From: Botryllus schlosseri
Taxonomy: Eukaryota
Assembly (NCBI GenBank): GCA_051294905.1
Contig: CM119384.1
Span: forward strand, 23,250,001-23,314,000
Length of the DNA: 64,000 nucleotides
Direction: 5' to 3'
The first letter of the stretch is position 1, and every line of letters begins with the position of its first letter. The position numbers and the translations under genes were made by a program. Shown piece after piece: positions 1-64,000 of this stretch. The notes beneath the pieces were generated by a model, which searched no databases, was not told the DNA's origin, and worked only from the letters and a program-made list of their open reading frames with translations.

Positions 1-197
1 AAGTATCCAAAATGGCATATTAGTCTTCGCAATCTTCGTACAAACCGGATCCTGTGACCAAAAGATGCAGTTTGAAGACATGTCGTTCCATCTGTTTCTC
101 AAAAATAACGACATCTTTCGAAGACTTGTGAGTGTTTTGTTACTTCGATGGCGGTTAACGTGCTATAGGTATTGCCTTTAAAAACTTTTGTTATAAG

Positions 198-542
198 TAG
201 GCTTACCATACGTCCCGTTTTAGGCGGGACACTCCCGCTTTTTAACGTCTTGTCCCGGCGTCCCGACCAGTCAGCCAAACGTCCCGCTTTTTAAGGCCGC
301 CGGGTGAAAAACGGTGATTTTAGCTCTGAGCGGAAAGATGACCTTTTTTTTAGTCAACCACCTAGCAATGCGGAGAGAAAAACGGTATTTTGAGCTCTGA
401 GCGGAAAGAAGACCTTTTTTTTTTTTTTTTAGTCAACCGATCAGAAAGTGGGATAAATTCACCGGTTTATGAGACGGTTTTGCAAGCCTAGGATTTCTGA
501 AAAAGTGTCCCCCTTTTAGATTTCCAATATATGGTAAGCCTA
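198..542. mobile_element. Non-autonomous hAT-like (Tip100/MER91-type) MITE
   Basis: TIR TAGGCTTACCATA...TATGGTAAGCCTA; flanking 8-mers GTTATAAG/ATTATAAG (7/8 match); internal ~70-bp duplication; related copy at 28578-28844. Confidence 0.75.
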
Positions 543-1090
543 ATTATAAGTAGCAATGTGAAATCGTGAATGTGATATGACACGCATTAAATGTGACTGG
601 ATCATGATTTTCCAGTGATTTTTAATACTCGTTTGTACAACTGGTTTCCTAGTCTTTTTATGAGAATCACAGAGACACGTTATCAGTGCTCACAAATGAT
701 AACCACGGGTTCAATTTATATTATATTTCTAATGTGCAGCTGATGAAGACTGAAGTGCTGCAGCCAATCCCAATAAAGCAATGACTCTTCCATTCACTGT
801 CAATTTGTATTCTAGATTGTGAATAAATTAAACTGCACGTCTGGGGTGTGTACACGCGACACGTCTCTGGAAATCAACAAACTACCCAAATTTGAAACGG
901 TTGATTCGCAGGTACAGCTCACGGTTGGTTCGTAGAAGCTTAATTTTATTATATTACACTTTTATCTAGTTAAATTCGATAAATTCCACCATCCAAAGGA
1001 ATTTTGACTCGATACAAAAATATGCCGAGTATATGCTGCGATACCTCACTAAAGAAGAAAAACCGAAAGCAATATTGCGATCGGCTAGGG

Positions 1091-2657
1091 CAGTGGTTCT
1101 CAACCGGTGTGCCGCGGCACACTAGTGTGCCAATTGGACTGCTCAGGTGTGCCGCGAGCAAATGTGGTAAACTATGTCGAAGTATAACAAAAATCCAAAT
1201 TTTGAGTGTGTCATTGTTGGTTTTTCTATTGAATTTGCCCGATCAAGACTCGAGATGCACAATCCGATGCAGTAAACAGATAAAAGGATGTCGAGGCGAC
1301 CGTATAGTTCGGCATCTCGATAGTATCTCAATCTGACATCCCCATTAGGTCGTGGATTGGGTCCTTTTCTGGGTTATTTATTGTAAAGACGCTCTGAGCA
1401 CAGCAACGTATAGGGGCAGAGAATCTCATAAATCTGCCACGCTTCGTTACTTGCTGCACTGCACTGCCATGAATCAAACTGGGCTTCCACAAGCAATTGG
1501 ACCGTGATATTGAGGTGTGGCCGAAGTGTTCATTTTACTTGCCACCCCCCATCAGAACCGGAGGCTGAACAGGGACATGACGCAGGTTGATGACCTTTTT
1601 CTGTTTATATTTCTACTCGTCTTCTTGCCATGTCTTCGTCATCGATGATCATTTTGCACTATACCGATATTACTTATTTTGATTCCTGAGATGTCAACCA
1701 CTTTTTGTAAGACACTGCTTTCGCAGATCTGAGGACGAGTAGGAGCCTACATAAACCTCCAACACCTAGGAAGGCATCCTCACCACCGAGAAATGAACTC
1801 AATTGGAAGTGATGTTCACGTTTACAAATTAGAATTGCCAACATACCCATTCACATTGCGATTGTTAGGTAGCGTACCAGCACTGCAGGTAAAATGCAGG
1901 CTCAGGGCGTCCCGTTATATTGCAGGAGTCAAATTCGAGAAATGAGAAGTAAAGTTAATCAAATTATATCAGTTACAAATTTCCCAGCCGCTGAGGTTTA
2001 TTATCCCGGTTTTTTGAACTACAATTGAACTGCGGGTGGCTGCCAGTAACACTATTGAGGTAGACTATCCTCACAGGTGCTATTACACGATCTGCTTGGA
2101 AATGCTCCTCTACGCCTCTGTATTTGTTAGTGGCGATCGTGATTGGACGCTTCGATGCGACAGTTAATTACATCGACAATGCGGTAGTGGGAAGACTCTA
2201 TTGTCAAGCCAATATTACGAAATTAAGCTCAGTCTGAAGTTTAAACGAGATCTCAGCAGGCCAGTTATATGGTAACAGAGGTAATAACTGATAATTCAAA
2301 ACCTCACACGGAAGCGGAGAAAGTTCTTCTTCCCGCCTGCAATAAAAATGTAAAGAAATGTTTTGGAAGAATTGAAAACGATCCTCATGTCAAATGATAC
2401 CATTACTAGACGTATTTGTGGGATGCCCGCAGAGATAAAAGACAACTCAAGCAGAGAAAAACCTACTTTAGTGCTCCGAAAAGGTAGAAGTACTTCGTCA
2501 GTGACCATCTCGGTAAGACTATGGTTGCTGCTACAAGCATTCTGGTAGTTTGCCAGTGCCGTAAGCCAGAAGAGTTCGGAACCACTGTGCTAGTGTGCCG
2601 CGAACTCTTTTTCATTTTCAAAGTGTGCCGCAAGGTAAAAAAGGTTGAGAACCACTG
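1091..2657 (+). mobile_element. Internally deleted hAT (Charlie/Buster-type) DNA transposon
   Basis: TIR CAGTGGTTCTCAACC...GGTTGAGAACCACTG; exact 8-bp TSD GGCTAGGG (1083-1090, 2658-2665); transposase remnant inside. Confidence 0.9.
2299..2450 (+). pseudogene. Buster/Charlie transposase fragment
   Basis: Translates KPHTEAEKVLLPAC...LKTILMSNDTITRRI (with frameshift), matching the KPHT..E.LI.PA / PLSNDTV.RRI motif of Buster-type transposases. Confidence 0.75.
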
Positions 2658-3649
2658 GGCTAGGGTTTGGCATCTTTTGAAGCATGCAAACCATTTACTG
2701 GTGTTGGTGATCAGCCTGAAAGACGTGGAATTTGTGAGTAAAACCAGTTTAACTTTATGTCTTTGAAAAACTGGAAACTTCTTTTTGTATCTTCAGTTTC
2801 GAAACCGATGCCTGTCAACTCCTCTCGAGTATCAAAGCAACTCTGTTCCTGCGAGAGAGGCCCCGAATGATATGCTGGAAACTGTCCGAATCTACCACTT
2901 TTTCAGACAATACACCGATTTTTTATCCGGTTGGTCGGACGCTTTCGACGTGATGCAGTCTTATTGTTAAGTAACAAATTATATAGCCTACGCATTGTTT
3001 TATTGCAAAATATTTATCATTATGCACAGTTATGCTTCCGTGTTGAGAGAGGCGATGTATAGTCAAGCTTTTTATGCTTTAGAGTTGTATTTCCTACACA
3101 TATAAAACACCTTTTGTTACCTTTATTGTCACATCTATTTGCTTTTAACTTCACTAATAATAATAATCACTACATGGAATTTCCACGGATAATAATGGCA
3201 GCTATGTACGTTTACTGAAGTATTTTCGATTCATGTACTCTTGCCTTCAGAATCAGAACTGGGCAACTAAATAATCCTAGTTATCCAACTTCACTAAGTT
3301 ACCTCGAAATGCCAGTAGTCAAATTCTAATCCAATTTGTGAAATGTTTCTACACTCTAATTCTAATTCTAGTCTAATTTGATTAATGTTTTTATACTCTA
3401 CTTATAGTTCTACTAATTTATTGTTTTGCTGAAAATGCCTGTTTGTCCGTGGGGATTTGCATGGAGCTAACAAGAATATCCCTCTCGCACAGGGAAATCA
3501 AATTACTTACAGCTTACATCATACATGCATATTGCATAGTCATTATTGTGACGCATAATAGTAATCCTGGCATGGTAGCTTGTATTCTGCGAAGAACATT
3601 CATGCTTCGATCACAAATAGAACAGCAGCGAAGAAAAAGAAATAATCAA

Positions 3650-3960
3650 CACAGGCTTGCTCAAATTCACGCATTCAACTATCAACAAAAAGAGGCTGAG
3701 TTCTACAGATTATACCAGAGAAAATATATTAGAGGACGAATCGGAAAGATATTTCGCAGCAGAACGTGGGAGTATTCTTGGCTGTGATGTTTTGAGTTAC
3801 TGGAAAAAGAAAATTATTTTCCTTGTGTTAGGCCGCTGCTCGATAACTCGTAGGCATGACTGCATCATCAGTGGAAAGAGTTTTTAGACATAAAGGAGAA
3901 CTGTATATAGTGTACGGGTCGTCATCTCAAAACGGGTCATTGACCACTTTCAAAATTTGG
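3650..3960 (+). pseudogene. hAT transposase C-terminal dimerisation domain remnant
   Basis: Across frameshifts reads ESERYF...DVLSYWKKK..FPCVRPL...MTASSVERVF, resembling the hAT L.WW....YP.L...A...PASS..ER.FS motif. Confidence 0.6.
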
Positions 3961-4263
3961 TAGAGGCAGTGGGCCGCAATAATGCAATATTGAGAAAAAA
4001 TAGGCCACACAGCTGAGCAAACACTATTTTAAAACTTTACATTAGTACAACGCAGTGATCACTAACATGGGCGATGGGCATGTTACCACAGAAGAAGTGA
4101 TATTTTATTGAAGACGTACAAATACAGCTAGAAGTACAATGATCATAAACATCATTTTAGTTTCAGCTAAAAGCTGTGCACGATACCTGACCACGCTTTT
4201 CAGCGACTAATGAATCGATATTGGGCTATTCAGAAAAGTTACCTGCCAAAAGACATCATCAAG
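3780..4263 (+). repeat. ~483-bp direct repeat, copy 1 (copy 2 at 10831-11312)
   Basis: Near-identical sequence from GGCTGTGATGTTTTGAGTTACTGG to CCTGCCAAAAGACATCATCAAG occurs at both positions. Confidence 0.9.
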
Positions 4264-4860
4264 ATGATCATAAACATCATTGTATTTTGAACTATGAGCT
4301 TTGCCCGATACCTGACCACGCTTTTCAGCGACTAACGAATCGATATTGGGGCTAGCCATAAATTTTACTAGCTGAAAGACTATCTCACCCCAAAAATTGA
4401 TCTTGTGAGAAAACAATTGCATTTCCTAAGCGTCTCGGTCTTGGCAGTGTCTGAACCATTGCACGGCAAGGCAATATGCTCATATCAGTTGACTCTCCTT
4501 AGATGAAATGCTGTTGTCATCGCCGAAGTCGTTTTCGGTAGTGTTGTCGAGCACAGGCGAATAGCTTATTTTGAAACAACTACAATAATTTGAAACTGAA
4601 ATCGGTATCAGCATTTCAAAATGCCTAACTTCGAGTTCTTCCAAAATCACAAATCAGATCACCGATCGCATGTGGCGAAATGTTGGTGGCCCACGGTTGG
4701 CCTGTAGTGCAAAACGAGCCAAGCTTGGAGTACAGACGTTGAACATTCTCCTACTGCTCATTGGAATGCACTGTGATTTGATATCAACTGAACTTGATTT
4801 TTGCTGCATTTATTTCTCATTTCTCAATATATTTCAATTTCAAAGATTTTGCGAATTTAG

Positions 4861-4966
4861 TAATTCTAATTCTAATCTAATTTGAAAAAAAATGTGTAGC
4901 TCTAATTCCAATTCTAATCTAATTTGAAAAAAAAAGTGTAGCTCTAATTCCAATTCTAATCTAATT
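4861..4966. repeat. ~42-bp tandem repeat, ~2.5 copies
   Basis: TAATTC(T/C)AATTCTAATCTAATTTGAAAAAAAA(T/A)GTGTAGCTC recurs at 4861, 4903 and 4945. Confidence 0.8.
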
Positions 4967-5975
4967 TTTAAATAATCGTGTAGGTCAGGGCTCTCCAGTG
5001 GTGGCCCTAGGATTGGGGGGGCCCTCGGCGAAACTTCCAGGGGGCCCATATATATCTATAAATGCAGCTTCTTGGGGGCTCTGCCCCCCAGACCCCCCTC
5101 CCCTCTCCATACAGCTGTTATATATTGCATGTTTACAGATTCCGTGATAGTAATGGAATGTTGATGACTGTATGTATCTATTTACTACAATCACAATCTA
5201 CACAGGCAACTGTTTCATTCAAGTTCAAGACGTGATTTTCATGCGTGAAAGTAATCACAAATACAGTGGCAATGGAAACTAAAAAAGGAAACGGTGGCAG
5301 GATTCCAATAACTCGTGTCGTGATATTTTGGTGACTCGACTTGGCTCAGATCAAAATATAACAACATACATTGCTGTCACAACTTAAAAATTATATCTTC
5401 AATAAAAACTCATTTTTCAGCATTCTTATAATACGGTAGCCTCCATATGATGACTATAGTGATGAAAATTTTCACGTTGACAGAAATGAGAGGGATACTC
5501 CAATGATTTTCATTAGCAATGACTTTTAAACTTGAGTGTCGTACAGAAAACAGCTAAATTGTAACTTGAATGATATATTAGATCATGTACAGACCTACCA
5601 AAAATTCTATCAATTTTACGATTGAATGAGCCGGAAAAGCTTGTTTTTATCATGCGCTGGCTTGAAAAGCTGGATATTGAATTTAAAAACTTTAAATTGT
5701 GATGTAGGCTACTCGGATATATTTCAAAATCACTTTATCCAAATTTCTGTCAAATCTAAAAACTGAAATAAACCATTAATTTCTTTTAGGGCTACTGACG
5801 AGGAGTTGGCCTATTACTGAAAATGAATGAGATGCACCAGTCACTGAAAATATATACTTCCTGTATACACCGTAGTAGTTTCTTGTCAATGTTATTGTAA
5901 TATCATGGAAGTGATAATCATTCACGACGAAATTTTACGTTAGCGGATGCGATCGCGTCTCTCACACAAATCACC

Positions 5976-6713
5976 AATTTGATGATCGACAACCGTTTAC
6001 GGTACCGGTACCATATTTTACATGGGTTCATATATTTTCACGGTTATTCGCAAAACGATAACTATAAATTTCATAAATGTAGCAGGGGCCCACCTCTTAA
6101 AATATAAGTAAGCTCTTATAACGTGTGCAGAAATTTAATTATCGACAACTGTTTACAGTGCCATATTCTACATGGGTAGGCCTACATGTATTTCAGTTAT
6201 TCGCAAAATGATAACCAAAAATTAGGTAAATGTAGGAGTGCCCCACCTCATGAAATCTAAGTAAGCTCGTACAACGCGTGCAGGATTTAATGATTGACAA
6301 CTGTTTACGGTACCGTATTCTACATGTGCACATATATTTTCACGGTTATTCGCCAAATGATAACCGAAAATTGTGTAAATGTAGGAGGGGCCCCCTCATA
6401 AATCGAAGTATGCCCCATGCACAACGCGTGCAGAAATTTAATGATCGACAACTGTTTACAGTATCATATTATACATGGGTAGGCCTGCATGTATTTTCAG
6501 TTATTTCCAAAATGATAACAAAAAATCGCGTAAATGTAGGAGACCCCCCGTATAAAATCAAAGTAAGATCTTTTACGACGCACAGAAATTTGATGATCGA
6601 CAACTGTTTACGGTACCATATTCTACATGGGTACATATATTTCCACGGTTATTCGCAAAATGATAACCAAAAATTGCGTAAATGTAGGAGGGGCCCCTCG
6701 TAAATCGAAGTAA
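5976..6713. repeat. ~153-bp satellite array (about 5 monomers, alternating A/B variants)
   Basis: Core T(C/T)GACAAC(T/C)GTTTAC recurs at about 5986, 6142, 6295, 6446 and 6598; the array continues at 6860-6883, 11318-11465, 14355-14690 and 22129-22260. Confidence 0.85.
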
Positions 6714-6883
6714 ACGCGCACGAAGAAATTTAGGCGCTTCTTCGATATACGCCCCAGATCGAAAGAGTGTTTCACATGACATCAGCAAGTGTTTCCCATG
6801 AACACGATTAAATTTTATAAACGTCAAAATAAATTGTTTTTTTGCCTGTGGAGAGACGGATCGACAACTGTTTACAGTACCAT

Positions 6884-7166
6884 TGTAGCGTACCGCTCCA
6901 TGAATAACCTATAATTACCCTCGCTGATCACTGATTATGTTACTGCTACGTCTTGTTGTGTTGTACCCTTTTATACCAGTCGATTTTAGTCACCGTCTGA
7001 CCCAGTCGCTTTCAGTCACCGTCCGAGCCAGTCGTCTTTTAGTCTCCGTCTGACGAGCATCGTCATGTTTTAGTTGTTTTAATAAAAGAGCAATGCTGAC
7101 TTGTCTACTTTGACTTATCGCGCCGCGGACCAAGAAGAACGCGTGCCCACGATAGAGCACGCTATA
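6884..7166 (+). repeat. 5' LTR of the CsRN1-like element
   Basis: TGTAGCG...CGCTATA termini, AATAAA at ~7081; homologous (inverted) to the LTRs at 11466-11791 and 14029-14354. Confidence 0.85.
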
Positions 7167-7169
7167 TTT

Positions 7170-7187
7170 TGGTGACCCCGACGTGAT
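7170..7187 (+). promoter_or_regulatory. Primer-binding site complementary to tRNA-Trp 3' end
   Basis: TGGTGACCCCGACGTGAT immediately after the LTR is the complement of the ATCACGTCGGGGTCACCA 3' end of animal tRNA-Trp. Confidence 0.85.
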
Positions 7188-7367
7188 TTCGCTAACCTTC
7201 CTAGCCGACGTGATATCGCCAGCCGACTTCAAACCCGACGTGCGCTAGCCTCGACTCGAATCCCTTGCTCACTCTCAGCTGTATTTGAAATGTCTTCTCG
7301 ACGACGTCGACGACAACAATCGATAGACGATATTGCGAGCTAGGCCAATTTCACTGGTGCCCCGTGG

Positions 7368-8219
7368 ATGCCGCCACCGGTGGTCAATTTCTGGTCCCAT
7401 TCGCCAGAGTCGTGGTTTGTTTCGGTGGAAGCCGGATTTTCCAGTTACGGTGTTACCGACTCTGCGGCGAAGTATTTTCACGTTCTGAGATGTCTTGACG
7501 GCAAGCAGCTCGAATCGACTCGATTGAAGTTACCTGGCCCAGAAGACGACGACTGCTACGAAGTATTGCGTGATCTTCTGATGCGTGAGTACGCCATTCC
7601 CTTGCGAGACCGTGTTAAGGAGCTTTAAAGTGATCGCTGTAGAGATTTAAAACCCTCTGAACTTCTGAAAAAATTGCGAAATGCAATGGGGGCTCCATCA
7701 AACACACCAGGTTCTGACTGTTATTTAAAGGAAACGTTCCTTCACTATTTGCCAGATCATATTGCTGGGATTTTGTCGTCATATGTAGACGATACCGTGG
7801 AACAGCTTGCCCGACGAGCTGATAGTATATACACTCGTGCGTCTCCACCTGTGGTTCCCAATCATTACAGTTATCCTCCCACAAATCAATTAGATGAATT
7901 GCAACGAACTGTTCAATCGATAGCTCGAGAGGTCATGGAATTGAAAGCGATACCTTCGACACGACAAGTATCTGTATCTGACGGACAACGATCACGTGAT
8001 TTCAATCGTAGTTCCGCTCCCCGTCCTGAACCATTTAGAGACGATCGACCTGCTTTTCAAACGCTGTCAAACCGTTCAGAGACACGAGGTGAGGTAACTC
8101 GATTTGCTCATCTGCGTGGTACGAATCAGTTGTGCTTTTATCATGATAAATTCGGTGATCGAGCTCGAAATTGCCGTCCACCCTGTTCCTACTCCTCAAA
8201 TCGCCCTTTTTTAGACTGA
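7368..8219 (+). pseudogene. gag: Gag with CHCC zinc motif, premature stop at ~7626
   Basis: FWSHSPESWFVSVE N-terminal motif; CFYHDKFGDRARNCRPPC = C-x2-H-x9-C-x3-C, typical of the CsRN1 clade. Confidence 0.8.
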
Positions 8220-10830
8220 GGCCTCGTGAGGGATCGCAACAATTTTCAACAGTGAACTCCGAACGTGAAAACCCTTTATTGCATGTACGAGATTCGATTT
8301 CAGGGAAGATTTTCCTCGTCGATACAGGAGCATCCGTTTCTGTTCTACCGACTTCAAGTAACGTTTTCAAGAATAAACCAGGACCAAATCTGTACGCTAC
8401 AAATGGATCGAAAATTGCGACGTTTGGAACGAGATATTTGCGGATCGAGTTCTCCGATAGACACAAGTATGGATTTCGATTCTATATTGCCGATACACAC
8501 ATTGCCATATTGGGGGCTGATTTTATTAAGCGATTTTCCCTCGTCGTTGATTTGAGGAGCAATTGTCTGATTGATACTGTTTCAGGAGGTTTCATTCCTG
8601 GCTGGAAGTGTAATCCAGTAGTTCGCGGTTTGAACTTTATAGCGCCCGATCACAATACGCCACATGTAGATCTTTTGTCGAACTTCAGCGACATTACCAT
8701 CCCACGGAATGCAGCAGGACGAGCTAATCACGGTACTGTACATCGAATTATTACTAATGGATGTCCCACTCGATCTCGCTGTCGCCCATTGCCGCCCCAT
8801 TTGAAACGGAAGGCGAAGAATCGATTGCAAGAGATGTTGAAGTCCGGTGTAATCATTGGCTCAAAATCGCCTTTCGCCTCTCCCATTACTGTCGTAATAA
8901 AGGGGTTAGACGATATTAGAATCTGTGTCGACTATAGGAAATTAAACAACCAAACGGTCAAGGATCGCTGGCCTGTCCCATTTCTGCGTGATTTTACCAA
9001 TGAACTGTCGAACTGTAATGTTTTTAGCAAAGTTGACTTAGCGAAGGCGTACCATCAAATTCCTCTTCATCCGGACGATCAAGAGAAAGCTGCTTTTATT
9101 TGTCCCGAAGGACTATTCCAACCAACGACGATGATGTTCGGCTTGACCAACGCTTGTAGTACTTTTAGCCGTTTTATATCCGAAGTAACCGAAGGACTGG
9201 ACAATATTTTTGTGTTTTTAGACGACATTTTGATTGCGACTCGGACTGAGGATGAGCACATGGCAACACTAAAGGAATTATTCTCAAGGTTTCGTAAGTT
9301 CGGACTGGTCATAAATGTCGATAAGTGCAGTTTCGGTAAGGAAGAAATCGAATTTTTAGGTCACCTTGTTGATGCAAGGGGAATTAGTCCCTTGCCGTCC
9401 AAGGTTGAAGTAATCTCTAACTATCCTCGTCCCGAAAATGTAAAACAACTACGTTCATTCCTTGGACTAGTCTGCTATTACCACCGTTTTGTCAAAAAGT
9501 GTGCCGAGATTTTGAAGCCACTGTATGACGTGGCCAATGCAGCATCGAAGAAGCGTGATCGTGTCAAATGGACAAGATATTGCTAACACAGCTTTCGAAC
9601 GCATCAAGACCGAACTGTCCGATAATGTCATATTGTTCTACCCGATTCATGATGCCAAACTGTCACTCGTGGTAGACGCTAGTCAAATCGGAATTGGAGC
9701 TGTTTTGCAACAGAAAAGTGATTATTCGTGGTTACCCTTAGCATTCTTCTCGAAAACCTTGAACCCGACACAGCGAAAGTACTCCGCATTTGATCGCGAG
9801 CTTTTAGGGGCTTATTCAGCAATATAGCATTTTCATGTCCAGCTAAAAGGGTAGGAAATTTCAACTGATTACCAATAATGACGGCCTCGTAAAATCGTTA
9901 AGGAATCCGCCAGACAGACTTCTGGATCGTCAAGCAAGACAGTTGGAATTCATCTCGGAATATACCGGCGACGTTGGACACATCAATGGGACTCTGAACA
10001 CGGCTGCGGATACTCTCTCTAGACTCGAGGTCAACGCGATTTTTCCGAACACTGTTCCCATCACAGCGGAAGCATTACTACAAGCCCAGAAAGACGATGA
10101 TGAGCTCGAAGAACTCCTCGCCAACACCAATAACCATTCCTTGCATCTCGCGGAAGTACATTTCGAAGAGTTAACGATCCTATCATCTTCGACAAATCGT
10201 TACCTGGCAGAGAACGTCCCTACGTTCCCGCGGCGCTTCGAGAGACTGTGATGCACAGTGTGCATGATATTTCGCACCCTGGTATACGCGCGACTACTAA
10301 ATTAATAGCTAAACATTATGTATGGCCCGGCATGAAACGACATGTGAACGATTTCGTCCGGCATTGTCAGCAGTGTCAACGATCGAAGATTCATAGGCAT
10401 ACTCGAACTGCAATTAACAATCTTCCCGTCCCTTCCGAACGCTTTCATACGTTTCACGCGGACATTTTGTCACTCCCGAATAGTTGCGGCTACTCGTATA
10501 TTTTAATGTGTGTTGATCGCTCTACTCGCTGGCCTGTATGTGTTCCCATGATGGACATTCGTGCTCAAACTGTTATTGATGCGTTTAGTTTGGGCTGGGT
10601 GTCGAATTTCGGCTCACCCCGTAAAGTAATAACCGACCGAGGAAGTCAGTTTACCTCGCTGGAATGGACTCAGTATATGCAATTCTTGGGTATTTTCCAT
10701 ATCACAACCTTGGCTTATAAGCCGGAGCAAAATTCTCTTGTTGAACGCTATAACAGAACTTTGAAAGCTTCCCTTCGCGCATTAGAAAGTCCTCATAATT
10801 GGTATAATCATTTAGGCTTAATTGTTTTAG
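8171..10830 (+). pseudogene. pol: Pol (protease, RT, RNase H, integrase) with stops/frameshifts, truncated in the integrase core
   Basis: FLVDTGAS (PR), VDYRKLN, FLDDIL (RT), VDASQIGIGAVLQQ (RH), HDISHPGIRAT...CQQC (IN HHCC), ITDRGSQF. Confidence 0.9.
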
Positions 10831-11312
10831 GGCTGCGATGTTTTGAGTTACTGGAAAAAGAAAATGATTTCCTTGTGTTAGGCCGCTGCTCGAGAACTCG
10901 TAGGCATGACTGCATCATCAGTGGAAAGAGTTTTTAGACATACAGGAGAACTGTATATAGTGTACGGGTCGTCATCTCAAAACGGGTCATTGACCACTTT
11001 CAAAATTTGGTAGAGGCAGTGGGCCGCAATAATGCAATATTGAGAATAAATAGGCCACACAGCTGAGCAAACACTATTTTAAAACTTTACATTAGTACAA
11101 CGCAGTGATCACTACCATGGGCGATGGGCATGTTACCACAGAAGAAGAATATTTTATTGAAGACGTACAAATACAGCTAGAAGTACAATGATCATAAACA
11201 TCATTTTAGTTTCACCTAATAGCTGTGCACGATACCTGACCACGCTTTTCAGCGACTAATGAATCGATATTGGGCTATTCAGAAAAGTTACCTGCCAAAA
11301 GACATCATCAAG
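10831..11312 (+). repeat. ~482-bp direct repeat, copy 2 (of 3780-4263), replacing the Gypsy 3' end
   Basis: Sequence identity with 3780-4263; the junction shares GGCTG(C/T)GA. Confidence 0.9.
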
Positions 11313-11465
11313 AAGTATATGGGTTGGCCTGCATGTATTTTCAGTTATTTGCAAAATGATAACCCAAAAATCGCGTAAATGTAGAAGCCCCCCCTTATAA
11401 AATCAAAGTAAGCTCCTCCACGCTTTGCCACGCACAGAAATTTGATAATCGACAACTGTTTACGG

Positions 11466-14354
11466 TATAACGTGCTCTGTCGTGGGCGCGCGTTATTCTT
11501 CGTCCGCGGCTCGATTGGTCAAAGTAGACAAGTCAGCATTGCTCTTTTAATAAAACAACTAAAACATGACGATGCTCGTCCGACGGAGACTAGGAGATCG
11601 ACTGGCTTGGACGGTGATTAAGAGCGACTGACCTCCGACGGTGACGACAGGCCGACTGGTATCGCGGACGGTGACTGAAAGGCCGACTGACACAACAGAG
11701 TGCGACACCATAGGCGGCCTATCATGCGAATCAGCGAGGGTAATAGTAATCAATCGAGGCAATAGAGTAATCAATGAGCGGTTACGCTACAAGGGCGCCC
11801 CTGGTTGGTGAAGCTTTAGGATATTATAGACGGCAGTAAATGATTCAACTACAAGTGCAGTACTCTACAAATATGATACGGTAGTGGTTACAGATTAAGA
11901 TTCGATCACGAATACAATACTAATGTTCTAACGACTAACGAAAGCGAGGTGGGTGTCGTGGCAAAGCTATAAACGACAAAATGATGCGTTTAGCGACAAA
12001 TATGCACTTCGCAATGTGAAAGGCTCAAGATACGATTTATAGAACATACAGGAGATGAAGAAGCCTGTTGCTAAAAAATACAAGTGATGGCGGAAAAGTG
12101 AATGAGTAACACACTAAATATCCATTGTAAATACTGGTGACAACACAAAATCATTCAAGTGATGTTGAGTACGAATAATACGGCCGCTGGCCGTCACAGA
12201 GTTTGTTCGCGAAGTGTCAACTTGCGGTGGCGTCAATTCGTCGAGACGCTCGATGGGAGGTCTGCCAGGTATAAGCCTGTCGGTTGAGGCGTCATACGGA
12301 CCCTTATTCGTTTGAATTGTGAAACATTTATGAGTGCGTTTTAAAACTTGATGTGGACCAGAATAAACCGGATCGAGTGATCTACGATGACCATCTATCC
12401 GCAAGAAAACGTGCGTGCAATTATTCAAATCGTTCGGGACATAGGAATTTTGATTCGAATGAAACCTAGTCGGCATCTCACCCACGGCTGAGAAATAGCG
12501 TTTCAATTCACCAACGTAGTTTTAATCATTAGCGTTATTACCACAGGAAGAGGGATTCACTAAATGGCAAGGCAACACATTCAAGTGCCATGCACATTAC
12601 AGAGTTTCGATGGCAAAAAAGTATAGTTGATCGAGTAATGGATGAGTGAGATTTTTATAGAATTGCGCGACTGCAAGCGTTGTCTAATCCTATATGGTAC
12701 GCAAGTAGGTATGGGTTGAGAAAGCTTTTGGGCGTAAGAGATAACGTCATAATTCGCTAACATAAGTCGAAGTTAGTAATATCATATCACGTGATGATCA
12801 ACCTTACAGCAGTTTTGGGACATGTAACGTCTAGTCGTGACTGATGGCGTAAAATAACGATAAGAATTCATCAAGATTAAACTGAAAAACGGTCAATACG
12901 CACATGGAACAAATTAAAGAATATGCAGATATTGCTAGGGGAACGTCTATCAACATCACGGAGCGGAATTGTTCGAGAAGTACACTGGCAATGGAGAGAA
13001 TCCCTACATTTCGATTGAAATTCGAGCGTTGTTGGCACAGCACATTGTCATCGTTGCACGAATTCGCTCTTTCGCACTCCATATTTCGCAATTTCTGTCG
13101 TTAAAGTCCGTGAGAAGTCCAGCTAGTAGATTCTCGGATGCGTGAGCGGGTAGTGTAGAGCAGAAAGTCGAGAGCGTCTGCCACATAATATTGAGACGAA
13201 GAGCGTTTTCATTCGGAATATACTTATCAAGGTGATAGGTTAGTTGCAAGTCGTCGCTCGACAAGATTGAGTGAAGGGGGATCTGCGTTTGAGCGCATTT
13301 CCCGTTGTTCCCGTCGACGTCGAGGTGATTCGATTCGGTTCGGTTCGTGGTCCCATCAGGAATAATGGTTCCGTCGGTTTCGTGTAGTTTCGTTCCGCTC
13401 ATCTTTCGTTCTACATTTGGAATGCGTAGTGAGACAGATACAGTATAGCTGCCTCATCTACGTAGAAAAACAAGTATATCAATGTCGGGCGATCGGAGAT
13501 ATGAAGTTGCGAAGAGAATTCAGTGTACGTGGTCGCTGTGCTAAGGCTTGGTCATGATGTCGTCGTGCTGCAAACATGCGTGTCCGCAAATGATGCAGGA
13601 AGTAGTACTTCGTGAAGTCCTCAGCATGTAGATTTCAGTTCTTCTGGAGTCATTAATAGACAAACTGTCAGCGTTAGGGCGTACGCAATCCTAATTAAAC
13701 TGGCACAGATACTCATAGCAATCGCGATCATCAGTTCGAGTGTTTGTTTTGAATGGCATCGCGTCGAAGCGTATTCAGGGCAAGCATTCTTTAGGCGAGG
13801 TCCGCAAAACCATGGGATTGAAATCTCGCATCCACGAAGACGAACTCCACGTTTCAAAATGTGTCCAGGGCAAATCTCGTTTTAGAGTTCCGTGAGTTCA
13901 TCGCTTTCTATCATTGATCCTGGTCGAGCTTGCGGCATTGCATTTCCAAAAACATCACGTCGGCTAGGAAGCCTAGCGAAATCACGTCGGCTACGAAGGC
14001 TAGCGAAATCACGTCGGGGTCACCAAAATATAGCGTGCTCCGTCGTGGGCGCGCGTTCTTCTTGGTCCGCGGCTCGATAGGTCAAAGTAGACAAGTCAGC
14101 ATTGCTCTTTTAATAAAACAACTAAAACATGACGATGCTCGTCCGACGGAGACTATGAGATCGATTGGCTCGGACGGTGACTAAAAGTGACTGACCTCCG
14201 ACGGTGACTACAGGCCGACTGTTATCGCGGACGGTGACTGAAAGGCCGACTGACACAACAGAGTGCGACACCATAGGCGGCCTATTATGCGAATCAGCGA
14301 GGGTAATAGTAATCAATCGAGGCAATAGAGTAATCAATGAGCGGTTACGCTACA
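11466..14354 (-). mobile_element. Non-autonomous (deleted) CsRN1-family LTR retrotransposon
   Basis: 326-bp LTRs at 11466-11791 and 14029-14354 (roughly 15 mismatches by eye); 4-bp TSD ACGG; tRNA-Trp PBS at 14008-14025; degraded gag near 13600-13860; integrase C-terminal remnant. Confidence 0.88.
12114..12506 (-). pseudogene. Integrase C-terminal (GPY/F) remnant
   Basis: VPNDLNNCTHVFLRIDGHRRSLDPVYSGPHQVLKR matches the P.Y.GP..V C-terminal integrase motif of this clade. Confidence 0.75.
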
Positions 14355-14690
14355 ACGGTACCATATTTCACATGGTTAGGCGGCGTAGACCTACATGTCT
14401 TTCCACAGTTATTCGTAAAATGACAACAATAAATTGCGTAAATGTAGGAGGGGCCCCCCATAAAATAAAAGTAAGCTCTTTTAACCAGTGCAGAAATTTA
14501 ATGATCGACCACTGTTTACGGTTGGCCTACCATATTCTACATGAGTAGGCCTGCATGTATTTTCACGGTTATTCGCAAAATGATAACCAAAAATCGCATA
14601 AATGTAGAAGGGCCTTCCCTCATAAAATCAAAGTAAGATCTTTTAACGCGCGCAGTATTTGATGATCGACAACTCTTTACGGGACCATAT

Positions 14691-14887
14691 TGTTGTGTTC
14701 CTCTTAAACTATTTCTTGATCAGATACCAAAGAAGGCTATACCGATGCAGTACAAGTACGACCACGTTTAATCACGACCAAACCTTAACAGAACTACGAC
14801 ACACGAAATACTAACGACGGTAGGAACACAAGAAAACAATCAACGAGCACGAGTCATCATCGGCAATCGCAAAGTAATTCCACAACA
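14691..14887 (-). repeat. 3' LTR of the Mag-like element
   Basis: TGTTGTG...CACAACA; matches 21932-22128. Confidence 0.9.
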
Positions 14888-14910
14888 CCTCCCTTCTAAC
14901 TTGAGAGTTA

Positions 14911-15779
14911 TTACAAATCAAGAATAACTCTCGGTTTACGAGTTCGTTTGGAACGTCTCGGGTTATGAGGTCCATATTCCGGTAATTCATGGACTTCCGG
15001 AGAGGCATGACGCATTGCCACGATATTGTTTCTCGGAGGGCTTACTACCCTTTGATAATTAAAAGCAGGTACATCAGGTGTGATGCCAGGCTCGCTGTCT
15101 TCTTCAATTCCATACCTTGGTCGAAGTTGATCAATGTGTCTTCTCCACGTAGGACCACGCGGATGAACCATAACATTGACGCTGCGAGAACCAAATACCT
15201 TGGTAACTGTCGCAGGTACCCATTTGGGCTTTTTATTCTTCTTCGGCCCATAATACAGAGCATAACAAGGTGCGCCAACCGTGAATCGATTGACTGAAGC
15301 CTTTACTTGCTTCTCAACTTCTCTCACTTGCTTGCCTTGAGCTGCATGAGCTGGAGATGGCAGTAGCGTATCAATCATAGTTCGAATTTGTCTGCCATTG
15401 AGAAGCTGACTCGGAGATAATCCACTTGCAAGCGGCGTTCTCCTGTACAACATGAGGAATTCCTGTAATGCGGCCTTGGCTGGCAAACTTGATTTGCGTA
15501 GTGCGCGTTTGAATGAGTCGACCAGCTTTTCTGCGGCGCCATTCGTAGATGGGTGATATGGTGCACCCGAAAGGTGGATAATTCCTCTTTCCTTACACCA
15601 TTTCTGAAACTCTTCAGACTTGAACGTACTTGCATTATCAGACACAATGGTAAACGGATATCCAAAATGTGCAAAGTCCTGTTCAAGTAATCCGATCGTT
15701 TCCTTGCTTGAAACGGAATTGGTCGGGTGGATGCAAGGATATTTGGAATACGAGTCCGTTAATACGAGCCAATTGGTTC
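14911..15779 (-). pseudogene. pol: Integrase core and C-terminus of the Mag-like element (downstream of the nested insertion)
   Basis: NWLVLTDSYSKYP...VSDNASTFKSEEF...PYHPSTNGAAEKLV; joins HAIEFMGT at 18689 once the insertion is removed. Confidence 0.88.
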
Positions 15780-16618
15780 TGTGACAATACGGTTTAATGA
15801 GGTATTATTGTCTCTGTAATTAGAACTCAGACGAGTAGTTGTCCTGGCGTAGGCTGTCTACGGTGTCTGGTACTTAACTGAGAGATAGAACGTCCTCTTC
15901 GACCGAGCTGTCGTAATGTGAACTCTTCAGACGAATATATTGTTCAAAACACAGTTTATTATTCTTCTACGTAATTCAGTAGGTTTAGCAATGAATCTCC
16001 CCGAATTTGCTATCGCACGAGTTTATAAATGGTCGATATTATCGTAATAGGAAATTACGTCACTTACGCATAAGGCGTGCAATAACTGTTGTGACCCGCC
16101 TAGGACACACCGTTACACTATCTCCACTTTTGAGGGAGCGAACATGCAATGAGCGGAAGTAATTTAGAACGAAGGTGTCACAACTGTAATTACATTAGCC
16201 AAACAATACCACTTACTAAACAAGTCCAGACACTAAGACAACAAGAGAGATGAACAGGTTTTCTACAGCTTTCATAATATACAAGTTAGCCTAACAGATC
16301 ACAATACAATCAGATTACTTGACAAGAATTAGTAACCCAACACTACACAAAATCCAGATTAACACTCTAGAATAGGTAGCGAAACAACTAACTACATTAA
16401 GCCTGACACAAAAAAATATACACAATACGTCTCAGTAGGCTCTGTTCAAGTGCTAACACCAGCCAAGTCTGAGAGGCTATCCAACATAACAACAGTCAAT
16501 GACCACTCATATTTACAATGTGGTCGTTACATACGACAATTGTACTTCGCTAGTACAATTAGATTGGATAGAGACGACGTCTATCTCAATCAAAAACGCG
16601 TGTGCGGTGCTCCTACGT

Positions 16619-18358
16619 TTACGCATCCGTGGCAGGGCGCTTGCCTGTATTCCTCGGTGAATCAGGTCTTACTACGGCTGGGGGTTCTTCTTTTGGGGGC
16701 GGCGATTGTCGGAAAGCCGCTGTTGAATCGTGACGGGTCGGAACGGTATCAGGCATTCGGTCATGTACCATTGAGGTAGGTACGATTTGATCCCCCTGGT
16801 TGTCGTCCAGGAAGATTGGTGGCAAGTGCTGTGCACCATCGGTCGGCTCGGTTACGGTTTCTTCGTGTTGCAAAAGCGGCCGTTCGGTACCGATCTCGAC
16901 TGTGTGACATCTGGTGCTTGCATCCGAAGCATTTCCGTCCGATAGTCCCCCAGCGTTATTCTCGCCCGTATCGATCGATCGCATTTCAATGTCCAGATCA
17001 GATTGGCTGCCACGTGTCACAATCGGAGCACCGCTTCGCGCGCTTTTCGAAACTCGCTGTCGCAACGTGTTCTCCGTTTCTGAAATAAACTTCAATACGG
17101 CAGTGCGTTTCTCATGAAAGGACTTACGCATTACATCACGTTTAGAACAAAATAATTTACAAGTTAAATACAATCCCCAGATCATAGCGTTTATCAGACA
17201 AAAAATCATAAGGTATTGGACAATTGGGTTCGTGACACTAGCCAAAACGTACAAGATGCTGCCCCTAAAAGCTTCATAAACAATTTTAACTGGAAGCGAT
17301 GGATCGGCATCAACATGATCACTTGTTGTACTCCGATTAATTAAGTGGGAGGCTGATAATTCACGCAATTTATGTACCAACAACATGCTATGGGACATAT
17401 GAGCCAACACGCTGTCATAATCCGTACCAAGTGAAGGGTCTATTTTACTGAAAATATCTAAAAACGTTTCAGTTAGATTCACCGGATGTGTCGATTCTAT
17501 AATCGTATCTAAACCGTCATGCATTGAGAATCGAATCTGTTTCACCGACGCGTTACGATCAACTAATAAGCCATTTTGAAATTTGAAAAATGACTTTCCT
17601 ACTTTAAAAATTTTAGTCGTGTTTTTCGACCCGAGATCTAATGTCAGCGGACCCAAGTAAGCTGTTCCATTGTCTACTAGGGTTGCCATTCGTGATAAGT
17701 TATGGCCGAACCTCACAATCGGTCGCGCAGATAGTCTACCGCCTGGCAAGAACAAACTCTCCTGTACTACGACAGTCTGTCTAAAACATTGTTCAGCCTG
17801 AATTACATCGCCTGCTTGACGGAACCGGGGGCGCCCTTTTGTTGGCGTCAAGTATAGGGCAGCGTTCGTATTGAGCGGCAGAAGCGACTTTTGGATTGTA
17901 TACATTTGTTGCTCAGCGTGACATTCAAATGCGTTCAAATTGGACACAAGACTCCGGTACCGAAAATCAGATTGATCTTTTACCTCTTGTAACGTCGCAA
18001 GGAGTAAGCGCATGCTAGGAGTTGTACGATCGGAACTTGCGGCCGGCTGCCCAATCGATAATCTTCGCATGTCTCCAGCTTTACAACGTTTCGGCACGAC
18101 AAAAAAATCGTTGACGAGACATATAATCGGGGTTTTTCTGATACATCTCGTGGTCTCCGATTGACACGATTTCCTTGACCTGAAACTCAGTCCCAGAGAG
18201 GGCATTTCAATTCTTGTCGCATATGGATAACGCTGTCCATAATGGATCACAACTGCGGCATTCCTTTCTATCACCACTGTTGGGCAACGGTATCTAGTCA
18301 ATTCACCAGAATCCCAAACTACTGTGGCTGTGGCCTCACTCGGGGCACCATGTGACAA
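16619..18358 (-). CDS. env: N-terminally truncated class III fusion glycoprotein (herpesvirus gB-like env) with TM and long cytoplasmic tail
   Basis: LLLATLQEVKD...ECHAEQQ...LNTNAAL...AGDVIQAEQC...SARPIVRF parallels the gB domain III/IV pattern (AQLQFTYD...WC.DQ...INPSA...GDVL..ASC...YSRP.V.F); TM IVQYLMIFCLINAMIWGLYLTCKLF; no signal peptide. Confidence 0.72.
   Translation of the reverse strand: MSHGAPSEATATVVWDSGELTRYRCPTVVIERNAAVVIHYGQRYPYATRIEMPSLGLSFRSRKSCQSETTRCIRKTPIICLVNDFFVVPKRCKAGDMRRLSIGQPAASSDRTTPSMRLLLATLQEVKDQSDFRYRSLVSNLNAFECHAEQQMYTIQKSLLPLNTNAALYLTPTKGRPRFRQAGDVIQAEQCFRQTVVVQESLFLPGGRLSARPIVRFGHNLSRMATLVDNGTAYLGPLTLDLGSKNTTKIFKVGKSFFKFQNGLLVDRNASVKQIRFSMHDGLDTIIESTHPVNLTETFLDIFSKIDPSLGTDYDSVLAHMSHSMLLVHKLRELSASHLINRSTTSDHVDADPSLPVKIVYEAFRGSILYVLASVTNPIVQYLMIFCLINAMIWGLYLTCKLFCSKRDVMRKSFHEKRTAVLKFISETENTLRQRVSKSARSGAPIVTRGSQSDLDIEMRSIDTGENNAGGLSDGNASDASTRCHTVEIGTERPLLQHEETVTEPTDGAQHLPPIFLDDNQGDQIVPTSMVHDRMPDTVPTRHDSTAAFRQSPPPKEEPPAVVRPDSPRNTGKRPATDA
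18333..18350 (-). promoter_or_regulatory. PBS complementary to elongator tRNA-Met 3' end
   Basis: TGGTGCCCCGAGTGAGGC abuts the 5' LTR; the + strand reads CCTCACTCGGGGCACCA, like animal elongator tRNA-Met 3' ends. Confidence 0.7.
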
Positions 18359-18688
18359 TACGGTTTAATGAGGTATTATTGTCTCTGTAATTAGAACTCA
18401 GACGAGTAGTTGTCCTGGCGTAGGCTGTCTACGGTGTCTGGTACTTAACTGAGAGATAGAACGTCCTCTTCGACCGAGCTGTCGTAATGTGAACTCTTCA
18501 GACGAATATATTGTTCAAAACACAGTTTATTATTCTTCTACGTAATTCAGTAGGTTTAGCAATGAATCTCCCCGAATTTGCTATCGCACGAGTTTATAAA
18601 TGGTCGATATTATCGTAATAGGAAATTACGTCACTTACGCATAAGGCGTGCAATAACTGTTGTGACCCGCCTAGGACACACCGTTACA

Positions 18689-19100
18689 GTTCCCATGAAT
18701 TCGATTGCATGGTCGACATGAACTCTCATCCACGGCTTCTCAGGTAACATCCAAGGATGGATGCTTGCCTCCTTAGGAGCGTTCTGATTTTCACAGCATG
18801 AAACACATCTGTGACACGTGTCCACAATATCATTGTCCATTCGCGGCCAATACACAGCACTACGAGCAAGTTGCTTCATACGCTGCATTCCAAAATGTCC
18901 CAAATGAAGAATATCCAACACCTTTCTTTGCAGACTCGAGGGAATTACGATTCTCGCTCCAGAAAACAAACATCCGTTTTCAACAGATAAACATGTGGAT
19001 ATCTTACGAAAATCTTCAACCGAATATCCTTGATCTTTGGTGCTGGCAACATTTTCTGGCCAGCCCACTCTGGTGTATCTCATCACAGCAGAAATGACAG
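18689..19100 (-). pseudogene. pol: Integrase N-terminal HHCC region of the Mag-like element
   Basis: KDPVISAVMRYTRVGWP...LHLGHFGMQRMKQLARSAVYWP...CHRCVSC...RVHVDHAIEFMGT. Confidence 0.88.
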
Positions 19101-21806
19101 GATCTTTGCCAGTAGAGGTTTATGGTCAGTAACCAATATAAACTTCCTTCCATACAAGTATTGATGATACTTCTGGAGAGCAAAAATGATAGCCAAAGCT
19201 TCTTTGTAAATCTGGCTGTACTTTCGTTGAGTTTCCGTCAACGTTTTGGACATGTAGGAAATTGGCTTCTCAGAACCATCTTCAGAACGGTGAAAAAGTA
19301 CGCAACCAATTCCTACTTCCGAAGCGTCACATGATAATCCTAACTTCTTTGTTGGATCAAAGTGAACTAGGAGCAAATCTGCACATAGCATTTTCTTCAA
19401 TTCGTCGAATGAATCTTGTTCATCTTTACCCCAAAACCACGGGATTCCCTTTCTTGTAAGACGGTGTAACGGTTCCGTCACCGCTGACAGATTGGGTAAA
19501 AATTTACTGTAGAATTGTACTTGGCCCAGAAATGATTTGAGACCAGACAGATTAATTGGAGCAGGCATTTTCAACACTGCCTCCACTTTCGAACCTTTGG
19601 AAATACCGGCACTCGATAATTTGTGACCTAGGTATTCGACTGACGGTTGTGCGAATGTGCACTTTTCTCTTCGGCATCGGAGACCTTTATCTTGAAGTCT
19701 CTTCAATAACGCACGGAGATTATTCATGTGATCGGCCGCGTCGACGCCGCTGACCAAAATGTCATCCAGGTAAACAGCTACACCATTCAAGTCGGCAGTC
19801 AGCTGATTCATGATTTCCGTGAAATAACCTGGTGCTGAAGAGATTCCGAACGGTAACCTCATTTGCAGCAAGACACCGCGATGCGTGCTGAGAGCAAGTC
19901 GCTTTTGACTCTCTTCACTCAATTGAACTTGGTTATATGCATCGGCCAAGTCAATCTTCGTAAAACCATATCCACCGCCCAATTTCTGCATGAGCTCTTC
20001 CGCGAGTGGAATAGGTTGTCTATGCGTTTCAAGTTGCGAATTAACTGTAACAGAATAATCGCCGCACACACGAATCTTTCCCGATTTACTACCAGGAAGC
20101 GATCGTTTACGAATTGGAACAACAGGCGTACCATAATCATTAAAATCGACAGGTTGCCACACACCTTTGGCTATCCCTACATCATACGCTTGGGATAACT
20201 CATCACGGATAGCAAATGGTACTGGGCGATATTTACAGAAAATAGGTTTCGCATCATTTTTAAATCGAATGTCTAACTTAACATCCTTTAAACAACCCAA
20301 TTCAGATTTGAAAAGTTCTGGGAATTCGTTACTGATATCCTCACAGCGTTTGGCCAATTCCGCAAAATCAACATTGGAAAGTGATTTTACAACACTATTA
20401 CCGTATAGCAGCGCTTCAATTGAAATTCCCAACTTCAATATTCCACTACGGCCTATCAAGTTCAAATTCGGTATATCGGTAACTATAAATGAGAAATCGG
20501 ATATTTCTGACCGATTGTTCACATCTGTCAGAGAAACATTCTTAGGTGTGAATGTACCTAGAGTGTTCAGTTTATGCAAGGATGCAGATTCGAACTCAGC
20601 ATTCACCTTTTGCATAGCAGGTCTCCCCAGAGCGATCCATCTGTCTTTGGACATAAAATTTTCTCTCGCGCCAGTATCCAACTCAAATGACTGGATGTCT
20701 TCATTGATTTGCACGTCGATTTCGATTTCTGGATACGATCGTGTATGTTTAACACTTCTAACGCGACGGTTCTTTCGAACACCTTTCTCCGTCAACCTAT
20801 CTTTCTTTTTGATACGACATGCTGGTTGAATGTGACCTCTCTTGTCGCAGTAATGACAGACAGCATCTACATATTTACATTCATCAGGAGAGTGTCCGCA
20901 CTTGTCACATCGAAAACACGCCTTTTCAGAGAGGTTTCTTCCTTCCCCTTCATATCCAGCAACTCGACTCTTGGAGTTCTGGGCGTCTCCTTTACTTTTC
21001 TTTGTATAAGAAGACTTTACCACGTTAGTTTGAAACGGGTTTTCGGATTTTGCACCATAAACGGTTTCTTTTGCTACTTTGGCGACATCTTCCGTATCAG
21101 TTGCCGTTTTGACAACAGTCTCGAAGTTCAAAGAATCGCTTTTCAGTTTGAATACTGCCTTTAGAACAGCTTCGTTTCCCACCGAACACATGAATCGCGT
21201 GGACATCGCTTCGTCCAACGGATTTTTAATTGAAGAAAAGTCACATGTGATCGCGTCTTGCCTGATACGAGCAGCTAATTCTGGTATGGTTTCACCAGGT
21301 TTGCGCTTCATATCACTCCAAAATTTGTAGCGTTCTCTAATCACAAATTGCTTCGGATCATAGTGCTCTTTCATAAAAGCGTTGATTTCTTCCATGGAAA
21401 GATCATTAATCTTCTTAGGATCGGCCTGCTGTGCAGCTATGTTCTGCAACATCTTGTAGACCACTGGACTTTGATTCGTAAGGAATACATGGGCCACTTT
21501 ATCATTCGGCACAGAGTTTGCGCTTACGAACGTACCGAAGCGTTCCCAATAATCGGTCCAGAGTTCCGTTGTGGAGTCAAATGGAGCAAATGGCTGAACT
21601 GACACATTATTGCTGATCGGCGCAGTGGAGACCGCCTGAGAAGATATTTGACGCAGTGTCTCCATCCATGCTTTCATCTGATGTTCGTTATGTGTCTTCT
21701 GTTCGTTCAACTCTTTTCGCTGCAGTTCTAATTGTTCCCGCTGCTGTTCTAATTGTTCTTTAAGAACGTTAACGACTTCTTCAGACATGTTGGGTGTGGT
21801 AGTCAC
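19083..21806 (-). CDS. gag-pol: Gag-protease-RT-RNase H polyprotein (Mag-like), C-terminally broken by a deletion/frameshift
   Basis: CFRCDKCGHSPDEC and CHYCDKRGHIQPAC knuckles, FELDTGA, VYLDDIL, SCDASEVGIG, VTDHKPL. Confidence 0.92.
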   Translation of the reverse strand: MTTTPNMSEEVVNVLKEQLEQQREQLELQRKELNEQKTHNEHQMKAWMETLRQISSQAVSTAPISNNVSVQPFAPFDSTTELWTDYWERFGTFVSANSVPNDKVAHVFLTNQSPVVYKMLQNIAAQQADPKKINDLSMEEINAFMKEHYDPKQFVIRERYKFWSDMKRKPGETIPELAARIRQDAITCDFSSIKNPLDEAMSTRFMCSVGNEAVLKAVFKLKSDSLNFETVVKTATDTEDVAKVAKETVYGAKSENPFQTNVVKSSYTKKSKGDAQNSKSRVAGYEGEGRNLSEKACFRCDKCGHSPDECKYVDAVCHYCDKRGHIQPACRIKKKDRLTEKGVRKNRRVRSVKHTRSYPEIEIDVQINEDIQSFELDTGARENFMSKDRWIALGRPAMQKVNAEFESASLHKLNTLGTFTPKNVSLTDVNNRSEISDFSFIVTDIPNLNLIGRSGILKLGISIEALLYGNSVVKSLSNVDFAELAKRCEDISNEFPELFKSELGCLKDVKLDIRFKNDAKPIFCKYRPVPFAIRDELSQAYDVGIAKGVWQPVDFNDYGTPVVPIRKRSLPGSKSGKIRVCGDYSVTVNSQLETHRQPIPLAEELMQKLGGGYGFTKIDLADAYNQVQLSEESQKRLALSTHRGVLLQMRLPFGISSAPGYFTEIMNQLTADLNGVAVYLDDILVSGVDAADHMNNLRALLKRLQDKGLRCRREKCTFAQPSVEYLGHKLSSAGISKGSKVEAVLKMPAPINLSGLKSFLGQVQFYSKFLPNLSAVTEPLHRLTRKGIPWFWGKDEQDSFDELKKMLCADLLLVHFDPTKKLGLSCDASEVGIGCVLFHRSEDGSEKPISYMSKTLTETQRKYSQIYKEALAIIFALQKYHQYLYGRKFILVTDHKPLLAKILSFLL

Positions 21807-21904
21807 GCACTTGAAGATATGTACGTCTCACGAATAAAACTTAGTCGCACTGCAACCTCTTCTTGGAAATGTTGAAATAGCTCAGATCCCCTATATATCA
21901 CAGG

Positions 21905-21922
21905 ATCCCATCCTCGTCGCCA
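21905..21922 (-). promoter_or_regulatory. PBS complementary to tRNA-Ser(GCT) 3' end
   Basis: + strand ATCCCATCCTCGTCGCCA equals the 3' end of animal tRNA-Ser(GCT). Confidence 0.8.
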
Positions 21923-21931
21923 GAAACGTTC

Positions 21932-22128
21932 TGTTGTGTTCCTCTTAAACTATTTCTTGATCAGATACCAAAGAAGGCTATACCGATGCAGTACAAGTAC
22001 GACCACGTTTAATCACGACCAAACCTTAACAGAACTACGACACACGAAATACTAACGACGGTAGGAACACAAGAAAACAATCAACGAGCACGAGTCATCA
22101 TCGGCAATCGCAAAGTAATTCCACAACA
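21932..22128 (-). repeat. 5' LTR of the Mag-like element
   Basis: Matches 14691-14887; adjacent to the PBS. Confidence 0.9.
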
Positions 22129-22262
22129 CATGGGTGCATGGATTTTCACGGTTATTCGAAAAATGATAACTAAAGAAGGAGATTTATCATTGACCCCTTT
22201 TTACGGTACTGTACCGTATTCTTCACGGATACAAGGATTTCCACGGTTATTTAGAAAATGCT

Positions 22263-22353
22263 AATAGTTGGAAAAAAGCGCGTAAACCGGAGAAATAGTT
22301 GGCAAAAACCGCGTAAACCGGAGAAATAGTTGGAAAAAAGCGCGTAAACGGAG
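22263..22353. repeat. 31-bp tandem repeat x3
   Basis: AATAGTTGG(A/C)AAAA(A/C)(G/C)GCGTAAACCGGAGA repeated three times. Confidence 0.8.
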
Positions 22354-24131
22354 AAGGGGGGGGGGGGGGCTCGAAAGCGCGTAAAACAACCAGGGGGGCC
22401 CTGGGCGACCGCCCACCTCGCCCACCCCAAAAGCCACCACTGGGGCTCTCAAACGTACGGCCCAAATGATTTCATCGGCCCGCAAAGCAATTCGGAGTAT
22501 TTTGAAACATGCTTATATTATATCCAGCATATTTGTAAGAAATGTTGAGTTTTTTTTAGGAAATATTGCCATTAAACAATCCTTAAGACAGCAAATGTCG
22601 GTCACATTGTTACCATCCGACTGCGGTGTTCGTGTGTCACTCTATAGTTACCACCAATAATAAGTCGATGATATTGTACCTAATTTTGTGAAGGTAAAAT
22701 GTTTACATTGAGTTCGTGGGAAAATGGACCAAACATAGATAATCACAAGCGAAAACCCCAATGCGGAACCTTCATATGCAATTTACGTGGATAATATATT
22801 AGTTTCAAAAAACATAATTCCCATTCTCAGTCTCATTGCGGTGTCACATGCAACTCAAAGGGTCCACGGACTCCATGCAAACCCGAATCGCGATTTTATA
22901 ATAAGAAAACAAATTCCTACGTCCGCGTTTACAGTTGAATCTCTTGCACTCGTCTCTCCTCATATGCAGGCCTAACGCCAGAGTACGACTAAAGCAAAGG
23001 AAGCCTAAGAAATACAAGCCAACTTGTATCGTCGTTAGGGACATTGTTTTAGCGGTTTATATCTGCATTCAATCAATAATCGTGTATTTGCCAATTCCAT
23101 TGTTCGCGAATAAAGGTCTTAATACTTGCTAGAATAAAACCATTATGACCCCTGGTACAATGTAATATACTATTATCTATTTTCTGATGCATTGACGCTA
23201 AATTATCACGAAATCACCTTCCACTTTTCAAAATGAGGGTTGAATAGAAATTAATATAGTATACTAAAGTCTTCTTATGAGCAGTGCTACTAAATTCATT
23301 TCAATTTTTGGTAGCAATATTATTATATTCATGGAACGCTGTGTACGCACAAGTGCATTATTTGCTCATACCCACGATCGCATTTCACGCCATTGATATT
23401 ATAGTTCTGAGTGTTTGACGTGTGTAGATTAAGGAATGTAGCTGGAATTCGCATTTATAATTCTTATCCGGAACAGGGTTGCGATATGAGAACATCTATC
23501 GGCGCATCTGGGGCTGGAAGATCGCGAGATATGGACACTGGATAGAGCACGTGATATCGAGATATATTGAAGTACTTCTCGCGATAAACATTCGTCGTGG
23601 CACCGAAGCAAAGACTGCAAAATGCACAAGTTAAAGAGAGTAACATTACCTTACTCTGAAATTCAAAGTGAGATCGTTTTTCACTTTCTTATCAACACGT
23701 TACGCTCAACGTGGGCGAGATACGTGTGGGAATAATTCAACAGTCATTTCGTTGTAATTATCGCGTATGATCACATACAAATACTGCAAACGATTGGTGA
23801 TCAAATTGGTTTGATGCATGGTCAAATGGCCTTTACGCGAATGAGCACGCCAATCTTCATTATCCATACCAGTGGTTCGAAATTGGGCGCCAGCGCCCCC
23901 TAGAGGCATTCGTGAGTTTGAAGGGGCGCTAGCTACAAACTTGGTGATTGGGGCGCGCGGTTATGCACTACAGTAGCCCTTATGGGAAATCCATCAATTG
24001 ATATCTATATTTGTGCACCAGGAAGAGATATACAAATATGTGTTCACCTCGTTCCCGGTCATACAAGACACATTCAGTCTGAAATCGTCAGCATCGCTCT
24101 CCATAGACGTGCAATATTGAAGTATTTACGC

Positions 24132-24695
24132 CAGTGGTTCTCTACTTTTTTATAAGTCGTATCGACTTCAATAGATTTTATTTGGTTACTTTAGAATTGA
24201 TAGACGCAGATTGGCGATTACAATACATTGTACCAAATTCAAAATACATATCATTACTACAACATGCCAGCATGTCGTTATGTCGAGTAGTATTGGACTT
24301 AGTGCAGCTTATACTATTCTATGAACCGTCGTTTGGATATTAGTAAAATTGTGTCGAAAGTTACTCTTCACAGAAACCATATATACAGGTCTATTGCAAG
24401 CACAACTTAAGGTATATCCCTGTGTGACGGGTGTTCAATATCCACCCATGCGTTTGACGCTAGTCTGCAAGAATTCTCTTTCCTGGTTTTCAGAAGCGGC
24501 ATTGGACGGCTTTTATGCATACCTAATATCCCTCGTTTTAGTATTCATATACAGAAATTGACTATACCTATTCAATGAAGCAAACAACGACTGTCATCTG
24601 TTATATTTTGTGTTGTATTTAGATGTTAATCACAGCCGCAAGAAGGCTACCTTGGAGCCGCTTGCGGCACCGAGAACCGCGGTTAGGAACCACTG
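24132..24695. mobile_element. Non-autonomous hAT (Charlie-type) element
   Basis: CAGTGGTTC...GGAACCACTG termini; exact 8-bp TSD ATTTACGC. Confidence 0.8.
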
Positions 24696-26251
24696 ATTTA
24701 CGCACTCAATCACAACAAACAGAATTCTTAGCCACCGAGGATTATTGTACAATGCTTTATAAACGCCTTTGAGCCTAATGTTCGACAATGAAGTGCAATG
24801 ACATTTGTGAGGAAATTGCACTACACGATTTTATACCTCGATAAAGGTAGATTTTACAGAGTTGCGACTCTGAAATTACGTGCATCCGTGCTGCCGGTGA
24901 AATACATTTACTTGAAAGGGCCATAAGCGTAAACGTTGTTGGTGTGAGCAAGGGAGTGTTTGGTACCTAGGCTATTTGCTTATATAAGGGGTGTTGTGTT
25001 GAAAAAAAGGTTTGGGAAACACTTATCGTTCATTCCCAGTATACGGAAATATCGCGCGAAATCGCTTCGGAATGCATAGAAATCGTTTCAATACCTCGTT
25101 GATGTTTTAGTGGTAAAGGTATTGAGACGATATTTTTAAATATGATTCTAGATTTGACGACTTGTAGCACGGCACACGTTCGTTTTAAGGTTTTCTAAGA
25201 CAACAACACCGCGGAACACAACGCGAGGACTTCGGCAGTAGGCTATTTCTTGTTGCTTCTCGTTTGGAGGCTTTTTGCGCCACGACATCGAGGTCAGCAA
25301 TCTCCTGATCATAGACATGGGTAGACTTGGTGTTTCAGTCTTCCTCACTTGCATTATCCAGCCATTATCTTTTGCATGCGCGCTTTTTCTGTTCTTTGCT
25401 GCCGACTTTGGAGGTCGGTTCGTTATATCGTCACAAATTAATTGAATAAACCGCTGTAAACATAGTTTCAAATGATATCTGCAGCTGGGAATTTAGTAGT
25501 AAAATGCAACACATAAACCATGATGTTCGTGAGAATGGATCATTGCAATTTGGCTATAAAAGAAGAGAGACTAAACTCAAGTACACGCTCATCTAGTTTT
25601 GTTTTCCTCAGCTATAATTAATATCATTTACTGCTGTTCTGTAATATGTTTTCGATGACGCAGCAATATAATTCCTAGAATCTCCTGTTATTACTGTGGG
25701 CTGACTTGAATTTCACTAACGAATTGTCATAAGGCTCACGATTCACGTAAACACACTCTTTCCTTATTCAATAAAGTCCGCAATTACGCAATTTGCGCGT
25801 ACAATACTAATGCATTTCGTAACATTTTGGTTCGAATCTTCGTGTCCCCAAGAGGTCAACTGACCCCTGGTTAATAATTATTTACTTATAGTAGCATACG
25901 ATAAGATATCCAATACCATCATGATTGCTCTTCAAATCTTTTTGGATGATACCCATTTAGGAATGATGTATGGGCAAGTTTAAGATTCGCATGAAGTCGC
26001 AATTTCGGCACTATGTTTGCATTATTGTACATCTGTTTCATGAACATTTATACTTGCAATACTTCCTGGCAATATTCAATCGAGCTTTGACAAAGAAGTA
26101 GTATTATTGCAGTGAATATATTATTGCATGGTATATTCAAGTTCTGTAACACAAATCATATAGTATTACACGAATAAAATTAGCAAGAATATACGGTAGG
26201 CCTATACATAAACTCGCGGTATTCGTGAGCTGCTTTGCAGATTATTGCCAC

Positions 26252-26875
26252 TTAGCACTTTCTAGTCATTTGTGTTGACACTCGTCCATTTATATCGATG
26301 TTATTAATTTCCGAGGACAGGATGCTTGCACGGGGACGGATACACCTGCTGTGATACATTTGCAATATTTCACTCCGGTCGAGCAGTCTTTCCCAAATAG
26401 CAGAATTTGAGACTCCTCCTTGCAGAGAACATGCAGCATCGAAGCCAACTCCAATAGCATCCTGTTCCTGGCCGATGATAAATACTCCTCCTTCTCGTAA
26501 GATTCCAGGTGTGTGATTGATTTGCTGAATCAGTTCTCCATTAACAAATACGTAATGCTTTCCAGTAGTCGATGAAGCTGATGCAATGCACACATGGTCG
26601 TCACTACAGGTAGAAAAGGGTAATCGAACACCGATGACTTCGTTATTGATGCCGAAACGAAGTTCGTCTCCATCTGTGTATACTAGAAAAGCATTATGAT
26701 ATTGATGGTCGTGGTACGAAATTCAAGGGTTCAAGTTTTTCGAGAATCTTCTCATCCAAAAGCATGAGGTGAATTCTTTGTGATCTGGCACTGGAGTTTT
26801 GACCCTCAAATATTTGCGGGTTTGATCGCCACTTGGAAAATGATACGTCGATTGCGGGCAATCCAGGAGAAATAT
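26252..26875 (-). pseudogene. Pentraxin-domain exon with one in-frame TGA (26723-26725)
   Basis: One frame gives YHFPSGDQTRKYLRV...EFTSCFWMR...NP*ISY...HNAFL...DHVCIAS...YVFVNG...GGVFIIGQEQD...LQGGVSNSAIWERLL, a full pentraxin motif set. Confidence 0.75.
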
Positions 26876-28577
26876 ATTTACTCAAAACTCAAACGGCGGC
26901 CAATCATTACATAATAATGAGCGTGGCGGTGCCCAACTGGATAAAGTTGAATAATTTCACGTTAATAAAGTTGTTTTTGTGCCCTACTGGACTTCCTCGA
27001 CGATATTGAGAGGTCATATCAGCAAGTGACTGTCATCTGAGACATTCCGCTGCGGTTTACGTCAGGGGTCGGCAACTTGTGGCTCACGAGAAACATTTTG
27101 CTATTTTTATGGAGACGTTTTACTCTCGGAGAAATAAAAGTTGGCAATCATCAGATAGTATGATTATCACGCATCACAGTGATATAAATTCGTGACGTTT
27201 TTAACACTATAAAACGCATATCACAGTGACATGACAATATAACTTGACAACCGGTGTAAGCTAGCGAGCGAGACACGTTAAAGTTGTATGATGGATCGAT
27301 ATCATTTGATTACTGAACAATGGTTGCATGACCAAAGGTTTCCGCCTGACAAGAGTAGTATGAGTTCATCAGAAAATGGGATCATACCTATCCATTGATA
27401 TAAATTTGTAAATTTAGAACTTTCCGTGGGATATTGATTAGTAGGCGACTTTGCGAGATGAAATATATTTGTCATTTCATTGAAACCGGGATCAACTATA
27501 GCGGCAAACTAGCTGTCAGGCGCCTGCCAGATTTTACAGTGATTCACGTTACACCCTTTGAACATATAGGTGCCTTAATCTGTAGCATTGAGGTGAGGCT
27601 AGCTTCTCAGAGAAACATATTCCGAATATATTTATTGCAAATCCGTACTTCTGATATTCCAAATAAACTCGATAGTCAAAGCAGGAATAACAAACGAGAT
27701 CGCTGTTTTTAATGAAAGGACAATAATTGAATTTCAAATTGTTGGTTATTTAGAGGAAAGCGAATCTGCGATATCCGAGAGACATGTAGGCCTACGACAT
27801 GATACCGCACTACAAGTTTCTCGTACTCCTCATGATGGCATTGCATCTACGTCTGAGGATTTTAAATATATGGGTGCTGAATGGACTTCAAGATACACCA
27901 ACTATTCGGCATAGTCATAATACACACTAGAACAGGGCAGTGTTGGGATGACTCGAGTCATATTTTCGTATGACTTGACTTGACTCGAGTCACTTTGCTA
28001 AAATGACTTAACTTGACTTGACTCGGCGTATCAGAAATGTGGATTGACTCGTGACTCGGAGCAAAATTCACGAGTCAATTTCAAGTCATCAAGTAATCAG
28101 TGTCGATAAAAATCAGTGTATCTGACATATGTTCGGATTGTTCGCGTAACGCTGGTGTAACCCATGAGAGCGACCAATCATTCAATGATCGTGCGTTTTA
28201 CTGAGCCTCCATTGATCGCAAACGAAGTGATCGAAGCTTACAACCTACGTTGTCGTAAACTATATAGTATAGTAAAGTAATTTAATAGCAAAATGTCTAT
28301 TTCTGTTCTGTGCTCTTAACTTAACCAAACCTCTTGTTTTATTGAAATTTAACCCGAAAATAGTTTATATAGTCCTCAACCATTGGCACAGGCTCGAATT
28401 ATATCATATCAATTTGCAAAAGGGTAATGTATTGCATCTTATCGATTCGTTTCTATATTCTCTATTTTGGTTGGTAACTATAAACTGAGGCTGTGCAATT
28501 ACTTACGTAGCTTATTAGTTCTACTTATATGTGAGCGATACAGCGCCTTACTTGCGTATATATTTACCTCTATATAT

Positions 28578-28844
28578 TAGGCTTACCATATATTGGAAAT
28601 CTAAAAAGAGGACACTTTTTCAGAAATTTGAGACTTGCAAGACCGGAGAAGAATTCTCAAAAACCAGTAAAACCTGTGCTAATTTACGGCAAATCACTCA
28701 CAATTTGCTCTAAATCTGGCCTAAATCTTCAAAAAAGAGGACAAAATCTCAAAAAAGAGGACAAAAGGGCGTCCTCCGAGGACACTTTCAAAAAAGTAAA
28801 AAAAGAGGACAAATCCTCTTAAAAGAGGGCGTATGGTAACCCTA
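28578..28844. mobile_element. MITE of the same family as 198-542 (opposite orientation)
   Basis: TAGGCTTACCATA...TATGGTAACCCTA; flanks CTATATAT/CTATATGT; first ~60 bp match the reverse complement of 480-542. Confidence 0.75.
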
Positions 28845-31314
28845 CTATATGTTATGATCCGGAATTCAAGCAACCCATTGTCTCATCATTATTTCGTGGA
28901 AATATTTCAATGATATGAGCATTTTTGATACATTAATATATTCAATCCATACACCTTATCTGGCTATCGTTGATGCATAATGAAAGCAACAAGGCATGAA
29001 CCTCTCTTTAATGCACTTCGAAAACTTGGCCAACTTGAATTATTTTCTGGGGGGTTCAATAAAGAATACTTAGGCTCGGGTAGTCTAAATCACTCTGGTT
29101 TGGTTTGCCACATGAAATAGACAACCGAAATGGGTCAGAAACGTTACAAATATAACCAGCAAAAGCAGCCTAATTCGGATATCGAAATGGAAAAACGTGA
29201 AATAGCCTGACGTCAAATGTTTCTATATTCTGTGTAATATGCCATGAATTCGACTTGATATTTAACACGGCAACAAGCAGATCCTCTGAAGAGAAAACTT
29301 AGGGTTAGGGTAAATAGTCTCAGCACTCTAGTAATATAAAATTCATGATGGACCATTGATCAATAAAAATTCTACAGATGGAGCCCAACCGTTTTTAGCC
29401 AACACACCATTCTAATCATAAGTATGGGACTTGGAGCAGGATATAAATCAGTTCGAGTTACGTATTTTCGTCATTATCCGGGATTTGGTAATATCAATAC
29501 GGAACAATAATAAGTGATAGCATCGCATATATTCGCATTAAAATATGGGTGTATTTGAGCGGTTTTCCAGTGACTGGTGACATAGCGAAGGCCAGTTGTC
29601 ACATCTCACTACAATGAAAACTAGAATTGTTCTAAACTTTTCCTAGCATGAAGTTTTCATACTATTCCAGTATCCGTAAAGTTGGAAATGTCGTGAAAAC
29701 CGAGTTCGAAATAAAATTCGTTTTAATCTGCACTATCGAGGTGCCAGGACAATGGAAATGCAAAGGAACCAAAAGGTTATGGATTCAACACCACTGTTTG
29801 TCCGACGGTCCTTGACAACATGGAATGCTGAACGGCTCGCTGGAACGCCTGGATACGATTGGATTGACCTGACTGGGCCGTAACCCACAAAACACTGATG
29901 TAGATTGTACGAGACGGACATTTTAACAATATATCGCTGTCAATGAATGTGAGATATGGGTATCATAGATGTATGGAAACCGAATGAATGCCATGTTGTA
30001 TTTACTGCAATTAATATGGATTTAGTCAGAACCAGAGGTGGTCAAAGTAGTCAACAAAGCTACCCAAGTAGAAGTAGATGTAGCGACGAAAAAATCTAAT
30101 CAAGTACGGGAGTAGAAGTACTTCTTCCATAAGCCACTTAAAACTACTTGAAGTAGAAGTTAAGTAAGTAGTTTCAAAAACAGTCTTTAACTCGTTCGCA
30201 TGGACTGTCAAAAGCTGCATATATTGAGCTATGCGCACTGTGCAGAGAGCTTGATTCGTATTGATGCATTCCAGGAGGTATCAATTTTCGACAGAAAAAA
30301 ACATTCTGTCGCATCATGGGATGAAAATTATGGTATTGATATGAAAATACGATACAAACCTTTTGTTTACTAGAAGACCCCGTTTTACAGAATATCATGG
30401 CCTGGCCCCCTACCCGGCCTCAAGTCTAGGCATAGAGCAATACGGAGAAGTTGTATCGGATACGGTTTCAACACTTTACGCGATTAATATACGCTAATAA
30501 CAAATATTGTGGATTGTTATATTTAGTGTAGCTATATTTTCGGAAAATAGAGGCATTACTACACTTGTTTTTACGCTTCAATATATATGTTCTGAAGACA
30601 AAAGAACTGAAAGTAATTAGAACTCAAAGTATGATACGGTACTCGGAATTGAAAGTGAAATATAAATACCACTTTTAAAAAGGGGAAAATATATAATATA
30701 TTTCATGTCTTTTGTCCATAAAGCTTCAAAGGTGATTCGCTAAAACAGGTGTAACGTTCAAAAAGTCGTATTTTCCAGATTAGCAGAAAACATCATAGGC
30801 TGCTAGATTACGAAATGATAGGTAATTGCTAGATTGGGAAACTGTAGTTTCAACCGTTATGGAGGACCATATTTACTGTGATGAAATATTTGATATGGGC
30901 GATAATGCAGTGTGAGCGGTACCAAGCAATCTGGTACCTAAATTATATTCACTGATACTTTCGTCAAAACATCTTCGTCACGCCATAACTACTGTGCTCG
31001 AAGCGCAACAAAATTTCTGGGCTTTTAATTGACTTTTATGAATATTAAATGTGGGTACTACGTGAAAAGAGCCCCTAAATTCCTCCTATCTTTCTTAAAT
31101 CTATCTTTTTTCAACTAATTCTACTTGACAAACTGAAAATAACGAGAAGAAAGTAAGTAGATCCCAAAATATTACGAAGTAGAAGTAGAAGTAGAGAAAA
31201 TCAGATATACTTGCGTAAGTACCAGTAGTAGAGGAAAACTAAACGAGTACTTCCAAAAAGTAGAAGTAGTTCGTTACTGACCACCTTTTACACCAATAAC
31301 AAATATATATTGAT

Positions 31315-31813
31315 CAGGGTTGTAACCGAGTCACAAGTCAATCTCACTTTTATAGTTTTGACTCGAGTCAAGGCGACTCATTTTCAATTCGTCACCGAGT
31401 CAAGTCCGAGTCCAAGTCATCGACCAGAGGTTCGAGTCCGAGTCATGGGATAATGGCTCGAGTCCAAGTCCAAGTCATTGTGTTGACTGCTCGATTTCCA
31501 GTTGAAGTCTTGTTAAACCCACTTTTATAACTCTGTTTGGTGACATCAAATAGTTTGCATTTATAATATACTAATTTTCCTGAGTTTTAATAGTTTCTGG
31601 TCGCATTTCCAAGTACCAGCACCAAAAGACGAAGCCCCAATAGGGTGGTTTCTTTACTATTCTGCGAAATTACAATGAAATTTGGGTTTTGGTCGTCCTA
31701 GTATCGAGTCATATGACTTGGTCGAGTCATGCCCAATGATTCGAGTCCAAGTCGGGTCAATACACTATTGACTCGAATCGAGACGAATCATGACTCGAGT
31801 CATTACAACCCTG
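31315..31813. mobile_element. hAT-type MITE rich in GACTCGAGTC repeats
   Basis: TIR CAGGGTTGTAA...TTACAACCCTG; exact 8-bp TSD ATATTGAT. Confidence 0.85.
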
Positions 31814-32189
31814 ATATTGATCACATCAAATGACAAACATCTATTACATCAGTAGCAGCTACAGATTTCAATAGCATTCAGGCCTAATCCTGAGCTCATC
31901 ATTGTGAAACATCTGACAGTACAAATAAGCGACTATTGGCATTGGCAGTAGAGCTATTATAGCAAACGGCAAAGTCGTATTTCTTTCAAAGGATACCAAG
32001 CAATCACAATCAAGCTAGTGGTTTTAAGAGGACTTCGCGAATTTCGCGTAAATATATAATATCAAATGGCAACATTAAATGAAGTTTCCGAAACTACATT
32101 TGAGCTGCATACGTTTGCCTTACTTACCATGTTTGATGTTGATGTTTATTTTTAAAGATTGACCGGCCCGCGAAATATATAGGCTATAG

Positions 32190-35100
32190 CATTGTTTTTC
32201 AACCTGTGTGACGGTTCGCACTGGTGCGAATGAAAAAAATTGCAGTGCGAATGACGAAGGTGGTGCGAATAGTGCGAATGAAAATCCGGAGAAAGTGCGA
32301 ATGAAAATCTTGAATAATTACTAATTTTTCTGACGTGCAATAAATCAAATAAACCTAACAGGAAATTCGAGGGCAGAGTAACTTTTGTAGTTGCGATGCA
32401 ATTGAACTTGTTTAACTTACGACGCACCAATAATCGTAGCTCTCACAACCGTAGTGAATTAATATTTTCGCCCTCTAATTATTACGTAACAAAAAGCCTG
32501 ACTTGGAAGCTGCTGCTACACACACTATGGCGTAGTCAGTAGTGGCAGACATACAGTATATCAGCCCGTCTGAGCCTCTGACAGGCTGGAAAAATGACGT
32601 CAAATTCACATTCTGCTTTCTTTCGCTAAACAATCGTCATATGTTCGTAATAACTGTTGGATTAGCGCGAGGCACGAGGATATAGTAGCAGGCCTATATA
32701 CTATCATTACAGACTCACATTTGCAAGTTACTGTAACGCAAATTTTACCCCTTCTAGGGTTAATAAAGTATGGACCGGAAAGGGTATAACTTTGGGTCGA
32801 CCCGGTGCCTGGGCGATCTGTTAATATGTATATACTATGTAATATTTGTTGAATTTATTGCAAAAAAATCTGCGATCGTTTTTACATATCCGAGGTCACT
32901 GTGTTATGTACTGTAGCCAATAAGAGAGACACGCAGAAATACGACTTGATCTTGAGAGTCTGCTGACCTTTGTTCTGAATTCATGATAAGATTTGTTTGA
33001 ATTTTTTATTTTTTTTGGAAAACATGGACGAAGACCGTTCGAATGAACTAGTGTAGGGGTGTGCAACGAGCGAGTTCAGGCCTGTGAGACACATTCATTT
33101 CGAGGCAAGTCCCGTCTACGTCGGGGCACATGACGAAGTAAAGTTTTGGCCATCATACCGCTGATAAATTGCGGTGCCAAAAGCACAAGCGGCGACAAAA
33201 CCTTGGCCAAAAATGACCGATGCTGGATAGCCAAACCTTCGATATGGATATGCTCCGTTGTCGGCACGGAATAGTCCCATTCTTGCAATCTGAGTAGACA
33301 GTAGTACAAATGCGACACGCAGAGGAATTTAATCACCCTAATTTGAAATCGCGTGCGTCAGACATCTGTTGGGTAGAATTGTGGTGTGCGCGTTCTGTAT
33401 GTCATATATGTCCGCCAAATCGTAGCATATTAATGTAATATTAAAAATGAATTCCTCTTCATGGATGAGACTTGGGTCGCGAGATGCCACAAAAACTCAA
33501 ATTTTGGCGGTAGTCCAAGAAGCTGCTTTAAGGTAAATAAACTGTTATGAATTCTCAATGTAGATTGGGCTAAAGAGCCGAACACACAGTATCGCGAGTA
33601 TAGTTTCTCTTTTCTCACTCGTGCGACAGAAGTGGGAAATTGAAAAAAAGAACACAAGTTGGAGCAACATATCATCAGATAGCGAGATCTAATGTGCCTA
33701 CTGTCCTCAATCGTTTTGGACCTTATTCTCCAAGACATAAGGCAGAAGCCTCAACACAAATAAGAGGAGATTTCACCCTTTCGACAAACTGGGGCCTCCA
33801 GGACCTTTGTGTCAGCTCTCAAAAACGATTTCTGACAACAAGCATTTTTCACTCGCGAAAAATACGTTCTTATTATTATTATTATTATTGGTAAAAACGA
33901 TGAAAAGGTAGTGACGCTTTTCACATCAAAGCCTTTTGCGTCACACCATAGCATGCATATGAGAAATGCACAAACTTATCATCCAAGAAATATTAGAATG
34001 ATGAAAAAATAAATCGTCGACAGAGGCATACACAGGCATATTTGAGTGATCTGTAGGCACACATCCAATTCGGAGACATAACCACTACGAATTCAGAGAT
34101 ATAAACATTTAAATAAAACGCGTTGTTTCCTTGACATACTGAATGACATGATCCAACATGCATTCACTAGTTAATAGGTCTATTTGTATTAAAAAGACTG
34201 TCATTATTAATATAGCGTTTCAGATTCGCACGTTGCCGTACATACTTCAAACAATCTATTAGATAATGATCGACGGTTTCGGGCAACGAATATTGTTCAC
34301 ATAGAGCAGAATCATTGCATCCAATCTTATGCAGGTGGTAGTTGAGCCGACAATGGCCTGATCTCAACTGAAACAGAATGATTTGCTCTTTTCTCGATGC
34401 TAAACTTGGTAACCTCTTGTAAATCGTGTCTTTGATGAGCTTGTACTGACTTCCGGTGTCGCTTGTCCTGTACAGCTGATCCCAGTTGTTTCTGCACGAG
34501 TTCCAAAGGAGCGAGTATGCATCCCCTATAGGGGGATACATATACGGAGACGAAGTCCAACTGTTGACGGGGCAGTGTTTCTGATGCTGTAGCGCTTCTT
34601 GCAAATGGGTCGGCGATTTCATTGTGCTGAATACCACAGTGTGCTGGAATCCACACAAGTGATACTGTGACCTCGCGTTGTTTCAATTGGTGTATCTTCT
34701 CGACTATCTCGGTAATGAGGAGAGGAGCTGCGAAATTGAAATTTGCTATACACGTTTAATGCGCTCAAGCAATCACTGAGTATTGCCACTCTACTGTGGA
34801 TATTATTCAGCACCCAAGATAGGGAATCTGAAATAGCGATTAGTTCGGCAGAGAATACTGAAAAATAGGACGGCAATGAATTTGCAGACGTAGTAATATT
34901 TGGAATATGATAAGCGTATCCACACCCTGTCTCAGTCTTTGATCCATCTGTGAAAATCTGAGTGTAGCCATGATATGTAGAGAATATATGATCTAATGAT
35001 ACTGATTTTCTGACATCGGGGGGATATATCTTGCGTATTGAGTGGCACAAAGAAAGGTCCACATTTGCTGTTAAAATTATCCATGGAGGAGTCGTCGAGA

Positions 35101-37406
35101 TTTCGCTTCCACAAATCCGTAGTTGGTCAATATCAGCAACCCTAGATAGGATATTAAAGGTGACGAACCGTCTATTTAGCAGACTGTATGTTTCTTCCCA
35201 CGAGCTTTCGAGTATATCATTGACCTGATTGTCCTGTTGCGTTTTTAGATGGTAGTGATACTTTGAGCATTTCAACGCATGTTTATTTTTCAAAGGCATG
35301 TCATTGCATTCGGCCTCTAGGACGCATATCGGAGTGCTTCTCATAGCCCCAGTGCATATTCTGAGTGCCTGGTTACGAAATGTCTCGATTTTTGTTAGAT
35401 GCGTCTTGGGGGGCGAAAAAGTAAGCTTCCATACCATATTCTAAGACAGATCTAATAAGAGTTTTATATATAACTAACGGGGTTTCTTTACATGCGCCCC
35501 ACGATGTGCCACAAAGCATTCGCATAAAGTTAATTCTCTTCATACATTTGTCAGCGATATAGGTGATATGACGTTGATAAGTCAGTTTACTGTCAAAATA
35601 GATACCGAGGTATTTGAAAGAGTTCACAAACCGTATTGAATTTTCCCCCACATAGATCTCGGGCATTGTGTATTTTCTTTTCTTCGTGAATAAGATGGCC
35701 TCTGTTTTTTCGACAGATATGATAAATCCCCATTTTTCGCACCATCTTTGAATCTTGTTGAGGTCATCCTGTATTCGGTTCTTGAGATCCAGTACCTTTA
35801 GCGACGTCTCTCAGATAACACAGTCGTCTGCGTATAAACCAAATTGACAAAGCAATGTTGAGGGTAAGTCATTAATCATTATTGAAAACAAAATTGGACT
35901 AATTACACTCCCCTGCGGTATGCCATTCTCTAATATATACCTTTCGGATAGACTCGCGCCTACCCGCACTTGAAATGTCCTGTTTTGGAGAAAATTTGCT
36001 ATCCATGACAACATGTAACCGGCGACACCCATACATTTCAGTTTGAAGACATCTGCTTCCCGCCAGACCATATCATAAGCGCGCTGTATGTCGAGGAATA
36101 CTGCGAGTACGAATCTTCCATTATTGATAGCTTTGTATATATCATCGTGCAGCCGCATTACATTGTCCAGTGCTCGTCTTCCTCGTCTGAAACCACATAG
36201 TGAAGAACAAACTGTTGAATTCGTCGCAAAGTGCCAATTAAGTCTAGTCGTTATCATGGTTTCTATTATTTTGCAAAAGTGACTGGTCAAGGAAATCGGT
36301 CTGTATGAATTGGGCGACGACACATCCTTATTCTGTTTCGGTATAGGGATAACTATGGAATGCTTCCAGTCTTGCGGTATATCCCCTCTTGTCCATGAAA
36401 GGTTGATAATATTCAGCATATTTTTCAGTCCTCCAGAAGGAAGGTGTTTGAACATTGAATAACACAAGATATCTGCTCCAGGTGACGCATTCTTTTTTCC
36501 GTTTATCGCGATCAACAACTCCTTCATGGTAAATAAATCATTAAGCTTGTCGTTGCTTTCGGTATTTCTGGTACATTGTGGTACTACCAGTGGGATACTG
36601 CGTGTAAACGCTGGCGACAAATTACTGGAACTGCTTACTTTTTGGAAAGTCCGTGCAAGAACATCGGCTTTCTGTTTGCTTTCCGTGATATTCCTACCAT
36701 CAATCTTCAACGTTGCTACTGACGTGTTATTCGATTTATCAGAGAGAGATTTAACAACCCTCCCTACCTGTTGGAAATTGGCTTTATTACCGAGATTATC
36801 GCAATACGAAGTCCATGATTCCCGTTTGCATGCTAAAATTGTTCTTCTGCACTCGGATCTCATTTTCTTGAACTGTATTATGTCAGTAGGATTGAAGGAT
36901 CTTTTCATTTTGAGAAACGCAGCTTTCTTCCTTCGGACTGCCCTGGCACATTTGTCATTCCACCATGATTTCGGTGCCTTCCTATAGCTTCGCGTCATTG
37001 GAATTGAGAGGCTTGCTGCATGCACAATCCTCTCCGAGAAATCCGCTACCGCTTCATCAACGGAACGTTGATGTACGTTCTATTTTGGATAGGAGCGCAG
37101 AACAGATTTCAAGACCTTGCCATCCAAGCACTAGTAGACGTTCTCGTACGAAACCCAACAACTTGTCTGGCCGAGAAGGGTTTTAGTGAAATAGTTGATA
37201 TCAAAACGAGCGAAAGAAGTTTCCTTTTTAATGAGACACTTGATAGCTTAAGCTACATAGTAGCCGATTTGTTGCACATCTGAACGAAATGTTGTTAAGT
37301 ATCTTCATCTTCTTTTTTGTACAACGATTTTCGGTTAGTTTGTGCGAATGAAATTTATTTTGCAAAAAAAAGTGCGAATGTAGCTCAAAAAGGTTAAAAA
37401 GCACTG
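32190..37406. mobile_element. hAT-type element expanded to 5.2 kb by an internal LINE
   Basis: Termini CATTGTTTTTCAACC / GGTTAAAAAGCACTG; exact 8-bp TSD GGCTATAG; GTGCGAATG subterminal repeats at both ends. Confidence 0.75.
34167..37200 (-). mobile_element. 5'-truncated non-LTR retrotransposon, I/Nimb-like (RT + RNase H + CCHC), frameshifted
   Basis: SYRPISLTSHFCK, FLDIQRAYD, GIPQGSVISP, YADD; RNase H IFTDGSK...SAELIAI...ILSDC...WIPAHCGIQHNEIAD; C-terminal LRSGH...ETVDHYLIDC. Confidence 0.88.
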
Positions 37407-38884
37407 GGCTATAGCATACAAGTTTTACCAGCCCTAGACCTCAAAAAGGTTGACAACCACTGGCCTATGCTAAATAACACACTACAATATTTACAGAGAT
37501 TGATCCTTGATTGAATGAATAACCAATTAGTGTCCAGTCAGAATGAGGCCTGCTAACATTTTGTACTTCATACACAAGTCTGGGGGTAGTGAGAGAGATG
37601 TTGCGATTTCTCAGGCAAGGGATAAATCACATGGATAAGGTACCATTCTAGGGTGTGAAGCAAAGACGACGACACACCTCAGTCGGTCACGTCTCAATAA
37701 TTGATAAACCTAAACGCTAACCCTAATAGCTCGAGTCACCGATACACACCAACCGAATTTCATCATCCCCTGTTTTGTACCGCTGGCTGGTGGTTGTGGC
37801 CCTCGGGAAACACATTTTGCGTGTTGTTTTACGCAAGTAACCTAATATTTTACCTCTTTTCCTCTGGTTTGTCCCCACTCAAACCATTCCACGTGATGAC
37901 AGATTTATGACCTTTTCCTGTAGGTACAAATAATTCATTGATACTACTGCACTGCAAGAGTACAACTATACGATGAGTTCGTTTTAATTACCATCACGCC
38001 CTCGGATGTTTATGTTGGCGCCTTTCACTAACTGCCCGTAATCGTATACTTCTTTACCCGTGCCACTTTGTTGTAGCGCTACTTGAAGCAGCTAAACAGA
38101 TGTTGGTTAGTATAACATATGATAACAAAATAACTGAAGAACAAAAATACACGGTCTCATAAACTCCGGACTAATGTGAGCAGCACAAAACATCCTATAG
38201 TAATTTTGTCGAATCTGCCATATAGTTTTTATACAACTGCTCATTTTTAAAATACCGTGACAGTCAAGTATTCCATTTGCCAGCACTAAATGGGACGAGT
38301 TTGATTTGGAAATATAATCAACTTTAATGGCGCAAGTGCGCTCCATCTCATAAACGCATCTCAGTGCTATCCAACCCATGATCGTTAACGAGGGCCCGTG
38401 TTATCGATAAGATCTCGATCAATTTCAACTTCTTCGCCTTTGGTGTTGTCCTTATCTGACCTACTGACCATATGCACGCTTCAGTATCCCCAAGACAACT
38501 TCAATACCTGGTCGATGTCGTTTTCATCGATGCACGATTCATCACTCTTTTCACTACCAGGTTTCAGCAAATCTTTCACCAATTTCGCTTGTTTGATCGA
38601 CGTTGTGATATCGCCCAGTCCATCATACTCGCTTCCGTCATGGACCGCGATAGCTTATGCGAAGTTTATTACAAAGATTAAAATATAAATTGCCGCGAGG
38701 GCACACCAGCAACACAACAACAAAAAGTCGACCTCTCTCTCCACCTTTCCATCAGATCTACCAGCCAATTGTGCACGTCCCTCCGCATCGACTCCAATTA
38801 ACACGTATGCAATCAATCAACCCTTGAGTATCGCATGTGAGATTGATTGCTTACGTGTCGATAGGAGTCTAGGCTGAGGGATGA

Positions 38885-41800
38885 TAGAGAGAGAAAGAGA
38901 GATATATTTCTTCGTCAACCGGAATAAACAGAAAGAGTATGCAAAGAAAAAAAATACTCATAACAAAACAAAAAACACACAGTAATAATAGCGTGTAACT
39001 GGCTCTATAACGGTATAGACGGGTGCCGGCGATATGGTCCTTACGATCTTCATGTCAAGCCGGAACCTAGGAGATTAGAAACAAGTATATGGAATAGATA
39101 CATACACTCATGCTTACTAGTTATGGTGGTTTGTAAAAAAAAAAAAAAAAATAGAAAAACAACAACGAAATACATAGTGGATGCCTTGATGCAATAGTAA
39201 ATGGGGAATACATCCGATAGCGATTAGTACTTACTGAGAAGTAAGTCAAGGAACTCCGCCTTGAATGACGGAAAACTAATACTTTTCAGTCGCGGGGGCA
39301 ATTTATTCCACACATCGATTCCAGCACGCTTCAAGGGAGGAAAAGCATTATCGGAATTAGACATAAATAGGTTGGAAGAGCTCTTAGATCGAGTTCCGTA
39401 GCTGTGTATATGCATGCAGCATTCAAAGTAGTTTACAAGTGAATTTAGAACTTCTTGTTTGTTAAACTTATACATGAACTTTGCTAATTCAAAAATATAT
39501 ATGTCTTCAACTTTAAGAATGCGAAGTTTCGTATAATCTGGAGATAAGCGATGATAGATGGTCAGTCCAGCAATGGCCCGAATGGCTTTATTCTGCAGTA
39601 CTTGCAGTGCTTTCAAAATAGTTAGGGTTGCAGATCCCCACATAATATTACCATATTGCAAATGGCAGTGAACGATGGAGAAATAAAGACTTCTGAGCAT
39701 GGGCCTAGGAACAATTCTATTTAGTCGCCACAAGACACCAGTATTGCGAGAGATCTGGACGAAACATGACTTATATGGGTATTTCAACTGAGGTCATGGT
39801 CAATAAGAATTCTTAGATATTTCATTGTTTTGCAAAAGCACATCGCTTGACCAGTCATAATTAATTTGGGATTAGTATTGGAGAGTTCTTTTCTCCTTTT
39901 TTCTTTGCCTATTGGTAATACTTGGCTCTTAGTAGCATTAATGGACAATTTGTTACATGTGAGCCAGCTGCTGATAAGTTCAAGTAGGTTGTCAGTTCAT
40001 GTCAACAGATTTTGACTATTGGATGAGGATAGCAGTATGTGCGTGTCATCTGCAAAAAGGGTAGTGGCGAATTGTGAACAGGCAATTATATCATTAATAT
40101 ACAATAGAAACAAAGTTGGCCCCGAAATTGACCCCTGTGGTATACCGCAGGAGACAGTACAATAGTCAGATTTCTCTTGACCGATGACGGTATATTAGGG
40201 TTGTCCATAATTTGGAAAATCTCAAAAAAGATGCGTATCCATGCCTAATTCTGTAGAATATTGATAAAAAAAACATCAATGAACCTGCAATAAGCTCACG
40301 GGAAAGTCGTTAACATTTGTCTAAATACGTTTGAAAGTAGCTGCCGTAGAGTGGGCGTGTTAGCGACCATAGAACGGCGAGAAGACTAGTAATAACGAAA
40401 TCACGTCTCTTGATTGGTTAATCAGCAACGCTTGAATGGTCACGACCACGGCGGCTTGCTGATTATGTGCTTATACTAGTTCGAGAAGTTCGCTAACGGC
40501 AATGATTCTGTAAGCGCATTGTACGTTGGTGATTTAATAAAATGAGACATCTGGTCATTGAATGTTTTAGTGTTAAAACTAGGTACCGATAGCTTTAGTG
40601 CAACAATAGCCTATTGCAGGCATGACAGAGGTGAAACAGCGAATGATTGTGAACTCATAGAAGTAAGTATAGATACCAGAAATAGCCTATATATCTGATA
40701 TGCTTGAGATTACACCAAGTGGTCCTGTTTTCTGGGTGCAGGTAAGGCATATTAGACATCGCCGAACTGGTGCGGCATACTATGTGATATAGTTTCTGGA
40801 CACAATCCTGTATGCTCAGAAGATATGTGGGCCGACCAGGTAGCTTATATTGGATTTCTGAATAAGAATCTAACTACCACACCGCTTCAATACATCCTTT
40901 TTGTGTCCATGTCTGGTTTGATTCAAGAATTAGTAGTGATGCAGCCGGCAATGATCTAAGATTCATTAAGGACATGCTAAGCAATGCAAGCAACCTGTCT
41001 TTTTGCTGGTCCTACCAGCATAGTCTGTGCTTATCTTTAGACCTCTTTTCGCGGCATCATTGAGGACTTTGACAGCACTTGCGGGTATGATTCATTATGC
41101 AGCAATAATCTGACAAGTGCCAAGCATAAATGACAGATTCATCCAGCCCTTACAGCATTCAAGACTTCAATTATATACCACGACATCAGCCTAATAAGAT
41201 CAGACAAAGTAGTGTCAATGTCAAGCTTTATATTTGTATTCAATGATGGTACATCCCCTCTGAAACTAGAAATTCGTTTGCCACTTGCATAAGCGCCTTT
41301 GCAATATTTTTCCGCTTGTTTTTGTGCTTTCCATCAATGAAATCAAGGCATACGGGCTACAACGGTTACCTTCACAATAAGCCATCCAGTCATGTATTTA
41401 AAGATATTGTGAAGCAGCTGTTCTTTGTTCATCACGTGCTTCGTTACTCAACATGTTCTGAATTAATCCTAAATCATTATTGGCGGACCAACCTACAATG
41501 CGCTTACAGAATCACCACCGTTAGCCGACACCTTGACCAGCTGATCAACAAGCCGCCATTGTCGTGATCATTGAAGCGTAACAGATTAGCTAATCAAACG
41601 CCGTGATTTCGTGATTGCTAGTCTGCTCGCCGTTCTATGGTCGCTGACACGCCCACTCTACGGCAGCTACTTTCAAACGCATTTAGACAAATGTTAACGA
41701 CTTTCCCGTGAGCTTATTGCAGGTTCATAGACGTTTTTTAACTATAATCTATAGAATGAGACATGGATACAGATAAAATTTGAGATTTTCCAAATTATGG

Positions 41801-41993
41801 ACAACCCTACTGTATATTGCTGTCGGTCAGTAAGATAACTACGAAATATTTCGAGGGCAGTACCACGTACACCATTACATTCTAGCTTATCAATTAGTAA
41901 TGAATGGTCGACAGTATCAAATGCCTTCTTGAGGTCAAGCGAGATAGCCACACCATAACTGTTGGTTGATTGTACATCGTAGTATCCTGTCAT
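38885..41993 (-). mobile_element. 5'-truncated CR1/L2-group LINE, RT split by a DNA transposon
   Basis: SLDLKKAFDTVDH (41742-41993), GIPQGSISGPTLFLLYIND and FADD (~40050-40190), C-terminal LQYGNIMWG...LQNKAIR (39224-39787); simple-repeat tail near 38885. Confidence 0.82.
40196..41809. mobile_element. Non-autonomous DNA transposon with long (~250-bp) imperfect TIRs
   Basis: Terminal TAGGGTTGTCCATAATTTGGAAAATCTCAAA and its reverse complement; internal inverted match 40262-40450 vs 41560-41740; flanks CGGTATAT/CTGTATAT (8-bp TSD, 7/8). Confidence 0.85.
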
Positions 41994-42485
41994 TATGTGT
42001 ACAATGATCGTGCCTAATTACCTGCAGCCCGTGATGGCCGATATCGGCGTATCATCACAAATCGTATGTATTTAGTTGAGTGTCTCTTGACCTTCGCGTA
42101 ATCTCTGAGACTTACTCGAGGAATCTCTTGTGAAACACCGGTTTAGAACCACATGGCCTAAATTAAAAACACATTACTGTTTGACATTGTATAAAAGCGA
42201 TAACGTGGTTTCGCCAACTCACATGCGATGTCTGTTCAGGTTCATATTGTGAATCCAGTTGAGAGCGGAAGCATCTGTTATCCCCATCTGTCTCACGGGC
42301 AAGGTAATATATGTTTGGAATTATGTGACCGAACTGCTATAAATGTTTCATAGTGTTCATTAATTCATTTCATCCCGTGTATATTCGTTCTAACGGTAAT
42401 ATGTATATCGGCCTACATGTTACCTGAATTTCTATATTGCCATCGACACGCGTACATTTTCTTTTATTGGGATTTTCTCCGCTGT

Positions 42486-42570
42486 CGTAGCGTACGAGGG
42501 GCGCATCTGGGTTATTGGTGGCAAGACTGCCGGAGAGCCTACCAATCCCGTTGCAATCACTGAGCTATAT
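42486..42570 (+). pseudogene. Kelch-repeat-like fragment
   Basis: VVAYEGRIWVIGGKTAGEPTNPVAITELY fits the Kelch v..g.IyviGG...E.Y pattern. Confidence 0.5.
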
Positions 42571-42616
42571 AAACACTGGAGTGCGCTACTCGCGATATTT
42601 ACGTTGTTACTAGAAA

Positions 42617-45600
42617 CAGTTGCATTGTGGGGAATAGGCTGGACGATTTAGTGCATGAGCATATGGAAAAACGTCCAGTTTTAAAATATATTTGATTCGT
42701 ATTGGGTTTGTAGTATTTTATACGAATGGAGCTTTGAATGAATAATCATCGTAACATTCAGGATTTGTTTCAGCCCAATATCTCGTGTTTATATCTGTGT
42801 TATCTGTGTATTTCGTCATGTCGAAGATATAAGTGGTTTCGATTGTTCGTGGTAAAATAAGGTTGTCTATATGTCATCGTATGTATTTTTTTGTGGTTAT
42901 ATTCCTGATGTAGATTGCTTTACTCGTTGTATCCAGCATATTTTACGTGTACAGAAATAACCAAGCTGTCAAAAGATGTATAATGCCAATTCAATTATCT
43001 TTCAGATATATGTATCTATAGGAAGTAAAAGCATCTACAATTGCCAGCTTGAAGTTATTATCGGAGCGTGCCTCAGAATTACCTATCCTGGATTCAAAAT
43101 CTTCATACTGCAATGGAGCTGATGTGAATGCTGTAACTGCCAGCTACGTGGTGGCTGTGAATATTGCTGATGGAGAAAATTCAGCATCATGGGACACATC
43201 AAAAGGCACTGCTGAAATCAATTGAATGCCATTGTAGTTATTCTACGTATTTATTGGTTCAGCGTATTTGAATAAATCCAAAAAAGAGAAAGTAAAGATA
43301 TGTCTGCTATGTGTAGCGATGGGGTAGTAATTTCTGTAGAAGTGACTGAATGAGTTCATTGAATGAGAGAAACAAGAAATGCATGGGTCCTTATTCAGAT
43401 GTAGCTAGAATTGCCAAATTCACAGTGAAATTGAGGCTATGTTAGTTACAGCAATCTGTGCACTGTGGGAGTTCATAATAAATATTAATTTTATCGAATC
43501 AATATGGCACAAGATACAATCCAAATGGCGTACATGTATTTGATCATAATTACAGCTATAGCTACCCATATACGTGTGTACATGAAGCTTGGCTCGTTTT
43601 GCACTTTCATGAAACCAGAAATTAGATTAGATACAAAACTAACTGGAGATGTGAACATTTCAACTCAGTTTTTCTGCCCACGATACTTGCCTACCCTACT
43701 AGATGAAGCACTCGAACCTGGCTTTAGATCAACCATTCCTGCGGTCACACGCAATAACGCGCTGTACTGCCTCGTCACACGAAAAACCGCGCTGTACTGT
43801 CTCGTACCAAAATGCTGAACTTTCGTTTTCAGAAACACCAGCTTCGGTTATGAGAAACGAATTTTTCTATTAAAAATAAAAACAAAAATAAATTAATTAA
43901 TTGTTATCGACTTTACGTCGCCTTTGGCGTAATTAACGGTGATTTGAAAGTCAACTGTGGGATAAGTTAGGGCTTAATATCTGCGAACGAGGTATAATAA
44001 ACGAACCGATTCTGATCTTAGTTCCAATTTAATGGAATTTCTTCTCTTCTTACGCAGCACAGGCACAGTCACATTGAAGGCCACCCCACTGCGGGGCCTA
44101 CGACGTCGTTTTGGGGCACTGTTCAAGATAAATGAACTAACATATGAGAAATTGTTCACTTGAAAGACACATTGATCGACATACCTTGATGTCACGACTA
44201 GGGCTGGGCACAATGATTCGAGTACTCGAATCTGAATCGAGTATTAATTTTAATGATTCGAGTCGAGTAGTAAAAAATGATTTTTTCGAGTACTGAAATT
44301 AAACGCGACTCGCCACTGAAAGTTAATTTAGCAACGAGAATTATAGTTTCGAATCTAATTTTCACTGTTGAGCCTTGAAACCTTGATTGGCCGTATCGTA
44401 GCATACGAAACATAGTACAAAGCAACGAACATTACTGGAAATAGCACATTTCCGAAGTCATGGTCATCCCACAGCATTGTCAGCAAGTGCAATGAAATTA
44501 GTAAGATCAAACCCAAGTATCTTTAATGTGATGGATAACAGGCATTATATTCTTTGTGGTGGCATTAAAGGTACATATTTGAATTTTAATGTATTGCATT
44601 CTGCTATTACGTCATAATGAGAGATACTCGATTACTCGACTCGACTCGAAGCATATTACGTGATTCAGAATCGAATCACTCAGGTACTCGATTTTGCCCA
44701 GCCTAGTCACGACAACGTTTTTATACCAAAATGCGTATAAAATAGTAAAGAAAGTGTGTTAGCCGGTGTCTTCTACGGGTTTGAAGTATGTGTTGGCTAG
44801 ACTTGCTCATCCTTGCTCCCTTCTTTGTTTTCTTATTATCTGTAAAGATACCAAAAACGGTTAGTACAGAATTACAATAATGAAAATTCTACGGCATACG
44901 AAGAAAGTGGCCTCACCTCATTCAGTGGGTTAGCCGGTGTCTTCCGTGGGTTTGAAGTAAGAGTTGGGTATGTAAATATTCTCTCTGGCAACGCAGGGTT
45001 GACTTCACAGCTTAGCGATGGTCGATTCCAGAACCTTTGAATGGAAAAGAAAACAGCCACGAGCAAGTATGGAATAAAGCGATAGGTACATCTGTGTACA
45101 AGAGCACATATCATATAAAGTATATATTCACAGTTTACCGCTAAAGGTATAGAATTATTACTCAACTATGCTGGACAAAACCGTGTGGCCCCTCAATTAT
45201 AATTTTCCTTCTAGTCCTACCTCCAACCTTCACGACAATTTTAAGCAAGGATTGAGTACTAAGCTAGTTATCGGCTGAACTGCCCATACAGAATACAAAC
45301 AAAGACCTGGCTGGTCATGCTATTACAGGTATACTGATGAACTGACATGGTGCTGAGACTGCTGATATAGTCTGCTCTGATCATACCAACATCCATATAC
45401 TTGTGACAAAATGTTCTGGTATAATGACACTTTGACATGGCCTATTCATTAATGCTGTGGCTTATCTGGACATTGATTGACTGTGATGGTCAGGAGATAT
45501 TAAAAATAGAAACTGATTCTTCAAAGATAGTCTTGCTGCCCTGCATATTCTGCCATTCACTCACCGGTGAAATGTTCTTGGATGCCGACGCTTTACCAAA

Positions 45601-45928
45601 GACTCTTCATCGCTACTACCATCGCTATTACTTCTCATATATGACTCCGTGGATATCTTTTTCTGCCGTTTACTGCACCCATAGGCGCAACAAACACTAT
45701 GCCACCAAAACGAGATGTCTTCGACATGTCGAAATACACAGATAACACAGATATAAACACGAGATATTGGGCTGAAACAAATCCTGAATGTTACGATGAT
45801 TATTCATTCAAAGCTCCATTCGTATAAAATACTACAAACCCAATACGAATCAAATATATTTTAAAACTGGACGTTTTTCCAAAAGCGCCTGTACTAAGTC
45901 GTCCAGCCTATTCCCCACAATGCAACTG
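42617..45928 (-). mobile_element. Inverted-repeat-bounded element with THAP-domain remnant
   Basis: ~210-bp inverted repeat 42617-42828 vs 45717-45928; minus strand 45560-45700 reads SVCCAYGCSKRQKK...RTFHR followed by a GTGAGT donor, and ~45410 reads EHFV (THAP motifs); no TSD resolved. Confidence 0.55.
44199..44705. mobile_element. hAT-type MITE rich in ACTCGA repeats
   Basis: TIR TAGGGCTGGGCA...TGCCCAGCCTA; exact 8-bp TSD GTCACGAC. Confidence 0.85.
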
Positions 45929-45959
45929 TAACATGGTGACAACGCAAATTTGCTTAGCC

Positions 45960-46117
45960 GGAGATGGCAGTAGTTCGGGGCTTGGTTGCAATATACAATC
46001 CTAAGAAAGAAAAGTTGAAGAATGGACCCAAACTTAAAATCAAGAGATATTCATTATGTGCGGTTGTGGTGAACGGGGCCATTTATGCGGTAGGATGAGT
46101 CGGCAAAAATGGAGGTA
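45960..46117 (+). pseudogene. Kelch-repeat pseudo-exon
   Basis: LVAIYNPKKEKLKNGPKLKIKRYSLCAVVVNGAIYAVG*VGKNG then a GTATGT donor; the second G of the Kelch GG is TGA. Confidence 0.65.
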
Positions 46118-47000
46118 TGTCCTGATCTTGAACAATTATGTGATTTGGTTTCCGATTTCACTGTTTTGCTTCATTATCGTTTCATTTGTTACGATTGTAG
46201 CTTGATAAACGAAGTTATAAGTTGTGGACTTCTACATAATACAGTCTTCACCGTACCGATATATAAACCAACGGTATAGCATAATGGTACAACGTCCTGC
46301 TTCTTGATCGATAGAGGTCGTGAGTCGAATAGAGGTCGTGAGACCTGAAAAATTTGAACGCACGCAGTTAGGTGCAAATCATTCATAAATTCGGTCTAGA
46401 GCAGTGGTTCTCAACGTTTTTGTCTTCGCGGACCCCTTTTGTACCGTGATAGACCCCGCGAACCCCCGCAAGTTTTAAGTCAAATTTAGCTCAATTATCG
46501 TGCAACCGTCATCTTTCTTGTGCGAATATCAATTATAGGATAGTGATAAACAGCAACAAAATGACCGTTCTGGAAAACAATATCATCCTATGATATGCAA
46601 TGTTCCCTCTAAGCTGCGCACGTGGGCAAATGCGCAGTGCTGACACGGTCTCTGCGCACAGAAAATCAAAGCTGCGCACAAAAAATCCGAAGTGATGTCC
46701 TTTTTTTAGTCGTTATGAGTAGTTAGGTAAATGGGCGGAATGTGCGCATGCAAGGATTATAAAAAACAAACAAACATTATCAATATAATAAACAGTGAAA
46801 CAATTAGCTCATTCTCAATTTTGCAGCAATACTTTTATGACCCTGTGTGCGGCAATTAAAAAAGGGGAATAATTAACGATAGAGAGAAAACGAACAAAGA
46901 ATCTGGATTGACCTTTGTACTCGGACTTGAGTAAATCTACTTGTACTTTTCCACTCCTGATTCTACCTCGCCTCTGGACACGAGACTTGTGTATTATTTT

Positions 47001-47288
47001 TTATATTTTCCCTCGCACAACAATGGATTGACTTTTAATTTCAATGGTGTGCACGCCGACGAATCGGTATAGTTCTCCGGTCTTGACTTGTCGTTCCGCG
47101 GTGGGTTGATTAATCCAACTGCGTGTAAACACGATGGGATCTGGAAATATTTGTCCGTCAAACATGACGTCAGTATAGTATTTGTTCCTTCGGATCCGTA
47201 TGTGAGATCCCGGATCGTGATTTAGGTGGATTGTCAACGCGTTCGGCCAGACGAAACGATGTAAGGTGACGATTCTGGTCTGCGTCAT
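47001..47288 (-). CDS. Hypothetical 95-aa ORF near the Polinton left end
   Basis: ATG-initiated ORF, same strand as the viral genes; no motif recognised. Confidence 0.3.
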   Translation of the reverse strand: MTQTRIVTLHRFVWPNALTIHLNHDPGSHIRIRRNKYYTDVMFDGQIFPDPIVFTRSWINQPTAERQVKTGELYRFVGVHTIEIKSQSIVVRGKI

Positions 47289-47429
47289 ACTGTCGTAGTT
47301 GACCTCTTTTTGCTCCCTGGATAGTAGCGATCTTTACGACGACTCCCGAGCGCTCGTAAAAAAGAGTAGAACGTATGCTGTACAAGGTTTATTGAACATA
47401 CACAATCTGAAAATACAAGTCACGAGCGT

Positions 47430-47876
47430 TCACAAAGTAGATTTTTCTTTGTTTACAAAATCAAAAACGAGGCGATCATTCACACGTTTATCAGAACCAA
47501 AAGCATCTAAATAATCGAGGGTACCTACACCTTGACCTTTTCTAATTAGGAAAGCGATACAATGTTCGCCGCACACAAACGAACGTAAAGACTGTAATTG
47601 CACACTAGTGAAGGTATAATCGTCCGCGCCCAATAACCTATAGATCTCCTTCTTCAGAGGCGGAATCCCGAAAGAGTCGTGAAAGTGCGTGCCATCTTGA
47701 TCGGCGAAGATACAGATCCAATGCGAGCCGCCCTTCGCGTTAGGGTCGTAATTGATAACGACTGCGTACGGCTTAAGTAGCTTTGCTGGCAATAAATCGA
47801 TAGCGAAAGTCCCGGGAAATAAATCTCGCGTGTCGCGATGATTGAATAAAATATGATTAATTTGGTCGGTGTTCAT
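47430..47876 (-). CDS. Adenain-like (C5) maturation cysteine protease
   Basis: Starts MNTDQI at an ATGA overlap with the MCP stop; GGSHWICIF (His), FHDSFG (Asp), QLQSLRSFVCGEHC (Gln/Cys). Confidence 0.9.
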   Translation of the reverse strand: MNTDQINHILFNHRDTRDLFPGTFAIDLLPAKLLKPYAVVINYDPNAKGGSHWICIFADQDGTHFHDSFGIPPLKKEIYRLLGADDYTFTSVQLQSLRSFVCGEHCIAFLIRKGQGVGTLDYLDAFGSDKRVNDRLVFDFVNKEKSTL

Positions 47877-49131
47877 ACGGACACTACTTCGCGCTTCTCT
47901 GAGATCTCCAAGAGTTGTTGGTATTCTTTGAGACACAGTAGAGTCGCTCGTTCCGGCAACCCCGCGGTCAGGGTCATGTGAAGCTTCACGGACCCGGTCT
48001 TCTCTAGTTGAAAGCAGCCTTGATGCGTACGGTCTGGGGTCAAATCGAACGCAAACAGAGTGTATCCCGCCTTATAATTCTCAGAGTCGATAAAAAGATC
48101 TTCCTGAGCATCCCACTTCCCGGTGGATTGGTAGACGCTGAAAAACCCCTCGAGGTTTGTGTTTTTATCAAAGTCGAATCTGAAATTACGCCCGTACAAA
48201 AGTTTCCCGTTCACGTTGATAGCCAGATTTCCGACGTGATAGTGACAGAAATTGAATGGGTTTCGAGTCTTACTACCGTTATAGGCAGCGGTCGGGACCA
48301 GACCAATCACGATTCGTCGAGGCGTGACCCCGGAAATCAACGTTTTCTCAATGGAGGTATCACCCGCTCCAAAAGAGTGATTACTCATTTCGAGCTTTAT
48401 AATAGGGTATTTCGCCGTGTGCGTACGAAGCATTGTTTTGTGTGCCAAACTGACAGAGTCTGAAACTTGAATTTGCTTGACGTGCAATTCCACTTTTTTC
48501 AGTATGATTTTAGAGTCGGCAGACCCGAGGAGACAGAAATCGTCATCGTTACGGATTAATCGCAACGACAGATCCACGTTATCCAGTAAATATCTGTCCT
48601 GGTCGAATAAACCGAGCGGTATCTTGCCGATGACCTCGAGCGTTGCACTGCCAGCGGTCAGGGCTTTACGTGCCGTGAAGCCGACGTTGTCTGCCGTGAA
48701 AGTATCCTGCTGTTTCATCGTATCTGGGATCCAGCCGATACATTTCAGATAGGTTTCGCCGGCCGCGCGAGAGCTATTTAGTAGATGGAAAATGAAGCTT
48801 TTGTAGGCGTGATTGGTGTCCGATGTGGTGATCAGCTTCGAGCCCAGATACAGATCGATCTGCTTGAATAAGGCGTCGAATATATCCGACACGACAGCGA
48901 CGTTGTCTGCCCCGATCGTGGTGCAATCTTTTTTGGTAACTTGCAGTTGTATTTTCATAAACGAGCTGGACAAATCCAAGTAATGATCGCTACCTTTCAC
49001 GTTAATCTCAATGACATCGCCCAATTTATCCGGTGTAGCGATCAACGTGCTAGTGTCGGCGACCGCCGTTTGCGTCGGGGGTATCCGCTGTTGAGGCACT
49101 CGGCCGAATTTTCGTGCATCAATTTAGCCAT
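47873..49131 (-). pseudogene. Major capsid protein (double jelly-roll, hexon-like) with N-terminal frameshift
   Basis: MAKLMHENSAECLNSG then frameshift to PPTQT...IEI...HYLDLS...NPFNFCHYHV...GYTLFAFDLTPD, typical Polinton MCP motifs. Confidence 0.88.
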
Positions 49132-49522
49132 CGAATATATCTCTCCGTCTACGTTTCTTGTTTGACGTAGTACCTCCCCGCGCGCCCTTTTTAAGCTTTT
49201 TCGTGGCTTTTCGTTTACGACCCCCGATCGCGGTATCGAGAAGCTGTAGACCTCCTTCTTTACTCCGTGATATAGCGGATTGCTTGAACGAGCGCCCGGC
49301 CACCAAATCTTTCGCGATATTTGATCCGGTACGGAGGATTTGTTTCCCCAGTATCTTGGAGCCTTTTGACACTAGAGGTAAGACCGCCCGGCCTATGGTT
49401 CGAAAAATCGACGCGAGTCCGCTACCGCTTTGTCTGGACCCCCGATAAAACCCGTAATTCCCAGCCCCGGTCTGATAGTGGTGCAATACGGCTTCTCGGT
49501 CACAACAATAGTGCACTTTCAT
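49124..49522 (-). CDS. Basic, amphipathic virion protein (pVI/pX- or cupiennin-like)
   Basis: QTGAG and QSGSG motifs, amphipathic GLASIFRTIGRAVLPLVSKGSKILGKQIL, Arg/Lys-rich tail; located between penton and MCP genes. Confidence 0.65.
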   Translation of the reverse strand: MKVHYCCDREAVLHHYQTGAGNYGFYRGSRQSGSGLASIFRTIGRAVLPLVSKGSKILGKQILRTGSNIAKDLVAGRSFKQSAISRSKEGGLQLLDTAIGGRKRKATKKLKKGARGGTTSNKKRRRRDIFDG

Positions 49523-49884
49523 AACGACACCCTGAGATGTATCGTGAGGTCCAAACCCGAGATGTCCAATAATTCACCATACTCGTCCCTTATATAGATG
49601 TAGAAATACTCGAAACGGTCGAGTCTGACTTTGGCGTAGTATCGATTTTGAAATATATGGTTTTGTCGCTCTCCCTCGTGTAGCGCAACGACTCTTAGCA
49701 ACGGGACCAAAGCGTCACCCACCGGCGTCGACTCGATGTCATTACAGTAGATAAAAGCGTAGAGGCTTTCGCACGACTCACGAACAAAGTATATCTCCAT
49801 AAGAGCAATCTCAAGACCTTTACAATCCATTCCGTGCGGGAGGGTAAATACGGGGCCGTCACCGGTCAGTGTTTGGAACGTCAT
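49519..49884 (-). CDS. Minor capsid (penton-like) paralogue 3, minimal 121 aa
   Basis: FTLP...EIALMEIYF N-half and FIYCNDIESTPVGDALVPLLRVV...IYIRDEYG...LTIHLR C-half with no insert. Confidence 0.75.
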   Translation of the reverse strand: MTFQTLTGDGPVFTLPHGMDCKGLEIALMEIYFVRESCESLYAFIYCNDIESTPVGDALVPLLRVVALHEGERQNHIFQNRYYAKVRLDRFEYFYIYIRDEYGELLDISGLDLTIHLRVSL

Positions 49885-50638
49885 CTCGTAAGTGAAGGGT
49901 CAATTCAATGTCACCACATTTAAGTTCTTTTCCAAGAGAATCTCTTATGCTGATGCGTACGCTACGGAAGCTGTTGGCATCGGCGGGCAGGTAAAACGGT
50001 TTCCTGAATGATACGTGCTGTCGTTTCATTTCCGGTACCGTAACGGGGATGATTCGTAGAAGTCTGGACATATAATCACCTACCGGGAGATGGCGCACGC
50101 AATCGCAATATATAAATAAATACTGAGATTTTACTATCGACGGAATATACCACACATCGAATTCAATGTACTCAACCTCGCGTAATGAGATCGGAACCTC
50201 TCCCTCCTCCGCGATGATGTCGTCAATATCGTATCTCTGATGCTCGTGTATGAGACGGTAGTTACCGAAATTCGCGTAAGGCCCGAGCGTAGATGCGAGC
50301 AGAGAAGAATTCGGTGGAAATCCCTCGCATACCAATCGATTCTGGCTGGGCGTAAAGTACCAGTGATAGCCGTTCACGAGTTCCGCGCTAATTCTTTGCA
50401 TTAATTGATCGATATTATCGAAATCTCCGGTGGGTAACTCATAGACTTCGGTGACGTCTTTGACAATCGTATTCCAGAAGCTCATGGCCGGGGTGGGTTC
50501 TGTGATTACAATTCTTTCTTGAAAGTCATGATTGAAGCTAATTTCTCGGAGAGCGATCTGTTTACCCTCCGATTCGATTTCAACCGGTAATTCAACCGTG
50601 AAATCGGGTCCGCTTCCGAATATCGTGATATAGCTCAT
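49859..50638 (-). CDS. Minor capsid (penton-like) paralogue 2
   Basis: FTVELP...IALREISF; LFIYCDCVRHLPVGDYMSRLLRII...ISIRDSLG...LTLHLR. Confidence 0.8.
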   Translation of the reverse strand: MSYITIFGSGPDFTVELPVEIESEGKQIALREISFNHDFQERIVITEPTPAMSFWNTIVKDVTEVYELPTGDFDNIDQLMQRISAELVNGYHWYFTPSQNRLVCEGFPPNSSLLASTLGPYANFGNYRLIHEHQRYDIDDIIAEEGEVPISLREVEYIEFDVWYIPSIVKSQYLFIYCDCVRHLPVGDYMSRLLRIIPVTVPEMKRQHVSFRKPFYLPADANSFRSVRISIRDSLGKELKCGDIELTLHLRDDVPNTDR

Positions 50639-51438
50639 AACGCTTTGACGGCTCCTCGACGGATCAGTAAAGTCACTGTAACGGGAGCTGTTTTAAACGC
50701 GACAGGGTTATTGTTCTTGTCACGAAGATATACTCGTATATTTCGAATATTACTCTTGGCCAGGGAAAAAAAGTAAGGTTTATCATATACACAGTGCTGT
50801 ATTTTTCCTTCTTGCGCGGTGACCGGAACGCTTCGAAGGAGAGGTACTAGCTCGCTGCCAAATACACGAGGTCTGATCAGATCGGTGTATATATAAATGG
50901 TGTCTACATCTTTCACGATGGTTTTCGGTCTGATTAAGAACTCTATTGGTTTTTGTTTCTTCAAAACATGATGTTCCACTGTAAAATAACGCGGAAACGT
51001 GTCCTCGATGCTGGTGAGACGCGGACCCGCACCACTGATTTTTTTGACCCGTATCAAGGGCTCGTCGGCCTGTGGAAATCGACTCTTGAGATACCTAAAG
51101 CTCAAGCCGAACACGCCACCGGTATATTGCTTGATTGTAATTTCTTTCTCGTATCGCAAGCGAAACTGTTCCAACAGATCCGGGACACTGCGATACTTGC
51201 CGGGCGGTATGTAATACACGTGACGATGGCCGCTGTCAGAAAATTCGATACCCGCACGCTTGTGGTCTACCGTGAACGTGGGCTGGAAGCTCACTGGGAA
51301 CATGATCTCAGCAAGCGATGCCTCATATCTTTCTGTATCATATTTTAACTCGGAGAATAGTTGGGTTACAAAATCGTTCGCGGTGTTACCCTTAAAAACG
51401 CTCATTGAAGAATTACTCGGTAAAACCAGAAGAGTCAT
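50635..51438 (-). CDS. Minor capsid (penton-like) paralogue 1
   Basis: LVLPSNSS...GNTANDFVTQL...EASLAEIMFP; IYIYTDLIRPRVFGSELVPLLRSV...VYLRDKNN...VTLLIRR (canonical Polinton penton motifs). Confidence 0.85.
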   Translation of the reverse strand: MTLLVLPSNSSMSVFKGNTANDFVTQLFSELKYDTERYEASLAEIMFPVSFQPTFTVDHKRAGIEFSDSGHRHVYYIPPGKYRSVPDLLEQFRLRYEKEITIKQYTGGVFGLSFRYLKSRFPQADEPLIRVKKISGAGPRLTSIEDTFPRYFTVEHHVLKKQKPIEFLIRPKTIVKDVDTIYIYTDLIRPRVFGSELVPLLRSVPVTAQEGKIQHCVYDKPYFFSLAKSNIRNIRVYLRDKNNNPVAFKTAPVTVTLLIRRGAVKAL

Positions 51439-51610
51439 CCTCGTCGGCGGTTTGGAGAGACAGTACCCTAGTTAACGAAGATAGATCCGTCTGGGTTTCG
51501 GTGAATAAGTTATACACAGTTACCCCCACGATAAAAAGCAGTATCGCGAGCTGTAGAACCACCAAATGTATCCGTAACGTACCCCTCTGCGATAAATCCA
51601 TGATTACCAC
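51413..51610 (-). CDS. Small single-pass membrane protein
   Basis: Hydrophobic run IHLVVLQLAILLFIVGVTVYNLF, acidic tail; fills the gap between integrase and penton 1. Confidence 0.5.
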   Translation of the reverse strand: MVIMDLSQRGTLRIHLVVLQLAILLFIVGVTVYNLFTETQTDLSSLTRVLSLQTADEDDSSGFTE

Positions 51611-51631
51611 GGTCGAGTTGTCGTGTCTGTT

Positions 51632-52632
51632 TTATACAAAACCGTCAACGTAAGAGTCCATCGATTTCGGATAACCCTCCCAGCGCACTAGATATCTCCG
51701 CTTGCGCCCCCTACCGACCACTTTCTGTATCGATTCTACGCGATAGACATCGTCTTTTTTATCGATGGCTTGTAATTCACTCTCGTAGAATGTTCCTCTA
51801 ATCACGTCCCCGTTATAATCTCGGATGGTGTACGTAGCGGGGCTCCCCCATTTCCGTGTGTGTACGTAGAATATCTCGCGAGTCCAAGACCCCGCTGTAC
51901 CTTTTGCAAACGTGGCACGTCGGGTGGTAATTCGGACTGGTTGATCGGGGGATAGCTTGGGTGACACCGGAGGTCCGGTTCCGTTGTATAATCTATCGAA
52001 CACCAGAGACGCGTTGCTATTGGTAACCTCCGACGGTCGCATTAAAATCGCGGTGTGATACGTTTGGTTATAGCTCTCTGCGATATCACACAACACGTCG
52101 ATGTAGCGACGTGTGCGGTTCTTGACAAAGTAGCGATTCAATACGTTGCGGGTCGTACGGATTACCCGTTCTACGATGCTAGCCTTAGTATCGCTGTTGG
52201 TAAAAAAGTGCTTGACGTGGTTGTCTCTAAAAAACCTCTGTATAACCGACCCCGTGAATTCTTTCCCGGCATCGGTCTGAACGACGTGTGGCCTCTTATG
52301 TGCGAATACCTGGTTGAAGCCCTCGATCATATCTACGGGACGCTTTCGCTTCGTCGCGTGTAAAACATATATTTCGAAAAACAACAAATTGACACCAACA
52401 CATAACGGTAGCCGTCATTGCTACTAGAAATATTAGACAAGTCCATGAGGTCACTCTGGATCTGAATGAATGGCCCGCCGACGATCGTCTTCTGGCGTTG
52501 AAATTTGCCTGTATACGGATAGAATAGGGTGTAGCTATCCTCTTGTTTCAAATCCTTCTTGTCGGGGTGTAGGTATTTACCGCGATAGCTCGCCGGCGCT
52601 TTGATATCAAAATATTTATCCTTACTCGTCAT
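51632..52632 (-). pseudogene. Retroviral-like (rve) integrase with C-terminal chromodomain, frameshift ~52360
   Basis: IQSDLMDL...YVLVSICCFSKY / VQTDAGKEF...KASIVERVIRT; YRVESI...YLVRWEGY chromodomain. Confidence 0.9.
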
Positions 52633-53068
52633 CGTCGTAGGCCGTCCACGATCCGTAGAGCTGGGGCGGCTTCCTGTTAGCTCGCCGGCTACGTTTGATG
52701 ATCTCTTGCAGTGGCGGTGATCTTTTGGCTATCTTGCTTGTGACGGGGGTACTTGGAGACGACGGGGCTTTCGGTGTTACTTTCGAGGTGACCGGCTTCA
52801 CTTTGTGCAGTAATTCACGGAGAGTGGCTATCTGATCGTTCGTGAACCCGTTGGAGGTGTTGGTAATCTTCATCTGAAGAGGCTTGTCGATCTGACCCCG
52901 TTGACTTTTATACTTTGAGATGGCAGAGTTATACAAGGACAATTTCTTGTCAGCCGAAACGTCCATAGTCAAAATCGCGCTGATCGATCGGTCCAACTCG
53001 GAGTTCAAATCAGTCGCGTTAGAGGGAGCTAGAGGGTTAGGCGATATGATCACTTTTTTGAAATTCAT
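52622..53068 (-). CDS. Hypothetical Polinton protein with basic S/T/P-rich C-terminus
   Basis: 148-aa ORF overlapping both neighbours (ATGA at 53065-53068). Confidence 0.6.
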   Translation of the reverse strand: MNFKKVIISPNPLAPSNATDLNSELDRSISAILTMDVSADKKLSLYNSAISKYKSQRGQIDKPLQMKITNTSNGFTNDQIATLRELLHKVKPVTSKVTPKAPSSPSTPVTSKIAKRSPPLQEIIKRSRRANRKPPQLYGSWTAYDDDE

Positions 53069-53439
53069 TTTTTGCCAAAAACAGATTTCAACAACGACGC
53101 CGCCAATGGCAGGATTGATAAGATACCGCTAATAAAACCTCCTCGTTGGGTGTTGGCGTGTAATACACGTCTCTTGGTCTTCAGGCTCAACTTCTTAGTT
53201 GTCAGCTTTCGAATTTTGTCTTTATGCGGGTGTAAATTTTGTATATGGCGTTTTGACAGTCGCAGATTGCCGTTCAAAACATTCACACAGACTTCACAAA
53301 ATGCCTTCACCAAACCAGAAGAGCTTCCCAATAATATATCCTTCCTTACCGCGGGCGACGCCTTGGACAGAAATTTCAAAGTCTCGCCGTGCTTCTTAAT
53401 ATAACAGTGACGTTTCGGCAGCGATTTGGTCCGAGCCAT
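53065..53439 (-). CDS. Conserved basic Polinton core-like protein
   Basis: VKAFCEVCVNVLNGNLRL...HKDKIRKL...TQRGGFISGILSILPLAASLL; QxGG followed by an amphipathic helix. Confidence 0.75.
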   Translation of the reverse strand: MARTKSLPKRHCYIKKHGETLKFLSKASPAVRKDILLGSSSGLVKAFCEVCVNVLNGNLRLSKRHIQNLHPHKDKIRKLTTKKLSLKTKRRVLHANTQRGGFISGILSILPLAASLLKSVFGKK

Positions 53440-53474
53440 TGTGAATATAGTGTCAAAGTGCCGGCACTTTCGCT

Positions 53475-53481
53475 ATTTATA
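53475..53481 (-). promoter_or_regulatory. Candidate TATA box for the structural gene block
   Basis: TATAAAT on the minus strand ~36 nt upstream of the ATG at 53439. Confidence 0.35.
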
Positions 53482-56400
53482 GTGGCGTGTACAACACGAG
53501 TTCATCCCCAGGAAACACCCCTGTTTTAACACGACTAGAATCTGGTGTGGCTTGCGTCAAATCTATAAAAAGGTACCCGTGAGCGTTCTTTGTCGCGTCG
53601 GCATACGCGTCAACTAGAAATTTTGAGTTACCGGGGAACATTTGATTGCCAAGAACCCGAATCTGAGATCGATCTCTAGAATTACGCATGATAATCAAAT
53701 ACTGGGTGCTGAGACTGAGGTCCCTCGATCTTTTGGACTGGAAATATAGATTTTGTACCGCGAATATTGTGGTCACCGAGCCGTGATTCGCGTAGACTGT
53801 AAAAAAGGGGGTCACCCATGGCCTACTAAAAACACGGCCTTACAGTCTGCCTATTGACCTGAAAATTAAGAGGCCAGCTCCGAAACAGTGTAAATCTCAC
53901 GGTTATACCTACGCAGATGGTAAGTAGCGCGCAAGTCAAAACCACAAGTGGATTCTGACCAGGATTTATTGTGTTAAGATGATGGAATATCGTTTTAACA
54001 CGGAAACAATCATTTTAGTCCCAAAAGAGCTGCTGGTCAGGTGGATAACCCACTGATATCACTGCAAAAACTCGTGCGGATGAATACAGTTGTTGTAGTT
54101 GTTGTTGTTGAAGAAGTCAAGACATTTGCAGTTGTGCGGGTTCCACCGTGTGTTGTTGTTCGTCGCATTGCACTTGTTTCTTTCGCTGTCTAGACTCTAG
54201 AGTATATTCAAGAGCTAAGGGTCAGTATTATCATTTGATAAGTTAGTTGGCAATCAGGTTACGGTTCCTCGACAGTGCCAGCGGTTCAAGTTGACGCGAA
54301 GAACGTCGTGTTCGAACGGCTCCATTGTAGTATCATAATCTGCTTTCTCGCAAACATAGTCTTGGATACGGTAGTCTATTTGACGAATTGTATAACTGGT
54401 AGCTTTGGTTCTAAGACATTTATGATGACGAAGGCATGTTCATTGTAACTGTTTCTATAGAATTTCATTAATTGTTGCAAGGCTTGGATATGGTGCTGTG
54501 GCGGAATACTATTTTAAAGTGATATATACTTATAGGCTGATTTGTTAATAGGCTATTCATTTTCTAGTGTAGTTAATAGGCGATGGCCGATGGTTCTTAA
54601 GTGCTGCGTGGTTGGTGTACTTTTGGATATACTACTGTGAAATCTGCCAAAGTCTCAAGCAGGGGATCAGCATGTTACGTACTATGAGCTATGTTTGGAA
54701 GGCTTTCCAAAAATCAAGAATGCCATGAAAATTGACGTCAATTGAGGGTGCAGATGCAGCATAATGGGATACCTGTGCCTTTACCAACATGGTTCCGCAC
54801 AAGCAAGAATACTCTGCTCAAAAGGAAATGCGAGCTACTAAACTTCCCAAGCTATTTGGATAGTCTAACTGATCCGGATCCCGAAGTAGATATTTTAGAG
54901 GAGCTGCGTAATCTAAGATACCACAAGGCTGGAAATACTCTGGCATCATCTAGCACTATGATCCGGTACTGCTTGCTTTTACGTTCTATTTCTTGCCAAG
55001 CGTACAAGACACTTTTGGAAATGTTCCCTATGCCATCTTTGAGCTGTTTGCGAACAAGACTAAAGGGACTGTTGATTTTTCAAAGGCCATGGAAATTTCT
55101 GAGGATGTCATTGTGATGGTGGATGAAATGTATCTGCAAAAATTGTGCAATATCATGGTGGCAAATGTTATGGTGCTGATGAAGACGGAAATATTTGCCA
55201 AGGCGTTATAGTGATAATGATCAATGGACTTGAAAAATCGCTTCCTTTAGTCCTACAAATTTAACCAGAAACACAAGTTTAAGGTGCCTCGTTAACGCAA
55301 AAGCTGTCTGATCTCGGATCTAGGATTTAATGCGAGAGGTATTGCTTCTGACAACCACAGCACCAACGTTCGTGCTTTCAATATGCTGTCATCACAGTTA
55401 GGATCAAACTCCGAGTTGTTCATCAGTCATCCAAGTTGCAAGACAAAAATCTATCTATTTTATGACAACATTCATTTGGTGCAGAACCTTCGCAACAATC
55501 TACTGAATGCTAGGAGATTTTCCTTTCCATCATTATATATCAAAGGTGGCGATATATCCATAATTAGCCCTTCTGGTTATATTGCATTGCAATTGGAGTG
55601 TAATTTGCGAATGGCTCCAAAGCTAACAAAAAAGCACTACATCCTGGCCACAACAAGCAGAACGTCAACCTGGCACTGGCTATCTTTGATGAAAAAACCA
55701 TAGCAGCTTGCTCCAAATACCTTCCAGATAAGGCGGATACCTATTGCTTCATCAAAGTCATACATATGTGGTGGAGTGTTGGAAACAGCAAGCAGAGGTA
55801 CTTCCCTAATAGTCTTGGTAATGCTGTCATTCTACGGACTGCACCGAGTGTAGCTTACCCCTCACGACTGATGAAACCGAAGAGGAATATGATGAATATT
55901 TCAGTTTGGTGGATAGGCCTAGGGGACGGTTGACTGTACCTGCCGTTCAAGGTGGCCCATTTTGTATTTGATTCTTTCGCAGTCCTAGATTCAGCTAATC
56001 AGCTCATATCTAACCGTGGCACTGTTCCTCTGCTCCGTGCAGCATTATGTGTGTTGAAAGTTGTGTTAGGTAAATCCTGAATTGGTTGTAATGCACATAG
56101 TGAAAATAGGCTAGTACAAATGTCACGTTCAAAAAAATTGGGAACATTTTTTACAATAGTCAGCAAAAATTTGCGAATTCCTCACTAAGTGAATTTCGCC
56201 AATTTAAAGAGAGGCAAAGGCAAAAGAAGTGATTGTCCTGTAAGGCTGTGATATTTGTTCCCTAAGGCTCTAATTCAAGAGTTTCTCTACCCATTTTTCA
56301 TTGATTATACAAATTTCGTTCCTAATTTTTTCGTTATATATTGCTGCAATATACTATTTTTTACATACATTGTGCACCGGCGTGTTAGTAGAGTACCAAA

Positions 56401-56842
56401 GACAGGTAGCATTATGACAATATCGCATTTTCTGACCAATTGAGTGCACAGCTGGTAAGGGTTGGAAAGTTGACTATAGGCCTCTTAATTTTCAGGTCAA
56501 TAGGCAGACTGTAAGGCCGTGTTTTTAGTAGGCCATGGGTCACCCTGTCCGAAAATTCCATTTTATCGTCAATAATTAATAGAGTAGGACAGGGGCGGCT
56601 TGTCGCCAACTCATCCAAAATGGAGAGATCCGAGTAAAACTCAACGCCTTGCAGCTCGTTAAAGGTGTCTTGGTAAGCCGTATAGCAATAGATAATTCTT
56701 TTCGCCCCTTTGAAAGCTGATCGATATTTTTTATGACTTTAAATATAAAAGTACTCTTCCCCGAAAACGACGGTCCTGCCAAAAGACACGACCTCCCTGT
56801 CGAGAAATCCATCACCAAGGCTGTTTTGACACGACGAGACAT
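53477..56842 (-). pseudogene. FtsK/A32-type packaging ATPase split by a P element and frameshifted
   Basis: Walker A GPSFSGKS, Walker B LLIIDD, then SDRVT|PFFTVYANHGSVTTIFAVQNLY after removing 53817-56537 plus one TSD copy. Confidence 0.88.
53817..56537 (+). mobile_element. P-superfamily DNA transposon (degenerate THAP transposase)
   Basis: ~59-bp perfect TIR CATGGCCTACTAAAAACACGGCC...; 7-bp TSD GGTCACC; MVLKCCVVG THAP start (~54590); MPSLSCLR, VMVDEMYL, FYDNIHLVQNLRNNLLN remnants. Confidence 0.88.
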
Positions 56843-56961
56843 GTATTCACAAAGACACTTCTATATATAACAAGGACAGGTACACGAAAAAATATGCCGA
56901 TTCAGAGCGTCACACAAACCGTCCACACAGCGAATCTTACAATGTCCACGAGGCCGTCTTT

Positions 56962-57837
56962 TTACACCAGAAGCGAGGTGTCATAATCGACACGAGAAGA
57001 CGAGGCATCATCAGGGCTCAGTGGTGTCATGGCCAAGACTCGAGGTCTACGAGGGGGAGGGTAAGGTGATACCCGGCCGGGTGACTTTTTTATGATTTTA
57101 GTCAGATTCGGTCTTGGTAGCACTGGCGACTGATGTATGTCTCTGGCACGCTGTGGTGTCGCCACGACAAACGGGGCAGTCAGATTCGGTCTTGGTATCA
57201 CTGGCGACTGATGTATGATGTCTCTGGCACGCTGTGGCGTCGCAACGACAAACGGGGCGTCCACCACGGTAGGTGATGTGTCAACGGATTTAGGGGCGCG
57301 ACGATCTTCTCTATGACCCGTTCGGAGATAACCCTGGTTCATGAAGCGGTATCGGTTGTTGTCGTTTCCTTCGTGAGTCATGCGCTGATCGCGACTCTGT
57401 ACGCTGCAGGCGGCACGATCGGTTGGGTCTGTGAAGCCAACTTGACGACGATTCAAGATACGGGCGTCAGTCAGCAGTCGGCTCGTCACACCATCGCCTT
57501 CATATGTGAACACAGGTAGAAACTGCAGCTCCGTCACACACCGCAACAGGTCGTCTCGAAAGCTCACCCATTCTAGAAGACAAAGGATAGTTACACATGT
57601 GTCGGGTAATGACTATTACTGCTTGTTACCTGGTCTCAAGGTGGTGGCAGTGTGTAGACGATCCTGCAACTCTTTCTTGAAGTGAGTAGTTTGCTGATCG
57701 GTCAGATTGTCTTCCAGCAGAATATCTTTCAGCACAGAGACACGATGCCAGTTGGCTTGGGTGTCGTGGTGAAGTCTATCGAGTGAAAGCTGGCCACAAA
57801 CATGACTAATGAAATCGCTAGCTGAGTCATGAGTCAT
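56962..57837 (-). CDS. Predicted spliced accessory gene (exons 57837-57630 and 57572-56962)
   Basis: Donor CCAG|GTAACA (57629) and acceptor TTGTCTTCTAG (57573); the 57-nt intron joins the two ORFs in frame (RP-E-WVSFRDD). Confidence 0.55.
57101..57259. repeat. In-frame 78/81-bp tandem duplication
   Basis: Encodes APFVVATPQRARDI(I)HQSPV(I/L)PRPNLT twice. Confidence 0.85.
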
Positions 57838-58215
57838 CTGGGAAAAAACAAGAATAACACACGTATTACAAACTGAAACGCCGCCTTCGAAAACTAGTCG
57901 CAAGCGACAGGCGTTGATGATAGAAAAAGCGTTCAATATGGAACAAAATTTCACAGTGAGCACCAAAAGACAAGCAATGTATGCCAGCAAAATAGTGTCT
58001 TCGTTTTAACATGTCTTTAACGTGCCGCCGAAACACTATAAAATAAAATAATAGTAAGACTCCATACTTGTGTCACAATATACAACCCCACCTGTTTTTA
58101 GGAATTCCATGTGACTCGACAGGTCTTGTAGCTGAGACGGGCGAGGAGGACGCCAGCAGATTCTTGTGTCTATGAATAAACGTGCCTTAGCAACGACAGA
58201 GAGCTAAGAGCATAT

Positions 58216-58458
58216 TTACACACCCCCAATCTCCTCCAAGATGTTTCTGAGTCTTCTGACGTCCATGTTCAAAGCCTCTATCTTCAAGACCTCAGCCAAA
58301 AGCTCCACCCGGTCTGCCCCACATTCGTGTCGTATGATCAGACCAAACAGAACGCCAATCTCGAACTTGTCTTTCTGCTCGCGTGGAGGTAAATGATCGT
58401 ACCCAGACATGTACTCCCGCAGCGGGAAGAATTCTGCATGATCGATGTATTGATCCAT
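58216..58458 (-). CDS. Hypothetical 80-aa Polinton protein
   Basis: ORF preceded by ATG|GTGAGT...TTCTCAG, a 59-nt putative intron (58517-58459). Confidence 0.5.
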   Translation of the reverse strand: MDQYIDHAEFFPLREYMSGYDHLPPREQKDKFEIGVLFGLIIRHECGADRVELLAEVLKIEALNMDVRRLRNILEEIGGV

Positions 58459-58777
58459 CTGAGAATTGAGACAATTATGATTTCAATTTATGATGAATCA
58501 AAACAGTTTCAACTCACCATGATTCCTTCTATACGCTGATAAAATCTGAAAAGAAAAAACTCATTGTATTATACAACCATGAAACACAATACGCTTTTCC
58601 CCACCTGCTGTAAGCTATTGGCCTGCGGAGTTAATGCTATCGTCTGTAAACAACACGAGAAAACGAGCACTATTGTGAAAGGTTCAAGATGCATAGAATA
58701 ATTTGAGTCAACATGAGAGCATAATGCAAAAACAGGTATAAAAAGCAGAGAATACGGAAAGTGCACATTTGAAAAAA

Positions 58778-61700
58778 TCATAGTTCCAAGGATCTCGTAT
58801 GAATACCGTATGATTCGACTATTCGTTTACAGTAGAAGTGAGACAGGGCCGATCGAAATTGCTCATAGGTAAAAATGGAAGCATTTTTCCGCACAAACCC
58901 AGAATTAACATCACCATGTGGTTTTTTCTCAAACAAAACTTTCCGGTAGATGTCAGCAGTCAGTTTGTTTACTTTTGAGAGCCCTTTACATGAGTACTTA
59001 TCCTCATTGCAATAATAAGTCTTTGCGGACAGACCAACGAAAATTTTCGATTGCGCCTCAATTTTGAAAAGACCACTGGTCCGTTGATCATATCGATTAC
59101 GAGCTTTACAACAGGCACGTTTATCATTGAACGAGAGAGGATTGGCCAAAAATTCATTACGGTGCTCGTCACAGGCGATTGCTGGAAATATTTGTGAAAA
59201 TTTTCCAAAAATTCTGCTTGTTTTTCTGGTCGTACAACTTTTAGCAGACTGTCAGAGGAGATAGCCCCGTACCAGCTGTCCGTGTCTGAATATGCTAGTT
59301 CAATGGACCGTGGCAGGAGGTAGGTAGACAGATACGAATGGAACCGTAATAAGGCCAATTTCGCATAACCATAGACAAAGTACCCAATGTGGTTAGGTTG
59401 GCTCCAAACATGTTTTCTCAATTTCATGGACACCTCAAAAATATCTGGTGACAACTCAATCATCGATTTAAATATGGAGTCATTTACCAAGACCATAGCT
59501 TTTTGGCGGCCAACAATCTTGACATCAGAATATTTTGTACAATTCGAGATAGTCTTCCTTATACAGGAGTTTCCAATGTCTTTATAGAACTGCCCCAGTG
59601 GCTTCTGAGACGGGTCATCGTCAGCCCGTCTTCTAGCCTCGGTTATCGTATCTACAAGAGAATTGAAACATTGAATGGGTTCAAACTCGACAGCTTGATA
59701 TACCTTAGTAATAATTAACCCGTTCTCTAGATACCACTTCAATAGTGGTGTTATTAACAATGTTTTTGTGGCCTGCAGAGTAGCAATCAAGAATTTCCGT
59801 GGCCGTTTCAAAAAACCATGTTGTTCAGCAAATGCTTTCATGTACGGTCCTATATCATCACGACTGACGTAAGCATGTTTGAACAGGGGACAGAAATCAC
59901 TAAAATGCTCTTTGAGATGACTAGGCACATGAATGTCGACCTCAACGGCCCCAAAAAATTGATCTTTTGACACCAACTCCAAGAGTTTCGAACTTGAAAG
60001 GACTCGACATTTCACCATTTTACTGGATTCGAGAGTTTGAATAAAGGTAGCTATATCACTTCGCTGGCGCATAACGACCCATTGACATTCTGTGATGTAC
60101 TCCAATTTATACCCCACTTTTTGAATATACTGGATTTTACGCTGCGTCGCGGCCCAGCGGGCTTGACGATCCGGGCTGGCTCCCAACTCGCAGCCGTGAC
60201 CGTGGTGAAAACATCCAAACAGCTCAAGTGCAACAGGCCCTTGTGGGGTCCTATAATACCCATCAATACAAATCTGGAGCAGGCCGATACGATGCTCAGG
60301 ACCATTGAATTGATGTTGGATTTTGACCCCCCGACAGTGCGCAATGTAGCTTAGCCATTGGTGAGCCATTTTTCCATAGAGCGGTGCCGTTTTTGTCCTG
60401 GAGAATAGAGTAAAATCTTCATTAGGTGACCACAGACAAGGATAGCCCCCCGGTAATCGTGAACGGAGAGTATCCAAATAGAGGCAATTCGAATCTAGGC
60501 CTAGCACCTGTTCTACAGGTAGAGCGTTATCACCATAGATTTGGGGTTTGATTTTTGTGACTTTAGCCTCTGCATATCGCAATGAAACAACAGAAAGCCC
60601 GCCACGTAGATTTTCACGTATCAAGGTGTGTATATGGCTATACTTTTGATTCAACAAGGTGAATACAGGTGGTATGCTATTAAACACCAACCGTGAGGCT
60701 AGCGAGGGCAAAGATATACCATGTTTAGCCATGTCAATTGAGTAACGAGCAAAGAGTTGCTTGTGCTTTGTGAGGGCCTCCAGTAACGGCCCGACATCTA
60801 AACTGACATAGAAAGATAGATAGTCACGAAAAGTAGTCATTTTATGTTCTACCCACTTTGATTGACACCAAAGATATTGTTCATCAGTTATATTAGACCG
60901 TTTCAGTTTGTTATAGAAATGTATGTGGTCTGGGAGAGATTTTTCATCCAATACTGATAAATCAGTGAAATAGTTATATGGAAAAAAAGCCTTCGTTGAA
61001 GCACAGTTATGAGAACGTATGTATGCGTCATAACTTGTACCGGCGCCGAGATACAAGGTCACATCCAAAAATCGAAACCGGTTAGTCGACAAAGACATAT
61101 ACGATGTGCCCCTCTTAACAATACTGATAGGGTCTGATAAGTACTCCACCAGATATGGGATAATCAAAGGTATATCATAACGAGACCCATTGAAAGAGAA
61201 TACAGGTAATTGACTCAAATAATTCAAAAAACGATGTTTCAATAAGGTCGCTGGGCTCATACGCTTGACATCAGGCTCAGCGGTATGCATTTCCTCAGCA
61301 ATACAATCTAATCGCTCCAACACGTCATGAAATTGCTGACATAATGACTGAAAAAAATCACTTTGGATCAATTCAAACCGTGACATCATCCTAGCGACCA
61401 GCGCTCCAGGGTCGCCATCACTAATCAGTACTTCTGGAGTCTCGTACCCCGGGAAATTACAGGCGAAGGCCACTGCGGCCGGGATATGATGATCTACATA
61501 GTGCACATTAGCAGTATCGTTTGGAGTCGAGCCTTTTTGTAATATACTCTCATAGTCAAAAACCAAGTTATACGGGTAGAAACGAGAGGGTTTGGGCACA
61601 ATTATACCCAACTCGTCCAACGCTTCAAATATAGTAGGCTCAGGCTTGAACATACCCCCACGGTAGTGGTTAGGAATGTCTTTAAAACAATTATGACGAT

Positions 61701-62658
61701 CGAGATAATATTTTGAGCTGAACAGGCGATGACAGGTCTCACAGCTATAATTCTTGCAATATAAGTTCAAATTTTTAATATAACAAAAATGTCTCCCTCC
61801 CTCTAAATGAACGTGAATTTTCAACCCCTCCCGAGCACCGTGTCGTAGTATATACCCGACTCCTTCTTTCAATGTATAAACACAGATAGATACTTTAAGA
61901 CACGACTCGACTTTATCTAGGTCGTTCATACACACCCCAGATGCAGGGTCCCCATATAAAGAGGAATATTGTGCCACCAGAGAGAGTGTTTTAGATTGTA
62001 AGGCATCATCATCACGATAATTACCACCACAAAGCATAACAGCAACACAACGGAAAATACAATAATGATCGTCATATGGTACACCACGTCGATTTTTCAT
62101 TAAATCCAAAACACCATGTGAATTCACAATAGACTTTGGTATTTCGATTGTACTACACCCTATTAATCTGAAGTCAGATTTGTACACGTAAAAGGTCACG
62201 TTTGTGACTGCCAAGACAACAAATTTAGTATCGTCTCTTTGAAAGCGAGCACTCTCGAAGCCCGCGGCCAGGTCTATATCGCTTACAAATTGGTCAAAGT
62301 CACTACGATTGGCAATCATTTTAGGTGTATCCAACATAACACCTGCGTTCTCGGACGCATGATAGTATCTCAATTCGCTTGTCTCAACATTATCAAGTAG
62401 GAACCCCAGGGCGTAATTGATACGAAAACCATACTGTTGTGAGACGAAGATGTCCTGTAGATCGTTGATGACGTCACTTGGGCTGCGGCCGAGTATACGG
62501 AAATTGTGTAGACTGCGTATACTGTGCGGTGCGAGTGTGGAGCTGCGAATGGAGTGCCAGTTTTCTTCCACGATCTCGATCAGATTTTCAGGTATACCCA
62601 AGCTGCTTGGTTGTGCAAAATCAGACACAATTCTAAAAAGGTTTCGTCGCCTAGACAT
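58778..62658 (-). pseudogene. polB: Protein-primed family B DNA polymerase (pPolB), 1-nt frameshift ~59185
   Basis: Exo motifs VFDYES, FNGSRYD, YVSLDV; Pol motifs LDSNCLY, K..GNS..RKT, YSDTDS; C-terminal GLFKIE...LSAKTYYC...KGLS in the second frame. Confidence 0.92.
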
Positions 62659-62772
62659 TCTGGAAACAAAAAAAAACACAGATTCAATAACAGGTAGCAC
62701 AAAACAGACATAAATACATATGATATTACAACATAAGCATGCGATAAAAACACGATAGTACATCAAAAACAG

Positions 62773-63246
62773 TTACACATTCGTATAAAATTTCATGGTG
62801 GCTCTGGCAGCTGACATCTCTTTGAGAAAGGCAACTTTCGCCCGCATGATGCGTTCCAAGGGTAATTGCATACGCAAATCCTGCCCGTTCGACTGAGATA
62901 GTATTTGTGAAATTTCTTGTTCTATCCGGTTATAATCTTGAGTGAATGTTTCATGAGAAGGAAAACTAGATCTTGAAAGTATATCATCCACTTCCCCCAG
63001 AATAGTGAACATCGCGTCAGATGGGGCGATTGAGATAGCCTCAACAATGGTCGCCTTGAGGTGCTCCATCATTCGTCTACTGTATTTACCAAACCTCTCA
63101 CCCCCAGGTCTACGTTTGGATGGGAATGCAGGAGGTTGGGTTGGATTTTCTACATTTTCTGGAATATCATTTGCTGGGCTAATAGCGTCCAACAGATCTA
63201 CCGGATAACCACCTTCCATCAATTCTGGTATCCCGTTATCAGCCAT
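62773..63246 (-). CDS. Acidic/helical ORF upstream of polB, possibly its first coding exon
   Basis: MADNGIPELMEGG...; ends AAT GT|GTAACT, which can splice in frame to the TTCCAG acceptor before MSRRR. Confidence 0.55.
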   Translation of the reverse strand: MADNGIPELMEGGYPVDLLDAISPANDIPENVENPTQPPAFPSKRRPGGERFGKYSRRMMEHLKATIVEAISIAPSDAMFTILGEVDDILSRSSFPSHETFTQDYNRIEQEISQILSQSNGQDLRMQLPLERIMRAKVAFLKEMSAARATMKFYTNV

Positions 63247-63278
63247 AGCTATGAGCAAAGATTTGTGACTGTAAGATC

Positions 63279-63640
63279 AATTTACACTTACTTAGAGACA
63301 CTGTAGCCACATGACAAGCAGAAGAAGGGACTCAACACAGTTTAACAGAGCCAGCAAGGAAGGAATTTTATGACCCTCTACTCGCCTTTTCCCCCAACCA
63401 TTTCAATATACATACAAACCTCTTTTTTCTCTAGTGCCATACTCGCATACCCAATTTACACTTACTTATAGACACTGTGAGCCACATGACAATTGGAAGA
63501 AGGTGCTTAAAACAGTTAAACAGAGCTAGCAAAATTCGGCAAGAAATTTTATGACACTCTACTTGGCCTTTTTCCCCCAACCATTTGAATATAAATACAA
63601 GGCTCTTTTTCCTCTAGTGACATACTTACAGACATAATTA
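63279..63640. repeat. Tandem duplication (~175-185 bp x2) in the divergent intergenic region
   Basis: AATTTACACTTACTTA(G/T)AGACACTGT...CCCCCAACCATTT...CTCTAGTG occurs twice. Confidence 0.8.
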
Positions 63641-63644
63641 CATC

Positions 63645-64000
63645 ATGGCATGTAAATACAACCCGTACGAAAATACTGCAACGAAGCGCAAGTTAGATAT
63701 TGACTTGAAACGAGCTGCCCCGTCTCGTATCCCAAATTTCGACAATGCTACCAGTCTCTATGGCACGCAAGTCAGCTTCGACGGACGTGTACAACTGGCG
63801 TCGACCAGACGATATGGACCCAAGATGACTTATATGAAAGTCTTGATCACAGATGGTAAAAAATCTCTACCAGGGGTGATATTCAATGACAAATTACTGG
63901 ACTGCATCGAAACTGCATACAGACAAGGTCATACTATGACATTCTGTAACATCAAGATCACTGCTGACGCAAGAACTGATGCCCCGTCATTAATCATTGG
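63645..64000 (+). CDS. Partial ORF, putative OB-fold ssDNA-binding protein (runs off the window)
   Basis: Stop-free from ATG 63645: MACKYNPY...VSFDGRVQ...MTYMKVLITDGKKSLPGVIFND...YRQGHTMTFCNIKI; TATAAA at 63590; absent from the ORF track because it has no stop. Confidence 0.55.
   Translation, partial: MACKYNPYENTATKRKLDIDLKRAAPSRIPNFDNATSLYGTQVSFDGRVQLASTRRYGPKMTYMKVLITDGKKSLPGVIFNDKLLDCIETAYRQGHTMTFCNIKITADARTDAPSLII

Follow-up and report, generated by a model that had tools for sequence, protein, structure and literature searches.

Three adjacent penton genes, two encoding proteins with long inserts and one encoding a predicted bare jelly-roll, are present in an integrated Maverick (Polinton, adintovirus) of Botryllus schlosseri. 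This triplet is not a one-off but fixed and under purifying selection in four element families of the genome. The set of three genes appears to be new, whereas penton duplicates, insert-less forms and hetero-pentamers are each known already. The element was found in a stretch of 64,000 nt (contig CM119384.1 of assembly GCA_051294905.1, positions 23,250,001 to 23,314,000 of the forward strand), in the following called the window.

An integrated Maverick with three penton genes

The element comprises the following features (coordinates in the window, strand, description).

46718..47011, no strand: terminal inverted repeat starting with AGTAGT; partner at L151:1518-1810 (92%, 303 nt)
47430..47876, minus: adenain-like protease, 148 aa, assigned by position and by a match to the same slot in related loci
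47873..49084, minus: major capsid protein (MCP) gene, 5' end disrupted in this copy; 424 aa in sister copies
49124..49522, minus: PW-like basic core protein, 132 aa, position conserved; termed Cupiennin in Buck et al.
49519..49884, minus: bare penton (ORF3), 121 aa; predicted single jelly-roll with an 8-aa DE loop, probably derived from type 2
49859..50638, minus: penton type 2 (ORF2), 259 aa; without LxSN segment; 137-aa DE-loop insert at nt 50123-50533
50635..51438, minus: penton type 1 (ORF1), 267 aa; PX-like, canonical, LxSN segment kept; 132-aa DE-loop insert at nt 50902-51297
51632..52632, minus: integrase of the rve type plus chromodomain, broken into two frames here and 333 aa long in sister copies
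53809..56545, no strand: secondary insertion of 2.7 kb that carries 67-bp inverted repeats; sister copy L024 lacks it
58969..62763, minus: protein-primed DNA polymerase-like ORF, 1264 aa, putatively assigned by motifs and position

The three penton genes belong to an integrated Maverick. Its module order of integrase, minor capsid (pentons), PW, major capsid and protease is that described in vertebrate Mavericks (PMC8097293), and the hallmarks of terminal inverted repeats with AGTAGT ends and a 6-bp target duplication (PMC8097293) are present as well, with the element spanning from the AGTAGT-ended repeat at position 46,718 to the matching repeat, which lies 1.8 kb beyond the window's end, and with the 6-bp target duplication on both sides. 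Pfam models rve and Chromo match the integrase weakly, below cut-off, and a profile of the integrases from the four families marks the same slot in metagenome Maverick loci. The conserved MCP ORF of 424 aa has relatives at the MCP position in 29 metagenome loci. For the 1264-aa ORF, a putative protein-primed B-family polymerase by its motifs and position, no Pfam family was obtained at E ≤ 1. Outside the pentons, the window copy is damaged, as the integrase is split, the MCP 5' end is disrupted and the 2.7-kb element is inserted. The insertion at 53809-56545 contains transposase-like ORF fragments resembling the P-element/THAP type. In samples of three raw RNA runs (3-13% of each), no reads were found between 48,616 and 52,247, whereas a few fell on the ends of the element. 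The penton region is covered by X1 contigs, which may be DNA.

Further features were noticed in the window, the retroelements and an exon by eye. A Gypsy-like LTR retroelement occupies 14911-21827 on the minus strand (gag-pol at 19083-21827, integrase parts at 18631-19119 and 14911-15804). Located between the two integrase parts, at 16619-18364, an ORF of 581 aa has the look of a membrane glycoprotein (env-like). Further segments (7629-10937, plus strand; 34167-37079, 39224-39793 and 26252-26722, minus strand) bear what looks like another gypsy-type element, pieces of LINE-type reverse transcriptase and an exon resembling pentraxin. Just outside the Maverick, 215-nt inverted repeats (96%) at 42616-42830 and 45715-45929, lying 2.9 kb apart, likely belong to another DNA transposon.

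Relationship and fold of the three pentons

The three adjacent ORFs of 267, 259 and 121 aa are at the places given by the initial annotation, all open and all on the minus strand. They are tightly packed, with ATGA overlaps at ORF1/ORF2 and at ORF3/PW and a 26-nt overlap at ORF2/ORF3, and no poly(A)-like hexamer was seen between the three genes. That they are paralogues, as initially proposed, is borne out by pairwise BLASTP (E values of 5e-11, 8e-07 and 1e-15; identities of 23%, 26% and 32%) and by local alignment scores of 126, 76 and 142 against shuffle maxima of 63, 52 and 55, with 0 of 1000 shuffles scoring as high. Profile-profile comparison of the families gave probabilities of 99.5, 98.9 and 99.3 for the three pairs, those with ORF3 being 98.9 for ORF1 and 99.3 for ORF2, and core identity among the three is 27-39%. 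Pfam assigned 0 families to ORF1, ORF2 and ORF3, so that the additional copies will escape annotation pipelines that look for a single minor capsid gene. Likewise, ORF2 and ORF3 had no match in a word-indexed homologue search, a search of the PDB by sequence gave no meaningful match, and scans of viral_contigs no confirmed relative.

The inserts comprise 132 aa in ORF1 (48-179) and 137 aa in ORF2 (36-172), while ORF3 has only 8 aa (34-41) at this site and is thus insert-less, as initially noted. In contrast to the initial description, the two long inserts are not entirely unrelated: their first about 43 aa align (hhalign score of 30.7, compared to a maximum of 18.8 and a mean of 11.3 in 30 column-shuffled controls), and only the remaining about 85 aa do not. 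A common N-terminal motif had also been put forward. The N-terminal halves of ORF2 and ORF3 are clearly alike (45% identity, probability 97.6), but the motif as a pattern is loose and matches 0 of the 3 proteins, and likeness is weak between ORF1 and ORF2 (probability 39.6) and below detection between ORF1 and ORF3 (probability 0.6). ORF1 carries an LxSN segment that 64 of 79 single full-length relatives also have and that both ORF2 and ORF3 lack, hence only ORF1 looks fully canonical. Mapped onto the ORF3 model, the insert sites of ORF1 and ORF2 lie after the third strand (24-35) and before the fourth (42-47), in the DE loop, with strand letters as assigned within this analysis. As the C-termini of ORF1 and ORF2 extend at most 10 aa past the last strand, their decoration is internal.

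The claimed penton identity and bare jelly-roll of ORF3 agree with structure prediction. The model obtained from an 86-row alignment is an all-beta, eight-stranded jelly-roll (pLDDT 87.7, pTM 0.80), and comparison with 48,161 solved chains (VIA) gave 7 rows with Z ≥ 8, every one a penton or vertex protein: Sputnik (11.9), mavirus (11.9), PBCV-1 P1 (11.7), EhV-201 (10.7), PBCV-1 P1v1 (9.9), SGIV (8.1) and aviadenovirus (8.1), the next row being at 6.7. For rows without 'penton' in the title, the vertex role of the chain is that given in the PBCV-1 paper or commonly assigned to it. At Z 11.9, 118-121 residues align with an rmsd of 2.4-2.5, and overall 112-121 of the 121 residues align to solved pentons, indicating that the whole fold is kept. 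P31 of PRD1/PR772 is absent from the 50 VIA matches listed. Foldseek against the PDB gave no row at E ≤ 0.001 for ORF3, the best being the PBCV-1 penton at 3.3e-03, and the best match in the viral library is a 161-aa Drosophila-associated adintovirus protein (E 3.6e-07). For ORF1, the shallow 10-row alignment resulted in a poor model (pLDDT 40), hence the penton fold of ORF1 and ORF2 rests on their homology to ORF3, from which we infer that both probably share it. A further lead on this fold comes from the atlas, PF21507 V18-19 with a score of 0.96, and concerns 26% of members.

Element families and selection in the genome

Searching the genome with ORF3 gave 20 matches at 98-100% identity, a few at 59-60% and more than 100 near 40%. 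These represent four families (A-D) with MCP identities of 48-80%, all having the order long-long-bare. Copies with all three ORFs open number 18 of 20 in family A, 18 of 25 in family C and 5 of 8 in family D; copies were chosen by the ORF3 search, so that the intactness of ORF3 itself (53/53) is inflated. Among these copies, piN/piS is 0.07-0.35 in the cores and 0.24-0.53 in the inserts. In family A, constraint is strongest on ORF3 (0.07), and ORF2 is the most variable among copies; in family A, 50 of its 137 insert columns vary compared to 11 of 122 core columns (piN 0.034 versus 0.008). No positive selection on inserts was seen, their piN/piS being below 1. In the comparison of family A with family B, synonymous differences have reached saturation (pS 0.77-0.79), against a dN of 0.22-0.29. 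In one family-A copy (L023:4086-4865), ORF2 is 85% and ORF3 99% identical to the window's, with the differences clustering in the insert, which suggests possible allele exchange between copies.

A search with a generic penton revealed further families. Among 14 loci examined, 11 have two long pentons without a bare one between integrase and PW, and 3 belong to family C (two triplets and one degraded copy). None of the 8 families examined in the genome has lost either of the long types, across MCP identities of 32-35%. In the capsid (MCP) tree, the triplet families (support 97) are sister to the doublet families (100), with a support of 100 for this sisterhood, and both stand apart from the 29 metagenome elements. 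Triplication as the norm across the clade, which by the initial annotation would refute its reading, is found within these four families and not outside them, so that this objection holds in half. In the core tree, ORF2, the second gene of the doublets and ORF3 form one group (96/92), which argues for a derivation of ORF3 from type 2, and the insert of ORF3 is deleted exactly at the DE loop in four families. ORF3 itself falls into two groups in this tree, a single origin not being rejected (p-AU 0.26). Gain of ORF3 in the triplet clade would be the simpler reading, the alternative being its loss in the doublet clade.

Relatives outside the genome

The ORF3 profile retrieved 3,347 library proteins at E ≤ 0.001, the full-length top matches being mostly single pentons of 200-320 aa. 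Ten of the 150 best matches hold two units in one ORF, and 6 of these are of a bare+long type (P0005, P0011, P0019, P0037, P0128 and P0137). Five of the bare+long fusions are 30-44% identical to each other, with a Met at every junction; P0128 derives from the anemone Actinostola and is annotated only as hypothetical (KAK3743572.1). These fusions branch apart from the window's clade in a weak penton tree (quick search over 89 columns, 97 of 173 forks open). The long+long matches P0002, P0003, P0022 and P0145 may be gene-calling joins and were excluded as evidence. Short pentons are not rare, as 30 clusters without a name lie close to ORF3 in the atlas and the three best of them measure 120-138 aa. 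A type-2 long penton (P0004) and a 114-aa bare one (P0012) come from Logan contigs of equal length (16,433 nt) and likely represent one element of another organism with the same pairing.

In metagenomes, a survey with a long-penton query, which could miss a very divergent bare gene, gave 171 confirmed loci, of which 80 were kept and 34, including several near-copies, were bracketed by flanking genes. Among these 34, one penton is present in 32, two long ones in 2 and three in 0. ORFs in gaps of more than 250 nt encode PW-like or small membrane-like proteins, plus one unassigned product of 71 aa. A small hydrophobic ORF (79-154 aa, LGYLLPxP-like end) was observed between integrase and penton in L042, L052, L054, L059, L061, L066, L076 and L093, and a segment resembling it precedes the penton in P0130.

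Possible arrangement of the pentons in the capsid

Tentatively, and with somewhat less than an even chance in our estimate, we propose that the three pentons co-assemble into mixed five-subunit corners in which the long types would form a fixed pair and the bare type an optional spacer. Mixed rings are favored because both long types are never lost in the 8 families, because another lineage links bare and decorated units covalently in fused ORFs, which would place both jelly-rolls in one assembly, and because core identity among the three (27-39%) far exceeds that of PBCV-1 P1 and P1v1, which assemble separately. The jelly-roll bases would stay compatible between paralogues and the inserts, assumed to bind receptors, might form an asymmetric crown on the vertex for which the bare subunits would leave room, as P31 does beside P5 in PR772. 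The scaffold role initially suggested for the bare subunit is not an essential one across the clade, as the sister clade lacks the bare gene; being optional at clade level, the bare unit is better described as a spacer. Nor does the bare fold demand partners, since short pentons serve alone in SGIV. Counting against mixed rings are the sister clade without the bare gene, the separate sorting of the PBCV-1 pair and the origin of the fusions from other lineages. Historically, an old duplication would have produced types 1 and 2, type 2 would then have lost the LxSN segment and, in one subclade, would have duplicated again, with the copy losing its insert to become ORF3.

A wider claim is that vertices are asymmetric assemblies of three penton subunits with an insert-less spacer, and that the bare+decorated design has arisen independently several times in Mavericks and their relatives, converging on tectivirus P5/P31, which we regard as rather doubtful. 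Supposed independent cases would be the tunicate clade described here, the fused protein in an anemone lineage and the spider-associated Adeno7806. In the fused family, the junction Met could give two fused dimers and one free long subunit, equal to the 3:2 ratio of PR772.

Unlikely, but foremost among the alternatives, is the formation of separate homopentamers at different vertices of one particle, in which case the common vertices would carry a bare or small penton and a special vertex, for entry or packaging, a decorated one. PBCV-1 offers a precedent, as P1 and P1v1 form separate homopentamers at 11 and 1 vertices, the larger DE insert being at the unique vertex (PMC9617893). The matches of ORF3 to P1 (Z 11.7) and to the 139-aa SGIV penton (Z 8.1) and the conservation of each penton type as its own lineage would also suit such sorting. 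However, separate homopentamers are impossible for the bare+decorated fusions of other Mavericks, a different vertex class would be required for each of the three types, and the common vertices of the doublet clade would be left without a bare form.

The LxSN pattern, by which ORF1 alone looks canonical, would also be compatible with ORF3 (and perhaps ORF2) acting outside the ring, as a vertex cap, adaptor or assembly chaperone on or beside the type-1 penton, and ORF3 is dispensable in the sister clade. Such a role appears improbable, as ORF3 keeps the whole fold, with 112-121 of its 121 residues aligning to solved pentons, and, in family A, is under stronger constraint than the other two.

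Slightly less probable still is the initially proposed switchable vertex, carrying one decorated type or the other per particle for alternative receptor use or immune profile. Amino-acid variation is indeed higher in inserts than in cores (50/137 versus 11/122 columns in ORF2 of family A), but insert piN/piS indicates purifying selection, neither long type has been lost or replaced in the 8 families, and no switch is visible in the packed genes with their overlapping stops and starts and without a poly(A)-like hexamer in between. Recent near-identical penton duplicates do occur elsewhere (L077/L079, P0022), yet neutral duplication with ORF3 as a decaying deletion product has next to no probability and is largely refuted by purifying selection at saturated synonymous sites, by the confidently predicted ORF3 fold and by a deletion placed exactly in the DE loop in four families.

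Comparison with known systems

The statement in the initial annotation that this architecture cannot be matched to a described animal Polinton was too strong, as duplicates, insert-less pentons and a two-penton sister are already on record; only the set of three genes with a bare member was not found in print. PX, lying one gene from the MCP, is the penton of Polintons (Krupovic 2014, PMC4028283), and PX or the adintovirus Penton is usually present in one copy (32 of the 34 bracketed metagenome loci), in contrast to three here. According to the accessible text of Buck et al. (2024, bioRxiv 2024.03.25.586562), an insert in the DE loop is typical for pentons, some lack it, and a few adintoviruses have duplicate pentons. 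In the supplement of PMC11071296, Penton1 and Penton2 are annotated in at least 7 genomes, among them two of the doublet type found here and Adeno7806, where a short Penton1 adjoins a long Penton2. Adintovirus botryllus10012 (BK066506) and Adinto11189 resemble the window's sister clade in having Penton1 and Penton2 between integrase and Cupiennin/PW and, unlike the window's element, show no third, insert-less gene in their accessible annotation. By eye, the pentons of the former are near-identical to a two-penton family of this genome (L164/L170/L172). 'Penton3' and four N-terminal motifs of the triplet families have 0 occurrences in the accessible part of the PMC11071296 supplement, and the accessible text of PMC11161782, PMC10748475, 10.1101/697771, 10.64898/2026.10.13.758929, 10.1101/2022.07.28.501842, PMC9952930, PMC11131425 and PMC6905037 mentions no multi-penton Maverick. 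Neither a report of a three-penton Maverick, which supplements or subscription papers may hold, nor a structure of a Maverick particle was found in literature searches.

The vertex is where such viruses attach and uncoat, and a clade whose elements carry one, two or three pentons within a single host genome, with many open copies, provides a natural series for the question of mixing versus sorting. Solved capsids provide a case of each. PBCV-1 P1 and P1v1 are, as in the window's element, penton paralogues differing in the size of the DE insert, but this giant-virus pair shares only about 10% identity, compared to core identities of 27-39% among the three pentons here. In SGIV, a short penton (139-aa chain) serves alone. 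The penton of PR772, on the other hand, consists of 3 P5 and 2 P31 (126 aa), the latter proposed to relieve steric hindrance (PMC6750898). The bare jelly-roll P31 beside its decorated paralogue P5 in PR772/PRD1 resembles the 121-aa ORF3 beside ORF1 and ORF2, whereas P5 is decorated by a C-terminal trimeric (collagen-like) stalk or spike and not by an internal DE insert. If the Maverick pentons mix, a way of breaking vertex symmetry known to date from the solved structure of a bacterial virus would extend to animal viruses, from two penton types in a 2+3 heteropentamer to three.
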